NCBI GenBank assembly: GCA_028681135.1
Contig: JAQUJC010000004.1
Location: forward strand, 8,107-72,106
Origin: Kiritimatiellia bacterium
GTDB lineage: Bacteria > Verrucomicrobiota > Kiritimatiellia > CAIQIC01 > Lenti-01
Reading direction: 5' to 3'
DNA length: 64,000 nucleotides
In this document: positions 1-64,000 of the stretch, piece after piece
How positions within the stretch are numbered: the first letter of the stretch is position 1
How the letters are laid out: every line of letters starts with the position of its first letter
Made by a program: the position numbers and the translations under genes
The notes under the pieces: model-generated
The model's input: only the letters and a program-made list of their open reading frames with translations
What the model was told of the DNA's origin: nothing
Databases searched by the model: none

Positions 1-438
1 GCCCATCACCTTTTCCACCCCGGCGCGGTTGTACCAACTGCGATCAAAAAGCACCATTTCGCCCGCCGTCGGCAACTGCATCACATAACGCTCGAAATAC
101 CACTGTGATTTTTGCTTGTCCGTCGGGGTGCCCAACGCCACCACGCGGCACACGCGTGGATTCAACCGCTGGGTGATGCGTTTAATAACTCCGCCCTTGC
201 CCGCCGCGTCGCGCCCCTCGAAAATCACCACCACCTTGAGCCCCTTGGCCTTGATCCATTCCTGCAGCTTCACCAGCTCCACCTGCAGCTTGGCCAGTTC
301 TTTATTATACTTCCAGGTCTTCTTCGGCTTCGATGGTTTCTTGGATTCCTGCTTCGCAGCCTTGGCCGCCTTGGAGGCGGAGGGTGATTTTCTTGCCCCT
401 TTGGCTGCTGTTGCCTTCTTTGCCTTCATGCCCACTCC
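1..438 (-). CDS. ppk2: Polyphosphate kinase 2 (PPK2), N-terminal part. The gene continues beyond the window's left edge, so its 3' end is missing.
   Basis: The reverse-strand translation from the ATG at 436-438 reads [143 protein letters not shown]. It contains the PPK2 Walker-A-like motif (GRDAAGKGG) and the YFERY and DRSWYNR motifs. The gene is missing from the ORF track because it is truncated by the window edge. Confidence 0.85.
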
Positions 439-512
439 TTTCGGCCACGGCGACCCCGGCCATATCTTTAGCGTACCCTGCCCCCCTCCCCCCCGCCAAG
501 CTTCTTTTGATC

Positions 513-569
513 GCAACTTTCAAGATTCAAGGGCTGACCCCCAACTTTCAAGATTCAAGGGCTGACCCC
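513..569. repeat. Tandem direct repeat of a 28-29 bp unit (caactttcaagattcaagggctgacccc), two copies.
   Basis: The two copies sit at 513-541 and 542-569 and are visible directly in the sequence. They share the motif aagggctgacccc with the adjacent palindrome. Confidence 0.8.
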
Positions 570-580
570 ACTGAAGTGTA

Positions 581-631
581 ATGTTGTATGTGAAGGGCTG
601 ACCCCCGGGGTCAGCCCTTCACATACAACAT
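581..631. terminator. Perfect 25-bp-arm inverted repeat (atgttgtatgtgaagggctgacccc / ggggtcagcccttcacatacaacat). It is a putative transcription terminator or structured element, 8 bp after the pbpC stop.
   Basis: The palindrome is perfect with a single central nucleotide. It lies immediately 3' of the minus-strand pbpC stop at 640-642. No canonical U-tract follows it on the minus strand, so terminator function is uncertain. Confidence 0.5.
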
Positions 632-639
632 TTCAGACT

Positions 640-2973
640 TCATTCCACCACGATTTGAACCCCATCGCTAAGGCCGCGGGCGCTGGCGCAGACGATCTGG
701 TGGTGGCCGCGTTCGAGGGGCCAGAAGAGCGGTTGTCCCGAGCGGGACTGTCCCACGGGGCGGTCGTCGATGAACCAATGCAGTGTCTCGTCGGCGCGGT
801 CGGTGGCGGCTTCGAGCGCTAGTTGTTGGCAGAGGGTCTCGTGGCTGGGCATCTGCCGATAGACGCTATCCCGCGCCGGGGTGAGAATCCGCAGTGCGGC
901 CATGGGCGACTCACTGGCCGGTGTCATGCGGCGGTTGAGGAACGACGCGACCGCGGCGGGCCAAACGGCCTCGGGCCCCGTCCGATGCACGGGGCAAGTC
1001 GTATGGCGCGACACCTGGGCAATGCTCCAGTCCTCGATGTGCTGCGTGCAATGCGGTCCCGGTACGCCTCCGCTGACGGCGCATACCGTTCGCAATTCCA
1101 CGCCCGCCGGACGAGCAAAGGCCGGCCCGGTATTATCCGGATAGAGTTGGCGCACCATATCCCATGCGATCGGGGTTGCCGCCAGGCGCCCGACCAGGGT
1201 GTCCGATCCGCTGCCATCGGCATTCCCCACCCAGACCCCCACGACGATGTCCGGATTCCAGGCGACGGTCCACGCATCGCGCAGCCCCGCCGAGGTTCCC
1301 GTCTTCCAGGCCATCGGCGGCAGCCGTACATCCGCCAGATGCCCCGTTGCATCCATTGCACGCTCGTTGCCCGAGAGCATCTCGCTCACCAGCCAGCAGG
1401 CTTCGGGCGAGAACACCGGCTTGAGCGTCAGCGCCGCGGTGGACTCCAGCACCCGCACGGGTGCCCATTGGCCACCCCGCGCCAGACAGGCATAGGCATT
1501 CGCCAGTTCCAGCAGCCGCACCTCCGCGCCGCCCAGCACCAGCCCCAGCCCATAATGCTCCGCGGGGTGCGTCAGGGTCGTCAATCCCACCTCGCATAAC
1601 GTGGCATGGAAGCGCGCCGGTCCCGTCCGGCGCACCACGTCAATGGCCGGTAAATTCAGCGACAAAACCAGCGCCTCCCTCGCGCTGACCACACCGCGAA
1701 ACTCAGGCGAATAATTTTGTGGATCAAAGTCGCGAAATCGCATGGGCACATCGGCCAACATCGTGGCGGGAGTGATGAGGCCCCGGTCGAACGCCAGCGC
1801 ATAGGCAAAGGGCTTGAGGGTAGAGCCGGCGGCGCGGGCCGCGGTAGCACCATTCACCTGCCCGGCCCGCGGCGCGAAATAATCCGGCGAGCCCACCAGC
1901 GCGCGCACTGCGCCAGTCTGCACGTCGAGCACCACAATCGCCCCACTGGTGGCCGCGTTGTCGTTCAGCCGCCGCCGCAAGACGCCCTCCGCTATGCGCT
2001 GCCACTCGGCATCGAGGGTGGTTGTGATCAGGCCCTTTTCACGCGGGGATGTCGGCACCCCGACCCAATCGCAGAAATGTGGCGCGCGGAAGGGATAGCG
2101 CCCCGGACGCAGAGATAGCGGCTGCGCCAGCGCGTCGGCCCGCTGTTGGGGTGTAATCTGTCCGCACGCCTCCATCCGTTCCAGCACATAGGCCTGGCGG
2201 ACGTTGGCCCGCTCGGGGTGCCGATCGGGCCGCAGCCGCGAGGGCGACTGCGGCAACCCGGCCAGCAGGGCGGCTTCGGCCAAACTGAGGTGCGCCGGTC
2301 GCTTCCCAAAATAGCGCTGTGCGGCCGCCTCGATGCCTACGATGTTGCCGCCAAACGGCGCGCGGTCCAGATAATGGGCCAATATCTCGCGCTTATCACA
2401 GCGCCGTTCCAGTTGCAGCGCGCGGAAGGCCTCGATGGCCTTGGTCAGGAGCGTACGCCGCCGGGGGTGGGCCATTCGGATTACCTGAGTGGAGATTGTG
2501 GAGGCCCCCGACACCCGACGCCCCGACCCGATATTCTGTCCGATGGCCCGCACCAGCGCGAGCGGGTCAATCCCGCCATGCTGCCAAAACCGCTGGTCTT
2601 CCGCCGCGACAATCGCCTGGTCAATCCAATGCGATGGATCGGGCTGATACCCCGCTCGGCAATCGAATCCGCCCGCCCCCAGCCGGATCCGCAGGGGGGC
2701 CCCGTGGCGATCCGCCACGACGACCGCCCGCGGCAGGTGATTCAGCGCCGCCTCTGGGAATGGCACCACATGCAATGCAAGCCAGATCGCGGCGGGCACC
2801 AGCAAAACCAAACCCCATACCACGAGACGGCCGTGGCCTGCGGGTAGGGCGAGGCCTCCCCGCCGAGCCGCTTGAATGGATCGGCTCACCGGGACGGTTC
2901 GCCCTACCCCATTTCTGGCTGTCTCGACGCCCCCGTCGGGGGGATGCCGTCTCTTTTGCCGTGGATTCTTCAC
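640..2973 (-). CDS. pbpC: Penicillin-binding protein 1C. It is a bifunctional class A PBP with GT51 transglycosylase and transpeptidase domains.
   Basis: GT51 motifs are present (EDQRFWQHGGIDPLALVRA and GASTISTQV). The transpeptidase STLKPF (SxxK) motif and a C-terminal PbpC-type domain are also present. The start overlaps the stop of the upstream A2M gene by 4 nt at 2970-2973. A2M-pbpC synteny is conserved in E. coli. Confidence 0.85.
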   Translation of the reverse strand: MKNPRQKRRHPPDGGVETARNGVGRTVPVSRSIQAARRGGLALPAGHGRLVVWGLVLLVPAAIWLALHVVPFPEAALNHLPRAVVVADRHGAPLRIRLGAGGFDCRAGYQPDPSHWIDQAIVAAEDQRFWQHGGIDPLALVRAIGQNIGSGRRVSGASTISTQVIRMAHPRRRTLLTKAIEAFRALQLERRCDKREILAHYLDRAPFGGNIVGIEAAAQRYFGKRPAHLSLAEAALLAGLPQSPSRLRPDRHPERANVRQAYVLERMEACGQITPQQRADALAQPLSLRPGRYPFRAPHFCDWVGVPTSPREKGLITTTLDAEWQRIAEGVLRRRLNDNAATSGAIVVLDVQTGAVRALVGSPDYFAPRAGQVNGATAARAAGSTLKPFAYALAFDRGLITPATMLADVPMRFRDFDPQNYSPEFRGVVSAREALVLSLNLPAIDVVRRTGPARFHATLCEVGLTTLTHPAEHYGLGLVLGGAEVRLLELANAYACLARGGQWAPVRVLESTAALTLKPVFSPEACWLVSEMLSGNERAMDATGHLADVRLPPMAWKTGTSAGLRDAWTVAWNPDIVVGVWVGNADGSGSDTLVGRLAATPIAWDMVRQLYPDNTGPAFARPAGVELRTVCAVSGGVPGPHCTQHIEDWSIAQVSRHTTCPVHRTGPEAVWPAAVASFLNRRMTPASESPMAALRILTPARDSVYRQMPSHETLCQQLALEAATDRADETLHWFIDDRPVGQSRSGQPLFWPLERGHHQIVCASARGLSDGVQIVVE

Positions 2974-5900
2974 GGTACGACGTGCACTTCTCCACCGCCG
3001 CCCACGCCGCGGATATCCGGCTCATACATGCCCGAGACCACCACCGGCGGCAGGACATATACCCCCGGCGTCACCGCGCGCACGGCGTAATGGAACTGGG
3101 CCGGTTTCCAAATGGCCCCGGTGAAGATCAGCATCCGGTCATCCCGGGCATCGCGATACTGATCGCCTTCTTTCTTCTGTTTCAACCAGGGCACCTGCTG
3201 GGACGCCGCAAAATTGGGATTTTCGATCTCGAGCCCCGCCGGCAGCAAATCCTCGATCACCAGTTGATCGAGACGATTACCCAGCGGGTCCACGGTCAAC
3301 CGCACCACCCGTAACGCCCCTTGCGGCAGCGCCGTCATGTCGGCCGCATTCCCGGAGAGGTCCAGGAATTCACGCTGAATGGCGACGCCATTGCTCGTCG
3401 CCGTCTCGGGTGTCATTGCGACGCCCTCATGGCGCGCCCACAGGTAGAGTTTGCCGGGGCCGTCATTCTGAACGCGCAGGGGCGCCACCGCACCGGGCCC
3501 CGCCGACCACGTAACATCGTTGGTGGGGCCCACAGTCATGGTGCGGCCATCGGGGAGCGTCACCACGGCAGAAAAGGGTTCTTCCGTATCGGGCAGATAG
3601 CGCGCCAGCTTACCAACGGCCAGCAGCGCGAGTGCATTATCCTGGGTGTTGCCCCAATGCCCATCCCGCTGCCGGTCGCGCAAGGCCTGAGCCAATCGCG
3701 CGACGGCGGCATTATCTGGATCCACCTCCAGCCACGCCGAGAGCAGCAAGGCGGCGTCGCGCACATCACTATCCAAGAGCCGTCCGGGGGTGCGGGTACG
3801 CGACACCGGCAGCGCCAACGTCTCCATCAGTGCCACCGCCTGGCGCGGCTCGCCCGCCAGAATCAGCGCCGCGGCCGTCTGGGCTTTGGCGGCAAAACTG
3901 AGCTGATCGGCCTGCTCGCGCAACCGCGCATTCCAGCCAGCATCCGGCCGTCCCGCCAGCGCCAACACCTGGCAATAGTATGCGCGCATGCCCATCTCGG
4001 TGCGCCAAGTTTCCGGGCTGGCGCCAGGCGGAACTGCGCGATCAAGACGCCCGCGCACCCAGGCCAGGCCCGCCTCGAGTGGGCCCTCCGGCACCGTAAA
4101 CCCGGCAGCTTTGGCCTCGACCAGAAAGTGAATCGTATAGATGGATTCCTCCACAGCGGTTCCTCGCAAGAACGGCCAGAGCGCAAAGCCGCCATTCTCC
4201 TGCTGCATGGACAGCGCCCGCGCAATGGCCTGCGACACGATCATGTCGCAGTCACCCACGGCACGTTTCCCGGGCAGCAGACGCTCCACCCAGTCCTCGG
4301 CGTAGAGCAGCGGGAACGCCTCCGACACCGTCTGTTCGAGACAGCCATAGGGATAGTGAATCAGGTAGTCCAGCGCCCGCCCCACCTGGGCCGAGGGCAG
4401 CGACGACAGCGCACCCGACGCAAACAGCGATTCCGGCAACCAGTCGGCCGGTGCCTCGACATCCAGCGACTCGCCCGGCTTGAGCACCTGGAGGGTCGTC
4501 GCCACGCGAGTGCCAGCCGCGGGCCGCACCGCCAGCTCGATCGTCTCCCGATAGGTTTCGGTGCCCGCCACGATCTCGAGGGTACACAATGCTTTTCCAG
4601 GCCCCGGCCCGGCCGTCAGCGAGAGGGGCAGATGGGCCGCCTCCCCCGCCGCCAAGGTCACGGTCTGCTCGGCCTGCGCGACCTGCAACGGCCCGCCGCA
4701 CGTCACGCGCACGGTGGCCGACTTCGCCTCATCGCTGATATTATGCAACGCCACCGATGCCTCGGCCCGGTCGCCCAGCGCCAGGAACCGCGGCAGCGCG
4801 GGCTGGATCACGACCTCGCGCCGCACCACGACCGCGGTCGAGGTGGACCCGCACTGCGTCGTATTAAATGCGACCGCCATCACTCGCAGTTCGCCGCTGA
4901 ATTCGGGCAGGTCTATCTGAAAGTCTGCGTGTCCCTCCGCATCCAGCGGCACGTCGGCCACCCACAAGGCCAGGGGCTTAAAGCGATTGGCCTTGATGGG
5001 ATTCAGCCGCTTACGCAAAGCGCCCGCCCCATCGCCCCCCGCCGCGGGTGTGCTCACCAGCTCCTCCTCCAGGATCGGCATCAACTCGCTATACAGGTCA
5101 TAAGCCGACGACATCAACGCGCGCTGGGCGGTAAAGAGTTGCAGGGGGTCCGGGGTCTGGAACACCGTCAACAGGCAGATCGCCTCGTCCACGGCCATCA
5201 CGGTTACCCGCCCCGCCGCCGGCGCCCCCGTGGAAGTGCAAACCGTCACAGACCCTGTCAATGGTGCCTGCGGATGCGTCGTTTGGGGTGCATCAATGGT
5301 CACGCGCAACTCCCGCTGGGGCTGCTCCACCGGCAACGCAATAGTCCCGATGGCCCGGTGCGCGCTCCAGACCGCCTCCGCCGTTGCCGGACGAATCAGG
5401 GTCAACGTACACCAGGCGTTGGGCGCGTACAGCGCCTCCACGGGCACCTCGATCTCGGCGGTATTCTTCTCCAGGATGACCACCCGGGCTTCGTGTACGT
5501 GGTCCGTTTCGACCGTCAGCAATGCCCGGCCGGTAAAGGGTGCGCGCACCTGTAAGCGAGCGGTCTCGCCCGCGCGAAACTGCGGCCTGTCCCACGACAA
5601 GTCGATGTGGCCTGGCTTTTCCCGGCTCCAGGCCGCCCACGCCGGATCCGCCGATGCCACCCAAAACGTCAGCCGCGCGGCGGCGCCCGACGCCGGTTCC
5701 ACCGCGGCCAGCATGTACTCACCCGGGGCATCCACGGCAAAGCTCCAGTCCCGCGGCTCGCCCCCCGCTGCGAGGGTATCCTGATGAATCTCGATAACCT
5801 GCCGTTCCGATTTCCATTCATAGAGCCCGACCCGGTTGCGGCGCAGCACCGAACTCCAGGTCACTCGCGACACGGTCAGGACCAGCGGCTTGTCAGCCGT

Positions 5901-6446
5901 GACCGGCGTGCCATCCGGCTGAACCTCGACCACAGCCACGCGTTGGGTCACGCCCACCCGCGGCGCCCGGCCCCACGAGGGTTTCAGGCCCACATAAAAC
6001 GGATACGCATCAACCCGCGCCGACCCATAGGCGGTTACGGCACGCCCGCTGGACTCCATCACGGTGGCACCCAACACCACGCTCAATGCTGCGGGGGGGC
6101 GCCAGGCCTTGCGTGTATCCACCACAAACTGCCCCGCGCCTTCGGCATCAAGGTGCCCCGCGCCAATTTTCCGATGGATGGGGGCAAATTCTTTTTCCGG
6201 ATCGCCGAAAGTCCACCCCGGCCAATTGGAGGGGGAGAATGGGGCCGGCGCGACTGTTGCCATGGCTGTCACCTTGAGACCCGCCGCCGGGGCTCCGAAC
6301 AAATGCTCGCCGTGCGCGTTAAAGGTCAGCACATCGCCCGCCGCGGCCCGCCCCGGCGGTGACTCCACCTCGACACGAATTTGCGGCGGAACAAAGTCTT
6401 CGAGTGCCACCGCGGTCTGCCCCAGCACCGTATGGGTACCCGGCAT
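2970..6446 (-). CDS. Alpha-2-macroglobulin family protein, C-terminal 1158-aa portion. It carries a thioester-type CLEQ motif.
   Basis: The translation shows MG-domain-like repeats, the GCLEQTVSEAFPLLY thioester region, and an alpha-helical TED-like region. It lies in the same reading frame as the upstream ORF 6453..8381, separated from it only by a TAA stop and two codons. Confidence 0.8.
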   Translation of the reverse strand: MPGTHTVLGQTAVALEDFVPPQIRVEVESPPGRAAAGDVLTFNAHGEHLFGAPAAGLKVTAMATVAPAPFSPSNWPGWTFGDPEKEFAPIHRKIGAGHLDAEGAGQFVVDTRKAWRPPAALSVVLGATVMESSGRAVTAYGSARVDAYPFYVGLKPSWGRAPRVGVTQRVAVVEVQPDGTPVTADKPLVLTVSRVTWSSVLRRNRVGLYEWKSERQVIEIHQDTLAAGGEPRDWSFAVDAPGEYMLAAVEPASGAAARLTFWVASADPAWAAWSREKPGHIDLSWDRPQFRAGETARLQVRAPFTGRALLTVETDHVHEARVVILEKNTAEIEVPVEALYAPNAWCTLTLIRPATAEAVWSAHRAIGTIALPVEQPQRELRVTIDAPQTTHPQAPLTGSVTVCTSTGAPAAGRVTVMAVDEAICLLTVFQTPDPLQLFTAQRALMSSAYDLYSELMPILEEELVSTPAAGGDGAGALRKRLNPIKANRFKPLALWVADVPLDAEGHADFQIDLPEFSGELRVMAVAFNTTQCGSTSTAVVVRREVVIQPALPRFLALGDRAEASVALHNISDEAKSATVRVTCGGPLQVAQAEQTVTLAAGEAAHLPLSLTAGPGPGKALCTLEIVAGTETYRETIELAVRPAAGTRVATTLQVLKPGESLDVEAPADWLPESLFASGALSSLPSAQVGRALDYLIHYPYGCLEQTVSEAFPLLYAEDWVERLLPGKRAVGDCDMIVSQAIARALSMQQENGGFALWPFLRGTAVEESIYTIHFLVEAKAAGFTVPEGPLEAGLAWVRGRLDRAVPPGASPETWRTEMGMRAYYCQVLALAGRPDAGWNARLREQADQLSFAAKAQTAAALILAGEPRQAVALMETLALPVSRTRTPGRLLDSDVRDAALLLSAWLEVDPDNAAVARLAQALRDRQRDGHWGNTQDNALALLAVGKLARYLPDTEEPFSAVVTLPDGRTMTVGPTNDVTWSAGPGAVAPLRVQNDGPGKLYLWARHEGVAMTPETATSNGVAIQREFLDLSGNAADMTALPQGALRVVRLTVDPLGNRLDQLVIEDLLPAGLEIENPNFAASQQVPWLKQKKEGDQYRDARDDRMLIFTGAIWKPAQFHYAVRAVTPGVYVLPPVVVSGMYEPDIRGVGGGGEVHVVP

Positions 6447-6452
6447 GGCCAG

Positions 6453-8381
6453 TTAAAAGCGATAGCGCCCCGTCGGCAGATAATCCGGCAAGGTCACCTC
6501 GCAGGTAGCCGACCCCATATCATCCAGCTCAACTGTGATATCCCGGAACAGGTTTCCATCCGGCCGCCAGACGCGCATCAGCGCCGGGAACGGCGCGGGG
6601 GCGCGCATCTGATCGTCACGCGCCAAGACCTGCACAAACACATTTTCGCCCGGACGATAAATGCCGCGTTCGGTAAAGACAGCCGCCTCAAGCTGGCCCG
6701 GTTGCAGATAGGCCCGCCCCCCCGTCCCGGCCGCGGCAGCGACACCGGTGCGCTCCAGGTCAATATAGGTCAAGTCCCCTTCGGTCTCAGCCACCACCAC
6801 AAACGGCGTCTCGCCCTCGGGCAGTACCATACGCGCCAGCCCCTGTTCATCCGTGGCCCCCCGCGCGATGACCTGATTATTGCGGGCATAGACCGTCACC
6901 GCGGCATCGGCAACGGGTTCGGCACTTCCCAGGCGATTGACCCAAGCCAGGACACGCCCTTCGGACACCCGCGTCGCGAGCCCCAAGTCCGTCACAACCA
7001 GCAAACGCCCATCGCCCCGCGCATGTTCCTCGCCCACCTCCAGCCAATAGATGCCGCGCGGCTCGCCTGCCGTCAGCCGCCGCAATTCCACCCGACTGCG
7101 CACGGGCGCCCCATCCGTTGCCGGTGCCAGCGTATTGGTAATCGCGCTGCCGGACCCGGTCAAATCGTCAGCGGTTTTCCCATAATAGCGATATCGTCTG
7201 GTTTCTCTAAGCGCCAATTGCACGAGGTTATTCGCGAAGACGGGACTTAACCGCGCCACATACTGCTCCAAATTCGCCGCCAGCACCGGCACGCACAAGG
7301 CCCCCCCCGGTGCCAGATAGCGCCCCGGCGAATCAACCCGCACGGCTTTTTTACGCGGGGGAAACTGAATCTTGCGGGACAGGGTCTGCGGCAGGCTCGA
7401 CCCATTGGCCGCTGGCAAGCCCTCTTTGAACGTGATGTCATAAATCGCGCCCGGCTGGAAATCGCCCCGCACCAGCAGTCCCTTCCACCAGTATGCATTC
7501 ACCGACTCCACCGTAAACGCCACCGCGGGATCAACCGTCACATACTCCTTGATCTCATTCCACTCTGGCCGGGCCGTAAAATCAGCCCGTAGAACCAGCG
7601 AATCGAACGCCGGGCTTTCCACCTCCACATTACGCAACAACATATTCATTTCCATCTTGAGCGACCCCTTCTTGCGGCGGTCGGTCGGCTGGGAATCGCT
7701 TGCGGAAGGCAACCCTGCCTCCAGCACATACTCCAGTTTCTCGCCCAGCACCGGGCGGGTTTGCAGCAGCAAGACATTGGGTTCCGGCGTCCTGTTCAGT
7801 TGATACGCCACCTCGCCCTGCCCCGGCACCGACAGCGTCAGGAACCGTGTCATCTGGGCGCGGTCAGGCTGGTCACTGAAAGTCAGACGCACGATCAGCT
7901 CACGCTCCGGCGACACATCAACCTGTTCCACCTTTCGCAGCCGCAGAATACGCTTCACCACGGGCGCCGACTTTTCCGTGGTCTTGGGCGCTGCCGCCCC
8001 CGCCAACTCCATCCGCGTCAGATGATCTGTCACGCGCCACACGCCATAGCCATTCACCAGCAGGAAGGCCAGCGCCAGGGCGAACCACCGCCCCGCCCGG
8101 CTTCGGTTCAGGTCCTGCCCGGCCATCACCGCCCCGCCCACGGCCACCTCGGCCGCGGCTTCGGCGAAGGTCTCCGGCGGGTCCATTTCCGCCAAAATAT
8201 GCTCGATGGTTTCCAGGCCCTCTTCGCCCCGCGCGGCAGCCCGGCGCCAGGCCTCGGCAATATGGTCCCGTAGCCCCGCCACTACCTCGTGACGCACCGC
8301 CGGGGGCTTGTGCGCCAAATGACGCTCCACCTCATGCAGATACGCCTCCACCCGCTGAACGACCGCTTTGTTATTCTTCAT
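6453..8381 (-). CDS. Alpha-2-macroglobulin N-terminal portion. It is fused to an N-terminal cytoplasmic DUF1700/HAAS-like helical domain and a single TM anchor. The C-terminal portion is separated by an in-frame TAA.
   Basis: The N-terminus reads MKNNKAVVQRVEAYLHEVERHLAHKPPAVRHEVVAGLRDHIAEAWRRAAARGEEGLETIEHILAEMDPPETFAE, which has the DUF1700/HAAS pattern. A TM helix (WFALALAFLLVNGYGVW) follows. After that come A2M-type MG domains (GIYWLEV..LLVVTDLGLATR and RGIYRPGENVFVQVLARD). The ATG at 8379-8381 overlaps the PadR stop at 8378-8380 (ATGA coupling). The longer track ORF starting at 8540 would overlap PadR by 160 nt and is rejected. Confidence 0.75.
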   Translation of the reverse strand: MKNNKAVVQRVEAYLHEVERHLAHKPPAVRHEVVAGLRDHIAEAWRRAAARGEEGLETIEHILAEMDPPETFAEAAAEVAVGGAVMAGQDLNRSRAGRWFALALAFLLVNGYGVWRVTDHLTRMELAGAAAPKTTEKSAPVVKRILRLRKVEQVDVSPERELIVRLTFSDQPDRAQMTRFLTLSVPGQGEVAYQLNRTPEPNVLLLQTRPVLGEKLEYVLEAGLPSASDSQPTDRRKKGSLKMEMNMLLRNVEVESPAFDSLVLRADFTARPEWNEIKEYVTVDPAVAFTVESVNAYWWKGLLVRGDFQPGAIYDITFKEGLPAANGSSLPQTLSRKIQFPPRKKAVRVDSPGRYLAPGGALCVPVLAANLEQYVARLSPVFANNLVQLALRETRRYRYYGKTADDLTGSGSAITNTLAPATDGAPVRSRVELRRLTAGEPRGIYWLEVGEEHARGDGRLLVVTDLGLATRVSEGRVLAWVNRLGSAEPVADAAVTVYARNNQVIARGATDEQGLARMVLPEGETPFVVVAETEGDLTYIDLERTGVAAAAGTGGRAYLQPGQLEAAVFTERGIYRPGENVFVQVLARDDQMRAPAPFPALMRVWRPDGNLFRDITVELDDMGSATCEVTLPDYLPTGRYRF

Positions 8382-8719
8382 GTCCCGGATTCCTTGTCCT
8401 GCTTCAATTGCTCCATCGCTGCCACCAACATCGGCCAATAGGCATTCATTTCCGCCAGGCGCACCTTGCCCCGCGGCGTCAACGTGAAATAGCGCCGCGG
8501 CGGCCCCGACCCCGATGGCACGTCGCGCGACTTCAGACACCCCTCCGAGCGCAGCCGTCCCAAAATCGGATACACGGTGCTCTCCGAGACCGACAAATCC
8601 TCGATCCGCTTCAGAGCCTGGACGATCTCATAGCCATAGTTCTCCCCCCGCCGCAGCACCAGCAGCACACAGTACTCCAGCAACCCCTTGCGTAATTGGG
8701 TGATCCACCCTTCGATCAT
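8378..8719 (-). CDS. PadR-family transcriptional regulator.
   Basis: The 113-aa product (GLLEYCVLLVLRRGENYGYEIVQALKRIEDLSVSESTVYPILGRLRSEGCLKS) is a typical PadR winged-HTH. Its stop overlaps the start codon of the downstream HAAS-domain gene. Confidence 0.85.
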   Translation of the reverse strand: MIEGWITQLRKGLLEYCVLLVLRRGENYGYEIVQALKRIEDLSVSESTVYPILGRLRSEGCLKSRDVPSGSGPPRRYFTLTPRGKVRLAEMNAYWPMLVAAMEQLKQDKESGT

Positions 8720-8815
8720 GAGCTACTCCGCATCATGTATTACGTAATACATACTACCGGGTCAGCCGTCAAGCCCCTTTCCAATAATTAGAGTCTTGGG
8801 TCTCCCATTGCGCGG

Positions 8816-8927
8816 TTTTCCATAGCGTGGAAAAATCACGAAAAAGTTTTCCATAGCGTGGAAAATTCGCCCAAACGTTTTCCATAGCGTGGAAAAAACG
8901 CAAAAAAGTTTTCCATAGCGTGGAAAA
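8816..8927. promoter_or_regulatory. Array of four identical 19-bp palindromes (TTTTCCATAGCGTGGAAAA) at an exact 31-bp period, lying in the divergent PadR / Ser-Thr-kinase intergenic region. It is a putative multi-site operator.
   Basis: The units start at 8816, 8847, 8878 and 8909. The palindrome is perfectly conserved while the 12-bp A-rich spacers diverge. The 31-bp period is about three helical turns. Confidence 0.7.
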
Positions 8928-9093
8928 CCGGCGCGATACCAAGGGGCCCATGAGACCGTCTGAAAGGGCTACGGGCCGACCCCTTTCCTCCAGGCCCCCA
9001 GTCCTTATTCATCGCCCTGATTCAGGATTTAGTTCCATCGCAATGCAATTTAGCAGTTTGCTTTCCTGTGCGTTTGAAGCAAAATGGCGCTTT

Positions 9094-11394
9094 ATGGAAA
9101 CTGACACTCGGTCATCTGCTCACCCCGACCTTCCGGGCTATGAGATTCAGCAGCGTCTGGGCACTGGGGGTACGGCCACGGTCTGGCTGGCCCGACAGAT
9201 ATCCCTTGATCGCGTCGTGGCCATCAAGGTGCTGTCCCCCAAACTGCTAACCGACCAGGACGCCCGAACTCAATTCCAGGAAGAAGCGCGCGCGGCCGCC
9301 AAAATTTCGCAAGCGGCCATTGTCAGTATTCTGGATTTTGGGGAACACGACGGCCGCCTGTACTATGTCATGGAATATGTGGCCGGCACCAACCTCGCCG
9401 AATGGATACAGCAAAATCAGCGCATGGCCCACGGCCAGGTGCTCAAACTCGCTGAGATCATCGCCAACGCGCTCGACGCGGTGTGGCGCGAGACCTCCCT
9501 GATCCACTGCGACATCAAACCCGGCAACATCTTGCTCGGTGCCGATGGGGCGGTCAAGCTGACCGACCTGGGACTCGCCCGCATTGCCGGCTCCGCCGCC
9601 ACCCGCAGCGTCTCCGAAAATATTGAGGGGACCCCCTCGTACATTGCGCCCGAACAAATCGAAGGCCTCGAGCCCGACTGTCGCTCCGACATCTATTCGC
9701 TGGGCCTCAGCCTCTACCATCTTCTTACCGGCAACCCGCCCTTTGCCGATCGTGCCCTTCAGGATATTCTCGACGCCCAACAATCCGATTATCTCCCCGA
9801 TCCCTGCGACCTACTGCCGCGCCTGCCGGTCTCCTACGGGTGGTTATTGGCCAAAATGACCGCCAAAAACCCCGCCAAACGCCCGCAAAATTGGAGCGAA
9901 GTGCTCAAGGACCTCCACCAGATCAAGACTGGCAAATCGCCCCTGCCGCCCTATCCCGGCGAAGACGAAAGCACTATCCTGCTCAATCCCCGCCATCGCC
10001 CCGCCGCGCGCGCCAATACCATCAACCTATCCGCCGCCGGCAAAAAGGCCATCACGGTCTCCGCGTCCCACAACGCCCTCATCAGCCAACAGAAGCGCGG
10101 CTCTGCTTCCGCGCGGGCATCTTCCGGCGGGGGCTGTCTCCGCTTCCTGTTCTTTTTGATATTTTTGGCTGCCGTTCTGGGGGGCATCTGGCTATTGGCC
10201 TTCAGGAACCACCCCGAGCGCGTGGCGCAGCTAAAGGCCGTCCTCCAAGGCCACCCCCCACCCCCCCCCGCCCAGGCACCCGAACTGCAGCAACGCGACT
10301 CTGACCCGCCCCCCCCCGCTCCCGCGCCGGTCGAGTCGGTCGAGGAGGGGCCAGCCGCGGAACCCGAATCGTTGTCCGCCAGTACCGGCACCGTCACCCC
10401 CGGTGCCTGGAACCATCCCGGGTTCATCCAGGCCGCCAATCTCTTCAACGAAACTCTCACCCAATATCAGCAGCACCTGAAAAAGCCCGATCCCGCCAAT
10501 CCGGCCCTGCCTGGTCTGATCGCCGATGCCCAATATGCGGCCTTGCTGTTTGAAACCATCCGCGCCGACGCCCCCGACTCCGTGCCCGTCACCCACTATG
10601 CCAACCAGTGCTATCAACTGGTCAACGATCTGCGCCGCGCGCGCATGACGCTGGATGCCAAGCGCAATCGGCATGATCTGGCCCCCAAAAAACGTCATCC
10701 CGAGCTAGCCCCCTACCCCCTCCCCGAGGGTGACTCCACCGACCCCTTTGCGATGCACCACGGGCAATACGGCTATGCCTGGGATACCCTGCCCGCCCCG
10801 ATTGATCGTCCGGAGACGACCGAATTTATTTTGCTGCTCTCCGCCATTGCCACCCCCTCCCCCGACACCCGCATCCAATCCGGGTCGTATTTGCATGGCC
10901 CCTTGCGCGGCCTTGTGAGCCTGGAGGAGGCCCGTCGCCTCTTGAAGGTGCCCCCCGAACCCCGGACCCCCATCGAAGGCGCCCCCTTCCCCTATGGTGG
11001 ATTCTTCCAGACCACCTACCCCGCCAGCAAGCTCGGCTCCATCGGCCCCGGACAGCCGACCTATCCGCATATCCGGTTGATTACCGACGCAGAAGACCAA
11101 CTCGTCGCAGTTCAGCTCATTGATGAACACCCCGCCCCTCCCCTGCAAACGTCTCCGATGGCCTTTTCCACGGCCTCCCAGATCATGGACTTTGTCACCG
11201 GCCGCACGCTGCCCTCGAAGGGCGACATTCGCGCCCACCACAACACCCTGCGCGGCACCGGCACCTTACGCATTGACTCCGAAGTCGCCGATTTTGCCTC
11301 AGAATCCGATCCCACGCCAGTATTCCGCTCTGTGCTGCTGCTGCCCCAGCCCGTCGCCAACAATTTATTGTATCATCTGATGGGCACTCGCTAA
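9094..11394 (+). CDS. Hanks-type serine/threonine protein kinase. It has one TM helix and a ~380-aa C-terminal extracytoplasmic domain of unknown type.
   Basis: Kinase motifs are present: GTGGTATVW (glycine loop), AIK, HCDIKPGNILL, DLGLAR and GTPSYIAPE. A TM helix (LRFLFFLIFLAAVLGGIWLLAF) and a Pro-rich linker follow. The start is placed at the METDTR ATG (9094) because the track start at 8920 would lie inside the operator array. An alternative start is at 9042. Confidence 0.8.
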   Translation: METDTRSSAHPDLPGYEIQQRLGTGGTATVWLARQISLDRVVAIKVLSPKLLTDQDARTQFQEEARAAAKISQAAIVSILDFGEHDGRLYYVMEYVAGTNLAEWIQQNQRMAHGQVLKLAEIIANALDAVWRETSLIHCDIKPGNILLGADGAVKLTDLGLARIAGSAATRSVSENIEGTPSYIAPEQIEGLEPDCRSDIYSLGLSLYHLLTGNPPFADRALQDILDAQQSDYLPDPCDLLPRLPVSYGWLLAKMTAKNPAKRPQNWSEVLKDLHQIKTGKSPLPPYPGEDESTILLNPRHRPAARANTINLSAAGKKAITVSASHNALISQQKRGSASARASSGGGCLRFLFFLIFLAAVLGGIWLLAFRNHPERVAQLKAVLQGHPPPPPAQAPELQQRDSDPPPPAPAPVESVEEGPAAEPESLSASTGTVTPGAWNHPGFIQAANLFNETLTQYQQHLKKPDPANPALPGLIADAQYAALLFETIRADAPDSVPVTHYANQCYQLVNDLRRARMTLDAKRNRHDLAPKKRHPELAPYPLPEGDSTDPFAMHHGQYGYAWDTLPAPIDRPETTEFILLLSAIATPSPDTRIQSGSYLHGPLRGLVSLEEARRLLKVPPEPRTPIEGAPFPYGGFFQTTYPASKLGSIGPGQPTYPHIRLITDAEDQLVAVQLIDEHPAPPLQTSPMAFSTASQIMDFVTGRTLPSKGDIRAHHNTLRGTGTLRIDSEVADFASESDPTPVFRSVLLLPQPVANNLLYHLMGTR

Positions 11395-11409
11395 TACGGG
11401 AGCGCGACC

Positions 11410-12135
11410 ATGACCATTTTGGAGCATTTAATATCCACCCTCGACCTCGATGCCCCCGTCCGCGCCATCCGCCTGGGGATGTTTCACACCGCCGTGCTGA
11501 CCCGCCGCTGCGGACTCGCCGCCAGCCTGCCACGCGATGCCCTGCGCCAGAGCCCGCCGATGGTCCGCAACCCCGGCCAGCTTCTCGATTGGAGCGCGGC
11601 GGCCCTGGTTGGCTTGGCCCATTCAGAGCACCTGCTCGAAGCCGCCATCGGCATGGCCACCCTCAACTCCCTGCTGGAGGTGGACGAAAGCGCCTGCCAG
11701 GAACTCAATGCCTCCAACTACATCCTGGAAAAAGGGCGTGACCGCAATGTCGTGGTCGTCGGTCATTTTCCGTTCCTGCCCACTATCCGCGACGTCGCCC
11801 GCAATCTCTGGGTGCTGGAAAAGAATCCCCGTTCAGGCGATCACCCCGCCGAGCAAGCCGGGGAGCTGGTCCCGCAAGCCGATGTCGTGGCCATCACCGG
11901 CACCACCCTCACCAACCACACCCTGGAATCCCTGCTGCCCCTGTGTCGGCCAGACGCTTTTGTGATTCTGCTCGGCGACACGGCCCCCCTTTCCCCCGTC
12001 CTATTCGATTACGGCGTCTCCGCTGTTGCCGGCACCGTTGCCAACCAGCCCGAGGTCGTCCTGCGCCACATCTCCCAAGGCGCCACCTACCGCCAAATCC
12101 GCGGCATCCGCCGCCTCACCCTCCTCAAACCCTGA
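11410..12135 (+). CDS. DUF364/DUF4213-like Rossmann-fold protein (putative heavy-metal chelation domain family), probably in an operon with the kinase.
   Basis: The 241-aa ORF begins 15 nt after the kinase stop. The family assignment comes from overall pattern recognition only (RNVVVVGHFPFL ... DVVAITGTTLTNHT). No catalytic motif was identified. Confidence 0.45.
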   Translation: MTILEHLISTLDLDAPVRAIRLGMFHTAVLTRRCGLAASLPRDALRQSPPMVRNPGQLLDWSAAALVGLAHSEHLLEAAIGMATLNSLLEVDESACQELNASNYILEKGRDRNVVVVGHFPFLPTIRDVARNLWVLEKNPRSGDHPAEQAGELVPQADVVAITGTTLTNHTLESLLPLCRPDAFVILLGDTAPLSPVLFDYGVSAVAGTVANQPEVVLRHISQGATYRQIRGIRRLTLLKP

Positions 12136-12654
12136 CGGTCGTCGGGACTGGCAGGGGTGCGATTGGATATTGATTTGATGACGCAGCACAAATGGCCATG
12201 CCGCCATTACGGTCTTTCCCTTTGAACCGGGACCGGGAAGGGTATCAGACAGCTACGGATTTCGCGGATGAAAAATGGGGGGACCAGACCGGGACGGGGT
12301 CGTCCCGGCTCCATTCCAATCGTTTTTGGAGCCCCTGACGACCTCGTCGGAGGATGATCCCGGACGGCATGCGGCTCCGCCATCGCCGACAGGCTGTCCC
12401 TCACAAAATCGTATTTGTGTCCATCGGTGTTCATTCGTGGTTGGGTTGTCCCCCCCCCTTCCAGTCATGGTGAGCGCAGTCGAACCATCGCGGAGATTCC
12501 TCGACCGGCTCCATGCTATGGAAACCCCGGCTCTCGTAGCGTGGACCTCCCGGTCCGCGCCTCTTCCCGTTCCGTTGCGCGGCTTCTTCTGTTCGGCGCG
12601 GACCAGTGGTCCATGCTACGGGGAGCCCCTTCCCTGTTTTCATATAATCCATAT

Positions 12655-12760
12655 GACTGCCCATCCACCGGGCTTGTACCGGTGTGCTTAAGGTTGTGCA
12701 GCCATAATAACTGCCCCGCCAACCTAACCATCCCCGGGACAAGCCCGGGGGATTTTCCCA
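12655..12760. repeat. Dispersed structured element, family B, copy 1. Two copies of the hairpin CCGGGCTTGT(A/C)CCGG in opposite orientation bracket a conserved ~50-nt loop.
   Basis: The copy is near-identical to the one at 50208..50310. It reads gactgcc(c/t)atccaccgggcttgt(a/c)ccggtgtgcttaagg...aaccatcccc(g)gGacaagcccggggg. The outer stems are mutually complementary over ~15 nt. Confidence 0.6.
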
Positions 12761-12899
12761 ATCCTGCACAATCCTGTTAATTGCCACTCCGTTCGCAACG
12801 CTCACTCGTTCGCTCCGTCAGCGGAGCGCTATAGACTTCGCGTTCGCCCTGCGTCCGGCTGGTGCCGGACTTGAGCTCGGCACTCAGCTATTCTGTCTA

Positions 12900-13070
12900 A
12901 ACTGGCTGCCCCCTTCCCTCCCCCTTTGCGTCTTCGCGTCTTTGCGTGAGACAGCTGTTTATTGAACGCGGGCAGGACGGAGCCTGCCCCTCCAGAAATC
13001 TCATTCGTGTGATTCGTAGTTTCTCTTCTCCGTTGTTCTTTCCTGAGTTCATGAGTTCAAATTCATTCCC
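12900..13070. repeat. Dispersed intergenic element, family A, copy 1 (gcgtctttgcgtgagac ... cattcgtgtNattNgtagt ... TTCCTGAGTTCATGAGTTCA(A/G)ATTCA).
   Basis: The same composite motif recurs at 46100..46260 and 50380..50545. A short variant sits at 50313..50337. Confidence 0.6.
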
Positions 13071-13087
13071 CTCTGGAAGTGGACAAA

Positions 13088-13120
13088 AAAACGCCGCGGA
13101 TTTCTCCGCGGCGAGTTTTC
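13088..13120 (-). terminator. Rho-independent terminator closing the ~19-kb minus-strand operon.
   Basis: The minus-strand RNA would read cgccgcggagaaauccgcggcg followed by UUUUUUU. This is a 9-bp GC stem with a 4-nt loop and a run of seven T residues. It lies 14 nt after the lipoprotein stop. Confidence 0.75.
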
Positions 13121-13133
13121 CGGCAGATGGATG

Positions 13134-14114
13134 CTACCCAGGTTCTTCGGCCCCTTCTTCACCGCCTCCACTGACGACTGGAACAGAGGTCGTCTGGCCA
13201 GAGATGTTGCCCGTCTTGCCGCCAATCTCGATCCAGTTACCATTGAGGGTGCGCCCAGTAAAGACCCTGGCCGCCACCGTTCCTTGCAACGTACCCACAA
13301 TCTTGACGTTCACACCCGCCTTGCTGATACCCTCGCATTCAAAGGATGCCACGATGCTATCCCCATCCGTTGGCAAGGGGCTTTCCTGATACGTGTACTT
13401 GGCGGACTTATCATTGCCCTCTTCATCGGCCCCCACCTGGGTGATGTCCGTGTTTTGACTGCCGGATGCCGACTGCATCTTCTTGATCCGACCGCTATAG
13501 GTGGCGCCATTGTTGTCGGTGAACGTCAGGTGCTGCCCTTGATGCATAATATTGAATGAATAGATACTGAACCGGGTTGATCCGGGTCTGGCACCGCTCC
13601 CAGAAGCCCCCTCGTTGGACACTTCATATGAATAGCTCGCACGAACAATGCCGTTAAAGACCGGCCCGATCACACCTGGATTCAGGGAATAGGTCCACGT
13701 TCCAGCCACATAAGAAATGGTTCCAGACCCCTGCCCTCCGCTCAGGAGACCGTTCCCATCGTCCGAGATACTATCCCACAGCACACCCGAACTATTGCTA
13801 AAGTCGATTTTCACGGATCCGGCAGAAATGTTGCCCTTCGTGAGCTTGCCCGAAAAAACAGTCTGCCCTCCCGAAAACCCTGGCTGGCTTTCATTTGAAA
13901 CCGAGAGAATGTTTGTGCTGCCAGGCGTGGCAGGCGTGGTGGTGTAATCGGTCACCAGAAAACCACCAGCCGCACTACGGTACACCCCGCTGAAGTTGAC
14001 CCAATCATAGGAGGAACTCCAGCTTTCGCCGTCACTGGTTGACGTCCACTCGCATCCCATGAGACCCAGCGCCGCTATTGCTGCGCACATACCGATTAAT
14101 ATAATCCGTTTCAT
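13134..14114 (-). CDS. Putative lipoprotein of unknown function, rich in Ser/Gly/Thr. It is the last gene of the giant-protein operon.
   Basis: The signal peptide plus lipobox reads MKRIILIGMCAAIAALGLMGC. No catalytic motifs are evident. GC content is lower than in neighbouring genes. Confidence 0.6.
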   Translation of the reverse strand: MKRIILIGMCAAIAALGLMGCEWTSTSDGESWSSSYDWVNFSGVYRSAAGGFLVTDYTTTPATPGSTNILSVSNESQPGFSGGQTVFSGKLTKGNISAGSVKIDFSNSSGVLWDSISDDGNGLLSGGQGSGTISYVAGTWTYSLNPGVIGPVFNGIVRASYSYEVSNEGASGSGARPGSTRFSIYSFNIMHQGQHLTFTDNNGATYSGRIKKMQSASGSQNTDITQVGADEEGNDKSAKYTYQESPLPTDGDSIVASFECEGISKAGVNVKIVGTLQGTVAARVFTGRTLNGNWIEIGGKTGNISGQTTSVPVVSGGGEEGAEEPG

Positions 14115-14222
14115 CCTGTCCCGTCTCCTTGCTAGATGCTACAACATTTGCTTACTTTAAACTGTTTATTCATCTGGCGTCAACGCCATTTGCTGGAGGC
14201 GACTAGTCGCCCCCGGCCAACG

Positions 14223-17200
14223 CTACTCCACGTACCGAATACGGAAGAACTTGGTGCCCCGACCGGGTGCGGGCGACACCGTGTTAGTATAAACCCCAGG
14301 CTGGGTGACCGCCGCCCGGAATTCCTCTTTCCACCCGCCTGGGGCCAGATTGGTGGCCGATTGGACCACGACGACTTTAGGCATGAGGCCAAGCACCTCG
14401 TAGGTCAACAAGAGCTGCTCTCCACTCTTCACCAGTGGTCCAACTGTCAGTTTAGGAATAGCCAGGGGCGCTGGATAGGTTTGGGTGGGATCTCTTCCCT
14501 GCGCAAAATTATCAATGTCTTTCCAGCCATCGCCACTCAAGTTGGACTGACCGTTCATGGTGGTGAGATTGCCCGCATAGCGATATTCATACGAGTCGAC
14601 GATTCCATCGTTATCGGTATCGGCATCGTAGATGACCAGATCGTTACCTGAATATTCGGCTAAGTTCCTGATCTTTATCCGTTTTTCAGCATAATCCACG
14701 CTATAGATAGTTGGGGTGTCAACGGTCCGGTCGTCCCGGCTGCCCTTGACCAACCCCCAGTTCTCGCCTTCATCCAGCACGCCATTGTTGTTTCGGTCGT
14801 AGAAGGCACGGACATGGAAATCACCAATCTCAACCCCCATCAGACTATACTCCCAATAGCCCGACCGGGGAATGGCCAACGCCTTGATCAAGACGCCGTT
14901 GCCGGAATACGCTTCGGCCACGATCTGAGCGTTAGATTCCCATCCATAGTAGTAAATGCGCCCCTTAATCATGGCGGCCCCGCCCTTTGCCGGCGGCTTG
15001 AAGCTCACCGCGAAATTCACCCAGTCGCTGGTGACGGATGCGCGCGGGTTGTAAGCCCGGACCTGGATGCGATACTGGCCATTCGTGAGAGCTCCGAAGC
15101 CAGCCAGCAACGGCAAATCAATTTCCGCATTCCCATCCAGGTTCACATAAGGCCGGTATTGGGTGGTGTTCAACACCGTCTGACCCGTTGCCGCATTCTG
15201 GATTTGAATCTGAATCCTGGTGGTATTAGGGTCCAGTTTCATGCGCAGTTTTTCGCGGGCAAAAATAAGATTGCCCGTCGGATATTCAACCACCGGCTTC
15301 GCTAGGGAGGACGGATAGGCGATCGCATTGGTCCCGCTGGCGAACACAACGCCATCGACAGTTCCAACCGTCCACTCATAGGAGCCGTACATCGGCTCGA
15401 TACCGCCCAGTTTCAGATCCATTTCCATAATGTTCGGGCGGCCCAGCGACTCAAGGTTGCGGGTGGTCGAGTAGATGATCGGTTTGCCCGCCTCGCTCAG
15501 CGCTTTGATCGCGACCCGGTAGGTGGTTCCAGCGACGTGCGCGATCGCCTCTTGAATCGCACCCATCTGCTGTTCCCAGGAGAAACGAATATATCCGGCG
15601 GGCTTGTCAGTTAGAGGAATCTTGATGTTCACTGCACCCAACTGGATGTCTTCTATACCGCTCTCGCTAAAGCCGAGCCACTCACCTGCATTCCACTTGC
15701 CATCGGCATTCATATCGATAAACGCCATGAAAATATTGGGACCTTTGTGTACATGGCCAATCGACCATTCAGTGACAGTTGCCATCGTTCCACTTTCAAA
15801 GACGCTTTGGACGGGAATCAGGACTTGAGCGTCTGGTGCCTGCATTTCAAGATCGGAAAAGGCCCACACAATCAAAGCCACAGCATCCGGCTCCAGATAA
15901 CCATCATCTGATATCTCAAATTCGGTAGCCACTACATATTCAAGAGCTTGGCCATAAAAATTGAACTTAAACTGGGGCAAAGGAAACGATTTTCCATCGT
16001 CTGGCCTTGTCGGGGATACAATGGTTCTATCCACAATTTCCCATTGGACATCCCAAGTTTGATTGCTTGCTATCCAGTTTGATACTGCTTGATAGCTATA
16101 ATCAACACCGGTTCCCAGATACTCGGACAAGTTATCCCAGCCATCGTTATCTGGATCGAGGTTGGGATCGTATCGCCGCGGGCTGCAGGCTAGCGGGAAG
16201 ATCGACTCCCAGGCATCGGGCATTTTGTCGGTATCCGTGTGCAGGGTGCCATAGGTCGCACCAGTGGTGGGGCTGTCATAGTCGCCTCGACCATCGCCAT
16301 CGGAATCGAATCGATTGGGATCAGTTCCGGCCTGCAATTCCGCCCAGTTGTTCAGACCGTCGTGGTCTGGGTCGCCCCAGGCACCAAAAGTGAAGTCGGC
16401 CGGGTCGTAGACATAGCCGACCTCGTCGCCAGGCGAGCTATTCCCATCGGGGTCCATGCCATTCAAGATATCCCACCAGTTGGGAATGCCATCGTAGTTG
16501 TTGTCTTCCTGGAAGGGATATTCGGCCGGATCCAACTCTACGAACTGGACATCGCTGATCATTTGACCGGCATAATCCCAATCCAATGGATTCTGGTAAT
16601 CTTCCAGAGTGAACCCGCCATCATCCGCCGGATAATAGCCGGCTAAGGCCAACCGATAGATCTGGATGGGATCCGTGAGGATCGAGGGATAATCGCCGGT
16701 CTCCATGCGCATGGCCGGAAAAATATACACTCCCGGTTCCTCTGCGTTGTCCTTTACTATTGCGCGATCTTCCGCCAACTCGCTGCGCTGGAAGTCAAAG
16801 TTGAAGTAGGTGATCAAACCGGGTTCGTTGCCGTACAGGCTTTGCTTGTTATAGAGGTTCAGCTCTCCGCGGGACAAACCGCGATTCCAGACCCGGACTT
16901 CGTCGGCATCGGCCGCAAGCTGATGGCCAATCGAGAGCGGACCTGCCAGGCTGCGAACCCCCCAGTTCACAATTTTCTCTCCCAAGGGCACCAGGGTAGG
17001 ATCCTGGACGGCATCGATGATTCCATCTACATATAAGGCCGCCTTGTTGGCATCACGCACATAGGCGACATGATGCCACTCCCCATCATTAATGGGCATG
17101 GCCCCGACGATATTATTGACGGTGGGATTCAAGATGACCTCAGACTCATCGATCACACCTTCTTCCCCTTCTTCCTCCTTGGTATAGGCGAGCACCCAGC

Positions 17201-20200
17201 GTCCGATCAGGGTGCCATCGGATTGCATGCCGAGATAATAGTTAAAATCCTCGCCGCCGAGATCGGTACCGGTATTCCAGCGGGCGATAATCGTTCCAGG
17301 CGACTGGCTCGTTGTTTTCACCCAGGCTTCCAGCGTCCAAGTGTCCAGGGAATCGATTGTAATGCCGGTAACGGGGTCCGCCGTCAAGCAGTTCTGCCGC
17401 AAATGATCATTGCCGCCGGTGGTGCGCAGGACGGCTGGATCCAAGGCGCCGTAGCCCAGGAACAGGTTGCGGCCCTTGAAGGCGGCAATTTCGGCATCCG
17501 AGCGGGAAATGGCCCAAACGCGGATTTCCTTGAGGTCGCCTACATATCCATTACCACCGAACACGAGGTCGCCAGGGCCTTGGGCCGGGACCAGTGTGGC
17601 GGGGCCATAGTTATTCCGCTTGCCATCCACAAACAGCGACAACACGCCCGTCGCCAAATCAAAACGAGCCGCCACATGGGTCCATTCGGAGAGCGCCAGG
17701 GGCGTCAACCCAACGATTTCCTTGATGACTCCGCCCGCGCCGCTTTGGAAGCGCACATAGGGCATGGCGTTGGTAGTCAATCCCAGTTCATAGTTGATCC
17801 GGCCTGTGGCTTGAACCTGGCGCGAGACCAAAGAAACGCGAGTGGCCGGATAGGCGGCCGGGCGAACCAGCGCTTCGATCGTCCAGTTGGTCAAGCTGTG
17901 GCGTTCGGTCTCTTCCAAGCCGATCTTGTCGCTAACCACCACCTGCCCGACACCCCCGCCATCGCCAAATCGCAGCGCCCGGAAAATCATCGGGCTGTAG
18001 GAACGCCTTGGATCACTTTCCCGATTATCTACCCCACGGACTTCGTCCCCATCGTTAATTTCATCGTCATCGGTATCCATTCTGGTGGGATCCGTGAAAT
18101 AGATATTCAACTCGTCATAGTTGGACAGGTCATCGCCATCGGAATCCCAATCGGCGTCGGAGATAATGCCGGCGGGATCGAGTGAGAACTCGTTGAACGG
18201 ATCGACCCCCAGTCTGTAGGACCAATAGTTGTTGATGCCGTTCCCGTTGGGATCCAGGTTGGCAATGGAGTCACCCAACGGATCGTACCCGTATTGCTGG
18301 TACCACCAATCGGGAATGCCATCGCCATTGGAGTCATAGACTGTGTTGGTTCCCGGTCCGGCCCCATCCCACAATTCAACAACGGAGTCGATGCGCGCAA
18401 AACGCAACGGCAGCAAGTCATTGAACAATGGCGACTGGGTGGCGGGGTCGAATGCCCGAGCGACCGGATACACATCGGGGTGGCGCTCCATCCGGTAAAA
18501 ATTGGCATGATAGTAGCCAAGGTTGTAAGGGTTAGCGGTATTCGGGAAGGAGCGGGTCAGGGTGTTGTCTGCCAGCGAATAGGTGGAGGTATGGTAGGGA
18601 GAATCGGCGGGAGGATCGAGCGGCAGCCGGGCGACAAGGTTAACGATCCAAGGAACATACAGGTAGTTGTTGTACACCAGTGACCGATCGGCGGCCGTAC
18701 CCCACCACGGAACATGGGGATAGGAACCATCGTTCGGGCGTCCATTTAGAAGATCAAATCCAACCGGAAGAATGCCCTCGCTTGAGGGGTCCAGCAGGTT
18801 GTCGAAGTTATAGAGATACTTGAGTTCGGGCGTGGCATTGGTGGACAGCAGCGGACGTTGGTACGTCTTGACATCGGCCATGCGCAACTTGCGAGACATG
18901 TCGCGTTGCACTTCTGTCATGGTTTTTGCGCCATTCCAAATTCGAACTTCATCCACCCACCCTACAAGGAAGCTGTGCAGATCCGGGGCCGTGAAGGTGG
19001 TTCCCGCCTGAGATCCGACCCAGACCGGCTGGCCATTGACCCGGCCGACGGGATTGCGGTCGGCAGCGCCGACCACGAGCGGGGCATCAAACGTGAAGCC
19101 AGGATTGACATCCAGATAAATCGGATCCGGCGTGGACCAGCCATTGGCAGGACGCTCGGCGGAAGCAATACTCGCACGCATTTCGCCGTTCACATAGAGG
19201 AACAATTTCTTTTGGGCACCATCGTAGACCCCGGAGAGGTGCTGCCACCGGTCGGCTTCCAGCGGGTGGATGCTTTTGGCGATGACATCCTGATACTCGA
19301 GTCCGTCAAAGCCCGCACCTGTATAGGAAACCAAAGGTCGTCCATCGGCATCGATCGCCAGCCGGAAGTTGCGGCGAATGCCTTCCGGAAAACTCATGAC
19401 GTTTCCATCGGGAATCCAGACTGGGCGTTCAACCACGACTTGGAGCGCGCCGGAGGCGGGCTCCACAGGCTTGACCCACGCCTCGACCGTGAATTCGGTC
19501 AGATCGTTCAAGCCATGCAGGAAACTGCCCCGGGTACGAGCGGCGGCATCGCCGTTGAGGTACAAAGCACGGCGGCGCGGTGGTGCCTCCGAACTCAACG
19601 GATCAGTGCTGCCCGGACTTGCTTGCGAATCCACGAGTTCGGCCCGGTCGCCCAGCATGTCGGCATCAGTGTCGAAACCTTCGGAATTTTCGAACGAGAA
19701 CAGATAACTGGGCGGTGTCCAGCCCGAAGGGCCGTAGTACCATCCGGGTGCCAACAAGGCTAGAGAACCCAGGTCGTAGTACAGGTTTACAAAGCTACTC
19801 TGATAGCTGGGGTCGGTGATCCAGGAAGGGGATGGGTCCGTATGATAATACTTGGGCGGGGGCGCATTGGGTTGAAGCGATTCCTCCCAGTTGGGCAATC
19901 CGTCCTGGTCAGGATCGGCAAAGGGCGACCCCGCAACATAGGGGGCCACACGGATGTCAAAGGTGGGGGGCATCCCCGCCAAGACCGTTGCGCCCAAAAC
20001 CATGGAGTTGTGCACATCCAGTACGCCAAACATAGGATTGAGACCGTGGTAGATCTCCCAATAGTCATCCATGCCGTCGAGATCGGTGTCGAGAAGCCGA
20101 GGATTCGTCGAGGTGTAGCGGCTGTTAACGGGTGGGATGAAGAAGAACGGCACCGTATTGACATTGAGGTGCCAATCCCAGGCGAAAGGAGTCCCGGTGA

Positions 20201-22268
20201 AAAAGGCGAATGGATCGTAACCGCCGAGGGGCTGGCCAGGGACCCATTCGGTGTAGCGCCAGTGGTGAACGGCTCCAGACAGATACTCCTGATAATTGAC
20301 CAATCCGTCTTCATCATAGTCGCGGGCGGCATCCTTGACCGTACCATCCATGCCATTGCGCAGATTCTGGTCCGCCAGATCATAGATACGCGAACGGTGC
20401 GCTGTAATCGCTTCCCAGTGGTCGGGAATGGCATCGCCGTCGGTATCGACGGAAGTGGGATTCAATCCGCCGCCGACATAGCAGCTTCCGTTCCATTCCA
20501 CGGTTCCTCCGGCATACTTCAAGACCGCCAAACCGCCGGACACATCTTCGCCCTCCACGACGTCCAAATCCTTGTATCCGCCTTCGGCGCCGTCCACCAC
20601 GCTATCGCCGTCGGTGTCGTCCACGTTGGGATCGGTGGGCCACACCTTGTTGAGCCAAGCGGGATCGAAATGGGTGCGGCCGTTCGGCCACGACGCACCC
20701 CGAATCAGATTGATGTCGTACGCACTGAATTCCATGAAATTGTTCAAGCCATCGTTATCCCCATCCTCCTGGGCGTCGTCCTTGTTCAGGGGATCCAGAC
20801 CCACATAGAGTTCCCACCCGTCGAAAATTCCGTCGCCATCCGAGTCGATAATCATGGGATCCAAGGCATAGCTGTTGAAATTATCGCAGTCCAGCACGCC
20901 CTTAATGAACCCAAGGTACAGCGACGCCAAGAACTTTTCACGACTGGTGAAGGGAATGGTGTTCTCCTGCCCCTTGAGTTCCCGGGTGCTTCCTTTCCCT
21001 AGATAGTTTTCGCCCCACGCGGTGCGCGGATCATACCCCAGGTCGGCATAGACTTGGCCGTGGCGACGTTCTGCCCCGGCACCATCGTCGGTATAGGCCA
21101 TGTAATCATCGGACGGACTACCACCCGCATCCTCCGGGTCAATGGGGTTGAGTCCCTTCCGGATTTCATAGCCATCGGACATTTCATCTGCGTCGGTGTC
21201 CCAATGGAAGGGATCGGTGCCTGCGATGAATTCATCCAAGAAGAAAGCACAATCGGCGTCGAGGTCACCGCTGGCATCGACAGTCAGTTCCGCGCCAAAA
21301 ATCGCCAGCATGTCATTCGCGGGAATGGGCAACACCGGAATATCCCAGTTCACCGTGGGATCAAACGAGGCCAAGTCCAAGGCGACGCCCTCAAAGGGGG
21401 GCGTGGGCACATTCACCAGCGTGCCATAGAAATAGTATTTCCAGCCATCGGATATTCCATCGCCCGCAGTGCTGATCAGAGTGGGATCGGTACCCGGATC
21501 GTCATTGATCCCGGTCAGCGAATTCAGCCCATACCAGCCATCGAACCCGCGCGCCTGGAACCAGTTATTAAACGGGATCACGCCGATATAATACTGGGGC
21601 GGACGCACGCCCGTGGTTGGGAAACGATAGGGCCAATCGGTGTTCAGACCCGCCAGTGCGGCAGGATAATTTCCCGACGAGAATACATTCATCGCACCGG
21701 GTTCCCACCCGCCTGGCATTTTGTCATCCGTCGGATTGCCAGTTGCGCCATTGTCACCCGTCGGATCTTCCGGGTCCAATCCATACGTGACTTCCCATAC
21801 ATCGGGCAGACCGTCCAGGTCCAGGTCTCCCACCCCCTCACCGGCTTGATACTCATGGCTTAAGAGCAGCTCGATTTCCTTGTCTTCCCCACCTACACTT
21901 AGCGTGATTGATACGGGATGGGGTGGTTTTCTATCTACGTATGATTCGGGGACATCACCTAGCCATTTGTATACAAAGCTATCCCGCCCACCCACCGGCA
22001 CAGGGTTCGCAGTGATTTTCAACACGGCATTGCTGGGCACCGACATAAATGCAGGATTTCCCGTCATCGTAGGGCCAGCCGGGAGTAGCTGCTCAATGGT
22101 AATCGTCCCCCCACCTAGTCCCGTCAACCCTTCATAATAATCCAGGGCGCTGACAACAATCACATTGTCTTGGGCAACGGCCACAGAGCCCACCAGAAGC
22201 GTGCCCGCTAAAACACCCAACAAACAAAAATGGAATGACTTCTTCATTTTATTCTCCTGCTTCGCCAA
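14223..22268 (-). CDS. Giant secreted protein (2681 aa). It contains multiple LamG/concanavalin-A-like domains, many thrombospondin-type-3-like Ca-binding Asp-rich repeats, and a C-terminal ~60-aa module shared with the downstream giant paralog.
   Basis: There is an N-terminal signal peptide (MKKSFHFCLLGVLAGTLLVGSVAVAQ). Repeated DxDxDGxxDxxE motifs occur (DSDGDGIFDGWE, DTDGDAIPDHWE, DGDNDGLNNFMEF). LamG-type signatures are present (FTVEAWVKP, WTIEALVRPAA, WTLEAWVKTTS). The C-terminus reads ...YEVLGLMPKVVVVQSATNLAPGGWKEE...GVYTNTVSPAPGRGTKFFRIRYVE. Confidence 0.8.
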   Translation of the reverse strand: MAKQENKMKKSFHFCLLGVLAGTLLVGSVAVAQDNVIVVSALDYYEGLTGLGGGTITIEQLLPAGPTMTGNPAFMSVPSNAVLKITANPVPVGGRDSFVYKWLGDVPESYVDRKPPHPVSITLSVGGEDKEIELLLSHEYQAGEGVGDLDLDGLPDVWEVTYGLDPEDPTGDNGATGNPTDDKMPGGWEPGAMNVFSSGNYPAALAGLNTDWPYRFPTTGVRPPQYYIGVIPFNNWFQARGFDGWYGLNSLTGINDDPGTDPTLISTAGDGISDGWKYYFYGTLVNVPTPPFEGVALDLASFDPTVNWDIPVLPIPANDMLAIFGAELTVDASGDLDADCAFFLDEFIAGTDPFHWDTDADEMSDGYEIRKGLNPIDPEDAGGSPSDDYMAYTDDGAGAERRHGQVYADLGYDPRTAWGENYLGKGSTRELKGQENTIPFTSREKFLASLYLGFIKGVLDCDNFNSYALDPMIIDSDGDGIFDGWELYVGLDPLNKDDAQEDGDNDGLNNFMEFSAYDINLIRGASWPNGRTHFDPAWLNKVWPTDPNVDDTDGDSVVDGAEGGYKDLDVVEGEDVSGGLAVLKYAGGTVEWNGSCYVGGGLNPTSVDTDGDAIPDHWEAITAHRSRIYDLADQNLRNGMDGTVKDAARDYDEDGLVNYQEYLSGAVHHWRYTEWVPGQPLGGYDPFAFFTGTPFAWDWHLNVNTVPFFFIPPVNSRYTSTNPRLLDTDLDGMDDYWEIYHGLNPMFGVLDVHNSMVLGATVLAGMPPTFDIRVAPYVAGSPFADPDQDGLPNWEESLQPNAPPPKYYHTDPSPSWITDPSYQSSFVNLYYDLGSLALLAPGWYYGPSGWTPPSYLFSFENSEGFDTDADMLGDRAELVDSQASPGSTDPLSSEAPPRRRALYLNGDAAARTRGSFLHGLNDLTEFTVEAWVKPVEPASGALQVVVERPVWIPDGNVMSFPEGIRRNFRLAIDADGRPLVSYTGAGFDGLEYQDVIAKSIHPLEADRWQHLSGVYDGAQKKLFLYVNGEMRASIASAERPANGWSTPDPIYLDVNPGFTFDAPLVVGAADRNPVGRVNGQPVWVGSQAGTTFTAPDLHSFLVGWVDEVRIWNGAKTMTEVQRDMSRKLRMADVKTYQRPLLSTNATPELKYLYNFDNLLDPSSEGILPVGFDLLNGRPNDGSYPHVPWWGTAADRSLVYNNYLYVPWIVNLVARLPLDPPADSPYHTSTYSLADNTLTRSFPNTANPYNLGYYHANFYRMERHPDVYPVARAFDPATQSPLFNDLLPLRFARIDSVVELWDGAGPGTNTVYDSNGDGIPDWWYQQYGYDPLGDSIANLDPNGNGINNYWSYRLGVDPFNEFSLDPAGIISDADWDSDGDDLSNYDELNIYFTDPTRMDTDDDEINDGDEVRGVDNRESDPRRSYSPMIFRALRFGDGGGVGQVVVSDKIGLEETERHSLTNWTIEALVRPAAYPATRVSLVSRQVQATGRINYELGLTTNAMPYVRFQSGAGGVIKEIVGLTPLALSEWTHVAARFDLATGVLSLFVDGKRNNYGPATLVPAQGPGDLVFGGNGYVGDLKEIRVWAISRSDAEIAAFKGRNLFLGYGALDPAVLRTTGGNDHLRQNCLTADPVTGITIDSLDTWTLEAWVKTTSQSPGTIIARWNTGTDLGGEDFNYYLGMQSDGTLIGRWVLAYTKEEEGEEGVIDESEVILNPTVNNIVGAMPINDGEWHHVAYVRDANKAALYVDGIIDAVQDPTLVPLGEKIVNWGVRSLAGPLSIGHQLAADADEVRVWNRGLSRGELNLYNKQSLYGNEPGLITYFNFDFQRSELAEDRAIVKDNAEEPGVYIFPAMRMETGDYPSILTDPIQIYRLALAGYYPADDGGFTLEDYQNPLDWDYAGQMISDVQFVELDPAEYPFQEDNNYDGIPNWWDILNGMDPDGNSSPGDEVGYVYDPADFTFGAWGDPDHDGLNNWAELQAGTDPNRFDSDGDGRGDYDSPTTGATYGTLHTDTDKMPDAWESIFPLACSPRRYDPNLDPDNDGWDNLSEYLGTGVDYSYQAVSNWIASNQTWDVQWEIVDRTIVSPTRPDDGKSFPLPQFKFNFYGQALEYVVATEFEISDDGYLEPDAVALIVWAFSDLEMQAPDAQVLIPVQSVFESGTMATVTEWSIGHVHKGPNIFMAFIDMNADGKWNAGEWLGFSESGIEDIQLGAVNIKIPLTDKPAGYIRFSWEQQMGAIQEAIAHVAGTTYRVAIKALSEAGKPIIYSTTRNLESLGRPNIMEMDLKLGGIEPMYGSYEWTVGTVDGVVFASGTNAIAYPSSLAKPVVEYPTGNLIFAREKLRMKLDPNTTRIQIQIQNAATGQTVLNTTQYRPYVNLDGNAEIDLPLLAGFGALTNGQYRIQVRAYNPRASVTSDWVNFAVSFKPPAKGGAAMIKGRIYYYGWESNAQIVAEAYSGNGVLIKALAIPRSGYWEYSLMGVEIGDFHVRAFYDRNNNGVLDEGENWGLVKGSRDDRTVDTPTIYSVDYAEKRIKIRNLAEYSGNDLVIYDADTDNDGIVDSYEYRYAGNLTTMNGQSNLSGDGWKDIDNFAQGRDPTQTYPAPLAIPKLTVGPLVKSGEQLLLTYEVLGLMPKVVVVQSATNLAPGGWKEEFRAAVTQPGVYTNTVSPAPGRGTKFFRIRYVE

Positions 22269-22327
22269 CGATCCTGATGGTGCCGATCCCGTTACGATCC
22301 TTGTCGTTCAAAATCTGCTTTCCGGCG

Positions 22328-22888
22328 CTACTCGCGCCCCATTTCTTGACTGCTGCTCCCGGACCCAGAGGCCCCTTCACTCAATAAAGCCCTGATTTGC
22401 TCCATCAAATCGGCACGCCGGCTGCCAAGGGCTCGATATTCTTCTGACTCATTCAGCAGCGTGAGGCGGGCGACCACCTTCATTTTTCGCTGCTCGCGCA
22501 ATTCCGATATCTGAGCGTTCCATTCATCGGACTTTGCAGGCGTTTGCTCCAATTGCTCAATCAAATCTCCAATCTGCCGACTGATTTGCTTGATTTCAGC
22601 CGTCAGCTCCTTAAGCGGTCCCGCTTGCGCCGCTTGGGTCTCAAACTGATGCATTTCTCGTTTGTTTTGCATGAATTCTGTACGTAATTCCGCCATACCG
22701 GATTGCGCGACTTGCTCCGTTATCACGACCACCGCCTCAGCAGCGGCAGGTTCCGTCGCCGAAATGTCGCCAAAAGCCCCCCGGGGAAATACAGCCAACA
22801 CCACCGTCAGTGCCATCCCCATGGCACTCAGCAAGACACGCCAGGGGGCTACGCCCAACTGCGTGGTGTAAGTAATTGCCTCAATCAT
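22328..22888 (-). CDS. Small signal-anchored coiled-coil protein (186 aa), encoded immediately upstream of giant protein 1.
   Basis: An N-terminal hydrophobic segment (VLLSAMGMALTVVLAVFP) is followed by ~130 aa of heptad-like Glu/Gln/Arg/Leu-rich sequence. It has the same architecture as the ORF 31911..32489. Confidence 0.65.
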   Translation of the reverse strand: MIEAITYTTQLGVAPWRVLLSAMGMALTVVLAVFPRGAFGDISATEPAAAEAVVVITEQVAQSGMAELRTEFMQNKREMHQFETQAAQAGPLKELTAEIKQISRQIGDLIEQLEQTPAKSDEWNAQISELREQRKMKVVARLTLLNESEEYRALGSRRADLMEQIRALLSEGASGSGSSSQEMGRE

Positions 22889-22983
22889 TCGATGTAACCT
22901 ATTGTATTACCATTCTTCTTGTCAATGCTATCCACCCTCTCGCCTTTAGCCTTGTAGGTCGATCCACTCATGGTCCGCCCTGC

Positions 22984-25900
22984 TCATGGAATCCTGACCG
23001 GACGGAAGAACTGGAGAGGCTCGTCCATGGTGTTGGTATAGCCCATCACCCCGTCCACCGTCGCTGTGAAGACCGCTCCCGGCACAGCACCCCACTCCCC
23101 GGAAGGTAAATTTGAGGAAGACTGCACGGTATAGATTGCGCCAGCCCTTCCCAGCCATCTGACCGAGAAGGGAGTGCTGGACGACACATTTGCCACGAAC
23201 GGACCGACGGCCGGATCCGTGGGATCACCGCTGTGCGCCACTTCCTGGCCGTCATCCCAGCCATCGCCGTCCGTATCCGGATTCTGCGGATCGGTCTGGA
23301 GGCGGAATTCGCCAATATTCAAGAGCCCATCGCCATCGTCATCCAGCAGGGCATCGAGCGGGTTGGTAGGATCCAATCCATTGAGCACTTCCCACGCATC
23401 GTCCATGCCATCACCATCGCCGTCCACGGTCGCCTCCAATTTCTGCAAGCGATTATTCCACGTGTCCGCCACAATGATCGAGGACGACATCAAGGACGGT
23501 GCCGCATCATGGGGAAAGCTGACCTGTCCATCGCCGCCCCCTTGCTGTCCCAAACTTCCCACATGGGCTCTGGACGAGTCCAGCACCTGAATCCGGTGGT
23601 TGGAAGTGTCCGCCACAAAGAGACGATTACCCAAGCCGATCTGAATGCTCATGGGTTTGTTGAACTGCCCCGCACCGGTACCAAACGAGCCGGTCTTCCA
23701 TAGGAATGTGCCGCCGCTCGTAAAGCCTTGTAAGCGGTTGTTTTCGGTGTCCGCCACATAGACAATTCCGTGCTCGTCCACCGTGATCCCCTGGGGAGAG
23801 TTCATCTGACCATTGGCGGTTCCAAAGACACCGAAGGAGAACAACTGGACGCCATTCGGGTCGAAGACCTGAACGCGGTGGTTGTCCTTGTCCGCGACGT
23901 AGAACCGCCCCAACGGCCCAATGGCCACATCACGCGGATTATTGAACTGGCCCACCGCGGACCCGTACGACCCGAATTGGCGTTCAAAGACCACCGCCCC
24001 GGTCGTCGGATTGAAGGTGAACACCTGAATGCGGTGATTGGCCGAATCAGCCACGGCGAAACGGTCGGCATTCGGCGCCTTGCCCAAGCCGTAGGGCGTG
24101 GCGAACTGGCCCGCGTTCGTGCCATCCGAGCCGTAGGTTAGCACATGGGTGAGCGTCGTGCGGTCCCAAACCGAAACCCGGTTGTTCTGGCGGTCCAGCA
24201 CAAATACAAATTGATTGGTCAGGAACAAGCGCGTCGGAAAATGGAATTGGTTGGTCTCGCTGCCAATTGTTCCTGCCACCTGCTCTAGGGTCCACTCCGC
24301 TTCCAAGGGGACAATCGGCGCGCGTGGATCCATCCCGTTCAGAATGCAGTAGCCGTCGGGAATGGAATCGCCATTACTATCCCGCACCGTGGCAAGGGAA
24401 CCGGGGTATCCCAATACTTGGTCGACCACCCACGTTCCAAAATCGTGGGTCTCGTTCGCGGATAGATCCAGCGCATATACCCCCGAGTCGCCATACGCCA
24501 CGGAACCCTCGAATGTCGCCGCATCCCAGGCGCGGACATAGACGTTGCGGACCGGGGTGGTTTCCATAAAGTCGTGATGGAAAATTTCATCAAATCGACC
24601 CAGTTCGGGCAACCATTCATAACCCACGCCGATCCGTCCATGATTCTTATTGAAGGGGAAGGTGAACAGCACGGTGTCATCGCCCGTGGTGCTGCCATCC
24701 GAAGCGGGCAGATTGACAACTCCATCGGGACCGGCGTACACGAGCTGGAATAGGCTGGCTTCGGCCCCACCCGTTCCCGACAGGAACTGGTTCATCCAGT
24801 TCTTCACGCCTGTGCTGGATTGTACACGCAGGGTGGGTTGAACCACATTGAAGGTAACCGGAATCGCTTGAACAACCGCCCCGGGATAATTGCCGCGAAT
24901 GATGAGCACCGCCTCGTGGAGGCCAATCGTCAGGCCCGCCGATTCAGCCTTGAGTGTGACCGGCAGCTCGCTGTTGTCCACACTGGCGCTGACGGGCGAG
25001 GCATTCAACCACGGGACCGCCTCCAGCAACTCGTTTTCGACCAGCCCCCGCAAGACATCCTGCCAGGCACCCCTGGTTTGCCATTCGGCGGCATCCTGGT
25101 TTCCGTTCCAAAGAATCACCACGCCGCCGGTGCCGGTTTCGCGGCGCATCAGCTTGCTGGCCCCTTCCACCCCGAAGTACACCGCCGGAGCTTCATTGGT
25201 ATCGACCGTGGCTTCATCATAGGCCATGGAGGTGACCGCCACATGATCACCGGGCTGAATGTCGACCCAGAACGGGTCGATCGGCAGCGCCTGGACCAGT
25301 TCCGCCATGTCTTCCGCCTCCGGCGCGCGGTCCAGCGAGTCGGACCCGACCAGATCGCGCAGACGCCGATCATCCGGACGGGACAATACATGGGCACCGA
25401 CCACGATGAGCTTGCCGCCCTGATTCAGATAGGTCTGGAGCAGCGATTCTTCGGCCACCGACAGCAAGCGGCCCGTGCCAGCGGTTCCGCCCAGATCCAG
25501 AATCACGAGATCCTGCGGCAAAATAGCCTCCGGATCAGTGCTATGCCTTCCTGTCAGCACGCCCTCCACTGTGACCAGATTGTTGGACCACATCGATACG
25601 GTCCAGCCCGCTTGCTCCAGCACCGGCTGGACGAGTGCCAAGGCATTCCGGTCGGAAATCAAGGCAATCTTGCGCGGTTGGGCGGTGAGGATATCGAACT
25701 CAAATTCATCAACAGACAGATTGGAAAACAGCAGTGTTTGTTCCTGATCCTGTCCGGCCTGGGCCGCAAATACCATCTGCGTGGCCCCAAAGGCGATTTC
25801 GGGACGGCGCAAAGAGAAGTCTGCGATTTGGTTGCCGCCGACAAGGGTCCGAATGGTCGCCGGCGGGGTTTCGTGACTTTCGCCCAGTACGCGGAACCGA

Positions 25901-28900
25901 TAAGTACCGTCTTCCAATCCGTCGATGCGATAGGATCCATTGCTTTCCGTCAGGACTCGGCCACTGGATGCCCCCCAGTATTCAACCGTCAAGCCGGCCA
26001 GGCCGGCCGCTGTCAGCGCATCGCGCACCGTTCCGGAAATGGTCTGTCGCGGGGCCACCGGAAGGGTGAACGGCAAGACTCCATTCGCCAGAGTCAGGGT
26101 GAAATCCACGTCGCCGGTTGCATTCGGCAGGGTAACGCGGAAGCCCGCGAGGTTGACCTGCTGGTCGCCGCTGGAAATGCCCGGCCAGGTGGCCGTTCCC
26201 TGCACGATGGTCACGCCCGGCGTGGTGCTGGTCAGTGTGCCGGTCGGACTCATATAGAGAGCTGAGCCATCGTTGAGCAGACGAATGAACAGGTCCACGG
26301 TCTCGGCGGGTTCGGCGTGGCGGTCGCCGTCGCCGGTCGCCTGATCATCCACTGCGACGTCCGTAATCACAGGAACTGGGGCCGGGGCCACGTTCACGGT
26401 CACCGGAATCGACAGCTCATTGGCTCCGCCGCGCACGACGATATGGGCGATATAGCTCCCAGCGGGCAGTTGACCGCCCGCGTTGATGGTGACGCCGACC
26501 GAGAGCGTATCCAGCGACACGATGTTGGCTCTGTGGGTATCCACCTGTAGCCAGAATGCCTGGATGTGTTCCAGCGCTGCCGCCGCATCCAAATGGCCCG
26601 CCGAGGACACCACGCCTTCCAGGACGGGGTCGCGGCGTGCGCCCAGCATGATGGCGTCGCGCAGCATGTCATAGGTCGCCCAGGGTGCCACGGATTTCAA
26701 CAGGCCCGCCACGCCGGCGACATGAGGGGCGGCCATCGATGTGCCGCTGAGTCGCTCGTAGGCATCAAGCGTTCCGTACATATAGGTGCTGAGGATATCC
26801 ACGCCCGGCGCGGCAATATCCACGGACTGCGCGCCGTAGTTGGAGAAGTCAGCCAAGGCTCCATCATGGTCCGTGGCTGCCACGGAAATGATGTTGTCGA
26901 GATTGTACGAGGCCGGATACGACCGGTACGGCTGATCGTCGTCGTTGTTCACCGCCTCGTTGCCCGCGGCAGCAACGAACAGATGCTCGTTCGCCATGGC
27001 GTATTCGATCATTTCATATTCCACTCCGCTGAAATAGTAACCCCCGTAACTGTGATTGCTGATTTTCACGCCGTTGTCGACGGCATATTCCAAGGCGGCC
27101 AGAATGGCGTCGGAGGACAGCACGGCCTCTTCGATGCCCAACTCATTCACCCCCACGGTCGCCACCTTCAACGGCATGATTTTGGAATGCCAATTGACGC
27201 CCGCCACCCCGATGCCGTTGCCGCCGGAGGCCCCCACCGTACCCGCCACATGGGTGCCGTGCTCGACGCCAGCCACCGGGTCAGGCGACGGATCGGGGTC
27301 GTCATCGCCGAAATCGTAGCCGGCAACCAGATTGTCTGCCAGATCGACATGGTCGAGTTTCACGCCGGTATCCATCACCGCAATGACCACATTGGTGTTG
27401 CCCACCGTGGTGTCCCAGGCTTCCTGAGCCCGGATATCCTCCGCGAGGGTTCCACCCGTCTGGCGGGTGTTGTCCAGTCCGTACATCTGCGAATAGAGCG
27501 CATCGTTGGGCACGGCGAACACCTCCCGCCGATAGTTAGGCTCCACGTAGCGAATGGCGGCATCCGTCGTGAGCGTGTTCGCCACCCATTCCATGGATAG
27601 ATTGCCAGGAACCCGGACGTGCGCAGCCGACACCCCGTGGTAGCGGCGCAGAACCTGGCCGCCCACCGCGGCCAACGCGCTCGCCTGCGCTTGAATAGCG
27701 GAGCCATCTTCAAACCGAACGAGCAGCTCCTGCTCCACCGCCTCGGAGGGCAGCGCGGTCCAATCGATCTCCGGCAGATCCAAGCTCCCAATTCGGTCAT
27801 GGGGAACACCCTGTACCAATTCCAATCCGATTTCGACAAATCCAGCGTAGGGGCCGTCATTGGTGAGGTCCAACGTCAGATTAGTTTCCACGCCCTCCGG
27901 CAGATTAACAACGATGTTGGTAGGCAGGGCGGAAATGCCCCATGCCGCCACCTCAAAGTCCACATTTTCAGCATTGGCGGAGGCAATCACCACGTTCGAC
28001 GAGGGCGGCGCGCCATAGGGCGCGGGCGGCAGCACATAGACGTCGTAGGTGTTGTTGGTCAGGCCAAACAGGCTGTAGTCGCCCGCGGCATCGGTGAGGG
28101 TCTGCACAGTACCTCGGTCGCTGACGGCCTTGACGACCGCGCCTTCCACAGGATCGGTGGTGTCCAGGTCGGTGACCTGTCCGGAGATGGCGTAGCGTAC
28201 CGTCACCGTCAGATCAAAGGTATGGGTGGTGACCCGGGCATCCGCATCGGTGACCTCTAGTGAAAACGGCAGTACATCGCCCTCCCCGGCCAGCGGATCG
28301 ATCTGGATCTGAGGATATTCCGCCAACGGCGGATCCAGCACTGGGCCTTCCACGCCGCCGGGCAGGACATGGGCCCAGGACGCATTGGGTTGCGTCACCG
28401 TTGTGGCATCAGCCCCCGTATAGCTGAGGACTCCTTCCAGCGACAACGCCAAAAGACTGCCCGAATTACCCAGCATGATATCCATATCTACGGCTTCGCC
28501 CGGTTCTGCAAAGGCGTCGCCATCGCCGCCGGTGACTCGCACGCCATACACGTACAGAGTGGGGCTCGCCATTACGGTCAAACTTGCTGGAATCAAAATA
28601 TCCTCGCCGCCCGCGTCATTGCTCATCAAACGGATAACGGCTTCATAGGGCTGCTCCGAGGCGGCCAGCGCCGAGGCATCGGCGGTCAGGGCAACCGGCG
28701 CACCCGCGCCGACGGGAACCACGCCTGCGGACGGATCCGTCGTCAGCCAGATGGGGACTTCCGTCATGGCCGGATGTGCCGCAACGTCCACCACGATCTC
28801 GTATGACAAAGGCAGGTCCCCCGCCGCATTATCCAGACTCAGAGTGTCCAGCGCGCTTTCGCCTTCGTTCACTTCCCACTCATATATCAACGGAGCCGCA

Positions 28901-31900
28901 TTGGCCCAGGCTGTCCCCAAGCCGAAGTTGGCCATGGATGGCCCCGTCGCCGTGATTACGTCGCTGGGTGAATACTCGCCAGGCTTTAGCGCCTGAATAT
29001 CGTAGGCCACACCGGGAACCAGGCCATGCAACCCGTAGGAGCCATCGGCTTCAGATGTCGCCATGACATCCGGATACCCCGACGCCTGCCCGCGAATCAA
29101 GGCCTCTTCGATGGGTGCGCCGGTGAACAGATTGGTCACGAGACCATATACGCTTTCCCGCGTCGCGATTTCCAGGGTCAACATATCGGGATACGGCCCC
29201 AGACCGCCATCGGCGGTGGCGCTGTGGAAAACAGTGAAAGGCGTTTCCTGGGGAATATCCACCTCCGTCGACAGCGCCAATTGCGTCCCGCTCAAGGCCG
29301 AATCCCCTGGTTGCAGATCCCCGTAGAGAACATACGAAGTCGCAGGCGTCAAGGTCACCTCGGGCGTCGGCACGGTGACCGATGCCTGCACGTTGCTGAA
29401 GATCTGGGTCTGCATGGAATTGAAGACTTCCAAATTTAAGAAAAAGCTCTCACCTGGTTCGGCATGCCCATCGCCGTCCCCGCCGGCTGCGTCATCGATC
29501 TCATAACCGATGATATTGATGCCCGGCGGCAACACATTGGAGATGCGGACATCGTCAATATACCAGCCCGCCGCCACACCCTCATCGCCGGACTCAATAC
29601 GGAACCGCACCCGGATCGTTTGATTGGCGAACCCGGGCAGGTCGAGGCTCACCGCCTGCCAGCCCGCAGAGGAGCCGGTGACCAGCTCCGTGACGTTGAC
29701 CCAACCGGAGCCCCCGTTGACCTCGATGACGCCAAAATCGCTTTCCGCAAACTGATGCCACGACTGGAACTCAAGGCGGGGGCTCAACTTGACGGCCACC
29801 GGCGTGCTGACCAGCGATGCCAGGGCCAGAAGCGGATAATTGCCATCCAGAACGGTGCCCCAGAGCCGTTCGCCCGAGGTGGCGCCCGGAGGACCGTAGG
29901 ACGGCATGCCGTATTCCCAGCAGGTCACGTCGTTCAGGTTGGTGAACGTCCAACCGGCTTCGCCCGATTCCATGTCGTTTTCATAGACCGTGCGGCGGAC
30001 GGGGGTGATGAAGGTCAAGTAGTCCTCTTCGTTCGTGGAGGTCAGATCCGTCGGCGCCGAGGCCTTGTTCCCCGCGTAGTCCTCTGACAAAACGGCCATG
30101 ACGTATTTCGTCGAGCCTTCCACCGGGACCGTCACCGTATGCACGTATTGCGTCGTGGCGCCGATCACGGTCGGTGTGCTGACATAGGTGCCGCCGCCGA
30201 TTTCCGGCAGCAGCGCATCCAGCCCCCCGGGCGGAATTTCTGTCGTGAGGATGTAGCGGGAATCCGCCGGCTCATCCGTCGACCAGCCGACCGTCGCAAA
30301 ATCCTCCGCCACGTCCACCATCTGCACGTCGCTGATGACCGGCGGTGTATCGTCGATCAGGACTGAAATAGAGGCCGTTTTGAGACTCGGACTTTCATAG
30401 GTGACGGTCAGGGTGTCGTCCTCCACCGCCGTTGTGCCGCTGACCAGGTCAAACGAATTCGTGAATGTGGTTTCATCGACGCCGACCGTCAACAACGTCT
30501 CCGTGCTGGCCCACCGCACGACATCCAAGGGGTCCACGACTTCCACGGCCACGTCCACATCCGTCGGCAGAGGAGCAATCAACGTGGGGTCGTTCACCGT
30601 GACCTCGACCGTGGCGTCCGAACGATAAGCCTGGCGATCCAACGTGAGTTGCGGCCCCAGAGCAGCGATCGCGGCAAACAGGTCCAGTTCGCCGCCGGTG
30701 ACGGACTTGCCATCCAATGCCGGATTGGGCGCCACACTCTCCAAAATCGCGTCCCGGATCTCCTGATAGGTATAATCCGGATTGAGACTCCACAACAAGG
30801 CCGCCGCGCCCGCCACGTGCGGGCAGGCCATGGAGGTTCCTTGATACGAATCAAACTGATCGCCGGCCCCGCCGGGGACCGTGCTCAGAATATCCACGCC
30901 CGGCGCCGCCAAATCCACGCTTTCAAGCCCATAATTGGAAAATTCGGCCAGCGAACCGCCTTCCGCGATAGCCGCCACCGAGATGATGTTAGGCAAGTCG
31001 TAGCTGGCCGGATAGGCCGGGGTTTCGTCGTTGTCGTCACCCACTCCGTCAAAACCGCCGTTGCCCGCCGCCGCAATAAATAGCTGCCCGTACGTCTCCC
31101 CGGCCACTTTGATGGCATCATACAAGCCCTGGCTGGCACCGCCACCGCCCCAACTGTTGTTGGTGATCTTGATCTTCAGGGCCGTGTTGGTGGCCGCGTA
31201 TTCCACCGCGCGAATGGCATCGTCCGTACTGCCGTACGGATCCAGGAACTTCAGGCTGATCATCTTGACGTTCCAGTTCACGCCGACCACGCCGAACGTG
31301 TTGTTGCCGACCGCGCCAATGGTGCCGGCCACATGCGTGCCATGTCCGGCGTTATCCCGTTGATCAGCGGTGTTGTTGGCGAAATCATAGCTGCCCGGCG
31401 CGATATTGGCAGAAAGATCCTGATGCGTGGTAAGAATGCCCGTATCGATGACCCCGACGACAATCTCTGGGCTGCCAACGGAGATATCCCACGCTTCGGG
31501 CGCGCGGATGCGATCCATACCCCACAAATCGCCATCGACATAGGAAGGATCATCCGGGGTCGTCGCGTAGGCCCGCACGATGTAGTTGGGCTCGACATAC
31601 GCCACCGCCGGATGGGCCATGTATTGTTTGGCCACCTGGGCCATTGAAAGCCGCTGCGACAGCTTCACGTGGACAACCGGGGTGATCGAAAACTGCCCGA
31701 TCACCTGTGCGCCAAGCTGTTGATGAAGGGCATGGATGCTGGCCGCTGCCACACCCGGCTTGAAGCCGATCAGCAATTCGCCCGGGACATAGTCCTCGGT
31801 GAAAACCGGGCGGTTCCAATCCACCCCCGCTGGAGGGGCGGCCCACCCCATGCTGGCCATGAATAGGCTGCCCAGGAGCAGCCAAAATCCGCAACGTGCT

Positions 31901-31914
31901 CGATTGGTTTTCAT
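22984..31914 (-). CDS. Giant secreted multidomain protein (2976 aa). It has two complete inhibitor-I9 + subtilisin (S8) protease units, CARDB-like and carboxypeptidase-regulatory-like beta-sandwich domains, a six-repeat NHL beta-propeller, thrombospondin-type-3-like repeats, and the shared C-terminal module.
   Basis: A signal peptide is present. S8 unit 1 has the catalytic residues in VGVIDTG, HGTHVAG and GTSMACPHVAG, around nt 31530-30650. S8 unit 2 has them in IAVMDTG, HGTHVAGTVGA and SGTSMAAPHVAG, around nt 27560-26500. Both units are preceded by an I9-like propeptide. NHL repeats (NHRIQVF, NHRVQVFDPNG, NNRLQGF, NHRIQVLD, NNRLQKLE) lie around nt 24050-23270. Asp-rich repeats follow (DGDGDGMDDAWE, DDDGDGLLN, DTDGDGWDDGQE). 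The C-terminus reads ...YTVQSSSNLPSGEWGAV...GYTNTMDEPLQFFRPVRIP. Confidence 0.85.
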   Translation of the reverse strand: MKTNRARCGFWLLLGSLFMASMGWAAPPAGVDWNRPVFTEDYVPGELLIGFKPGVAAASIHALHQQLGAQVIGQFSITPVVHVKLSQRLSMAQVAKQYMAHPAVAYVEPNYIVRAYATTPDDPSYVDGDLWGMDRIRAPEAWDISVGSPEIVVGVIDTGILTTHQDLSANIAPGSYDFANNTADQRDNAGHGTHVAGTIGAVGNNTFGVVGVNWNVKMISLKFLDPYGSTDDAIRAVEYAATNTALKIKITNNSWGGGGASQGLYDAIKVAGETYGQLFIAAAGNGGFDGVGDDNDETPAYPASYDLPNIISVAAIAEGGSLAEFSNYGLESVDLAAPGVDILSTVPGGAGDQFDSYQGTSMACPHVAGAAALLWSLNPDYTYQEIRDAILESVAPNPALDGKSVTGGELDLFAAIAALGPQLTLDRQAYRSDATVEVTVNDPTLIAPLPTDVDVAVEVVDPLDVVRWASTETLLTVGVDETTFTNSFDLVSGTTAVEDDTLTVTYESPSLKTASISVLIDDTPPVISDVQMVDVAEDFATVGWSTDEPADSRYILTTEIPPGGLDALLPEIGGGTYVSTPTVIGATTQYVHTVTVPVEGSTKYVMAVLSEDYAGNKASAPTDLTSTNEEDYLTFITPVRRTVYENDMESGEAGWTFTNLNDVTCWEYGMPSYGPPGATSGERLWGTVLDGNYPLLALASLVSTPVAVKLSPRLEFQSWHQFAESDFGVIEVNGGSGWVNVTELVTGSSAGWQAVSLDLPGFANQTIRVRFRIESGDEGVAAGWYIDDVRISNVLPPGINIIGYEIDDAAGGDGDGHAEPGESFFLNLEVFNSMQTQIFSNVQASVTVPTPEVTLTPATSYVLYGDLQPGDSALSGTQLALSTEVDIPQETPFTVFHSATADGGLGPYPDMLTLEIATRESVYGLVTNLFTGAPIEEALIRGQASGYPDVMATSEADGSYGLHGLVPGVAYDIQALKPGEYSPSDVITATGPSMANFGLGTAWANAAPLIYEWEVNEGESALDTLSLDNAAGDLPLSYEIVVDVAAHPAMTEVPIWLTTDPSAGVVPVGAGAPVALTADASALAASEQPYEAVIRLMSNDAGGEDILIPASLTVMASPTLYVYGVRVTGGDGDAFAEPGEAVDMDIMLGNSGSLLALSLEGVLSYTGADATTVTQPNASWAHVLPGGVEGPVLDPPLAEYPQIQIDPLAGEGDVLPFSLEVTDADARVTTHTFDLTVTVRYAISGQVTDLDTTDPVEGAVVKAVSDRGTVQTLTDAAGDYSLFGLTNNTYDVYVLPPAPYGAPPSSNVVIASANAENVDFEVAAWGISALPTNIVVNLPEGVETNLTLDLTNDGPYAGFVEIGLELVQGVPHDRIGSLDLPEIDWTALPSEAVEQELLVRFEDGSAIQAQASALAAVGGQVLRRYHGVSAAHVRVPGNLSMEWVANTLTTDAAIRYVEPNYRREVFAVPNDALYSQMYGLDNTRQTGGTLAEDIRAQEAWDTTVGNTNVVIAVMDTGVKLDHVDLADNLVAGYDFGDDDPDPSPDPVAGVEHGTHVAGTVGASGGNGIGVAGVNWHSKIMPLKVATVGVNELGIEEAVLSSDAILAALEYAVDNGVKISNHSYGGYYFSGVEYEMIEYAMANEHLFVAAAGNEAVNNDDDQPYRSYPASYNLDNIISVAATDHDGALADFSNYGAQSVDIAAPGVDILSTYMYGTLDAYERLSGTSMAAPHVAGVAGLLKSVAPWATYDMLRDAIMLGARRDPVLEGVVSSAGHLDAAAALEHIQAFWLQVDTHRANIVSLDTLSVGVTINAGGQLPAGSYIAHIVVRGGANELSIPVTVNVAPAPVPVITDVAVDDQATGDGDRHAEPAETVDLFIRLLNDGSALYMSPTGTLTSTTPGVTIVQGTATWPGISSGDQQVNLAGFRVTLPNATGDVDFTLTLANGVLPFTLPVAPRQTISGTVRDALTAAGLAGLTVEYWGASSGRVLTESNGSYRIDGLEDGTYRFRVLGESHETPPATIRTLVGGNQIADFSLRRPEIAFGATQMVFAAQAGQDQEQTLLFSNLSVDEFEFDILTAQPRKIALISDRNALALVQPVLEQAGWTVSMWSNNLVTVEGVLTGRHSTDPEAILPQDLVILDLGGTAGTGRLLSVAEESLLQTYLNQGGKLIVVGAHVLSRPDDRRLRDLVGSDSLDRAPEAEDMAELVQALPIDPFWVDIQPGDHVAVTSMAYDEATVDTNEAPAVYFGVEGASKLMRRETGTGGVVILWNGNQDAAEWQTRGAWQDVLRGLVENELLEAVPWLNASPVSASVDNSELPVTLKAESAGLTIGLHEAVLIIRGNYPGAVVQAIPVTFNVVQPTLRVQSSTGVKNWMNQFLSGTGGAEASLFQLVYAGPDGVVNLPASDGSTTGDDTVLFTFPFNKNHGRIGVGYEWLPELGRFDEIFHHDFMETTPVRNVYVRAWDAATFEGSVAYGDSGVYALDLSANETHDFGTWVVDQVLGYPGSLATVRDSNGDSIPDGYCILNGMDPRAPIVPLEAEWTLEQVAGTIGSETNQFHFPTRLFLTNQFVFVLDRQNNRVSVWDRTTLTHVLTYGSDGTNAGQFATPYGLGKAPNADRFAVADSANHRIQVFTFNPTTGAVVFERQFGSYGSAVGQFNNPRDVAIGPLGRFYVADKDNHRVQVFDPNGVQLFSFGVFGTANGQMNSPQGITVDEHGIVYVADTENNRLQGFTSGGTFLWKTGSFGTGAGQFNKPMSIQIGLGNRLFVADTSNHRIQVLDSSRAHVGSLGQQGGGDGQVSFPHDAAPSLMSSSIIVADTWNNRLQKLEATVDGDGDGMDDAWEVLNGLDPTNPLDALLDDDGDGLLNIGEFRLQTDPQNPDTDGDGWDDGQEVAHSGDPTDPAVGPFVANVSSSTPFSVRWLGRAGAIYTVQSSSNLPSGEWGAVPGAVFTATVDGVMGYTNTMDEPLQFFRPVRIP

Positions 31915-32489
31915 AATTGATCGGACTCCTCCGCCGAGCGGGTCGCACCCGCTTCCTCGAGTTCAGGCGCGGCATCCTCGGCCATGTCCGCCTGTTTCTT
32001 TTCCAACGCCTGCAGTTCAAGCTGGACCCGGACCCGGTCGTTGGCCAGTTTCATGGTCTCGCGCCTGATCTCACTTGAACGCCCGACAACGACGGTTTGT
32101 CGGGAGGTGAACGCCACATAATTGGTATGTTCTGACATGCGTTGCGCCAGTGCTTCTTGCTGGGCATGCAAATCGCGCTGCATCGCTTCGATTTGCTCCA
32201 CCATTTCCCGTAATTCTTCGTCGGTATCCAATAGGTGCTGGCGAAGTTCAAACTGTTCGCGCTGTGCCTCGCGCGCCTGCGTCATCAACCCCTTTTTTTC
32301 GTCGTCAAGCACAGCCATCTGGCTATCAATCCGCTCGACCCGATTCCGAGCCTCGTGAATCTGTTCTTCCAATTCTTCCGCCGTTGGCATGAACGCCCCA
32401 GTCTGAGTTTCGTTCGCCAAGCCTACGAACGGAAATACTGCGATCAAGACCGCAAGAAAAGCAACTGAATAGACACGGCAAAACAACAT
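31911..32489 (-). CDS. Small signal-anchored coiled-coil protein (192 aa). It is translationally coupled to giant protein 2 by a 4-nt overlap.
   Basis: A preferred start gives MLFCRVYSVAFLAVLIAVFPFVGLANE..., a signal or TM segment followed by a long coiled coil (EELEEQIHEARNRVERIDSQMAVLDDEKKGLMTQAREAQREQFELRQ...). The stop overlaps the ATG of the giant gene. The architecture is paralogous to 22328..22888. Confidence 0.65.
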   Translation of the reverse strand: MLFCRVYSVAFLAVLIAVFPFVGLANETQTGAFMPTAEELEEQIHEARNRVERIDSQMAVLDDEKKGLMTQAREAQREQFELRQHLLDTDEELREMVEQIEAMQRDLHAQQEALAQRMSEHTNYVAFTSRQTVVVGRSSEIRRETMKLANDRVRVQLELQALEKKQADMAEDAAPELEEAGATRSAEESDQL

Positions 32490-32806
32490 GCTTAACCTCT
32501 CCTTCTCGATGCGCCACAAAATGGGCCCAGTCAGCCCAATCCTGCAGAAAGTGCGGGTTCTTTTGCATGGCCTACGCACAACCCGCACCTGCTTTATTCA
32601 TCATGCGTTGTTCCTTCACTGCCAAGAGATAGGCCTCATGCCCTATTTACGGTGAGTAGACCGCAAAAATGAGGGGCTGGCAATCAAAAAAATGCCGCAG
32701 CGCCTTGCGGAGCTTCTACGATTGGATAGAGGGGTCAGCGGAGACGCCGCCAGACAGCGGGGGCGATGGTTGGTAGAGCTAAAAATCGGCGATGCAGTTG
32801 CCGACG

Positions 32807-33691
32807 CTACACCGTATCCATGAAAGTCCGCTCCACGCGGTTAAAAACCGCCATGCCCAGCAGCAGCAGCAGCACCGTAAATCCCCCTGAATAGGCCAAA
32901 TAAGCCCACGAAAACACCCCCGTGCCGAAAAATCCGTAGCGGAACGTCTCGACAATGGCCGTCAGCGGATTGGCGGCAATGATCCAACGGTAGTGGTCTG
33001 GCATGGTCGACAGCGGATAAATCACCGGCGTGGCATACATCCATAACTGCACCCCGAAGCCCACCAACACTTGTAAATCACGGTATTTTGTCGTCAGCGA
33101 TGAAATAATCACCCCGAAGCCCAAGCCCAAGCCCGCCATCATCAGCAGCAGCAGCGGCAGCAGCCCCACCGCCCAATTGGGCTGAATTGGCGCGCCTTTT
33201 GCCCAAAACAGGCCATATACGAACAGAAAAAACGTAAATTGAATGGAAAAAGCGATCAATTGCGACATCACGACGGAAACCGGCACCACCATGCGCGGAA
33301 AATACACCTTCCCGAAAATTCCCGCGTTGGCAATAAAGGTGTTGGAGGTGCGCGTCAGACAGTTGGCAAAGTAGCTCCAGACCGTTGTCCCGGCCATATA
33401 AAAGACGAATTGCGGCACTTTGTCAGTCGGCAGCCCCGCAATGCGCCCAAACACCACCGTAAACATCAGCGTGGTCAGCAACGGTTGGATAATGTGCCAC
33501 AGGGGTCCCAGAATGGTCTGCTTGTACGACGCCACGAAATCGCGGCGCACAAACAGCCCCATCAGGTCGCGATAACGCCACAAATCCTTAAAATGCAGGT
33601 CAAACCAGCCCTTGGGCGGCTCGATGACCAAATCCCAACCGTTTGCGTCTGTCTGGAGTGCCATAGCCGGAAAATATCCCAAAGCCCCCAC
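32807..33691 (-). CDS. ABC-2 type polysaccharide/O-antigen export permease (Wzm/KpsM/TagG family). No cognate ATPase gene is adjacent.
   Basis: The 294-aa product has six predicted TM helices and the ABC-2 signature region (FVRRDFVASYKQTILGPLWHIIQPLLTTLMFTVVFGRIA). An alternative start is at 33664. Confidence 0.75.
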   Translation of the reverse strand: MGALGYFPAMALQTDANGWDLVIEPPKGWFDLHFKDLWRYRDLMGLFVRRDFVASYKQTILGPLWHIIQPLLTTLMFTVVFGRIAGLPTDKVPQFVFYMAGTTVWSYFANCLTRTSNTFIANAGIFGKVYFPRMVVPVSVVMSQLIAFSIQFTFFLFVYGLFWAKGAPIQPNWAVGLLPLLLLMMAGLGLGFGVIISSLTTKYRDLQVLVGFGVQLWMYATPVIYPLSTMPDHYRWIIAANPLTAIVETFRYGFFGTGVFSWAYLAYSGGFTVLLLLLGMAVFNRVERTFMDTV

Positions 33692-33721
33692 GGGAAGTCA
33701 ATCGCAGACGCCACAGCGCGA

Positions 33722-34214
33722 AGATGGATACCTTTGGAGAATGCTTCGGGAAAGCAGGAAGGCCGGAAAAAGCAGTTTTGGGACCGATTTTGATGGTTTT
33801 TGGGGATGAAAATGCGCAAAATCGGACAAAACACCAGGAAAACCGCTCTTTTTAGCCCATTTTAGCCTCAATGGGGCAAAAATCTCTATTTTGAGCATAT
33901 TTCGCGCCGTTTTTTCCTGCAATGCCCGCCAGCGGGCTCTCTGCTGTGGAAAACGCCGACATAGACGCCCCTCCCCTTGTTCAATTTCCCTGTTCACACC
34001 TTGTCTCGGTTATTATTATATGTGAGACAAGCTGGAAATTGAGTTCACCTATCTACATGGTGGGCAGGATAATAGATGGCAGTCTCGGTTATTATTATAT
34101 GTGAGACTCGGGGGCTCATATGGCGATTGGGACACACGTTGCCCCGTCTATTTTGTTTGCGGTTCCAATCAGGTGATTATGGAATGAGTGTCTTGTTTCG
34201 GACGTCAGGCAGCT
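33722..34214. repeat. Copy 1 of a ~492-bp segmental direct repeat. It is upstream of the Wzm gene and downstream of the GT-C gene.
   Basis: It is ~97-99% identical to 35938..36428. It contains a ~150-bp low-GC tract and two 26-bp AT-rich palindromes. Confidence 0.85.
34003..34107. promoter_or_regulatory. Pair of 26-bp AT-rich palindrome-ended motifs (GTCTCGGTTATTATTATATGTGAGAC), 79 bp apart, inside repeat copy 1.
   Basis: The motifs sit at 34003-34028 and 34082-34107. The same pair recurs at 36217-36242 and 36296-36321. Each has GTCTC/GAGAC inverted ends around a 16-bp AT-only core, in a GC-rich genome. Confidence 0.55.
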
Positions 34215-34322
34215 GTCCGCCCGTGGAGGAAATGGCATGGCTGGGCCCCCTTTGGAGAATGCATCTGGAAATCAGGAAAAGGAGACACAGTCGAGCGGCC
34301 ATTTTTTGAAAGGATTAACCGG

Positions 34323-35612
34323 CTATTGGGCTATTCCGACTGACGGGGCTTGGTCGGCATGAGAGCGGCGCACCTCCCGGGCGGCCACCGCCCACAAGCC
34401 CACCAGCGCCAGGCGTCCCGCCCACCGCACCGCATGCGCCCAGGGCGCGTCCGGAATATAGAAGGGGTCCGAAAGAGCCAGTCCCAGCACGGTGCCCAGC
34501 ACCAAGCCGCCGACCGCCCATCCGCGGTGGCGTGGGGACGCGACCGCCTGGCTGGCAAACCATACCAACGCAAAGGCCAGCAAGACAAAATCGTGCCGTT
34601 CATGATACGTCCATGCCAGATTAGCCAGGCTCAGCAGAACAAAATGCGCCTCCCAGCGGGCCCGACGGTAGCGCCAACACCAGAGGCCGACAAGCACCCA
34701 GATGCCCAGGACTACCGCCATGGCCTGAGCCGTGTTTTCCCATCCCAGTGCATTCAACACTTCCTGGATCGTGAAAGCCCCTTGCAACACATAGCGGCAC
34801 AGGTCCATCCACTGGCCAATCAACACCCAGGGCCATTCCCATAGCCAAATCGCCGGTAGAATCGTCAGCACCAGCCCGGCCACAAAGGCGGTCCAGATCG
34901 GAACCCATTTCCAGCGAATCAGTGGGATAAAAAAGAATAACAGGACTAGCGACGGCTTGATCAGCGCCGCCAAAAACAACCAGCCAGCCACCACCGGCCG
35001 CCGCTCAATCTCACGCACCGCCAGCCAGGCACACAGCAGCGAGACCAGCCCCGCCTGCCCATTTTGAATCACATATTGCAGCGGCGGCCACCAGAGACAC
35101 ACGACGGCCACGGCCCCCCCGGCCGCCGCACGCGGCCAGCGGGTTTCCGTCTGGAACCAGTTTCCCAATTGCCACAGCAGCAGCAGCAACACCGCCAGAT
35201 TCGCGCTGGTATAGACCGGTAGCAACAGCCATTCTGGTAGGAACCCGAGCGTGGGCATCAGCATGGACATGGTGGAGGGCGGGTACGTCGCCTCGGGCGG
35301 CGGCTGACCCGGCAGCATGCCCGGGGTGTCGGGAGTCCAATCGGCACTGGAGATCGAATAGATGCGCTGCTCTTTCAGCCGCACCCGGTCGCTGCCGGTC
35401 ACCGGGCCAAAGGTGTCATGCAGCAGCCGCTGCGCCAATTCATAGGGATTGATGCGCGCGCGCACATATTGGCAGACCACCCATTGCCGCGACGCATCGG
35501 ACCAGCCCCGCATGGTCCAACCCCGCTGAGCGCTATAGCCCGTATATAGCAAACCGAGAGCCAGGGCCAGCACCCCCACACCCTGCCGCATCTTTTTTGC
35601 CCGTGTACTCAT
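34323..35612 (-). CDS. GT-C fold integral membrane glycosyltransferase (DUF2029/GT87-like). It is flanked by the ~492-bp direct repeats.
   Basis: The product is multi-TM with ALIKPSLVLLFFFIPLIRWKW and WLWEWPW motifs typical of DUF2029/PimE-like mannosyltransferases. The preferred start is MSTRAKKMRQG (35612). The track ORF extends to 35774. Confidence 0.55.
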   Translation of the reverse strand: MSTRAKKMRQGVGVLALALGLLYTGYSAQRGWTMRGWSDASRQWVVCQYVRARINPYELAQRLLHDTFGPVTGSDRVRLKEQRIYSISSADWTPDTPGMLPGQPPPEATYPPSTMSMLMPTLGFLPEWLLLPVYTSANLAVLLLLLWQLGNWFQTETRWPRAAAGGAVAVVCLWWPPLQYVIQNGQAGLVSLLCAWLAVREIERRPVVAGWLFLAALIKPSLVLLFFFIPLIRWKWVPIWTAFVAGLVLTILPAIWLWEWPWVLIGQWMDLCRYVLQGAFTIQEVLNALGWENTAQAMAVVLGIWVLVGLWCWRYRRARWEAHFVLLSLANLAWTYHERHDFVLLAFALVWFASQAVASPRHRGWAVGGLVLGTVLGLALSDPFYIPDAPWAHAVRWAGRLALVGLWAVAAREVRRSHADQAPSVGIAQ

Positions 35613-35937
35613 GGCGGGATGTTTACCAAACTCGCGCCCCCCTGACCACGCGATTTTTGTAAGGGCTGGTGGTGGGTGGTCCGTGGTTTTGGAATTGCGC
35701 GCCCAATGACAACTTAGACAGTGTCCGCTCGAGCGGCCGGGCCCAGCGCAGACTGTTTGGAAATACACACGCAAAAACCAGGCTCTGCACGATAAAGTCG
35801 GCCTGGATCAGCATGCGCCATGCCCATGCCGGACACACTAGCCTGCATTATTCAGGCTAGGTGCGCCCCTGGGCGCGCCAGATCGGGGGCAAATCGTACA
35901 GCCGCCGCGCTCATCGAGCCCAGCACCATGGCCCGAA

Positions 35938-36428
35938 GACGGAAACCTTTGGAGAATGCTTCGGGAAAGCAGGAAGGCCGGAAAAAGCAGTTTTTGGGCC
36001 GATTTTGATGGTTTTTGGGGATGAAAATGCGTAAAATCGGACAAAACACCAGGAAAAACGCTCTTTTTAGCCCATTTTAGCCTCAATGGGGCAAAATCTC
36101 TATTTTGAGCATATTTCGCGCCGTTTTTTCCTGCGATGCCCGCCAGCGGGCTCTCTGCTGTGGAAAACCCCGACATAGACGCCCCTCCCCTTGTTTGATT
36201 TCCCTGTTCACACCTTGTCTCGGTTATTATTATATGTGAGACAAACTGGAAATTGAGTCCATTTATCTAACTGGTGGGCAAGATAATAGATGGCAGTCTC
36301 GGTTATTATTATATGTGAGACTCGGGGGCTCATATGGCGATTGGGACACACGTTGCCCCGTCTATTTTGTTTGCGGTTCCAATCAGGTGATTATGGGATG
36401 AGTGTCTTGTTTCGGACGTCAGGCAGCT
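35938..36428. repeat. Copy 2 of the ~492-bp segmental direct repeat, lying between the divergent GT-C and GT2 genes.
   Basis: See copy 1. It contains the palindromes at 36217-36242 and 36296-36321. Confidence 0.85.
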
Positions 36429-36747
36429 AACGATCTACTGGTTTTGAGCAAACAAATAGTCGTGGTCTTCAAGTCTTTCGACTAGGCAATAGCCGAAATC
36501 TGCCAGTATGGACCACCGCTTCGTGCCGTGTTGCAATAATCGTCTGAATATAGTCTTCACCGGCGTTTGGCGCATATATTTTCGCCACCTCCCCATTTGT
36601 CATTTTCTGGGCGCTTGTAAGCTGAAAAATGAAATCTGGGGCGCTTTGGGAAAGGATGATTTGGTTAGTCAATGGATTTTGGGCTGGCGTCGAGGTGGCG
36701 TCGAGGCAAATGGACATTGGTCATGGGGGATGGTACACTTTCTGGCC

Positions 36748-37737
36748 ATGTCGAAAACACCTCACCTAACGATCATTGTACCGGCCTACAATGCGGCGAA
36801 GGATTTACCAGCGTGCCTGGAATCGCTTTATGCACAGACGGTGGCAATTCGCATTCTGATTGCGAATGACGGGTCCACGGACGATACTGCGGCGGTTGCC
36901 GATGCGGCGGCACGGTTGGAGATCGTGAGGGTGCTCCATCTCCCCCATTCGGGTGCCAATGCTGCTCGTCAAGCCGCCTTAGAGGCCGTTGATACCCCCT
37001 ATTTTGCTTTTGTTGATGCAGATGATGCATTGGAGCCGACCTTTGCTGAGGAGATGATCGAAGCCGCGGTGCGGCATAAGGCTGATTTGGTGTTCTGTCC
37101 GTACATTTGCGTGTATGACCGCGTTGAGCGGCACGTGTCGTATGGCGGAGAAGGAGACGCCTTCGCACGAGATGCTCACCCCCTTCGCAAAACACCTAAT
37201 TTGCTAGTGTCCGTTCCCGTCTTTTTTTGGGGAAAGCTGTTTCGCACTGAGTATGTTCGACCCCACATAGATTTTGCCCCTAAGGAATGCGCCCCGATGG
37301 AAGACATTCCGACGATCATTCCGCTTTTGATTGACATGCCGCGTATGGCCAAGGTTGCGACGCCGCTATATCGCTATGCTATTTCATCCGATTCTATGTG
37401 TCGGGTTTCCAAGCAGGAGCTTACCCGTATAGTGGCATTGCGCACATTGCATGAGCGTCTGGAGGCGATCGGGGCACTGCCGACGTTTTTGCCGCAATTG
37501 TATGCAATTAATCGGTGCTATCTTTTCGACCAACTGGAAAAATTGCGAGGGTATTGCGACCCGGCACATCAGCACCGCGTGATACGTGACTATTTCCGGC
37601 ATTTGGAAGGCACGCTGCCTGGCTGGCGCCCGCATCCGTTCCATCCGACGTTCTACGCAGCCTATTGGCATGGAGTCGTGGCGTGGAATACGTTGCGGAA
37701 TAGATTCACCCGACGGGGCAAGGATGGCGAAGACTAG
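36748..37737 (+). CDS. Family 2 glycosyltransferase (GT-A fold).
   Basis: The start at MSKTPHLTIIVPAYNAAKDLPACLESL is followed by ANDGSTDDT and a DADD (DxD) motif. The track ORF from 36508 has an implausible N-terminal extension. Confidence 0.75.
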   Translation: MSKTPHLTIIVPAYNAAKDLPACLESLYAQTVAIRILIANDGSTDDTAAVADAAARLEIVRVLHLPHSGANAARQAALEAVDTPYFAFVDADDALEPTFAEEMIEAAVRHKADLVFCPYICVYDRVERHVSYGGEGDAFARDAHPLRKTPNLLVSVPVFFWGKLFRTEYVRPHIDFAPKECAPMEDIPTIIPLLIDMPRMAKVATPLYRYAISSDSMCRVSKQELTRIVALRTLHERLEAIGALPTFLPQLYAINRCYLFDQLEKLRGYCDPAHQHRVIRDYFRHLEGTLPGWRPHPFHPTFYAAYWHGVVAWNTLRNRFTRRGKDGED

Positions 37738-37929
37738 CGAAGGGCATGATGGGGCTCACGTTGAGGGAAAGCGGTGGCGATGGCCGTCGTATCAACCGAA
37801 GGAATTTTGCAAGAGGCTCTCCTCATTGCCTTTTCTGGCACCAGCCGTGAACCAGGTACCCATGGCAACCGCCAGCCGTGGGGTGCCAACGCGGGGATGG
37901 ACGATCCTTTGCTACCGCAAGGAGCGCCC

Positions 37930-39063
37930 TCATGGGGTTGCCGTCTTTGGTGCTCCTTTCAGTCGATCATACAACCCGGCAAAGGCGGCCAGCACGGCAT
38001 CCGGCGCGTGGTGGTGCCGAACCTGTTCGCGCCCGTTGGAGCCCCAAATCGCGGCCGCGGCCGGCGTGTTCAGCATTTCGATCCAGACTGCTGCTAGGTC
38101 GGCAGCCGAAGCCGTCAACGGCAGTAGGCATCCCGTCTCGCCATCGCGCACCAGTTCGCGATTGCCGCCGCAATCGGTGGCCAGCACCGGCAAGCTCGCC
38201 GCCATATACTCCAGAATGGTGTTGGACAGCCCTTCGTTGCGGTTGGGTACCAGCGCGCCAACCTCGCACTGGCGCAGCAACGACGGCACGTCCAGCACCT
38301 CGCCCAAGAAACAGACGGCCTCCGCCACGCCCAAGGCGGCCGCTTGCGCGCGCAACGCCGGCAGTTCCCGCCCCTCCCCCGCGACGATTAGAACCGCCGC
38401 GGGCACCACCTGACGCACCTGCACCAGGGCGTCGATTAGCAACCCTGTATTTTTTTCGGGGTCCAGTCGATTCACCACCACCAGACGGCGGCCCGCCGGA
38501 AGCGCCGCCGCCGCCGAAAACGGTTCGCTCGCCCGGGCATCGAATTCGTCCAGGTCGACTAGATTAGGCCGTACCACGACTTTCTCTGCGGGCAAACCCT
38601 GGGCCAGAAAATGCTCCCGCACCGCTTCGGCATTGGCGACCACGCTAACGGCGGCCCGGTCGGCGCGACGCATCATGGCCAACTTCCATTTCGGATAAAT
38701 CTGTCCCAGATCGCGGCGGCTGGTCATGAACTTCACGTCTGCCCACTGCGCCGCAAACTGGCCAAAAATCGCCGCATCGGCATCCCACGCATGCAAAACA
38801 TCAATTTTTTCGTTGCGCAGCCAGGCGGCCAGCCGTCGGATCTCCCGCACCGTGGCCACCCGCGCCAAATGGCGGATGCGCACTTCATGCACCGGGCCGC
38901 AGGCGGCCTCGACCGCTTCGCGGAAGAAGCCCCGCTTATGAAACACCGCTACTCGGTGCGACAGCCCCCGCTGCGCCAGCCCCATGGCTACCCGTGCGCA
39001 TTGGCCTTCGGTTCCGCCGCGAATCAGATCAAAAACGAGATGGGCGACCTTGGGCGTGCTCAT
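37930..39063 (-). CDS. Family 4 glycosyltransferase (GT-B fold, glycosyl transferase group 1).
   Basis: The 377-aa product has an N-terminal HLVFDLIRGGTEGQ region and a C-terminal EGLSNTILEYMAASLPVLATD region with the E-x7-E-like GT4 pattern. Confidence 0.75.
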   Translation of the reverse strand: MSTPKVAHLVFDLIRGGTEGQCARVAMGLAQRGLSHRVAVFHKRGFFREAVEAACGPVHEVRIRHLARVATVREIRRLAAWLRNEKIDVLHAWDADAAIFGQFAAQWADVKFMTSRRDLGQIYPKWKLAMMRRADRAAVSVVANAEAVREHFLAQGLPAEKVVVRPNLVDLDEFDARASEPFSAAAALPAGRRLVVVNRLDPEKNTGLLIDALVQVRQVVPAAVLIVAGEGRELPALRAQAAALGVAEAVCFLGEVLDVPSLLRQCEVGALVPNRNEGLSNTILEYMAASLPVLATDCGGNRELVRDGETGCLLPLTASAADLAAVWIEMLNTPAAAAIWGSNGREQVRHHHAPDAVLAAFAGLYDRLKGAPKTATP

Positions 39064-39168
39064 GGGTGGCCCTTACTGAATGGCCGACGAGCAAAAACCG
39101 CCCGACGGGGTCGTCGGGTCTCCATGGAAAACAAAAACCACCGAATTGGAGCTGGAACAGCGGGACCT

Positions 39169-39619
39169 CGTGGCGGTCTTCGGCTCACCCGGAGGGTTCG
39201 CCCTACCTGGGGCAAAGTCCGGCTTTGGGTAGTGACGCCGCACTGTCGGTGTCCGTATAAATTGCCAACCTGACCGCCCGGTCGGCACGGAGGTCGCCCC
39301 TCTAGACCCCCTAATCTGTGTCCATTTGTGTTCATCCGTGGTTCACCTGTCCGAAACTGGAGCCGACACGATCCCGTGGCGGTCTTCGGCTCACCCGGAG
39401 GGTTCGCCCTACCTGGGGCAAAGTCCGGCTTTGGGTAGTGACGCCGCACCGTCGGTGTCCGTATAAATTGCCAACCTGACCGCCCGGTCGGCACGGAGGT
39501 CGCCCCTCTAGACCCCCTAATCTGTGTCCATTTGTGTTCATCCGTGGTTCACCTGTCCAAAACTGGAGCCGGCACGATCCCGTGGCGGTCTTCGGCTCAC
39601 CCGGAGGGTTCGCCCTACC
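39169..39619. repeat. Tandem repeat with a 206-bp unit. There are two near-identical full copies (39169-39374 and 39375-39580) and a ~39-bp partial third copy. Each unit contains a family-C hairpin arm (cggctcacccggagggttcgccctacc...gggtag).
   Basis: Landmarks cgtggcggtcttcgg sit at 39169, 39375 and 39581. Landmarks ctaatctgtg sit at 39311 and 39517. There are only ~3 mismatches between the full copies. A degenerate partial copy also precedes position 39169. Confidence 0.9.
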
Positions 39620-39662
39620 GCAGACAACATCTGGAACATTTGGAATTGCGTCAGAGGGATGT

Positions 39663-40892
39663 TCATTTCACCAACGGCTCCACTTCGCGCCACAGTTCTT
39701 CGGCTGCGAGGCGGATGCCCGCATCGTTCCAATGGGTGTCATCGCGCCAGTAGAGCCGCTGTCCCCGGGCTGTCGCCGCCTCAAAGACGGGCAGGAGATT
39801 CACAGTCGGGATGCCATTCGAGGTTAGCCCTGCGGTAATGGCGGCCAATAATTCTGGACCGCGTGCCAGGGCCTGCTGCTGTTCGAGCGGTAGCGCGCGC
39901 GCATGAATTTGTTCTTTTTCGGGAACCAGCAGAACTACCAAGGTTATGCCACGATCGCGCAGCCCCTCCGCCACGGAGGCCACGGTCTGCACGATGGGCG
40001 GGGCATCTGCTTCGGGCGTCAGCAGCGGCAACACGCGCAGGTTTTCCCCGTAAAACAGCATGGGCCCAAATTGGGGGTCGTCCGCCCCCAGTACGTCGCT
40101 CGGCCATTCCCGAAAGACCTGCCATTCGATGTGTCGCCAGGCCTGCCGTGCGGCATAGGCTGTCAACGAGGTATTGGGCCAGGCGTTGCGCAGCACGGCG
40201 GGAGCCAGATGATCCCATAAAATGCGCGAGGCTGCTGCGCTGGGCTGTGCATCCACGGCTAACGTTCGGTCAAACCAAGCCTGGACCGCCTGTCGCTGGA
40301 AAAGCGGCGCGCCCAATTCCCGCGCGGTCAGGTTCCACACCACGACTCGCGGCGGCGGATCAAAGCGGTCGGCCGCCAAAAATCGGCGCAGTTCCAAAAA
40401 GGGCCCCGAGCCACGACGGGCATGATTGTAAACGCCGATGTGTCCGATATCGGCCACGACCTGGGCCACCGTTTGTGTGCCCAGTGACACCATGAAGCTA
40501 TCGCCGACCATCAGGACCGAACACATCCCGGTCGCCATCGCGGACGAATTGACATAGCCCCAGGCATCAAACGGCAACACAATTTCCGGATGGAACTCCG
40601 CATAGCGGGCCGCGAGCGACGATCCCGGCAGCATCTGGGTCAACCCGGCTCCCGTCTGGGCCGGGATGAGTTGACTGCGTGCCGCCGCCGCCCCTGTGCC
40701 CACCGATGTCGCCGGGCGACCTGTCGGCAGCCACTGGTCTTGCCATCGAAATAGCCTCAGCCGCGCCACCCAATCACCGGCTACCATCAACAGCCAGGCC
40801 GTCAGCAAAATGCTCACCCACCCCCTCAGCCATCGGGGCCGCGCGGACTCAAATTCCGTCCGTAGGTCAGGTTGGGGGATGTGGTCGTTCAT
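39663..40892 (-). CDS. AlgX/AlgJ-like SGNH-hydrolase-fold protein, the periplasmic partner of an MBOAT O-acyltransferase. It is predicted to be a polysaccharide O-acetylation component.
   Basis: There is an N-terminal TM anchor. The C-terminal RDDTHWN motif is characteristic of AlgJ/AlgX. The gene begins 7 nt after the MBOAT stop. Confidence 0.6.
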   Translation of the reverse strand: MNDHIPQPDLRTEFESARPRWLRGWVSILLTAWLLMVAGDWVARLRLFRWQDQWLPTGRPATSVGTGAAAARSQLIPAQTGAGLTQMLPGSSLAARYAEFHPEIVLPFDAWGYVNSSAMATGMCSVLMVGDSFMVSLGTQTVAQVVADIGHIGVYNHARRGSGPFLELRRFLAADRFDPPPRVVVWNLTARELGAPLFQRQAVQAWFDRTLAVDAQPSAAASRILWDHLAPAVLRNAWPNTSLTAYAARQAWRHIEWQVFREWPSDVLGADDPQFGPMLFYGENLRVLPLLTPEADAPPIVQTVASVAEGLRDRGITLVVLLVPEKEQIHARALPLEQQQALARGPELLAAITAGLTSNGIPTVNLLPVFEAATARGQRLYWRDDTHWNDAGIRLAAEELWREVEPLVK

Positions 40893-40898
40893 ATTGGC

Positions 40899-42299
40899 TC
40901 AAAATTGAAAATACAGGAATGGTGAACTTGTATTGACCAGGAAAGTCGCCACACACAGCACAAACAGCGCCAACAACACCGTCGCCAGCCAGATGCTCGG
41001 CCGCCAGCGGATTTCCCACGTGTTGCGGGCGGCAAAGACCATCCCCAGACAGATTATCAGCGCTGTCCAATTCAAGGCCCCGGTCCCGGACAGCGGATAG
41101 GTCGCCCCCCAGCCATTGACCCCGACGAGCCCTTTGGCCATGCGGACGACTCCGGCCAGCGTCGGCGAGCGAAACAACACCCAGCCCACCATCACCAGCA
41201 CAAAGGTGAACACCCTCTGGACGGGCGCGGGAAATCGCCAGACAAAACCACGCTTGCCGCCCATCCGTTCGAGGGCCAGCAACGTCCCATGATAGGCGCC
41301 CCAGAGCACAAAAGTCCAACTGGCCCCATGCCACAACCCGCCCAGTAGCATCGTCAGGAACAGGTTGATATAGGTGCGCACCGGCCCCTTGCGATTGCCG
41401 CCCAGCGGCACGTACAGGTAGTCCCGCAACCACGATGAGAGCGAGATGTGCCAGCGCCGCCAGAAGTCTGTGATCGAAAGCGATTTGTAGGGCGAATTAA
41501 AATTTTGAGGAAACTGGAAACCCAGCAGCAGCCCGAGGCCCACCGCCATATCCGAATAACCGCTGAAGTCGAAATATATTTGCACGGTATAAGCCAGCAG
41601 GCTGCTCCAGGCCCCGGCCCATCCCAGCACGGCCTGGGAAAACCCCCAATCGGCCATGGGTGCGACGGCATCGGCCAGCAGCACCTTTTTGGACAAGCCC
41701 AACACGAAGAGCGTGATTCCCGCGCCCGCCTTGGCCCAGGTGTGACTGCGCTGCCGCAGTTGATTATCTAGCTCGCGGTAGCGCACGATTGGCCCCGCCA
41801 CCAATTGCGGAAACAGCGATACATAACAGGCAAAATCAATAAAACTCCGCGCTGGGCGCGCCTGTCCCCGGTAGATGTCGATCGTGTAGCTCATCGCCTG
41901 GAAGGTGTAGAACGAAATGCCCACCGGCAGCACCAGGTGCAGCAAGGGGACCCCGCCGGATGCCGCACCCAGCCACTGCGTTAATGCGTTCACGGTCTCC
42001 GCGCCCAAATCATAGTATTTGAAGAACCCCAGAATGGCCAAATCCGCACTCACCGCCACGGTCAGCCAGCGCTTTTTGGAGGCCGGCGCGCGCGCCGCCG
42101 CGATCCGTCCGCCGGCGATATAGTCGATGGTGGTCGTCAGCAGCAGCAATCCGCAAAAGCGATAATCCCACCAGCCATAGAACACGTAACTGGCCAACGC
42201 CAACCAGCCGTGGCGCCAGCGCCGCGGCAACAGCAGGTAGTAGCCGGCCAAGACAGCCGGCAACAGCAAAAAGATGAATTCGTAGGAATTGAACAACAT
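40899..42299 (-). CDS. MBOAT-family membrane-bound O-acyltransferase (AlgI/DltB-like).
   Basis: The 466-aa product is multi-TM, begins MLFNSYEFIFLLLPAVLAGYY, and has the conserved His-containing MBOAT core (..WRRWHISLSSWLRDYLYVPLGG..). Confidence 0.8.
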   Translation of the reverse strand: MLFNSYEFIFLLLPAVLAGYYLLLPRRWRHGWLALASYVFYGWWDYRFCGLLLLTTTIDYIAGGRIAAARAPASKKRWLTVAVSADLAILGFFKYYDLGAETVNALTQWLGAASGGVPLLHLVLPVGISFYTFQAMSYTIDIYRGQARPARSFIDFACYVSLFPQLVAGPIVRYRELDNQLRQRSHTWAKAGAGITLFVLGLSKKVLLADAVAPMADWGFSQAVLGWAGAWSSLLAYTVQIYFDFSGYSDMAVGLGLLLGFQFPQNFNSPYKSLSITDFWRRWHISLSSWLRDYLYVPLGGNRKGPVRTYINLFLTMLLGGLWHGASWTFVLWGAYHGTLLALERMGGKRGFVWRFPAPVQRVFTFVLVMVGWVLFRSPTLAGVVRMAKGLVGVNGWGATYPLSGTGALNWTALIICLGMVFAARNTWEIRWRPSIWLATVLLALFVLCVATFLVNTSSPFLYFQF

Positions 42300-42303
42300 G
42301 GCG

Positions 42304-43650
42304 CTATCCGCCCGCCATCTGAATCATCTTGGCATCGCGTTCCGCCCGCAGAATTCCCATCAGTGCCGATACAGAACCCGCCAGAATCATCATCGGCGGA
42401 TGCCACGGCAAGGGGCTGAAAAATCCGCCCACCGCGATGGCCACAGCCTGAAGCTGAAACGTCCAGCCCAAATCCCGGACGGCCGGCCAATGCGCCGCAT
42501 TTTGCCGCACCCAATTGCCTCCAAAGAAAATCAACCCGACGAAACCCACATATAGCCCCATCCCGATCACTCCCATTTGCCGCCCTGCCATCAGGATTTC
42601 ACAGTGCACCTGTCCGCTGGCCATGGGGAAGCGATCCTCATATTGGGATGCATTGGGATTAACACCTACTCCAAACAAGGGGTAGGTCTTGATTAAGGCC
42701 CACGTGTCCCGATTCTTGGCCTGGCGCTCATCAGCGCTCTGTTCATCCTGGGACATTGGGCCCGTGCGTTCCGTATCTCCGCCGCCCAAAAAGGCGGCGA
42801 TCGATTGGGGAATCGTACGGAAGCGTTCCTTATTTTTTTCGCCCGTCAACGGAAACAGTAAAACAAGCGCAATGCCGACGCCCACCAAGGTTTTCCAGCG
42901 GTGCCGGCCATAGTGAGGCAGCAGAAAAATTCCCAAGACGATCAGCGTCACCAAGCCCGTCCGGCTGCCCGTTTCGAATATGATCCAGACCGCCGCCAGG
43001 GCGCAGGCGAGAAAGCCCCAGCGCACCCATGGGCGGGTCGCTCGCTGATAGGCATACAGATACAGCGGCAAAAACACACACATCATGTAGGCGAATCCAT
43101 TCGGATTTTCGATCATGGATACTGCCGCTCCCATTAAACGATCCCCCGAATAGGTCGCCCCCAGGGCTGACAACCTCAATCCAGCCTTCACCCACCACAG
43201 CGTTGCAATCAACATCGTTATCTGCACCGCCCAGACCCGCTCCACCGTTGTGGCCAATGCTGCAATCATGATCAATAGAAGGGCATTTTTAATGAGGATA
43301 TCCAGATAAGGATTCCAGGCCGGAGAAATCTGATAGATACCAACATGCTGCGAAAGCGTAGCAAACAGCATGAGCGCAATGGCCAATATCGTTCCCAGCC
43401 CCAGACGCAGCAGAGACCGTCGTCCCTCCAGGCAGGAAACAATATGTAACCCAACACCGATGATAAATGCCAAATTAGCAATCCGTAATGGCCACAAAAA
43501 CGTGAACCGGTTTTGCGGCTGCACAAACAGGATGCAGATATACCACAATATAAACCGAAAGGCCCAAAGGTTCATGCCGATGGCCTCCATTGGAGCCACT
43601 GACGATTGCGTTGGCAAGATGGCGCGGGAAAAACCATGACAATGAGGCAC
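42304..43650 (-). CDS. O-antigen ligase / Wzy-like polymerase family membrane protein.
   Basis: There are ~10-12 predicted TM helices with a large periplasmic loop, in a polysaccharide-locus context. The true start may be 43590 or 43575. Confidence 0.5.
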   Translation of the reverse strand: MPHCHGFSRAILPTQSSVAPMEAIGMNLWAFRFILWYICILFVQPQNRFTFLWPLRIANLAFIIGVGLHIVSCLEGRRSLLRLGLGTILAIALMLFATLSQHVGIYQISPAWNPYLDILIKNALLLIMIAALATTVERVWAVQITMLIATLWWVKAGLRLSALGATYSGDRLMGAAVSMIENPNGFAYMMCVFLPLYLYAYQRATRPWVRWGFLACALAAVWIIFETGSRTGLVTLIVLGIFLLPHYGRHRWKTLVGVGIALVLLFPLTGEKNKERFRTIPQSIAAFLGGGDTERTGPMSQDEQSADERQAKNRDTWALIKTYPLFGVGVNPNASQYEDRFPMASGQVHCEILMAGRQMGVIGMGLYVGFVGLIFFGGNWVRQNAAHWPAVRDLGWTFQLQAVAIAVGGFFSPLPWHPPMMILAGSVSALMGILRAERDAKMIQMAGG

Positions 43651-43842
43651 TATAGGGGCCGCCCCTCCTTACCGCAACGGATTTCAGCCCGATTCCCAGC
43701 CAACATGGGCCCCTCAGCCTTCACCTTTCAGCCCTCATCCCCCATCTTCCCTCCCCTTTGAACGGGTGGGCTCCTCTTGCGCCCTTTGCGCCCCTTGCAT
43801 TACACTGACAGCCGCGGCCCTCCCATCAGTCTCTTTTTCTCA

Positions 43843-44544
43843 CTATTGCCGCAGGTGCTGGCCGCCATCCACGAACAGAATCTGGCCGGTAATGGATTGG
43901 GATTTGCACAAAAACACGACAGCCTGCGCCACATCCTCGACCGTCGGCCGCCGCCCCAGCGGCAGTTCTCCGGCGGCTTCGCGCACACCCTCCGGCACCA
44001 GCACCGGCCCCGGCGCCACCCCATTTACCCGCACCCGCGGTGCCCACGCCCGCGCCAGCGACACCACCGACTCCGCTACCTCCCGTTTCGTGGCCGTATA
44101 CGTTTGGAACTCCCCGGTCGCGGGCCAGGCAATACGGCTATCCAGCATCTGCACCACACACCCGCCTGTCGGCTGATCGGCCAGCATCCGGGCCAGGTGC
44201 TGCGGTGCCGCCACATTCACCGCCTGCAGTTCTGCCAGGTCCATCTGCCCATCGCGCCCAAACACCGCCGCATTATTGACCAAGATATCCACCCGCCCCA
44301 TCCAATCGGCCGCCTCACGAAACACCCACTCGCAGCCCTGCGGTGTGGACAAGTCCCCACGCACGGAAAATACCCCCTGGCCCAGTGTGTGGTTCATCCC
44401 GATGGACTCTTTTTCGGAATGGAGATACTGCACCACGACACTGGCACCCTGTGCCGCCAGCTCGCGGCAAATGGCTGCTCCGATGCGCCGCGCCCCCCCC
44501 GTCACCAATGCCACCCGCCCCTGCAAATTACCTCTCGCGCTCAT
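43843..44544 (-). CDS. SDR-family NAD(P)-dependent oxidoreductase.
   Basis: The N-terminal TGGARRIGAAI (TGxxxGIG) cofactor motif and SDR length (233 aa) fit the family. Confidence 0.75.
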   Translation of the reverse strand: MSARGNLQGRVALVTGGARRIGAAICRELAAQGASVVVQYLHSEKESIGMNHTLGQGVFSVRGDLSTPQGCEWVFREAADWMGRVDILVNNAAVFGRDGQMDLAELQAVNVAAPQHLARMLADQPTGGCVVQMLDSRIAWPATGEFQTYTATKREVAESVVSLARAWAPRVRVNGVAPGPVLVPEGVREAAGELPLGRRPTVEDVAQAVVFLCKSQSITGQILFVDGGQHLRQ

Positions 44545-44560
44545 GACACCACCCGATGGA

Positions 44561-45895
44561 TCAGCCTTTGGTGCGCGTATCGATCACTCGCACCGCTTTG
44601 CCTTCTGACCGCGGTGTACGGCCGGGTTCCACCAGACGCACTTTGGCATGCACCGCCAGCGCCGTCTCCAGGGTGCGCTCAATGTTGTTCTTCATCGCCT
44701 GCTGCTTGGTCATTTCGTCAAAGAAGAGCGCCTCCGTAACCTCCACCAGCACCTCCAGCACGTCCAGGGCCCCCTCGCGGCTCACCACGATCTGGTAATG
44801 CGGTGCCACGCCATCAATCGACAGCAACGCTTTCTCGACCTGCTGCGGATACACATTCACGCCCCGGATGATCAACATGTCGTCGCTGCGGGCCGACACC
44901 TTGCTCATGCGCCGTCCCGTCCGCCCGCAGGGGCACTCATCTGCCAGGAATCGACACAAGTCGTGCGTTCGATAGCGCACCACGGGAATGGCCTCTTTAG
45001 TCAGCGTGGTCAGGACCATTTCGCCGCCCTCGCCATACGGGTCTGCCACGGGCACGCCGGTCGTTGGGTCAATCAATTCCGGCAGAAAATGATCTTCGGC
45101 AATATGCATGCCCTGTTGCTCGATACACTCGCATGACACCCCCGGGCCCATCACCTCGCTCAATCCATAGTTGTCGGTGGCAAACACGCCCAGGCTCTTT
45201 TCCAGTGCCCGGCGCATCTCATCGCTCCACGCCTCGCCCCCAAACAACCCCAGTCGCAGCCGAAGGTCGCTGGCGGACCCCGTTTTCTGGATCAACTCGG
45301 CCAAATACATGCCGTAGGACGGCGTGCAAATCAGCACTGTGGAGCCGTAATCCTTCATGATCTGGATTTGGCGCTCGCTTTTACCCGAGGAGATGGGCAA
45401 CACCGCCGCGCCTATTTTTTCAAGGCCATAGTGATGTCCGATGCCGCCAGTAAAGAAGCCATAACCGAAGGCAACCTGCACAATGTCACAATTTGTCAGA
45501 CCCGCGGCGGTATGCAGGCGCGCCATCAGCTCCGACCACGTGTCGAGATCCTGCGTAGTATAGCCCACCACGGTCGCTTGGCCGGTCGTCCCTGACGACG
45601 CATGAATGCGCACGACCTCCTCCATCGGCACCGCGAATGCTTGATAGGGAAAACACCCCCGCAGATCATCCTTGGTTGTGAAGGGCAGCTTCGCCACATC
45701 CGCCAGGGAGCGGATATCCGTGGGCGTGACCCCCGCCGCCTCCATTTTGGCCCGGTAGTAGCCCACTTTCTCCCATGCGGCCTGCACGATGCCCTGCAAT
45801 CGCTTCAGTTGCAGCGCTTCCAGCTCCCCTCGGGGCATGCACTCGCACGCCGGGTTCCATATGCGATTAGCGGGCTTCTTGGAGGTAGTCATCAT
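44561..45895 (-). CDS. Phenylacetate-CoA ligase-like adenylate-forming enzyme (PaaK/CapK/coenzyme F390 synthetase family).
   Basis: The sequence reads ...ASSGTTGQATVVGYTTQD...YGLSEVMGPGVS.... The family is recognised by its overall pattern, and CapK-like members are common in capsule loci. The start is at the MMTTSKKP ATG (45895). Confidence 0.65.
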   Translation of the reverse strand: MMTTSKKPANRIWNPACECMPRGELEALQLKRLQGIVQAAWEKVGYYRAKMEAAGVTPTDIRSLADVAKLPFTTKDDLRGCFPYQAFAVPMEEVVRIHASSGTTGQATVVGYTTQDLDTWSELMARLHTAAGLTNCDIVQVAFGYGFFTGGIGHHYGLEKIGAAVLPISSGKSERQIQIMKDYGSTVLICTPSYGMYLAELIQKTGSASDLRLRLGLFGGEAWSDEMRRALEKSLGVFATDNYGLSEVMGPGVSCECIEQQGMHIAEDHFLPELIDPTTGVPVADPYGEGGEMVLTTLTKEAIPVVRYRTHDLCRFLADECPCGRTGRRMSKVSARSDDMLIIRGVNVYPQQVEKALLSIDGVAPHYQIVVSREGALDVLEVLVEVTEALFFDEMTKQQAMKNNIERTLETALAVHAKVRLVEPGRTPRSEGKAVRVIDTRTKG

Positions 45896-46099
45896 CCGCT
45901 CACTGTAATCCCCCCCCGCACCCGGTTCAATCCCGAATCCCGGTGGATGCTGGTCGTTGGTCAATCCAAATCCGTTTATGCCACAGAGGGCCACCGAGAT
46001 TCACAGAGAGGAGCCAAATTCCCTTTCCCACCGCATGTCGTAATTTTCGTGAATTTCGTAGTTTGGCTTTTCCGATCCCTCTTCCCCTTATTCGGACCA

Positions 46100-46260
46100 T
46101 TCGTGTCATTTGTAGTAAAACTGCTTTCCCTCCGTGTCTCCGTGCCTCTGTGAGAACCCGGCTGTTTCCCTAAGTTCATGAGTTCAGATTCACCCGCCTC
46201 CCCTCTGACATTGGATGTTAAGTTCCAAAACTCATTCGCGTCTTGGCGTGAGACCGGCTG
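46100..46260. repeat. Dispersed intergenic element, family A, copy 2.
   Basis: It reads cattcgtgtcatttgtagt...ccctaagttcatgagttcagattcacc...cgcgtcttggcgtgagaccggctgg. It matches 12900..13070 and 50380..50545. Confidence 0.6.
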
Positions 46261-46453
46261 GTCCGAGCGCTCCCCTAAAGACTAAACATAACCCTCCCCC
46301 CCCCCATTGACACGCCGCATGGAACAGCCTATTCTTCCCACTGTCATTGCCAGTTCAGCCGCACCTGTGGCGCGACCGATGGGACTGGCCAAGGCCAATT
46401 AAAGGAATTTATCCGCGCAACATCCTGCTACCGCCGGACGACTCCGCCGCCCC

Positions 46454-47185
46454 GTGAAAATACCCTCTCTGCCTGCCCCGGATTCCAAATGGATTCCGTT
46501 GGTGCTTCCACCCCAGCCCACCGACACCTCGTGCGGACCCACCTGTCTCCACGGACTCTATCACTTCTATGGCCATGATCTACCCCTCGCCCAGATCATT
46601 AAAGAAATTGAATCGGTTCCCGGAGGCGGCACCTTCGGCGTACTGCTGGGCAACCATGCCCTCTCGCGTGGATTCGCCGTGCGCCTACTGACGTGGAACC
46701 TGCGGGTCTTCGACCCCACCTGGTTCCCCGGCACACCCGCTGACCTCGCCGCCAAACTTAAGGCCAGCTTGCCACTGCGCAAAACGCCCAAACTCCGCCA
46801 AGCCATTCGGGCCTATATCCGCTTCTGCGAATGGGGCGGCGAGATTTCCATGGAAGTCCTTAACGCGGCCCTACTCCGTCGGTATCTGCGCCAGAACCAC
46901 CCCATTCTCACCGGACTCAGCTCCACATTCCTCTATCGGGACTCGCGGTCCAACCCCGCCACCCATGCCGACGACGACCTCGGCGGCGAGGCCGAGGGCC
47001 ACTTCGTCCTGCTCACTGGCTATGATCGCCAAGCCCGCATTGTACACATTGCCGACCCGTATGCGGAAAATCCCATTACTAATCAGTCCCGCTACGCGGT
47101 GCCGCTGGACCGCCTGATCAACGCGGTTTTGCTGGGCATACTCACCTACGACGCCAACCTACTCATTATTATTCCAAAATCATGA
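46454..47185 (+). CDS. Papain-like cysteine peptidase of the C39-like type (243 aa), the first gene of a three-gene ligase operon.
   Basis: The PQPTDTSCGPTCLHGLY region fits the C39 Q-x5-D-x-CG-x-x-CL catalytic-Cys motif. The GHFVLLTGYD region fits the catalytic His motif. The stop overlaps the start of the ATP-grasp gene by 4 nt. Confidence 0.55.
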   Translation: MKIPSLPAPDSKWIPLVLPPQPTDTSCGPTCLHGLYHFYGHDLPLAQIIKEIESVPGGGTFGVLLGNHALSRGFAVRLLTWNLRVFDPTWFPGTPADLAAKLKASLPLRKTPKLRQAIRAYIRFCEWGGEISMEVLNAALLRRYLRQNHPILTGLSSTFLYRDSRSNPATHADDDLGGEAEGHFVLLTGYDRQARIVHIADPYAENPITNQSRYAVPLDRLINAVLLGILTYDANLLIIIPKS

Positions 47186-48645
47186 ACCATATTCTCCTGG
47201 TCACTGACAACCCAGACCGCTGGAGTTTCGACATTCCGTCCGTAACCGTCGTCACCGCCCGGCAATATCTTACCGACCCACAAATCCAGCGCCTGCGTAA
47301 CTGCCGCGTTTTCAATCTATGCCGTCACTACCGCTACCAGTCCGCCGGCTATTATGTCTCGCTCCTGGCCGAAGCCCGGCGCCACCGCCCCCTCCCCAAG
47401 ATCACCACCCTCCAAGACCTCAAAACCTCGTCTATTTTCCGCGACATCCCCCCCGATCTCGACGAGATCGTTCAGAAATCCCTCGCCCCCCTACAGTCCG
47501 ACACCTTCACCCTCTCAATCTACTTCGCTCAGAATACCGCCAAGCGCTACGAACGCCTCGCCCGCCAACTCTTCAATTTATACCCCGCCCCCCTGCTGCG
47601 CGCCGAATTTAAGCGCGACACCGAAATGCGCTGGAGCCTAACCAACATCAGCCCCATCTCCGGTGCCGCTGTCCCCGCAGAACATCAGGAGATGGTTGAA
47701 CACTTTGCTCGCGACTACTTTTCGCGGAGCAACCGTCGTATCCGCCGCCGGGTCCCCGCGCGCTTCTCCATGGCCATCCTCGCCGATCCCGGCGATCCCG
47801 ATCTGCCCTCCGACCCCAAGGCACTCCAGCGCTTCATCCGCGCCGCCGAGAATCAATCCATCGAAGCCGAACTCATCACCCGCGATGACTACGGCACCCT
47901 TGCTGAATATGACGCGCTTTTCATCCGCAGCACCACCATCGTCAATAATTATACCTTCCGCTTCTCCCGCCGCGCTCAGTCCGAAGGCATCGTGGTGATT
48001 GATGACCCCGACTCCATCATCCGCTGCGCCAACAAGGTTTTCCTTGCCGAAGCGTTTGAACGCAACCACATCCCCGCCCCTAAGACGGTCATCGTCCACA
48101 AGGACAACAAAAATCTCGTCCTGATGCAGCTTGGGCTACCCTGCATCCTCAAGCAACCCGACTCCTCCTTCTCTAAAGGCGTTGTCAAGGTCAAGACACA
48201 GGAAGAATACACGACCGCCATCGATGCTCTCCTCGAAAAATCCGACCTCATCATCGCCCAGGAATATGTTCCCACCGAGTTCGACTGGCGCATTGGTGTG
48301 ATCGACCGTACCCCCCTATACGCCTGTCGCTACTACATGGCCCACGGCCACTGGCAAATCTATGACCACACCAAGAAGGGCAATGCCCGCTTCGGCCGTT
48401 GCGACACCCTGGCCCTTGCGGATGTCCCCGACGAGATCATACAGACGGCGCTCAAGGCCGCCAATACTATCGGCGATGGCCTCTACGGCGTCGACGTCAA
48501 GATGATCAGCGAACGGCCTGTCGTCATCGAGGTCAACGACAACCCCAGCATTGAATCCGGCATCGAAGACCATGTCCTTAAGGATGGCCTCTACGATACC
48601 ATCATGGCCTCCTTCCGTCGCCGCCTCGAAACCATCGGGAAATAG
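47182..48645 (+). CDS. RimK-type ATP-grasp ligase (alpha-L-glutamate ligase-like) with a ~200-aa N-terminal domain of unknown function.
   Basis: The C-terminal ATP-grasp region is LAEAFERNHIPAPKT...ILKQPDSSFSKGVVKV...IAQEYVP...DWRIGVID...GVDVKMISERPVVIEVNDNPSIESG, which is RimK-like. Confidence 0.75.
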   Translation: MNHILLVTDNPDRWSFDIPSVTVVTARQYLTDPQIQRLRNCRVFNLCRHYRYQSAGYYVSLLAEARRHRPLPKITTLQDLKTSSIFRDIPPDLDEIVQKSLAPLQSDTFTLSIYFAQNTAKRYERLARQLFNLYPAPLLRAEFKRDTEMRWSLTNISPISGAAVPAEHQEMVEHFARDYFSRSNRRIRRRVPARFSMAILADPGDPDLPSDPKALQRFIRAAENQSIEAELITRDDYGTLAEYDALFIRSTTIVNNYTFRFSRRAQSEGIVVIDDPDSIIRCANKVFLAEAFERNHIPAPKTVIVHKDNKNLVLMQLGLPCILKQPDSSFSKGVVKVKTQEEYTTAIDALLEKSDLIIAQEYVPTEFDWRIGVIDRTPLYACRYYMAHGHWQIYDHTKKGNARFGRCDTLALADVPDEIIQTALKAANTIGDGLYGVDVKMISERPVVIEVNDNPSIESGIEDHVLKDGLYDTIMASFRRRLETIGK

Positions 48646-48649
48646 CCCT

Positions 48650-49894
48650 GTGCCCCGCGCCCCCTTCCACCTCTTCGAGCGCTTCGGTGTCGAACTCGAA
48701 TACATGATTGTCGACAGCGATACCCTCGATGTCCGCCCCATTACCGACCGCCTCATCCATTCCGTCGGCTCCGCCCGCAAAAACGAGGTCCGTCACGGCG
48801 CTGTGCGCTGGTCCAACGAACTGGTGCTGCATGTCATCGAGATGAAGACCGACGGACCGGCCCCCGCCCTCACGGGATTGGCCGAGCTCTTCCAGGCAGA
48901 CATTCGCGCTCTAAACGAGATGCTCCGCGACCACAACGCCCGCCTGCTGCCCGCTGCCATGCACCCCTGGATGAACCCCCATCGTGAAACGTGCCTGTGG
49001 CCCCACGGCGACAAGACCATCTACGAGACGTTTGATCGCATCTTCGACTGCCGCGGCCACGGCTGGTCCAACCTTCAGTCCACCCACCTCAATCTCCCCT
49101 TCTGCGGCGACGACGAATTTAACCGCCTGCACACTGCCATTCGCCTGCTGCTCCCCCTCCTGCCCGCACTCGCCGCCAGCTCACCGTTTGCCGAAGGCCG
49201 ACGCACCCCATTCCTCGATATGCGCCTCGAAGCCTATCGCCACAATTGCGACCGCATCCCCGTGCTCACCGGCCACGTGGTCCCCGAATGGATCGCCAGC
49301 GAACAACGCTACCACGCCGGCATCTTCGAGCGCATCGCCCGCGCTCTCGCCCCCCTCGACCCCAACGGCATCCTCGAACCCGAATGGGCCAACGCCCGTG
49401 GTGCCATCGCCCGCTTTTCACGCGCTACCATCGAAATCCGTGTTCTTGATATCCAGGAATGCCCCGCTGCCGACCTCGCTATTCTCCAGTTCATCGTGGC
49501 CATCATCCAACACCTCGTCGATGAATCTATCGCCCCGCGCACGCTCCAGAAAAATCAGCGCGTAGCCGCTCTCGCCACCCTCTTCCTCGATGCAGTGAAA
49601 AATGCTGAGCAGTCGGTCATTCGCGATCGCCGCTATCTCGCCGCTCTTGGATTGGACACGTTACGCCGCGCCACCGCCCGCGACGTCCTGCACGCTCTAC
49701 TTGACCGCGTCGCCCCCCCCGATGCCCCCTGGCGCCCCACCATCGATTTCATCCTGCGCCAGGGCACCCTCGCCCGCCGCATCATCCAACACGCTGGCCA
49801 CCGCCCCTCCCGCCAACAATTGCGCGAGACCTATCAGCAGCTAGCCGACTGCCTCCACAACGGCCAGCTATTCCTCGGCCCCCCCGCCCCCTGA
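48650..49894 (+). CDS. GCS2-family carboxylate-amine ligase (YbdK-like glutamate-cysteine ligase family 2).
   Basis: The GCS2 motif FGVELEYMIVD is near the N-terminus. A GTG start at 48650 lies 4 nt after the ATP-grasp stop. The ORF-track ATG at 48551 would overlap the upstream gene by 95 nt. Confidence 0.7.
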   Translation: MPRAPFHLFERFGVELEYMIVDSDTLDVRPITDRLIHSVGSARKNEVRHGAVRWSNELVLHVIEMKTDGPAPALTGLAELFQADIRALNEMLRDHNARLLPAAMHPWMNPHRETCLWPHGDKTIYETFDRIFDCRGHGWSNLQSTHLNLPFCGDDEFNRLHTAIRLLLPLLPALAASSPFAEGRRTPFLDMRLEAYRHNCDRIPVLTGHVVPEWIASEQRYHAGIFERIARALAPLDPNGILEPEWANARGAIARFSRATIEIRVLDIQECPAADLAILQFIVAIIQHLVDESIAPRTLQKNQRVAALATLFLDAVKNAEQSVIRDRRYLAALGLDTLRRATARDVLHALLDRVAPPDAPWRPTIDFILRQGTLARRIIQHAGHRPSRQQLRETYQQLADCLHNGQLFLGPPAP

Positions 49895-49944
49895 CCAGAA
49901 CCGGATACGTCCGGATTCCCCCAGCCAAAATCGTTCACCACCCG

Positions 49945-50030
49945 CCCCGCTCAAGACTATAGTTATTGCAGTGTGTGTACTATAGATATTGCACTACATA
50001 TAGTATAGTTGTTGCAACAACTATAGTCTT
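49945..50030. promoter_or_regulatory. AT-rich nested inverted repeat (aagactatagttattgca ... tgcaacaactatagtctt) with five ACTATAG-like cores.
   Basis: The outer arms are complementary at 18 of 20 positions. The internal TACTATAGATAT / ATATAGTATAG arms are partly complementary. It is a roughly 30% GC island in a ~63% GC genome. Confidence 0.5.
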
Positions 50031-50085
50031 AGTTTTGAAAGACGCATCTGTGATTCAGTACAAGATTATTTGCCAGGCTCAAAGC

Positions 50086-50160
50086 TCGGCTCACCGAGGA
50101 CGGTTCGCCCTGCCGGGGGCGGGAATGCGCGTCATGGGTAGGGCGAATCGTCCCGATGAG
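50086..50160. repeat. Family-C long imperfect hairpin element (cggctcacc..ggttcgccct.cc ... gggtagggcgaa..gtccc.atgagccg).
   Basis: The arms are complementary with compensatory-like changes. Related copies sit at 39181-39235 and tandem, and at 63484-63575. Confidence 0.55.
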
Positions 50161-50207
50161 CCGCCCCTGAGGCCATGTTTTCATGATTTTCGCGATTTTC
50201 GCAGTTC

Positions 50208-50310
50208 GACTGCCTATCCACCGGGCTTGTCCCGGTGTGCTTAAGGCTGCGTGCAACCATTCAAGCGACGAAGCCAACTCAACCATCCCCGAGACAAGCC
50301 CGGGGGGATT
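50208..50310. repeat. Family-B structured element, copy 2.
   Basis: See 12655..12760. Confidence 0.6.
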
Positions 50311-50379
50311 CCTTTCCTGAGTTCCAGATTCATTTTCCTTCTATCTCCAGTCCCTGGCTGCTTGCGCGCCGTAGCCTTG

Positions 50380-50545
50380 GCGAAGGTGGGTCAATTGAAA
50401 CCTTCTCCCGTTCCCCCTTCTCCCCCTTTGCAGCTTGGCGTCTTTGCGTGAGATGCCTTCCCTCTTCTCTGAACATCTGTGTTCTCTGTGGTAAAATTCA
50501 GCTTCCCGGCTATTCTTTCCTGAGTTCATGAGTTCAGATTCATTT
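50380..50545. repeat. Dispersed intergenic element, family A, copy 3. A short variant sits at 50313..50337.
   Basis: It reads gcagcttggcgtctttgcgtgagatgcc...ttcctgagttcatgagttcagattcatttg. Confidence 0.6.
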
Positions 50546-50704
50546 GAAATTGGAAATTGATATTGGATATTGTACCTGTCTCTGTGACTTCCGACCTCCG
50601 ACCTCGGCCCCCCCCCCAGTTCTTTTTCGCGTTCTTCGCGCCTTTCGTAGTTTCTCCGTCGAGTTCTGGCTTGTCCCGATTTTCGACTGTTTCCACCGGG
50701 CGGT

Positions 50705-51718
50705 TTGCCGCATACTGCTTCTCCAGTGAATGTTCCGCCCACCATTTTGACCAACATGGCATTTCGGCAAAGCCGCCTCTGGCGCGAGGCCACCACCACC
50801 ATCTGCCGCACGCACGAATCGCCCGACGCCCTATGCCCGCTGCGCCAGGCATTGCGCCTGTTGCGCCGCCGGGCAGATTACGATGTCATCGTCACCATGG
50901 GCGCCCGCGCCTCCCTAGCCTATGGCCTGCTCTGCGCGCTACTACGCAAGCCCTCCAAGCAGATCATGACGGAAGTCTTTCTCGACCCGCCGCGCCCCGC
51001 CTGCCCCCTGTGGCGGTTGAAAACCGCCTGCTTCCGCTGGAGCGCCCGCCGCGCGTACGGCATCCTGACCAACAGCTCCGGCGAAGTCGATCTCATTGCC
51101 CGCCGCTTTGATCTCCCAGAAGACAAGCTGCGCTTTGTGCCCATGTACACGACCGTTGAGAATCCGGGGTTGCGAGAAGAAAACGACGGCTCGGTCGTCT
51201 CCATCGGCCGCACCCTGCGGGACTTGTCCACGCTCCTTGCTGCGGCCCCCGCAATTGCCGCCCCCATCACGATTGTGGCGGCCCGGCACGATCACATCCC
51301 AACCCCACTACCCGCCAACGTTGAGATACTCCGTGAGATTCCGCTGGAGCAAACCTATGGCCTGCTGTCCCGCGCGGCGGTGGCCGTCGTCCCCCTGCTG
51401 CCGGCTGAACGCTCGACCGGGCAGGTGTTTTTTTTCGAGGCCATGGCCATGGGCAAGCCCGTGGTCGCCACCCGCTCCATTGGCACCAGCGACTATCTGC
51501 GCGATAACGAAAATGCCCTGCTCGTCGACCCCACCCATCCCCAGGCTCTGGCGGCCGCCGTCAACCGGCTCCTTGCCGACCCCGCGCTGGCCGCCCGCCT
51601 CGCCGCCCGCGCCCTAGAGGAGTGCCAAAGCGACTGGACCCCCAACGCCCACGCCCGCCACAAACTCCAGGCCATCGCGGAACTGTGGGAACGGTCTACG
51701 TTGATCCCGATTTCTTGA
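50705..51718 (+). CDS. Glycosyltransferase, GT4-like (glycosyl transferase group 1 C-terminal domain).
   Basis: The C-terminal region VFFFEAMAMGKPVVATRSIGTSDYLRDNENALLVDP is typical of GT-B group 1 enzymes. The N-terminal boundary is uncertain. The 3' end overlaps a convergent GT2 gene by 23 nt. Confidence 0.6.
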   Translation: MPHTASPVNVPPTILTNMAFRQSRLWREATTTICRTHESPDALCPLRQALRLLRRRADYDVIVTMGARASLAYGLLCALLRKPSKQIMTEVFLDPPRPACPLWRLKTACFRWSARRAYGILTNSSGEVDLIARRFDLPEDKLRFVPMYTTVENPGLREENDGSVVSIGRTLRDLSTLLAAAPAIAAPITIVAARHDHIPTPLPANVEILREIPLEQTYGLLSRAAVAVVPLLPAERSTGQVFFFEAMAMGKPVVATRSIGTSDYLRDNENALLVDPTHPQALAAAVNRLLADPALAARLAARALEECQSDWTPNAHARHKLQAIAELWERSTLIPIS

Positions 51719-52433
51719 AAAACCGATAGTAAATCAGGTTGCCCAGGAATTCGAAAATGGCGGAAATCGGCACAAAGGTTCCCCGTCTTTCATTTCGGTA
51801 GAACACGGTGGACACCTCCCCCACCGACAGATCATGCCGCAACGCTTCAATCATGATTTCGGCATCTGTAAACCAATCGTTGGAAACGAGATGTATCTTG
51901 TCGTAGGCTTCCCGGGTCATGACCTTGGGCTTGGAATTGATGTCCCGGAACACGTGAGCCGCCGGATAGAGCAGACGAAACAGAAAATTATAGAACCCGG
52001 AAATGGTCCGGCGGTAGACGCCATCCTGCCGTTGCGCCCGAAAGGTCTTGACCAGGTCGTACCGGCCCACCTGCAAGACGCGGTAGACCTTGATCACATC
52101 ACTCATGGGCATTTGGCCGTCCCCATCGATCACGGCAATGTGCCGTCCTTTCGCCGCCTCCAGCCCCAGGCGCATGTCCCAGCCCATCATGCCTTGTTTT
52201 TCACGGGCCACTACCGTAAACCGAGGCTTGCTCTCGGCCAGTTCCTTCAATACCTCGGGCGTGCGATCCTTGGTGTCCCCGGGCAGATAGTTGCCCACCA
52301 AAACCAGTTCATAGTCGATACGGGCCTCTTCCATCTCCCGCTCCACCTGGGCCACTAGGTCGCGTACCACATCGGCCGAATGATAGCACAGAATCACCAC
52401 GGACAGTTCAGGAATGGACTGATTTTTGCTCAT
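51696..52433 (-). CDS. Family 2 glycosyltransferase of the polyprenol-phosphate glycosyltransferase type (DPM1/ArnC-like).
   Basis: The product begins LSVVILCYHSADVVRDLV and contains IAVIDGDGQ (a DxD-like motif). At 245 aa it is soluble-GT2 sized. It lies next to an ArnT-like GT-C gene, which matches the usual pairing. Confidence 0.7.
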   Translation of the reverse strand: MSKNQSIPELSVVILCYHSADVVRDLVAQVEREMEEARIDYELVLVGNYLPGDTKDRTPEVLKELAESKPRFTVVAREKQGMMGWDMRLGLEAAKGRHIAVIDGDGQMPMSDVIKVYRVLQVGRYDLVKTFRAQRQDGVYRRTISGFYNFLFRLLYPAAHVFRDINSKPKVMTREAYDKIHLVSNDWFTDAEIMIEALRHDLSVGEVSTVFYRNERRGTFVPISAIFEFLGNLIYYRFFKKSGST

Positions 52434-52441
52434 ATCTTCTC

Positions 52442-53173
52442 CTAGCGGCGCAATGGGCGGGTCACGCGCTCAAACCACCAATCCGGCATCCAGGCACCGA
52501 AACGCGCAACTGCTCCAACCGTCCAGGGATAATAGTATCGGAATCGATGCGAGGGAAGCACCGTCTTGGCCAGGAAGCGCGCGACCTCCTGCGGGGTTGC
52601 CACACCCCGCGGGGCCGCCCCGCCCCCGGCAAAACGGGGATTGATGGACGTATGAACCGGTCCGAGACATACCTCTTTGAAGGCGACCGGGTCATGGCTG
52701 TAGCGCAAACGAAGTGCTCGCATCGCCATGGACAGCGCCGCCTTGCTGGCGGCATACGCTGGGCAATCCGGATCGGGCCACTGCGCAAACAAACTCGACA
52801 TGGCAATGAACTGTACCGGCCTCCGCGGCGCCCCATCCATCCAGTGGGAGACCCAATAGAGCGCCCCCTCCACATTGGTGCGCCAAACCGCTTGCATGGG
52901 GTGCCATTCCAAAGACGCATGCGATTCTTCATATTCAATGGCGGCATTCAGAAATACGGCGTCCGGGACAAAGCCAGCCGCATCCATCTGCTCGGCGGCG
53001 TCATCCCGGGATTCACCCTCGGCCACGTCGCACACCACATGGCGGAATTGACCTTCTTGTGCCCCGACGGGAACGGTCCGGGAAAGCCCCCACACCGTAT
53101 GGCCGCGCCGAACCAATTCCGTCGCCAAAGCACCACCAATGCCCCGGGATACGCCTGTCACCATACATTTCAT
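52442..53173 (-). CDS. SDR-family oxidoreductase.
   Basis: The product begins MVTGVSRGIGGALATEL and is 243 aa long. It overlaps the upstream gene by 4 nt. Confidence 0.7.
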   Translation of the reverse strand: MKCMVTGVSRGIGGALATELVRRGHTVWGLSRTVPVGAQEGQFRHVVCDVAEGESRDDAAEQMDAAGFVPDAVFLNAAIEYEESHASLEWHPMQAVWRTNVEGALYWVSHWMDGAPRRPVQFIAMSSLFAQWPDPDCPAYAASKAALSMAMRALRLRYSHDPVAFKEVCLGPVHTSINPRFAGGGAAPRGVATPQEVARFLAKTVLPSHRFRYYYPWTVGAVARFGAWMPDWWFERVTRPLRR

Positions 53174-55227
53174 TCTTCGTGCATCCGGATATCCGCCCGA
53201 ACATAGCCCATCGTGAGCCGTAGCGGTTGCGCCAACGGCTTAGAAGAGCGTAAAATAAAGCGAAGACGATCAATCTCCAGCGGCCCTTCAACCTTTACAT
53301 ACTGTGGTTCAGTAATCTCCCGGAGGGGGACCGAAAACATATCCGTCGCTCCACTCCGCACCTCCAGAACCACATCCCCGACCTCCGGAGATATATCCAA
53401 CAGATAAAAAGAGAGGTCAGCAGCAACCACCGGGTCTGCCGCAACAATCCAGTCCGCCTTCGTCTCGCTGCGCTTGGCGTCCATCTCCAACACAACTTCG
53501 AACGGCTGATACGCCCCGGGCCGGACCTGGACCCCTTGTGACAGCTCCCACCCGGGCTGAACATTGCGGTAGAACAGATGCGCGGGCAGATAATGAACAA
53601 CTGCCGTCAAGAAAAGGAGGATTACAGCAACGGCCCCCGACACAAGCATGGCACGAACGAATATTGCTTTCCATGAAAGCGGTTGATCCCCGGCATTCAG
53701 CCGCGAATCCGGACGGGTGACAAACGCCATGGCTCCCGCCAGCGCCAGGAAGGGTTGGCAGAAAATGGAGTAGCGCGGGGAGGTTTCACCGAAAAACACA
53801 TACGCCCCCCACGTCACCAGCGGGGCCAGAACCACCGGCAGCCATCGCCCCTGGCGGCCAGGATTACGGGCCAGAACCAGACAGCCCCAAAACGCCATGC
53901 CCAGGAAAAGCGGAGAGGCGGCCCACCGCATGCCCCGCACAACGGGCAGCCACCGTGACCGTGTAGCAGCCAAACTCTCTTCTAAGTTGGAGGCATAGCC
54001 CACGAGAAACAGCTTGGCGGTCTTCACCAGCGGGAAGCGGGCACAAACCACTTCGGGATTGTGACGGATCTGGGAGCCAACCAGCCGGAACATAGCGGTG
54101 GATTTATCCGGCCAGGGCGTGACCCGGTCCAATTGTTCATATCTTCCGCAATATTCTCCGGCGCTTTCCGGACACCATCCCCGCGCCATAAACGCCGGCA
54201 GCACTGAGTTCAATCGGTGGTCATCATGCCGAGCCAACCAGCTGTCGTAGCTCCGGGCCAACGGAACGGAACCAACCAGAGGAATCAGGATGGCAAACAG
54301 TCCCACCTTTGCCCAGCGCCGCCAACCGGCACCGGCTAACCCGGTCCACCCCCACACGAATACCCAGACCGCCAAGGCAATCCAATGCGTCCCGCGCTGC
54401 CACATCATCAGCAGCAGGCACGCCACCGCGCCCAGCGACAGGCCGAAGCTCCGTCCGAGAGCCGGGGACGAGTAGACCAATTCCCACACGCACCACAAGC
54501 CGGCCAGGAAATAAAAAGAAGAAAAAAGGTGGTGGGTATAATCGGTGACCACCATCGTTTGAAACGGCAGCACCACCAGCAGAAAGACCGCCCATTTGCG
54601 TTTTCCGGCCGGAAGCAACCGTCGGGACCATCCATAGGTGACCCCCAGAATAGCGGAGGAAAGCCCCACATTGAACAGACGAACCCACAACAGATCATGA
54701 GAACCGGCCAGCAGGCGAACCGCGTAATGAAACGGCAGCACGCGACCCGCCCAGACCGGATAGTCGTAAATCCGGCTCAGGCCCCGCATGGCGTCAGGAG
54801 CCAGGCGGGTGTCCGCCATGGTGCGGACAAACATGTGAAACAACTCCTGGTCGGCCAGAATCGGCAACTGTGCCGCCCAGGCAACGACTCCCAGCTTGAT
54901 GATGGCGCTGAAAGCAATGAGTACCCCCACCACGTTGTGCTCAGGGAATCCTCTAGATCGGTGAACCAGAGTTGCCAACCCACCGACACCCAGTGCATAT
55001 CCCACGGCTCCGAAGACCCAAACCGCCCCCTCCCCCGCAAGCCACTTGACAAACGGCACGCCCAGGGCGGTCACAAAAGAGATGAACAAAACAATCGCCA
55101 GAGCAACCGGCGGAATGGAGGCAACAAAGGCAACGAAACGGGAAATCACTTCCCAAACACCGCCGTGGGATCCGATCCATGCCGCGTTATGGAGGTTTTG
55201 ATCACCATTCGCGCTCATCCCCGGCAT
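53170..55227 (-). CDS. GT-C fold membrane glycosyltransferase (ArnT/PMT-like, GT83/GT39-like) with a C-terminal periplasmic domain.
   Basis: The product has ~12 TM helices in its N-terminal two thirds and a soluble C-terminal domain of ~200 aa. It sits in an operon with a DPM1-like GT2. The start is placed at the MPGMSANG ATG. The track ORF extends to 55407. Confidence 0.5.
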   Translation of the reverse strand: MPGMSANGDQNLHNAAWIGSHGGVWEVISRFVAFVASIPPVALAIVLFISFVTALGVPFVKWLAGEGAVWVFGAVGYALGVGGLATLVHRSRGFPEHNVVGVLIAFSAIIKLGVVAWAAQLPILADQELFHMFVRTMADTRLAPDAMRGLSRIYDYPVWAGRVLPFHYAVRLLAGSHDLLWVRLFNVGLSSAILGVTYGWSRRLLPAGKRKWAVFLLVVLPFQTMVVTDYTHHLFSSFYFLAGLWCVWELVYSSPALGRSFGLSLGAVACLLLMMWQRGTHWIALAVWVFVWGWTGLAGAGWRRWAKVGLFAILIPLVGSVPLARSYDSWLARHDDHRLNSVLPAFMARGWCPESAGEYCGRYEQLDRVTPWPDKSTAMFRLVGSQIRHNPEVVCARFPLVKTAKLFLVGYASNLEESLAATRSRWLPVVRGMRWAASPLFLGMAFWGCLVLARNPGRQGRWLPVVLAPLVTWGAYVFFGETSPRYSIFCQPFLALAGAMAFVTRPDSRLNAGDQPLSWKAIFVRAMLVSGAVAVILLFLTAVVHYLPAHLFYRNVQPGWELSQGVQVRPGAYQPFEVVLEMDAKRSETKADWIVAADPVVAADLSFYLLDISPEVGDVVLEVRSGATDMFSVPLREITEPQYVKVEGPLEIDRLRFILRSSKPLAQPLRLTMGYVRADIRMHEE

Positions 55228-55573
55228 CGTTACGGAAGCCAGAGTGAAGGGCAAGCCCAAACAGCCGAAACGTAACGGCCCGAACAGTAATCTGAGTCGC
55301 TTGCTACAACAGTCACCCCTACTGGATCGAACAGGTGATCCCCGCACACGACGACTGATCTCGCGCCGGTAAAGGGGCAAATGAGGGCCGCCCGTGAATT
55401 GTAGCAATCGGGCTATGGCTCATGCCTGAATTCTTCATCAATTGGATTCGCAATTCCCGCAATTCCGCAATTCCACAGTTGCCCCACCCCACGTCATGCG
55501 CTAAGGTGTGAGGTTTTCTGATCATTCGACCATAGACGGGCGCGTTTGCCAGCGCTTACAGGAGACCATTGTC

Positions 55574-56446
55574 ATGAGTTTAATCAAACTGGGTCTGCCC
55601 AAGGGCAGTCTGCAAGACAGCACGTTTGCGCTGATGCGCAAGGCCGGCTGGACGTTCCGCGTCGGCTCGCGCTCGTATGTGCCCTCGGTCAACGATCCCG
55701 ATATCGCGGCGCGCCTCATCCGCCCGCAGGAAATCGCCCGCTACGTCGAACTCGGCCTGCTGGATGCTGGCCTCACCGGCTACGACTGGATCTATGAAAA
55801 CGGCGCCGATGTCGTCGAAATCGCCGAACTGTGCTATTCCAAGGCCACCAGCAACCCCGTGCGCTGGGTCGTCGCCGTCCCCAACGACTCGCCCATTCAG
55901 TCGGTCAAGGACCTCCAAGACAAACGCATCGCCACGGAAGCCGTCGGCCTGACCACGCGCTATCTGGCCGATCACGGCGTCACCGCCAACATCGAATTTT
56001 CCTGGGGCGCCACCGAGGTCAAGGCACCCGAACTGGTCGATGCCATCGTCGAATTGACCGAAACCGGTTCCTCCCTGCGCGCCAACCAATTGCGCATCAT
56101 CGACACCGTCTTGACCTCCACCACCCGCCTCATCGCCAACAAAGAGGCCTGGGCGGATACGGCCAAGCGAACCAAAATTGAGCAACTGGCGCTTTTGCTT
56201 CAGGGCGCACTCAATGCCGGCAACAAGGTGGTCCTCAAATTGAATGCCCGCAAGGGCGACATGGCGGCCATCAGCGAGGTTCTGCCCGCCCTGCACGCGC
56301 CCACCATCAATACCTTGAGCGATCCCAGTTGGGTCGCCATCGAGGCCGTGGTTGAGGAAACGATCGTCCGCGAAATCATCCCTGCGCTCAAGGCTGCCGG
56401 CGCGTCGGGTATTATTGAACTTGCATTGAATAAGGTGGTGCCGTAA
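55574..56446 (+). CDS. hisG: ATP phosphoribosyltransferase, long form.
   Basis: The sequence reads [25 protein letters not shown]...[28 protein letters not shown]..., which is the HisG catalytic domain, and includes a C-terminal regulatory domain. The ATG at 55574 is preferred over the track start at 55508. Confidence 0.85.
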
Positions 56447-56489
56447 AAGCATCCCGCATTCTACCAGTGTGATTCAGAAGGAGTGAAGA

Positions 56490-56579
56490 ATGGGTACCGT
56501 CAAAAAGAAACGTCGCGTCAAAATGGCCAAGCACAAACGCCGGAAGCGTTTGCGCGCCGATCGCCACAAGAAGAAATAA
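56490..56579 (+). CDS. Small basic ribosomal protein bS22-like (29 aa), a homolog of the AURKAIP1/mS38 family. It is absent from the ORF track.
   Basis: The sequence is MGTVKKKRRVKMAKHKRRKRLRADRHKKK, with a Shine-Dalgarno AAGGAGTG 6 nt upstream. It closely parallels mycobacterial bS22 ([25 protein letters not shown]...). Confidence 0.7.
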   Translation: MGTVKKKRRVKMAKHKRRKRLRADRHKKK

Positions 56580-56593
56580 GACGGCACGGCACC

Positions 56594-58513
56594 ATGTCCG
56601 AGACGTGCCGCTATCGGCTGTTACTCGGCCTGCTTTGGATAGGTGTCTCTGCTGGCTGTCGATCTTTACCTAGCCCTCCGTCTATGCTCGACGGAGGGCT
56701 CGTTGTGTCTTCACCGTTACCCGAGGATCGCGAACGCATTGCCCAGGCCCACGCCCTCTACTCGCTGGGCATTCACCACGAAACCGCCGATCAATATGAT
56801 CTGGCCTGCAACGCCTATCGCCGTGCCAGCGAACTCGACCCCACCAACGAGCGCCCCGTCCTGCGCATGGCCACCACTCTGGTGCTCCAACGCAAGACCG
56901 AGGACGCTCTGCGCGCCGTAGAAGAGTTTGTCGCCCGCCAGCCGTCCTCCGAGAAAGCCCTCGCCTGGCTGGCCACCTTCTATGGCACCACTGGCGACCA
57001 GCAGCGTGTGCAGCAATTGTACCGCCAGATGACCCGTCAATTCCCGCACAATCCGGTCGGCTGGCTCCAACTCGCCAACGCCACCGCGCACCAGGAGCCT
57101 GACCATTCCGAGGCGGTCATTCAGATTCTGGAAGCGGGCCTCTCCAAGGCCCGCCCCCCCACCGCCCTCTACCAGGAACTGGTCCGGATTCAACTGGCCA
57201 AAATGAAGGCCGCGACCGATGACGCCGCCCGGCGTGGTGCCCGCCAACAGGCCATCGCCTATCTGCGCGACGTCGCCGACGACCTGCCCGGCGACAGGGA
57301 AACGCTCTATGCCCTCGGCGATTTGCTCGTGCACGATGAGCAGTTTGAAGAGGCCATTCTCGTCTATGAAAAAATCGAGCGCCTGCAACCCGCCGACCTT
57401 CAGATCAAGCAGCGCCTGGCCCGCACCTTCCTGGCGATGGATGACCAGGCCAAAGCCATCGCCATACTGGAAACCCTCGCCGAGCGCGATGCCAGCTCCG
57501 CCAATGTCCATTACTATCTGGGCGAATTATACCTGCAATCAGGCGACACCCCCCATGCCATTACCCAGTTCCGCGCGGCGGCCACGGCATCACCCAACGA
57601 TCCCGCTCCGTGGCTGCGGCTGGCGGCACTCCAAGCGGATCAGGACAGCAAGCAAGCCACGGCCACCCTCAAAGAAGCCCTCGCCATCATGCCCGGCAAT
57701 CCCAAGTTGCTGGAAGTTCTGGCGCTCATTCGTCTGGGACAAAACCAATATACCAAAGCCGAGCGGCTTCTCGCCCAGGTCTGGCAAGCGGTCAGCGATG
57801 ACGATCCCGACGCCATGCCCTCCAATATTTTCTTCTACAACTACGCCACAGTCTGCACCCATTTGCGCCGCGTGCCCCAGGCCGCGGACTGGCTCGAACG
57901 GGCCCTCGCCCAGGAGCCGGCCCTGCTCGACCTCTATATGCAGCGCGCCATGACCGGCACGCCCACCTTCCGTAAAACCGCCACGAGCGTCCTGCGCAAT
58001 CTGGCGCGCCGCAACACTCCGGTCGCCGCCGCCATCCACGCCAATCTCGCCACACTCTATCTGGTCCGCGAAAGCCCCCAACGCGCCGTCAAGGAGTTCG
58101 AAAAGGCCCTAGCCATCATCGACGCCCACCCGTTGCAGGCCGATGTCCTCACCCCGCGCTTCTACTTCTGGCACGGCGTGGCGCTGGATCAAACCAAGCA
58201 ACCCTTGCGCGCCATTACCTTGTTCGAAACTGCCATCGACCTGGACCCCGCCTACACCGATGCCCTCAACTATCTCGCTTATCTATGGGCCGTGCGCGGC
58301 GAACGCCTAGACGAAGCCCTGCGCCACATCCAAACCGCCCTCAACCTCGCTCCCGACAACTCCGCCTATCTCGATACCCTCGGCTGGATTTACTATCAAC
58401 TGGGCCGTTATGAGGACGCCCTGGACCTGCTTCAACAAGCCAACGAACTCCGCCCCAACGATCCCGAAATCCTCGAGCATATCGAAAAAACATTGGAAAA
58501 ACTCGGACGCTAA
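56594..58513 (+). CDS. TPR-repeat lipoprotein.
   Basis: The product starts MSETCRYRLLLGLLWIGVSAGC (signal plus lipobox). At least 10 TPR-like repeats follow (AxxxYxxAxxLDP.. patterns). Confidence 0.75.
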   Translation: MSETCRYRLLLGLLWIGVSAGCRSLPSPPSMLDGGLVVSSPLPEDRERIAQAHALYSLGIHHETADQYDLACNAYRRASELDPTNERPVLRMATTLVLQRKTEDALRAVEEFVARQPSSEKALAWLATFYGTTGDQQRVQQLYRQMTRQFPHNPVGWLQLANATAHQEPDHSEAVIQILEAGLSKARPPTALYQELVRIQLAKMKAATDDAARRGARQQAIAYLRDVADDLPGDRETLYALGDLLVHDEQFEEAILVYEKIERLQPADLQIKQRLARTFLAMDDQAKAIAILETLAERDASSANVHYYLGELYLQSGDTPHAITQFRAAATASPNDPAPWLRLAALQADQDSKQATATLKEALAIMPGNPKLLEVLALIRLGQNQYTKAERLLAQVWQAVSDDDPDAMPSNIFFYNYATVCTHLRRVPQAADWLERALAQEPALLDLYMQRAMTGTPTFRKTATSVLRNLARRNTPVAAAIHANLATLYLVRESPQRAVKEFEKALAIIDAHPLQADVLTPRFYFWHGVALDQTKQPLRAITLFETAIDLDPAYTDALNYLAYLWAVRGERLDEALRHIQTALNLAPDNSAYLDTLGWIYYQLGRYEDALDLLQQANELRPNDPEILEHIEKTLEKLGR

Positions 58514-58714
58514 TTGTGGGGCGTTGGTTGTGGGGCGTTGATCGTGGGTCGAAACAATCTATCTGTGAAATCGGCAGCTATCCTCTGTGCCGTGAGATGA
58601 ATTCGGCCGTTCTTTTCTCCCGCGATAGCCCCGAAAATAGCCCCGAAATGATTTGCCCTCGGCGACCCGTTTCCGCTAGTCTCTGGTTTTGTTGAACATA
58701 CAAAGGAGTCTACT

Positions 58715-59743
58715 ATGTCTCGTTGGATCATAACCTTGATTTGTCTGCTGGCCCTCGCGGCTAGCGCCTCTGCCCAAGTCGATGACCTGGATGCCCTGCT
58801 CGCAGGCCTGGGCGATGAACCCGTCGCGGAAGACGCTCTCGCCGAGGTGGAGCCCCCGGCTGATGCACCCGCGCCTAGTGCAGAGGTTGCGGAACCTGCC
58901 GTGGATGACCCCTTTGCTGACTTGCTCGGCGATATGCCCGCCGAAGACAGCGAACCGGCCGAGGCCCTTGACGAGCCCGTGGAAGATATCGCCGAAGAAC
59001 TGCCCGCTGACGTAACCGCCGATGACCCCTTTGCTGACTTGCTCGGTGATATGCCCGCCGAAGACAGCGAACCAGCCGAGGCCCTTGACGAGCCCGTGGA
59101 AGACATCGCCGAAGAACTGCCCGCTGACGTAACCGCCGATGATCCCTTTGCCGACTTGCTCGGTGATATGCCCGCCGAAGACAGCGAACCGGCCGAGGCC
59201 CTTGACGAGCCCGTGGAAGACATCGCCGAAGAACTGCCTGCTGACGTAACCGCCGATGACCCCTTTGCTGACTTGCTCGGCGATATGCCCGCTGACGAGC
59301 CTGCGGATGCCGAAGAGGTCGCCGAAGAACTCTTTCCTGAAGAAACCGTCTCGGAGGATATCGAGGAAGCCATCGAGGAAACCGATCCGCTTGCCGATCT
59401 GCTCGGGGATGAGTCTGCTGACACCGACGAGGCTATGGCTGGTGCTGAAGAAGCCACCCCCGAGATGGTCATCGATGAAGAAACCGCCCCTGAGGTAGTC
59501 GTCGAGGAAGAGGCCATCGAAGAGGAAGCGGCTCCTGAGGTCATCGATGAAGAAGAGGCCATTGAAGAGGACGCTGCCCCTGACGTAGCCATCGAAGAAG
59601 CCGACGCCGAGGACGAGGTTGTTCAAGAAGCAGCGGAAGTCGAAGAAGCCAAGGACAAGAAGGACACCCAAAAGCCCAAGCGTAAGCTCAAGCCCAAGGT
59701 TGCCGACAAGTCCCCCGAGTGGAACGATCCCGTTAGTTGGTAG
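58715..59743 (+). CDS. Secreted, highly acidic tandem-repeat protein (342 aa).
   Basis: A Shine-Dalgarno AAAGGAG precedes the ATG. The signal peptide is MSRWIITLICLLALAASASAQ. There are three exact 39-aa repeats (DDPFADLLGDMPAEDSEPAEALDEPVEDIAEELPADVTA) and then a Glu-rich tail ending in a basic KKDTQKPKRKLKPK segment. The opposite-strand ORFs at 58510..59592 and 58676..59752 are rejected. Confidence 0.7.
   Translation: MSRWIITLICLLALAASASAQVDDLDALLAGLGDEPVAEDALAEVEPPADAPAPSAEVAEPAVDDPFADLLGDMPAEDSEPAEALDEPVEDIAEELPADVTADDPFADLLGDMPAEDSEPAEALDEPVEDIAEELPADVTADDPFADLLGDMPAEDSEPAEALDEPVEDIAEELPADVTADDPFADLLGDMPADEPADAEEVAEELFPEETVSEDIEEAIEETDPLADLLGDESADTDEAMAGAEEATPEMVIDEETAPEVVVEEEAIEEEAAPEVIDEEEAIEEDAAPDVAIEEADAEDEVVQEAAEVEEAKDKKDTQKPKRKLKPKVADKSPEWNDPVSW
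58904..59290 (+). repeat. 117-bp coding tandem repeat, three perfect copies plus a partial diverged fourth.
   Basis: Units begin at 58904, 59021 and 59138. They differ only at synonymous positions. Confidence 0.9.
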
Positions 59744-59926
59744 GCACCCCACCCCCCCACATCGCAGGCGCTTCGGAACTCAGACCCCCGCGACCTTGTG
59801 TCGCGGGTGAATCCGGTTTAAGAAATACCGCGATGGCTGCTTTTCTTCAGCGGTTTGCTCCTGCCGGACAAGCCGGCAGGGGGAGCGAAGACGACATGGA
59901 ACTTCTGGGGCCGCACACTAGCCGGG

Positions 59927-60502
59927 CTAATTCATCAACGCCGCCCAGTCGTGGGGGGTGTTGATGTTGCGCAAAATGGCAGCATCATCGACATCCAATT
60001 CCTGAGCCAACGGCTTCGCCCACTCATCCACCCGCGCATCCTCCGGCAGCCGCTGCAACTCCCCCTCTCGCACACGCGGCACCCAAAGCACATGGCCGGT
60101 AACACCGCCGTGAACCGGACGCCACACATGCAAGGGCTCGGCTTCCGCCGCCGCTAGCACTGCCTCGATCGTCGTCGCTTTCACCCCCACCGCATCCACC
60201 GGCAAAAACAATACCCCATCTGCCGTGGGAAAGGCCCCGGCTCCCGCCTGCAAGGACGTCGCCCGCCCCTGGGCCCAGCGCGGATTGTCCACTGTCGCCA
60301 ATCCGTCCGGCAATGCGGCGCGGACGCGCGCGGCCTCCGCCCCCACCACGACAGCCACCCACGCGCAACCGCCGCGTCGCAACACATCCGCTTGGCGGGC
60401 CGCCAGTGGCACTCCATCCGATCCACACAACAACGCCTTGGGGTGGCCCATCCGCTGCGACGCCCCCGCCGCCAGGACAATACCCGCTGTGCTCATGCCC
60501 AT
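59927..60502 (-). CDS. MobA/MocA-like nucleotidyltransferase (molybdenum cofactor nucleotidyltransferase family).
   Basis: The N-terminal GIVLAAGASQRMGHPKALL matches the MobA GxxLAGGxSxRMGxDKALL motif. The product is 191 aa. Confidence 0.65.
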   Translation of the reverse strand: MGMSTAGIVLAAGASQRMGHPKALLCGSDGVPLAARQADVLRRGGCAWVAVVVGAEAARVRAALPDGLATVDNPRWAQGRATSLQAGAGAFPTADGVLFLPVDAVGVKATTIEAVLAAAEAEPLHVWRPVHGGVTGHVLWVPRVREGELQRLPEDARVDEWAKPLAQELDVDDAAILRNINTPHDWAALMN

Positions 60503-60506
60503 CGGC

Positions 60507-62027
60507 TTACTGCCACCCGACTCGTTTCAGCGCCACGCGCCGGTAAATATCCAGATACCGATTGGCGGACATCTCCCAGTCGAAGCGGACCTTCATGGCC
60601 TGCTCGCGCATCTGCGTGATATGACTCGGGCGCGTCTCCCAGGTCTGCACCGCCCAGGCCATCGTCTCCTGGAAGGTCGGCGCATCGGGGGTATAGAATT
60701 TGAACCCTGTCCCCGTGCCTTCACCCGGATTATACTGCTCGATGGTATCCTCCAACCCGCCCGTGGCATGGACCACCGGCAGCGCGGCATAGCGCAACGC
60801 ATACATCTGCGCCAGCCCACACGGCTCAAACAGCGACGGCATCAAAAAGAAGTCCGCGCCCGCCTGAATGCGGTGGGCCAGGTCATCGGAATAGCCGATC
60901 GTCACCCCCACCCGCCCGGGATACGCCGCCGCCAACCAGCGGAAAAATTCTTCATCGGCCGCCTCCCCCGTCCCGAGCACCACCAGTTGCATGTTCAGGC
61001 TGTCCAGCGCCAACGGCAACGCGGCGCGCATCAGACCCATCCCTTTTTGCGATGTCAAGCGCGACACAATGCCAAACAGCGGCACCACCCCATCCTGCTG
61101 CAAGCCCATCTGCGACTGCAACTCCTGCTTGCACTGCCCCTTGCCAATCAACGAGTCCGCGCGATAATTCGCGGGGATGAGACGGTCTGTCTCTGGATCC
61201 CACACGCCGTAATCCGCTCCGTTGAGAATGCCCTCAAAATCGCGCTGACGGGCCTGCATGTACTCAGCCAGCCCATTGCCGCCCGCCTCCGTCAGGATTT
61301 CTTTGGCATAGCTGGGTGACACCGTCGTGATGGCATCCGCCATCACAATCCCGCCCTTGAGTAAATTGACTTGTCCCCACGCCTCCAAGATTTCCGGCGT
61401 GAAATAGTCCGGCCCCAGTCCCAGATACCCCAACGCCGATGCGTGGGAATACCCCTGATACGCCTGGTTATGGATGGTCAAGACGCTGCCCGCCCAGCCC
61501 AGCGGCGCGCCCGCCTTGCGCCACGCATCCAGCAGCACCGGCATAATCGCGGTGGGCCAGTCGTGACTATGCACCACATCCGGAATCCACTGCCGGTCGC
61601 GACACACCTGTTCCGCCGCCATGCACAGCAGTCCAAAGCGGAACGCATTGTCGCCAAACTCAACCCCGTTGTCGTCGTAGATGCCCCCGCGGTCAAAATA
61701 CCGATCATGCTCGATGAACCACATCGGCACATCCCCATCCGCAACGCCCCCCCACACCCCGCAGCCATTCACTTCCCCCCCGCCGCAATTCACCAGACAC
61801 GACGGCTCCTCGACCAGCCCAAAAGTCTCACGCGAAATGGTGCCATACAAAGGAATCAGCACCCGCACATCCACCCCCAGTTTGCGCAGCGCTTTCGGCA
61901 AACTCGCCACCACGTCGCCCAACCCGCCGCATTTGGCATACGGCGCGCACTCCGAGGCGACGAACAACACCCGCAACGACCGCTCCGGCACAATCGTCGG
62001 CTCCTTTTTTCGCAAGGCTTTCTTCAT
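60507..62027 (-). CDS. glgA: Glycogen (starch) synthase, GT5.
   Basis: The N-terminal LFVASECAPYAKCGGLGDVVASLPKAL is the GlgA K-x-GGL motif region. The start at the MKKALRKKEP ATG (62027) is preferred over the track start at 62093. Confidence 0.85.
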   Translation of the reverse strand: MKKALRKKEPTIVPERSLRVLFVASECAPYAKCGGLGDVVASLPKALRKLGVDVRVLIPLYGTISRETFGLVEEPSCLVNCGGGEVNGCGVWGGVADGDVPMWFIEHDRYFDRGGIYDDNGVEFGDNAFRFGLLCMAAEQVCRDRQWIPDVVHSHDWPTAIMPVLLDAWRKAGAPLGWAGSVLTIHNQAYQGYSHASALGYLGLGPDYFTPEILEAWGQVNLLKGGIVMADAITTVSPSYAKEILTEAGGNGLAEYMQARQRDFEGILNGADYGVWDPETDRLIPANYRADSLIGKGQCKQELQSQMGLQQDGVVPLFGIVSRLTSQKGMGLMRAALPLALDSLNMQLVVLGTGEAADEEFFRWLAAAYPGRVGVTIGYSDDLAHRIQAGADFFLMPSLFEPCGLAQMYALRYAALPVVHATGGLEDTIEQYNPGEGTGTGFKFYTPDAPTFQETMAWAVQTWETRPSHITQMREQAMKVRFDWEMSANRYLDIYRRVALKRVGWQ

Positions 62028-62165
62028 GCACCAAGTATAGCCCCGCCCCACCCCCCCACTCAATCTGATTTTGTGAACGTAAATATTGGACATTGAAATC
62101 TCCCCGCGCCTCCCATACCCTACCCCCCCATTACATCATCACCCAAAGCAACACCCCCCCTCACT

Positions 62166-63431
62166 ATGAATAGCAAAACATTCCCCCTCTCACGCGAGCA
62201 AACCGACCGTATTTCCCGCGACTATCCCACCCCCTTCCACCTCTACGACGAGGCGGCCATCCGCGATAACGCCCGCCGCCTCACCCAAGCCTTTTCCACC
62301 CTCCCGGGCTTTCGTGAGTATTTTGCCGTCAAGGCCACCCCCAACCCCTTCCTGCTGCGCATTCTCGCCGACGAAGGATTTGGTGCCGACTGCTCCAGCC
62401 TTGCCGAACTGCGTCTCTGCGAGACGGTCGGCCTCACCGGCGAACGCATCATGTTCACCTCCAACGAAACCCCCGACAACGAATTTCGCGAAGCCCGCCG
62501 CCTCGGGGCCATCATCAACCTCGACGACATCACGCTCATTGATGCGCTGATCGCGGCCACCGGCTCGCTCCCCGACACCCTCTGCTTCCGCTATAATCCC
62601 GGTGCCGCTAAAGCCGGCAACACCATCATCGGCCGCCCCGAAGAAGCCAAGTACGGCCTGACCCGCGACCAGCTTTTCGAGGCCTACGCCCGCGCCCGCG
62701 ATCTCGGCGTCAAGACCTTCGGCCTGCACACCATGGTCGTCTCCAACGAACTCGACGAGCAATACCACATCGAAACCGCCCGGATGCTCTTCGAACTCGC
62801 CGTCGAGTTGAAGGACCGCCTCGGCATCCGCCTCGCCTTTATCAATACCGGCGGCGGCATTGGCATCCCCTATCGCCCCGAAGAAAAGCCCCTCGATTAC
62901 CCCACCCTCGCCCGCGGTGCCCGCGCCGCTTATGATCAGGTGATTGTCCCTGCCGGGCTTGATCCCCTCTCCTACCATATGGAATGCGGACGCGCCATCA
63001 CCGGCCCTTATGGCTGGCTGGTCACCCGCGCCTTCCGCCACAAGGAAACCTACCGCTCCTATATCGGCGTCGATGCCTCCATGGCCGACCTCATGCGCCC
63101 CGGCATGTATGGCGCCTACCACCATCTGACCGTCCTCGGTAAAGAAAAGGCCCCCGCCACCCACACCTACGATGTCGTCGGCTCGCTGTGCGAAAATTCC
63201 GACAAGTTCGCCATTCAGCGCCCCCTCCCCGAAATCGAGATGGGCGATCTTCTTGTCATCCACGACACCGGCGCCCACGGCCACGCCATGGGCTATAACT
63301 ACAACGGCAAGACCCGCTCCGCCGAGCTGCTCCTGCGCCCCGATGACTCCATCGTCCAAATCCGCCGCGCGGAAACCCTCGACGATCTTTTCGCCACCCT
63401 CGACCTCCCCGCCGCCCAATCGTTTAAGTAA
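62166..63431 (+). CDS. lysA: PLP-dependent Orn/DAP/Arg decarboxylase family protein, most likely diaminopimelate decarboxylase.
   Basis: The PLP-binding region is FAVKATPN (lysine). The glycine-rich GGGIGIPY and ECGRAITGP (EPGR-like) motifs are present. The product is 421 aa. Confidence 0.65.
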   Translation: MNSKTFPLSREQTDRISRDYPTPFHLYDEAAIRDNARRLTQAFSTLPGFREYFAVKATPNPFLLRILADEGFGADCSSLAELRLCETVGLTGERIMFTSNETPDNEFREARRLGAIINLDDITLIDALIAATGSLPDTLCFRYNPGAAKAGNTIIGRPEEAKYGLTRDQLFEAYARARDLGVKTFGLHTMVVSNELDEQYHIETARMLFELAVELKDRLGIRLAFINTGGGIGIPYRPEEKPLDYPTLARGARAAYDQVIVPAGLDPLSYHMECGRAITGPYGWLVTRAFRHKETYRSYIGVDASMADLMRPGMYGAYHHLTVLGKEKAPATHTYDVVGSLCENSDKFAIQRPLPEIEMGDLLVIHDTGAHGHAMGYNYNGKTRSAELLLRPDDSIVQIRRAETLDDLFATLDLPAAQSFK

Positions 63432-63483
63432 GAACTCGCGTGTTTAAAAATATTGCACGGCCATGGCCTAACTCTAAACAGCT

Positions 63484-63575
63484 GCGGCTCACCCAGAGGG
63501 TTCGCCCTACCAAAAGCTTGCGATTCTGGCTTTGGGTAGGGCGAGGCGTCCCTGCCGAGCCGGGCTGTTTTGCTC
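63484..63575. terminator. Family-C long hairpin element between the convergent lysA and membrane-protein genes. It probably acts as a bidirectional terminator.
   Basis: The left arm cggctcacccagagggttcgccctacc pairs with the right arm ggtagggcgaggcgtccctgccgagccg. The element is followed by gggctgttttgctcttt. Confidence 0.55.
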
Positions 63576-63623
63576 TTTAAGACCGGCTGCGCAATATCTT
63601 AACTGTGCTGCCGCCCCTCTGCT

Positions 63624-63995
63624 CTACGCCTGGGTCGGCTCCGCCGGCGGCACATCCATTACGGGTACATCCGCCACGGGCACCGGCTCCGCCGTCACGC
63701 CCTCGAACAGATGGCGATACGCCACCACGCTCAGAATAGCGCCAAACGGTGCCGTCAAAATCACGCCCACCCCGCACAACAGCAGGCCCAGGCTTGAAAT
63801 CAGACTGCCCAGCAACGTGATCACCAGCAGCGAGACATAGTCCTCTTTGGCCTTCTCATAACTCGCCTGAATCGCCGGCCAGAACTCCTGCTTCTGGTCC
63901 ACAATCAAGGGCATTGCGAACATCACCAGCGGCGCAATCAGCAACCCCGCCACTCCGCCAATGACGGGAAGAAAGCTCAAGACCCCATAGGCCAC
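63624..63995 (-). CDS. Small integral membrane protein of unknown function (123 aa).
   Basis: The product has three predicted TM helices (VLSFLPVIGGVAGLLIAPLVMFAMPLI and LLVITLLGSLISSLGLLLCGVGVILTAPFGAIL). No motif was identified. Confidence 0.5.
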   Translation of the reverse strand: MAYGVLSFLPVIGGVAGLLIAPLVMFAMPLIVDQKQEFWPAIQASYEKAKEDYVSLLVITLLGSLISSLGLLLCGVGVILTAPFGAILSVVAYRHLFEGVTAEPVPVADVPVMDVPPAEPTQA

Positions 63996-64000
63996 CGCCA

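Follow-up and report, generated by a model that had tools for sequence, protein, structure and literature searches.

A BIME-like tandem cluster of GTAG-tagged REP elements between polysaccharide genes of a Kiritimatiellia bacterium

The classical BIME-1 and BIME-2 elements of E. coli are built from REP sequences of regularly alternating orientation joined by short linkers. REPINs, a type attributed to Bertels and Rainey in 2011, are said to be inverted REP doublets mobilized by RAYT transposases. The GTAG REPs described by Di Nocera, De Gregorio and Rocco (2013, PMC3733652) are stem-loops of 20-40 nt with an unpaired GTAG (or GYAG/GTRG) at one end, which divide into sub-families with complementary stem changes and are present in high copy, dispersed and mainly extragenic. 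They form head-head or tail-tail dimers, often heterodimers, across spacers of 1-100 nt, as well as clusters made of tandem reiterations of a dimer plus its flanking DNA, and the families GTAG-17 to GTAG-20 are found in the verrucomicrobium Opitutus terrae (PMC3733652). REP325, a tandem REP cluster in the E. coli yjdM-yjdN operon (yjdMN), is described as a partial terminator that also stabilizes the upstream mRNA (bioRxiv 10.64898/2026.03.23.713779; PMC4550694).

Here we compare these systems with a tandem array of 206-nt units in a 64-kb stretch of DNA, hereafter the window. The array occupies most of a 599-nt intergenic spacer leading from an AlgX-like gene to a GT4 glycosyltransferase gene. 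We put the probability at roughly 0.65 that it is a BIME-like REP cluster which has been tandemly amplified inside a Kiritimatiellia polysaccharide operon, is resized by unequal recombination or slippage, and probably tunes read-through into GT4.

Layout of the array and its flanks

The features of the locus are as follows, in window coordinates.

37930-39063, minus strand: GT4 glycosyltransferase gene, downstream of the array (Pfam Glycos_transf_1 and Glyco_transf_4)
39092-39118, minus strand: terminator-like hairpin, CCCGACGACCCCGTCGGG then CGGTTTTTGC, outside the array (terminator scan)
39140-39181, no strand: degenerate edge copy of linker g, GT4-proximal (sequence; alignment tails of W_u2 and L001_u1)
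39169-39619, minus strand: tandem array of 2.2 units of 206 nt (Tandem Repeats Finder, repeat search, sequence)
39182-39207, minus strand: REP-C copy 1, nearest GT4 (motif search; minimum free energy (MFE) fold equal to the hairpin; family covariation)
39208-39227 and 39414-39433, no strand: spacer of 20 nt between the two hairpins of the tail-to-tail REP dimer, containing a mini-hairpin (CAAAG/CTTTG) (sequence, fold)
39228-39253 and 39434-39459, plus strand: REP', GTAG-tagged, 26 nt, GGTAG T GACGCCG CACYGT CGGTGTC (sequence, fold)
39254-39312 and 39460-39518, no strand: linker D+c+d, 59 nt, with the palindromes GAGG..CCTC and GACCG..CGGTC (sequence)
39313-39347 and 39519-39553, minus strand: B arm GGTGAACCACGGATGAACACAAATGGACACAGATT, 35 nt, four 10-nt periodic sub-repeats (sequence)
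39348-39387 and 39554-39593, no strand: linker g, 40 nt, from the B arm to the next REP-C (sequence)
39388-39413, minus strand: REP-C copy 2 (motif search)
39594-39619, minus strand: REP-C copy 3, nearest the AlgX-like stop, ending the array (motif search)
39620-39666, minus strand: short unique spacer with the AlgX-like stop embedded in ATGA (sequence)
39663-40892, minus strand: AlgX-like SGNH O-acetyltransferase gene, upstream of the array (Pfam ALGX domain)

Tandem Repeats Finder reported a single long-period array in the window, at 39169-39619, with a period of 206, 2.2 copies, 98% matches, 0 indels and a score of 881. A second repeat search aligned 39164-39369 with 39370-39575 at 98% identity and extended a third, partial copy of 59 nt over 39576-39634. 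The full units differ from each other at 5 positions, 2 at the left edge and 3 internal. The first-pass annotation had placed a 206-bp repeat of 2.2 copies here, beginning at 39140 and about 99% identical; the period and copy number stand, the identity is closer to 98%, and the stretch 39140-39168, which lies before the array proper, belongs to a degenerate copy, at the array edge, of the linker found after each REP. The final 13 nt of this edge copy (39140-39181) still match the internal copies exactly, and the decayed linker g is an old edge unit. The flanks it had named, a GT4 start at 39063 and an AlgX-like stop at 39663, both hold on the minus strand. Pfam also places MBOAT and Wzy_C genes beyond the AlgX-like gene, on its upstream side. 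The terminator-like hairpin (39118-39092, minus strand) stands 29 nt upstream of the GT4 ATG and is accompanied by a T run; in the relative L119, whose GT4 is 99% identical, one of its stem pairs is broken.

Read on the minus strand, the unit runs REP-C, linker g, B arm, linker D+c+d, REP' and spacer, and the array has the layout C-X-C-X-C with REP-C at both ends. REP-C is a GTAG-tagged hairpin of 26 nt, GGTAG GGC GA ACCC TCC GGGT GA GCC. In the predicted fold REP' has a stem of 7 bp in the orientation opposite to REP-C, and together with the spacer and the next REP-C it makes up a 72-nt tail-to-tail heterodimer in which the GTAG tags face each other. Each 206-nt unit is a mosaic of a REP dimer, one B arm and linker DNA. 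A diverged D-B composite is also present at about 12380-12445 in the window, and the reported recurrence of the segment GTGTCCAT...GTGTTCATCCGTGGTT near 12400-12440 is real, lying at about 12415-12442.

The description of the repeat as non-coding, with a dispersed hairpin arm in each unit, is borne out by the sequence and by the open reading frames (ORFs) through the array, which match no family. A coding array was considered and rejected on the same grounds, and since 206 is not a multiple of 3 the reading frames shift from unit to unit. For annotation this means that ORFs called in such arrays are artefacts, for example a 174-aa 'gene' in L119 and a 42-codon N-terminal extension of GT4 in L130.

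That the units are conserved and hold several hairpins is what one would expect if each were a small RNA gene or structured RNA, the whole forming tandem paralogues like the NsiR1 or Qrr arrays; the first-pass annotation had raised both tandem sRNAs and tandem promoters or terminators. However, a scan found no promoter-like or terminator-like site in any unit, and by eye nothing in the unit fits the consensus of a sigma-54 promoter, ops/JUMPStart or a DnaA box. Rfam gave nothing credible, either at gathering thresholds on the whole window or at E<=10 on 38950-39800, and a tRNA/tmRNA scan returned none. The whole spacer folds no better than shuffled sequence (minus strand z -0.6, plus strand z -0.25), as do the REP dimer and the single REP (z about -0.6 to -1.1). 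When five orthologous units were aligned in RNAalifold, 0 of 51 predicted pairs were compensatory and the covariation term was unfavorable, a comparison of low power at 8-9% divergence. Tandem sRNAs and per-unit promoters or terminators are therefore unsupported. The conserved parts of the unit include REP-C and B, which are present at unrelated loci as well, and we regard the small RNA explanation as very improbable.

Repeat families within the unit

The motif that the first-pass annotation called family C, and had assigned to each unit, does occur three times in the array and again at 2883 and 63486, with 0 occurrences expected by chance. Related arms at 2844, 50088, 50138 and 63536 bring the REP-C copies in the window to nine, of which six form three inverted dimers (2844/2883 head-head; 50088/50138 and 63486/63536 tail-tail) and three stand head-to-tail in the array. 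Many further REP-C dimers were seen among the retrieved PVC loci. The exact 26-mer pattern GGCTCACCNNGANGGTTCGCCCTACC, scanned against one genome per species, was found at more than 117 loci among the matches listed. Those with a taxon name belong to Verrucomicrobiota (Opitutia, Verrucomicrobiales, Akkermansiaceae, Spartobacteria and Terrimicrobiaceae among the listed matches), Kiritimatiellia and Lentisphaerae/Victivallales MAGs, the rest being labelled 'bacterium' or 'uncultured bacterium'. Among these listed loci, the window is closest to one from a Kiritimatiellia MAG (79.7% over 5.2 kb), and the GT4 homologues carry NCBI names as Kiritimatiellia proteins. In 2.9 million viral contigs the pattern had 0 matches, and the dimer spacer was likewise absent. 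Of the side results, the identity of the 26-mer from one phylum to another is the most unusual, and it merits separate study.

The REP-C hairpin is formed by GGC/GCC pairing, a tandem G-A/A-G internal loop, a 4-bp inner stem and a closing loop of TCC or TCCC, and the MFE fold is identical to this proposed structure. Sites were collected with a pairing-agnostic pattern (GGTAG N3 GA N4 N3-4 N4 GA N3), and pairing was fully kept, at 7/7 positions, in 191 of the 208. More than 10 complementary inner stems were observed, including ACCG/CGGT, ACCC/GGGT, GGCG/CGCC, AGCC/GGCT, ATCC/GGAT and GTCG/CGAC. Double changes occur at three of the seven pairs (22 cells), and controls with a slid partner collapse; the value of 100% paired in this count is circular because its rows were pre-selected as fully paired, and the unbiased figure is the 191/208 above. 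Within family C the inner stem covaries, and no covariation was found beyond the REP hairpin in the five orthologous units. The tag preceding 82 hairpin bodies that were not selected by pattern was GGTAG in 56, GGCAG in 4 and GGTGG in 3. REP sites fell inside stop-free frames of at least 150 aa in 62% of cases, compared with 92% for random 26-mers, the frames here not being gene calls. REP-C is a GTAG-tagged REP: a stem-loop of 26-27 nt, inside the range of 20-40 nt, with an unpaired tag, covarying stems and inverted dimers. Its place among the numbered GTAG families was sought through the supplementary REP-encoded peptides listed for O. terrae (PMC3733652), and no match was found.

A hidden Markov model built from the published RAYT and TIRYT alignment was searched against every ORF in the window and in 150 loci, where it matched L021 and L143 only and nothing in the window. 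The RAYT-like gene of L021 is flanked by a different, GTGG-tagged REP family, and no RAYT flanked by REP-C was found in the window and the 150 loci, which are fragments rather than whole genomes.

The B arm is a weak second dispersed family, as judged from sliding 16-mers in the PVC loci. In a metagenome scan its conserved core matched 13 unrelated loci, and B is therefore a dispersed repeat rather than a marker of the AlgX-GT4 locus. At other loci, and also in L019, B is often present as an inverted pair flanking 20-150 nt, behaving there as terminal inverted repeats do in small MITE-like elements, whereas the array units hold one B arm each. REP' and the 20-nt spacer were not dispersed in the DNA sampled, comprising the window and about 0.8 Mb of PVC loci, and BLAST of the intergenic region against the PVC loci (about 0.8 Mb) matched nothing beyond its 27-nt REP core. 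A metagenome scan with a lineage-specific 31-mer gave 0 matches, an uninformative result, as the collection is evidently one without the JGI sample that bears the sequence. Two other REP-bearing tandem arrays were seen in PVC MAGs by the repeat search, with units of 281 nt in L024 and about 225 nt in L065, both cut by contig ends; Tandem Repeats Finder found no further long-period array with REP-C across all retrieved loci.

These distributions bear on whether the entire 206-nt unit could be a mobile non-autonomous element, MITE- or SINE-like, that inserted repeatedly at this site. In the window, as in L151, the spacer is bracketed by ATGA, which resembles a target-site duplication, and the unit is better conserved than its flanks. 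However, no part of the unit beyond REP-C and B occurs elsewhere in the window or in the approximately 0.8 Mb of PVC loci, terminal inverted repeats are lacking from the unit, and adjacent units abut without duplicated target sequence, so that repeated insertion of whole units is scarcely plausible.

Copy number and conservation across relatives

The same intergenic locus was compared across assemblies, with the following unit counts.

L001 (GCA_028704045.1): flanks 100% over about 7.3 kb; 1.2 units (C-X-C), 393 nt
Window: reference; 2.2 units, 599 nt
L119 (JGI metagenome): GT4 99%; at least 3.2 units at 97%, 914 nt with a scaffold N gap
L120-L124: GT4 83-87%; half unit only (B+D+c), no REP
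L127: GT4 80% aa; at least 3 units, N gap
L129: GT4 75% aa; at least 2.3 units, contig ends inside the array
L130: GT4 75% aa; 1.5 units
L131 and L132: GT4 75% aa; contigs begin inside the array
L150 and L151: GT4 73%; 165-nt spacer, truncated B
L147-L149: GT4 72%; no spacer, AlgX stop overlapping the GT4 start at ATGA

The proposal that this repeat is a copy-number hotspot is supported: assemblies of one strain, or of strains nearly identical to it, hold 1.2, 2.2 and at least 3.2 units, and in related species the locus holds 0.5, 1.5, at least 2.3 or at least 3. The description of the array as a recent duplication is correct for the units within it, which are young or homogenized, but not for the array itself, which predates a split at 78-79% GT4 DNA identity. 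The junction that distinguishes L001 from the window falls inside the REP-C block, and the junctions between array and flank vary between lineages.

The most distant relatives indicate how the locus began. The window retains ATGA at the AlgX stop, and the ATGAGC at its GT4 start corresponds by homology to the overlapping start in those relatives. Because the spacer is absent there and the two genes overlap at ATGA, the spacer is read as having been inserted between two genes that were formerly coupled; the ATGA at the AlgX-like stop is what remains of the overlap that ancestrally joined this stop to the GT4 start. The locus thus shows an ATGA-coupled gene pair that was pried apart by REP-type repeats, which then expanded and contracted between strains.

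All of the assemblies compared appear to be metagenomic and several break or gap inside the array; absolute copy numbers, including the 2.2 of the window, are therefore not secure. The number in the window could be an assembly artefact, the true count being 1.2 units or some other value, with a loop threaded twice or strain alleles placed in series; in that case software, and not biology, would account for the variation between assemblies. Such an origin would fit the identical flanks of L001, which nevertheless has 1.2 units, as well as the N gaps inside the array in L119 and L127 and the contigs of L127, L129, L131 and L132 that end inside it. REP-C plus 13 nt at both ends of X would also constitute a de Bruijn loop, a likely source of ambiguity for an assembler. 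A simple loop traversed twice is contradicted by the 3 internal positions at which the full units differ. Furthermore, the A and G unit variants of the window, distinguished by a position in the REP' loop, are direct neighbors in a gap-free part of the independent assembly L119, and at least 1.5 tandem units are present in six independent assemblies from different projects. The internal differences and the variants common to L119 argue that at least 2 full units are real in this lineage. We consider a purely artefactual number unlikely, and the tandem structure and its variation between species remain even if the number is wrong. In practice, contigs of this lineage tend to break at the AlgX-GT4 array.

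Conservation was assessed module by module between the window and L127, L129 and L130. GT4 is 78-79% identical in DNA and 59-60% at third codon positions, the 3' end of AlgX is 82% identical (L130), and the whole unit is 91-92% identical. Within the unit, the B arm is conserved at 34-35 of 35 positions, REP' at 25/26, the spacer at 20/20 and REP-C at 26/26, the REP dimer (REP', spacer and REP-C) amounting to 71/72. The linkers (D+c 36-37/43, d 12-15/16, g 26-27/33; 75-94% overall) drift at about the rate of the flanking genes. The constancy of REP-C and B is usual for dispersed repeat families. That of REP' and the spacer is unaccounted for by neutral repeat turnover and is the main reason for keeping a selected function under consideration; the constancy of this locus-specific partner of REP-C could repay further work.

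One form of selected function would be a cis-regulatory module and contingency locus, in which the B arm and REP dimer would be binding sites or RNA elements required for expression of GT4 and later genes, and changes in unit number would switch or tune the composition of the surface polysaccharide. The near-invariance of B arm, REP', spacer and REP-C beside neighboring genes at 78-82% (third positions 59-60%) is consistent with this, as are the persistence of the array at one locus in several species, the position within a polysaccharide cluster whose gene content varies between relatives, and the terminator-like hairpin just before the GT4 start. However, REP-C and B keep their sequence at unrelated loci too, so that their conservation need not mean a local role, an objection from which REP' and the spacer are exempt. 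L120-L124 have 0.5 unit and no REP, L147-L149 have no spacer, the array-flank junctions differ by lineage, and the scan found no promoter-like site. On balance a selected cis-regulatory module appears rather improbable.

Another form, which we hold to be a long shot, would be a conserved, copy-number-tunable punctuation element within the surface-polysaccharide operon. Gain and loss of units would set glycosyltransferase expression heritably, like a dial or a phase switch, and the constancy of REP-C would reflect recognition by a conserved host factor and not by a lineage-specific transposase. This reading draws on the constancy of the 26-nt REP-C over the three phyla Verrucomicrobiota, Kiritimatiellota and Lentisphaerota, and on the 45/46 positions of REP' and spacer kept between species at which synonymous sites are saturated.

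Proposed mechanism and comparison with known systems

REPs reiterated in tandem together with other conserved motifs in an intergenic region, as found here, are what characterizes a BIME or tandem REP cluster. In the amplified REP cluster that we favor, units would be gained and lost by unequal homologous recombination or by replication slippage between the direct repeats, the junctions of the window lineage probably falling within the block at each unit boundary, formed of REP-C plus 13 nt, and the interior of the array would be homogenized while its edges decay. The array would be co-transcribed within the message that runs from AlgX to GT4. By analogy with REP325, its hairpins may protect the upstream transcript from 3' decay and may partly stop transcription into GT4, and copy number would then shift the upstream/downstream ratio, more units giving less GT4 relative to the AlgX-like product. 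This shift in expression ratio, which borrows from the E. coli system, is the least certain part of the proposal. If the REP325 model applies, the ratios of polysaccharide-modifying genes could be varied with no change of promoter.

Several observations sit uneasily with an amplified REP cluster. The main REP is arranged head-to-tail at a period of 206 nt, and non-REP sequence makes up most of the unit. The window and 150 loci yielded no RAYT linked to REP-C. The folding energies of the hairpin and of the whole region are no better than those of shuffled sequences, and the near-invariance of REP', spacer and B arm goes beyond what neutral repeat turnover would leave.

The first-pass annotation had called the repeat unusual, which is not upheld, as REP dimers reiterated with flanking DNA are a described organization of GTAG REP clusters (PMC3733652). 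The array resembles these in its tagged stem-loop, covarying sub-families, inverted dimers (often heterodimers) across 20-100 nt, tandem clusters and occurrence in the PVC superphylum. It departs from them in the REP-C stem, which is split into 3 + 4 bp by the tandem G-A/A-G internal loop, and, compared with most GTAG families, in the broader range of a 26-mer common to three phyla; the peptides that REP-C would encode also differ from those listed for the O. terrae families.

With the BIMEs of E. coli and with REP325 it shares tandem REP units between co-directional operon genes and variation from strain to strain, but the unit here is 206 nt long and only about one-third REP. The classical alternation is not seen, all REP-C copies of the array being on the minus strand and alternation being confined to the REP'/REP-C dimer. 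The 72-nt dimer block, conserved at 71/72 positions, and the inverted doublets formed by the other REP-C copies of the window are reminiscent of REPINs. In contrast to REPINs, the two arms are of different hairpin types and no cognate RAYT was found in the window and 150 loci, and whereas REPINs are usually lineage-specific, REP-C is shared throughout the PVC superphylum. The one-unit steps between close genomes, beside a surface-polysaccharide gene, recall VNTR and contingency loci, although the unit is far longer than classical contingency repeats. Taken together, the array is best regarded as a BIME-like tandem cluster of GTAG REPs, a kind of structure that is already known.

AlgX-GT4 junction in relatives

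In distant relatives of the window lineage (loci L147–L149), the AlgX-like stop overlaps the GT4 start in an ATGA at around positions 2501–2504. ATGA is retained in the window at both ends of the 599-nt spacer between these two minus-strand genes (39663–39666 and 39060–39063), and the pair resembles a short insertion-site duplication. At the same locus in L120, L123, L124, and L130, the ATGA stop of the AlgX-like ORF is lost, and the ORF runs ~25 codons into the spacer to end at a TGA within the B arm, a module of the 206-nt tandem unit that forms the array in the spacer. In L130, gene callers place the GT4 start inside the array, which makes the predicted protein 42 codons longer (419 aa versus 377 aa).

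Other repeats in the window

Repeated elements of the window, by position
8815–8927: 31-nt unit, 3.6 copies
33711–34173 and 35926–36387: direct repeat of ~460 nt, 95–96% identity
58904–59292: 117-nt unit, 3.3 copies, 96%, within an acidic, repeat-rich ORF region
2844–2907, 39182–39619, 50088–50162, and 63486–63561: sites of REP-C, the GTAG-tagged hairpin present in each array unit

The 31-nt array lies directly upstream of a plus-strand ORF (8920–11394) and carries the inverted half-sites TTTTCCA/TGGAAAA in every unit; it resembles an operator array. The GT4-proximal spacer contains a related sequence, TTTTCCATGGA, at ~39125–39135. The ~460-nt repeat occupies two intergenic regions of the same polysaccharide cluster, upstream of an ABC-2 permease gene and of a GT87 gene, and includes two GTCTCACATATAATAATAACCGAGAC hairpins; it is a candidate duplicated leader or promoter region. 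The 117-nt repeat is a coding tandem repeat with no relation to the 206-nt array.

Several short dispersed repeat families crowd a 1-kb stretch devoid of genes and flanked by convergent ORFs (12136–13133), which includes a diverged composite of the D and B modules, similar to that of the array. Near-perfect AT-rich palindromes with ACTATAGT cores, 39-nt arms, and zero gap adjoin a REP dimer at 49953–50040. A further local repeat family is found at 514–635, where two 28-nt units stand in perfect tandem and an inverted repeat of 29 nt (97% identity) comes after them, with a GGGGTCAGCCC core common to both elements.

REP families across assemblies

An ORF for a RAYT-like Y1 transposase (LMPDHWH ... 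YIRRNP), the REP-associated type, is present in an Opitutia MAG (L021, 6429–6926), with GTGG-tagged REPs (GGTGGAACGCATTGACCTCAATGCGTTC ...) on both flanks. Together these constitute a REPtron of a family other than REP-C; L024 also carries the GTGG-tagged family. A pattern scan of 2.9 million viral contigs did not find REP-C. REP-C is a 26-nt sequence of the form GGTAGGGCGA-stem-loop-stem-GAGCC. Among the matches listed (L002–L118), Verrucomicrobiota, Kiritimatiellia, and Lentisphaerae MAGs all carry the identical sequence, a breadth that is unusual because REP families are usually restricted to one species or genus.

Follow-up and report, generated by a model that had tools for sequence, protein, structure and literature searches.

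A peptidase-ligase operon from a Kiritimatiellia bacterium as an ordinary member of a widespread, experimentally unstudied RLAN-RimK cassette

The operon described here encodes a C39-like cysteine peptidase, an RLAN-RimK ligase and a GCS2/YbdK-type ligase, and is an ordinary member of a cassette that is widespread, recognizable and experimentally unstudied. It lies in a window of 64 kb, by which we mean the whole stretch of Kiritimatiellia bacterium DNA that was analysed. We tentatively favor, with a confidence somewhat short of even, a self-contained cytoplasmic "build-and-trim" function for the cassette, directed at a glutamate-containing amide (peptide) linkage and with a short, non-ribosomally assembled peptide as acceptor. 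Naming the product would provide hundreds of clusters of RLAN-containing proteins (807 at 50% identity) with a function, and would reveal whether ligase/hydrolase pairs serve bacteria in producing a novel glutamyl peptide or in writing and erasing tails on proteins. The value of the window is as a pointer to an enzyme system that is unstudied yet tractable.

Operon layout and encoded proteins

The three genes are co-directional and tightly spaced, in the order peptidase, RLAN-RimK ligase, GCS2 ligase. The features of the operon are as follows.

46454-47185, + strand: C39-like cysteine peptidase gene, GTG start, 243 aa
46514-46516, 46532-46534, 47000-47002 and 47054-47056, + strand: putative catalytic residues Gln21, Cys27, His183 and Asp201, respectively, of the peptidase
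47182-48645, + strand: RLAN + RimK-type ATP-grasp ligase gene, ATG start, 487 aa
~47257-47700, + strand: RLAN domain (aa 26-173; PF14401, E = 1e-47)
~47824-48555, + strand: ATP-grasp module of the RimK ligase gene (aa 215-458)
48650-49894, + strand: GCS2/YbdK-type carboxylate-amine ligase gene, GTG start, 414 aa

An earlier note on this DNA had described a three-gene operon with a 4-nt overlap followed by a 4-nt gap, and the open reading frames and both junctions are present as claimed. The peptidase and RimK genes overlap at an ATGA (47182-47185), and the TAG stop of the RimK gene is followed by 4 nt and then the GTG of the GCS2 gene (48643-48652). In a mechanical list of open reading frames the GCS2 frame starts at TTG 48551; a start at GTG 48650, as placed here, fits both the 4-5 nt spacing and the N termini of relatives. 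The identities proposed for the three proteins also stand, each being supported by a Pfam match (Peptidase_C39_2, RimK and GCS2). All three score below the NCBIfam cut-offs of the nearest characterized families, and the activities of those families are therefore not transferable to them. None of the three matched the PADLOC models of anti-phage defence.

The peptidase scores 39.6 bits against Peptidase_C39_2 (PF13529; Pfam cut-off 24) and 20.5 bits against the classical Peptidase_C39 (PF03412), just short of the Pfam cut-off of 22. Its Cys motif is QPTDTSCGPTCL, i.e. Q-x5-C-G-x2-C-L, and its His motif is GHFVLL. Both motifs had been recognized previously, but the spacing then claimed for the first, "Q-x5-D-x-C", was slightly off. 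The Cys/His dyad belongs to an intact catalytic set: Gln21, Cys27, His183 and Asp201 are invariant in 31 homologues, and the Gln and Cys align with those of ComA. A structure model predicts, with high confidence, the anticipated papain-like fold, nearest to C39 peptidase domains. The top structural matches of the model are peptide-leader proteases, and its neighbors include proteins that cut small peptides or isopeptides, namely Alr0975, which acts on glutathione, and PeiR; Alr0975 is a close neighbor, but C39 domains are closer. The model also predicts a mostly helical extra stretch, roughly residues 95-145, between the catalytic Cys and His.

C39 domains classically cleave leader peptides. 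Compared with the double-glycine C39 domains of PCAT/ComA-type ABC exporters, the 243-aa peptidase is stand-alone and apparently cytoplasmic, is accompanied by neither transporter nor double-glycine precursor, and is modeled with the additional helical stretch. The label "bacteriocin-type C39" given to it earlier is accordingly borne out as to fold and catalytic residues but overstates its family membership, the PF03412 score being below cut-off and an ABC exporter and double-glycine substrate being absent.

The RimK-type ligase had been credited with an uncharacterized N-terminal domain of ~200 aa. The domain is indeed there, but it already has a name in Pfam, RLAN (PF14401), and covers residues 26-173. 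The RimK match (PF08443) reaches 40.6 bits (Pfam cut-off 21, E = 2.7e-10). The best NCBIfam match is rimK_fam (TIGR00768), at 79.9 bits and under its cut-off of 143.4, and the RimK equivalog model NF007764 gave 45.7 against a cut-off of 331. Matches to RimK in the PDB (7qyr, 5zct and 4iwx) are confined to residues 240-468 (E = 5e-11). Among NCBIfam models, RimK, MptN and LysX match the ATP-grasp part far better than glutathione synthase does (1.9e-22 versus 1.7e-8), and both MptN and CofF are found among the matches of the protein. Relatives also occur as GNAT-RLAN-ATP-grasp fusion proteins. Their GNAT is RimI-like; that of fusion P0349 scores above the RimI cut-off (90.5 bits versus 86.4), whereas most others score below it, and the Ngg model was not among the matches of the fusions tested.

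The third protein matches GCS2 (PF04107) at 111.2 bits (E = 8e-32), in an alignment that spans positions 1-279 of the 291 in the profile, and also matches the E. coli YbdK structure 1r8g (E = 9e-7). In NCBIfam it scores 68.3 bits against the YbdK family model TIGR02050, under the cut-off of 176.4, and lies far under the cut-offs of all gshA models.

Conservation of the cassette

At least 595 bacterial species encode an RLAN-RimK ligase, and the one described here is 51-62% identical to homologues across phyla. Among the best 80 independent species-level loci, 65 carry the triad in the same order, and these span more than 10 phyla, including Verrucomicrobiota, Planctomycetota, Bacteroidota, Acidobacteriota, Pseudomonadota, Myxococcota and Fibrobacterota; cassette proteins are 40-60% identical between phyla. 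Such recurrence far exceeds chance, and the strong co-conservation of the three genes bears out the reading of the earlier note on this point. The GCS2 gene comes after the RimK gene in 70 of the 80 loci.

The description of the system as a triad was incomplete, however, in that the commonest form of the cassette carries a fourth gene, for an FGase-family amidohydrolase. This gene directly follows GCS2 in 38 of the 58 triad loci with enough sequence, is absent in 19-20, and was never seen without GCS2 in the loci surveyed, which suggests that the cassette contains ligase/hydrolase pairs. A tblastn search with four FGase homologues found no such gene anywhere in the 64-kb window. Three-gene cassettes like this one are therefore common.

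When the 80 genome-derived loci are taken together with the window, any fifth gene family is present in at most 5, and the same set yielded no conserved transporter, exporter or other tailoring gene and no proteasome or AAA+ partner. Adjacency to rpsF, the S6 gene, had been named as a sign of housekeeping S6 modification; it was seen at none of 107 loci with cassette homologues. Clustering of small ORFs from over 80 loci gave no family shared across lineages beside the cassette.

Iyer, Abhiman, Burroughs and Aravind reportedly described neighborhoods of RLAN-containing RimK-like amidoligases (Pfam PF14401) in 2009, on computational grounds only and with no substrate assigned. The architecture, RLAN plus RimK-type ATP-grasp, is the same as here, as are the GCS2 and papain-like peptidase partners; the copy in the window differs in its lack of the FGase gene that is present in about two thirds of cassettes. 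The view that the triad is uncharacterized agrees with the literature searched, which contained no experimental study of the cassette.

Promoter and leader

Upstream of the peptidase gene, three features overlap or adjoin.

46307-46335, + strand: sigma-70-type promoter-like site (TTGACA 46307-46312, 17-nt spacer, TATTCT 46330-46335)
46319-46402, + strand: 27-aa ORF proposed earlier, ending 51 nt before the peptidase GTG; judged not a gene
46347-46390, + strand: 44-nt putative leader/operator block TTGCCAGTTCAGCCGCACCTGTGGCGCGACCGATGGGACTGGCC, conserved in relatives

The promoter-like site agrees with the consensus at 10 of 12 positions. Seven relatives (L084, L085, L092, L093, L095, L086 and L087) retain the two hexamers at the same 17-nt distance, and the sequence of the spacer is variable. 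The 44-nt block is identical at 42 of its 44 positions in L084 and L085; between the window and L084, the third codon positions of the adjoining gene are only 57% identical. Further copies are present in L092, L093, L094, L096 and L095, and the window holds a single one. The block has no match in Rfam, and its folding energy is unremarkable (z = +0.9), with only a weak consensus structure.

The 27-aa ORF had been put forward as a possible substrate or precursor, a suggestion that does not survive comparison with relatives. Its ATG (46319-46321) lies between the promoter hexamers, so that transcription would probably start downstream of it, and is missing in L084 and L085; past the conserved block, indels break the frame, and the stop is not kept. 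The clustering of small ORFs recovered this region in several frames, on both strands and in near relatives only, and the conservation is therefore of nucleotides rather than of a peptide. From these comparisons, the stretch is most probably the promoter and leader of the operon and not a gene.

Proposed function and alternatives

The gene identities, the peptidase fold, the intact catalytic residues, the packing of the operon and the co-conservation are shown above; what the enzymes act on, in which sequence they act and how writing and erasing are divided among them we infer as follows. Transcription would proceed as a single unit from the promoter at 46307-46335. The GCS2/YbdK-type ligase would use ATP to activate a carboxylate, most likely that of a glutamate side chain, and join it to an amine, and the RLAN-RimK ligase would place one or more alpha-linked residues, again most likely glutamate, onto a C-terminal carboxylate. 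The C39-like cysteine hydrolase may cut or edit the same product, so setting its length or recycling it, and the FGase-family amidohydrolase, paired with GCS2, may do likewise in the two thirds of related cassettes that encode it. The preferred acceptor would be a short peptide made from free amino acids, i.e. a glutamyl oligopeptide or dipeptide-type metabolite. The cassette has no conserved fifth gene, small ORF or S6 gene beside it, and its substrate is therefore not encoded next door, as expected with free amino acids.

Several enzymes of the RimK family, namely MptN, CofF, the NAAG synthetases and Ngg, yield small glutamyl compounds. Every GCS2 or FGase enzyme characterized to date is known to use small-molecule substrates, and neither family is known to act on proteins. 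Ngg itself has been described in the NAGGN osmolyte pathway (Ngg GNAT + ATP-grasp, AsnO and an M42 peptidase; PMC8070244), where a non-ribosomal dipeptide is produced via an ATP-grasp enzyme encoded with a peptidase. GNAT fusions occur in the RLAN family too, and their layout recalls the way in which N-acetyl-dipeptides are made, by an acetyltransferase together with an ATP-grasp enzyme, but the ligase of the window has neither GNAT nor AsnO partner, and the RLAN fusions tested do not match the Ngg model. A precedent exists in Pseudomonas, where RimK is accompanied by a protease of its own, RimB, which shortens what the ligase has made (PMC11957791). Some considerations argue against the proposal. 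RimK modifies a protein (S6) and the fused GNAT is RimI-like, and each of these suggests a target in the ribosome or another protein. Further points against it are that the modeled peptidase is structurally most like peptide-leader proteases, that neither an exporter nor a further tailoring gene is conserved, and that all three proteins score under the NCBIfam cut-offs. At 51-62% identity across phyla, the RLAN-RimK ligase is as compatible with a universally conserved macromolecule as substrate as with a metabolite.

A possible though rather doubtful alternative is reversible modification of the tail of a housekeeping protein encoded elsewhere, e.g. ribosomal S6 or its partner S18, which adjoin in the 30S subunit. 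Two writers, an RLAN-targeted RimK-type alpha-ligase, docked on its target by RLAN and adding C-terminal glutamates, and a GCS2-type side-chain ligase, adding a differently linked residue, could then be opposed by one or two erasers, the papain-fold C39-like peptidase and, where present, an FGase-type deglutamylase. There is perhaps a modest chance that such a "code" acts at the S6/S18 site or on another housekeeping protein, as an analogue of tubulin glutamylation/tyrosination (the TTL/TTLL versus vasohibin/CCP cycle) or as a Pup-like system outside Actinobacteria. The RimK-family similarity of the ligase, the RimI-like GNAT of fusions such as P0349 and the very high conservation between phyla all speak for it, as does the absence of a substrate gene from the cassette, since rimK of E. 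coli is likewise unlinked to rpsF. The closest bacterial counterpart would be RimABK of Pseudomonas, which also unites a RimK-type ATP-grasp ligase and a dedicated peptidase in one operon, and in which RimB trims the product of RimK and modulates the ligase (PMC11957791, PMC10092738). RimK there, however, has no RLAN and no GCS2/FGase partner, and its target is RpsF, whereas the ligase here lies under the RimK equivalog cut-offs and rpsF is near none of the 107 loci. The want of known protein substrates for GCS2 and FGase, and the sub-threshold RimI scores of most fused GNATs, also tell against it. In Francisella, deletion of the "rimK" FTT0178 (490 aa, a likely homologue by length only) caused no attenuation (PMC2675058).

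A thiol-peptide pathway akin to that of glutathione or phytochelatin is unlikely. GCS2 would make gamma-Glu-Cys, the ATP-grasp enzyme would stand in for glutathione synthetase, and the papain-fold protein for Alr0975 as a primitive phytochelatin synthase, gamma-glutamylcysteinyl transpeptidase or hydrolase. GCS2 is, after all, gamma-glutamylcysteine-ligase family 2, the ATP-grasp part has weak matches to glutathione synthase models, and both the Alr0975 route (GCS2-type GshA, GshB) and glutathionylspermidine synthetase/amidase bring a ligase, an ATP-grasp enzyme and a papain-fold amidase to bear on one gamma-glutamyl peptide. The likeness is in logic only: the ATP-grasp enzyme is RimK-like and not GshB-like, the peptidase is nearer to C39 domains than to Alr0975, there is no evidence of cysteine or polyamine substrates, and the neighborhoods carry no signs of thiol or metal stress. 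Such a pathway would in any case be a special case of building and trimming a peptide and not a separate mechanism. Pup-like tagging we consider very improbable. Here a small protein or peptide would receive, or have activated, a C-terminal glutamate through the ligases, which would then attach it to lysines of target proteins, and the two hydrolases would de-conjugate it. In its favor, the carboxylate-amine ligase superfamily that includes GCS2 also contains the pupylation enzymes PafA and Dop, the cassette has two ligases and, counting FGase, two hydrolases, and Iyer et al. reportedly predicted Pup-like tagging systems from gene neighborhoods in 2009; but a conserved small tag gene adjoins the cassette in no lineage, proteasome and AAA+ partners are missing, and the GCS2 protein matches YbdK-type models. 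Least credible of all is RiPP or bacteriocin maturation, in which the C39-like peptidase would cleave a precursor encoded by the 27-aa ORF and the ligases would add a tail to it. It draws on the presence of the ORF on the same strand, 51 nt ahead of the peptidase gene, and on the classical role of C39 domains; the location of its ATG in the spacer of a conserved promoter, start and stop codons that relatives with the conserved DNA do not share, upstream spacings of just 86 and 35 nt in the close relatives L081 and L088, and the lack of a double-glycine motif, ABC exporter or conserved small ORF in over 80 loci refute the precursor reading as far as sequence can show. The operon likewise has no adjacent precursor gene of the kind that accompanies RiPP/graspetide-type ATP-grasp systems.

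The 3' spacer

The operon is followed by a long spacer that separates it from a glycosyltransferase gene.

49895-50704, no strand: long spacer after the operon, without an FGase gene

In the syntenic relative L092, GCS2 is followed by the same glycosyltransferase gene, with a blastn match ~150 nt past the GCS2 match, compared with 810 nt here. The extra DNA of the spacer includes AT-rich palindromes at 49953-50030 and a dispersed repeat at 50516-50542.

Gene organization and surroundings

The cassette consists of three forward-strand genes, for a C39-like peptidase, a RimK-type ATP-grasp ligase with an N-terminal RLAN domain (RLAN-RimK), and a GCS2/YbdK-type ligase:

46454-47185, + strand: C39-like peptidase gene, GTG start, 243 aa
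47182-48645, + strand: RLAN-RimK ligase gene, ATG start, 487 aa
48650-49894, + strand: GCS2 ligase gene, GTG start, 414 aa

An ATGA overlap joins the first two genes, and between the second and third a TAG stop is followed by 4 nt and a GTG start. The mechanical open reading frame of the GCS2 gene opens at TTG 48551; GTG 48650 was chosen as its start because of the spacing, four bases past the preceding stop, and the N termini of relatives.

On both sides lie genes associated with cell-envelope polysaccharide:

39663-45994 and 50705-55407: genes for an AlgX-like SGNH protein, an MBOAT protein, a Wzy_C O-antigen ligase-like protein, two SDRs, a PaaK-like adenylating enzyme (acyl-adenylate ligase), a GT4, and a GT2

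These flanks also encode a 745-aa multi-pass membrane protein without a Pfam match. They are absent from most relatives, the downstream GT4 gene being common to the close relative L092 only. GC content gave no signal of horizontal transfer, as that of the cassette (0.56-0.65) is the same as that of its surroundings.

Distribution and co-conservation

Scanning a single genome from each species with a sequence pattern located the RLAN-RimK protein in at least 595 species, and the best 80 loci from these were searched by tblastn with the proteins of the window. Peptidase, RLAN-RimK, and GCS2 genes follow one another in that order in 65 of these 80, which bears out the co-conservation on which the earlier note made its proposal depend. 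Five of the 80 have RimK and GCS2 without the peptidase, three have peptidase and RimK without GCS2, and at least two have the ligase without either partner, with three more stopping at contig ends; the remaining loci among the best 80 are interrupted by contig ends. Carriers include Verrucomicrobiota, Planctomycetota, Bacteroidota, Ignavibacteriales, Acidobacteriota, Myxococcota, Fibrobacterota, Nitrospiraceae, several classes of Pseudomonadota (Thiobacillus, Nitrosomonas, Gallionella), Desulfobulbaceae and other Thermodesulfobacteriota, among others. Culturable ones include Blastopirellula marina DSM 3645, Thiobacillus thioparus DSM 505, Nitrosomonas communis Nm44, and Pontibacter ruber. No gene for ribosomal protein S6, adjacency to which would by the earlier note's own reasoning have implied housekeeping S6 modification, was seen near any of 107 homologous loci, the query being E. 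coli S6. None of the three proteins matched a PADLOC model for a defense system.

All-against-all clustering of flanking ORFs from the 80 genome-derived loci and the window yielded one further conserved family, an FGase-type protein (N-formylglutamate amidohydrolase, PF05013) encoded directly after GCS2. Of the 58 triad loci whose sequence extends far enough, 38 have it, and it is never found where GCS2 is absent. No fifth family was found in more than five loci, and no conserved transporter emerged from the same clustering. The closest relatives (L081, L085, L086, and L088) have FGase, as does the close relative L084, where it is shifted by ∼2 kb. This usual fourth gene is missing from the window's cassette, and FGase was not found anywhere in the 64-kb window. 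The syntenic relative L092 likewise passes directly from GCS2 to the same glycosyltransferase gene without FGase between them, which makes the three-gene form a genuine, common variant. The FGase of one locus (L010, 10696-11958) has a weak C-terminal HD_4 extension.

RLAN-RimK also occurs solo, without peptidase, GCS2, or FGase, at L089, L090, L002, L020, L025, L030, and L041, which indicates that the ligase can function without its usual partners. L089 is from Pseudomonas aeruginosa (5001-6461 of the locus, NZ_CP133752.1) and L090 from Azospirillum brasilense. The P. aeruginosa gene adjoins pagP and genes for an SDR and an aminotransferase, with a glutamate/aspartate ABC transporter nearby. 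In PAO1 it presumably bears the number PA1345, under which the titles and abstracts returned by a literature search include no functional-looking paper. At L007, an AstE/AspA-family (N-acyl-Asp/Glu hydrolase-like) gene (2283-3248, − strand) replaces the peptidase. Three Phycisphaerae loci (L016, L019, and L021) have a lineage-specific membrane protein just after GCS2, which was judged by eye, on its N-terminal sequence, to be MFS-like.

The peptidase and the two ligases

The first protein scores above the Pfam cut-off for Peptidase_C39_2 (39.6 versus 24 bits) and narrowly misses that of the classical bacteriocin-type Peptidase_C39 model (20.5 versus 22). In an alignment with 31 homologues of 49-79% identity, Gln21, Cys27, His183, and Asp201 are among the invariant residues. 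A model built from this alignment is confident (pLDDT 89.5), that from the single sequence having a pLDDT of 38. Following the top matches, its structural neighbors are a Bacillus C39-like protein, PeiR (16.8), and Alr0975 (16.6), a result with which Foldseek agrees. PeiR is a pseudomurein endoisopeptidase and Alr0975 a primitive phytochelatin synthase. The Pfam match, invariant residues, confident model, and structural neighbors together uphold the C39-like fold and catalytic Cys/His dyad previously ascribed to this protein. It is a stand-alone protein lacking a hydrophobic N terminus. The fold does not discriminate among a peptide leader, an isopeptide, and a small γ-glutamyl peptide as the substrate.

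The N-terminal region of the ATP-grasp ligase, described in the earlier note as uncharacterized, is a named Pfam domain: RLAN (PF14401) spans residues 26-173 (E = 1e-47) and is followed by a complete RimK-type ATP-grasp module. Solved RimK structures align to residues 240-468 only. A profile search of PDB sequences found no relative of RLAN, returning only eS12 (E = 1.1), and scanning Pfam at E ≤ 10 turned up no further match. The ligase falls below every NCBIfam cut-off, the highest-scoring model being rimK_fam (79.9 versus 143.4). The third protein comprises a full-length GCS2 domain (Pfam, 111 bits) and is akin to YbdK, yet also lies under the family cut-offs. Because the peptidase and ligases fall short of the curated cut-offs for bacteriocin C39, RimK, and YbdK, we regard them as relatives, rather than members, of these functional families.

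Upstream region

Two elements were recognized upstream of the peptidase gene:

46307-46335: promoter-like site, TTGACA-N17-TATTCT
46347-46390: conserved 44-nt leader block, 42/44 identical in L084 and L085

Both promoter hexamers and their spacing are kept in eight related leaders in which the spacer sequence varies. The leader block is also present in L084 (5610-5680), L085 (2574-2640), L092, L093, and L095; in the adjacent gene, by contrast, the window and L084 agree at 57% of third codon positions. Within the block lies a short imperfect palindrome, CCGC[AT]CC-YGT-GG[CA]GCG. A second leader class (L086 and L087) has in common the nucleotide pattern CGAC..A..GG[AG]C.GG and not the encoded amino acids, and in the close relatives L081 and L088 the DNA ahead of the peptidase gene is just 86 and 35 nt long.

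These features bear on a 27-aa ORF (46319-46402, + strand) that had been put forward as a possible substrate or precursor. Its ATG lies within the conserved promoter spacer, ahead of the point where transcription probably starts, and relatives with conserved leader DNA lack both its ATG and its stop and carry indels past the conserved block. A conserved upstream small ORF was likewise sought by clustering 12-90-aa ORFs around the cassette at all loci; clusters formed only among near-identical relatives, in several frames and on both strands. The 27-aa ORF was accordingly rejected as a gene. A riboswitch or other known RNA was also rejected: the leader block matches nothing in Rfam even at E ≤ 10, its folding energy is unremarkable (z = +0.9), and RNAalifold of five leaders gives a weak consensus structure whose pairs are broken in the second class. 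On these grounds the region was recorded as a putative conserved promoter plus leader/operator, restricted to close relatives. The 44-nt block may regulate the cassette, either as an operator or as a short RNA signal.

Proposed function

The cassette combines two ATP-dependent carboxylate-amine ligases, each from a different superfamily, with a papain-fold hydrolase whose catalytic residues are intact; the three are packed for translation and inherited together across phyla, and a second hydrolase, FGase, is often coupled to the second ligase, GCS2. The ligases would form amide bonds, and the hydrolases would cut the same or neighboring bonds to control length, to proofread, or to recycle. RimK, MptN, and CofF add α-linked glutamate, GCS2 enzymes activate the γ-carboxylate of glutamate, and FGase cleaves N-acyl-glutamate. 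Given such glutamate-centered precedents in all four families, a glutamate-containing product is expected.

As the acceptor, we prefer a small peptide assembled from free amino acids, including the special case of a glutathione- or phytochelatin-like thiol peptide, and put the prospects of this reading at about even. No substrate gene accompanies the cassette, small-molecule relatives of RimK exist, and Alr0975 and PeiR are among the structural neighbors of the peptidase. The record of GCS2 and FGase enzymes argues in the same direction, as to our knowledge only small substrates have been described for either. That no small gene is conserved also makes both a Pup-like tag and a RiPP unlikely. 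Modification of a conserved protein encoded elsewhere would need no gene in the cassette for its substrate, and we consider it possible, if rather doubtful. For it speak the RimK/RimB precedent (PMC11957791), an unusually high conservation, and the fusion of RLAN-ATP-grasp proteins to a RimI-like GNAT acetyltransferase. A representative search with window positions 47182-47826 found the order GNAT-RLAN-ATP-grasp in four proteins (P0302, P0349, P0381, and P0279) and RLAN-ATP-grasp-GNAT in one (P0376), P0349 scoring above the RimI cut-off (90.5 versus 86.4 bits). These fusions could point to ribosomal targets of the S18/S6 type or to the chemistry of N-acetyl-dipeptides. The GNAT-RLAN-ATP-grasp fusions were also considered as Ngg (NAGGN synthetase), and did not match its model.

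The closest characterized system in logic is Pseudomonas RimABK, in which the protease is of another fold and RLAN and GCS2 are missing. The RLAN plus RimK architecture is already cataloged in Pfam and was reportedly introduced in the amidoligase survey of Iyer et al. in 2009. The literature searches returned no experimental study of RLAN or of the peptidase/RLAN-RimK/GCS2 combination. The one functional data point is an indirect one: in Francisella tularensis, deletion of the "rimK" gene FTT0178, whose product has 490 aa, caused no loss of virulence (PMC2675058); judged by length only, this protein is likely a homologue. The window's cassette belongs to a known kind, the "ATP-grasp ligase plus dedicated hydrolase module", and is an ordinary member, with nothing unusual in its copy, of a widespread, bioinformatically recognizable, and experimentally unstudied cassette. 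Of the earlier account, the observation stands and the interpretation stands in part: the triad is real and conserved, the small ORF was rejected as a gene, the N-terminal domain already has a name, and the usual fourth gene is missing from this copy. The cassette poses a clear and tractable biochemical question.

Spacer and dispersed repeats

The spacer after GCS2 (49895-50704, 810 nt) exceeds that of the syntenic L092 by several hundred nt, and neither a tRNA nor a credible Rfam match was found in it. The extra DNA, which may be a small inserted element, contains AT-rich nested palindromes, especially at 49953-50040, with three TATAG(T/A)T(A/G)TTGCA-like units. A dispersed intergenic repeat with the core GTTCATGAGTTCAGATTCA has three copies in the window (13047-13065, 46166-46192, and 50516-50542). 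Similarity around the core covers roughly 150 nt, and the extended similarity relates about 45995-46310 to 50345-50660 and 12868-13183. Two of the copies bracket the three-gene cassette in direct orientation.
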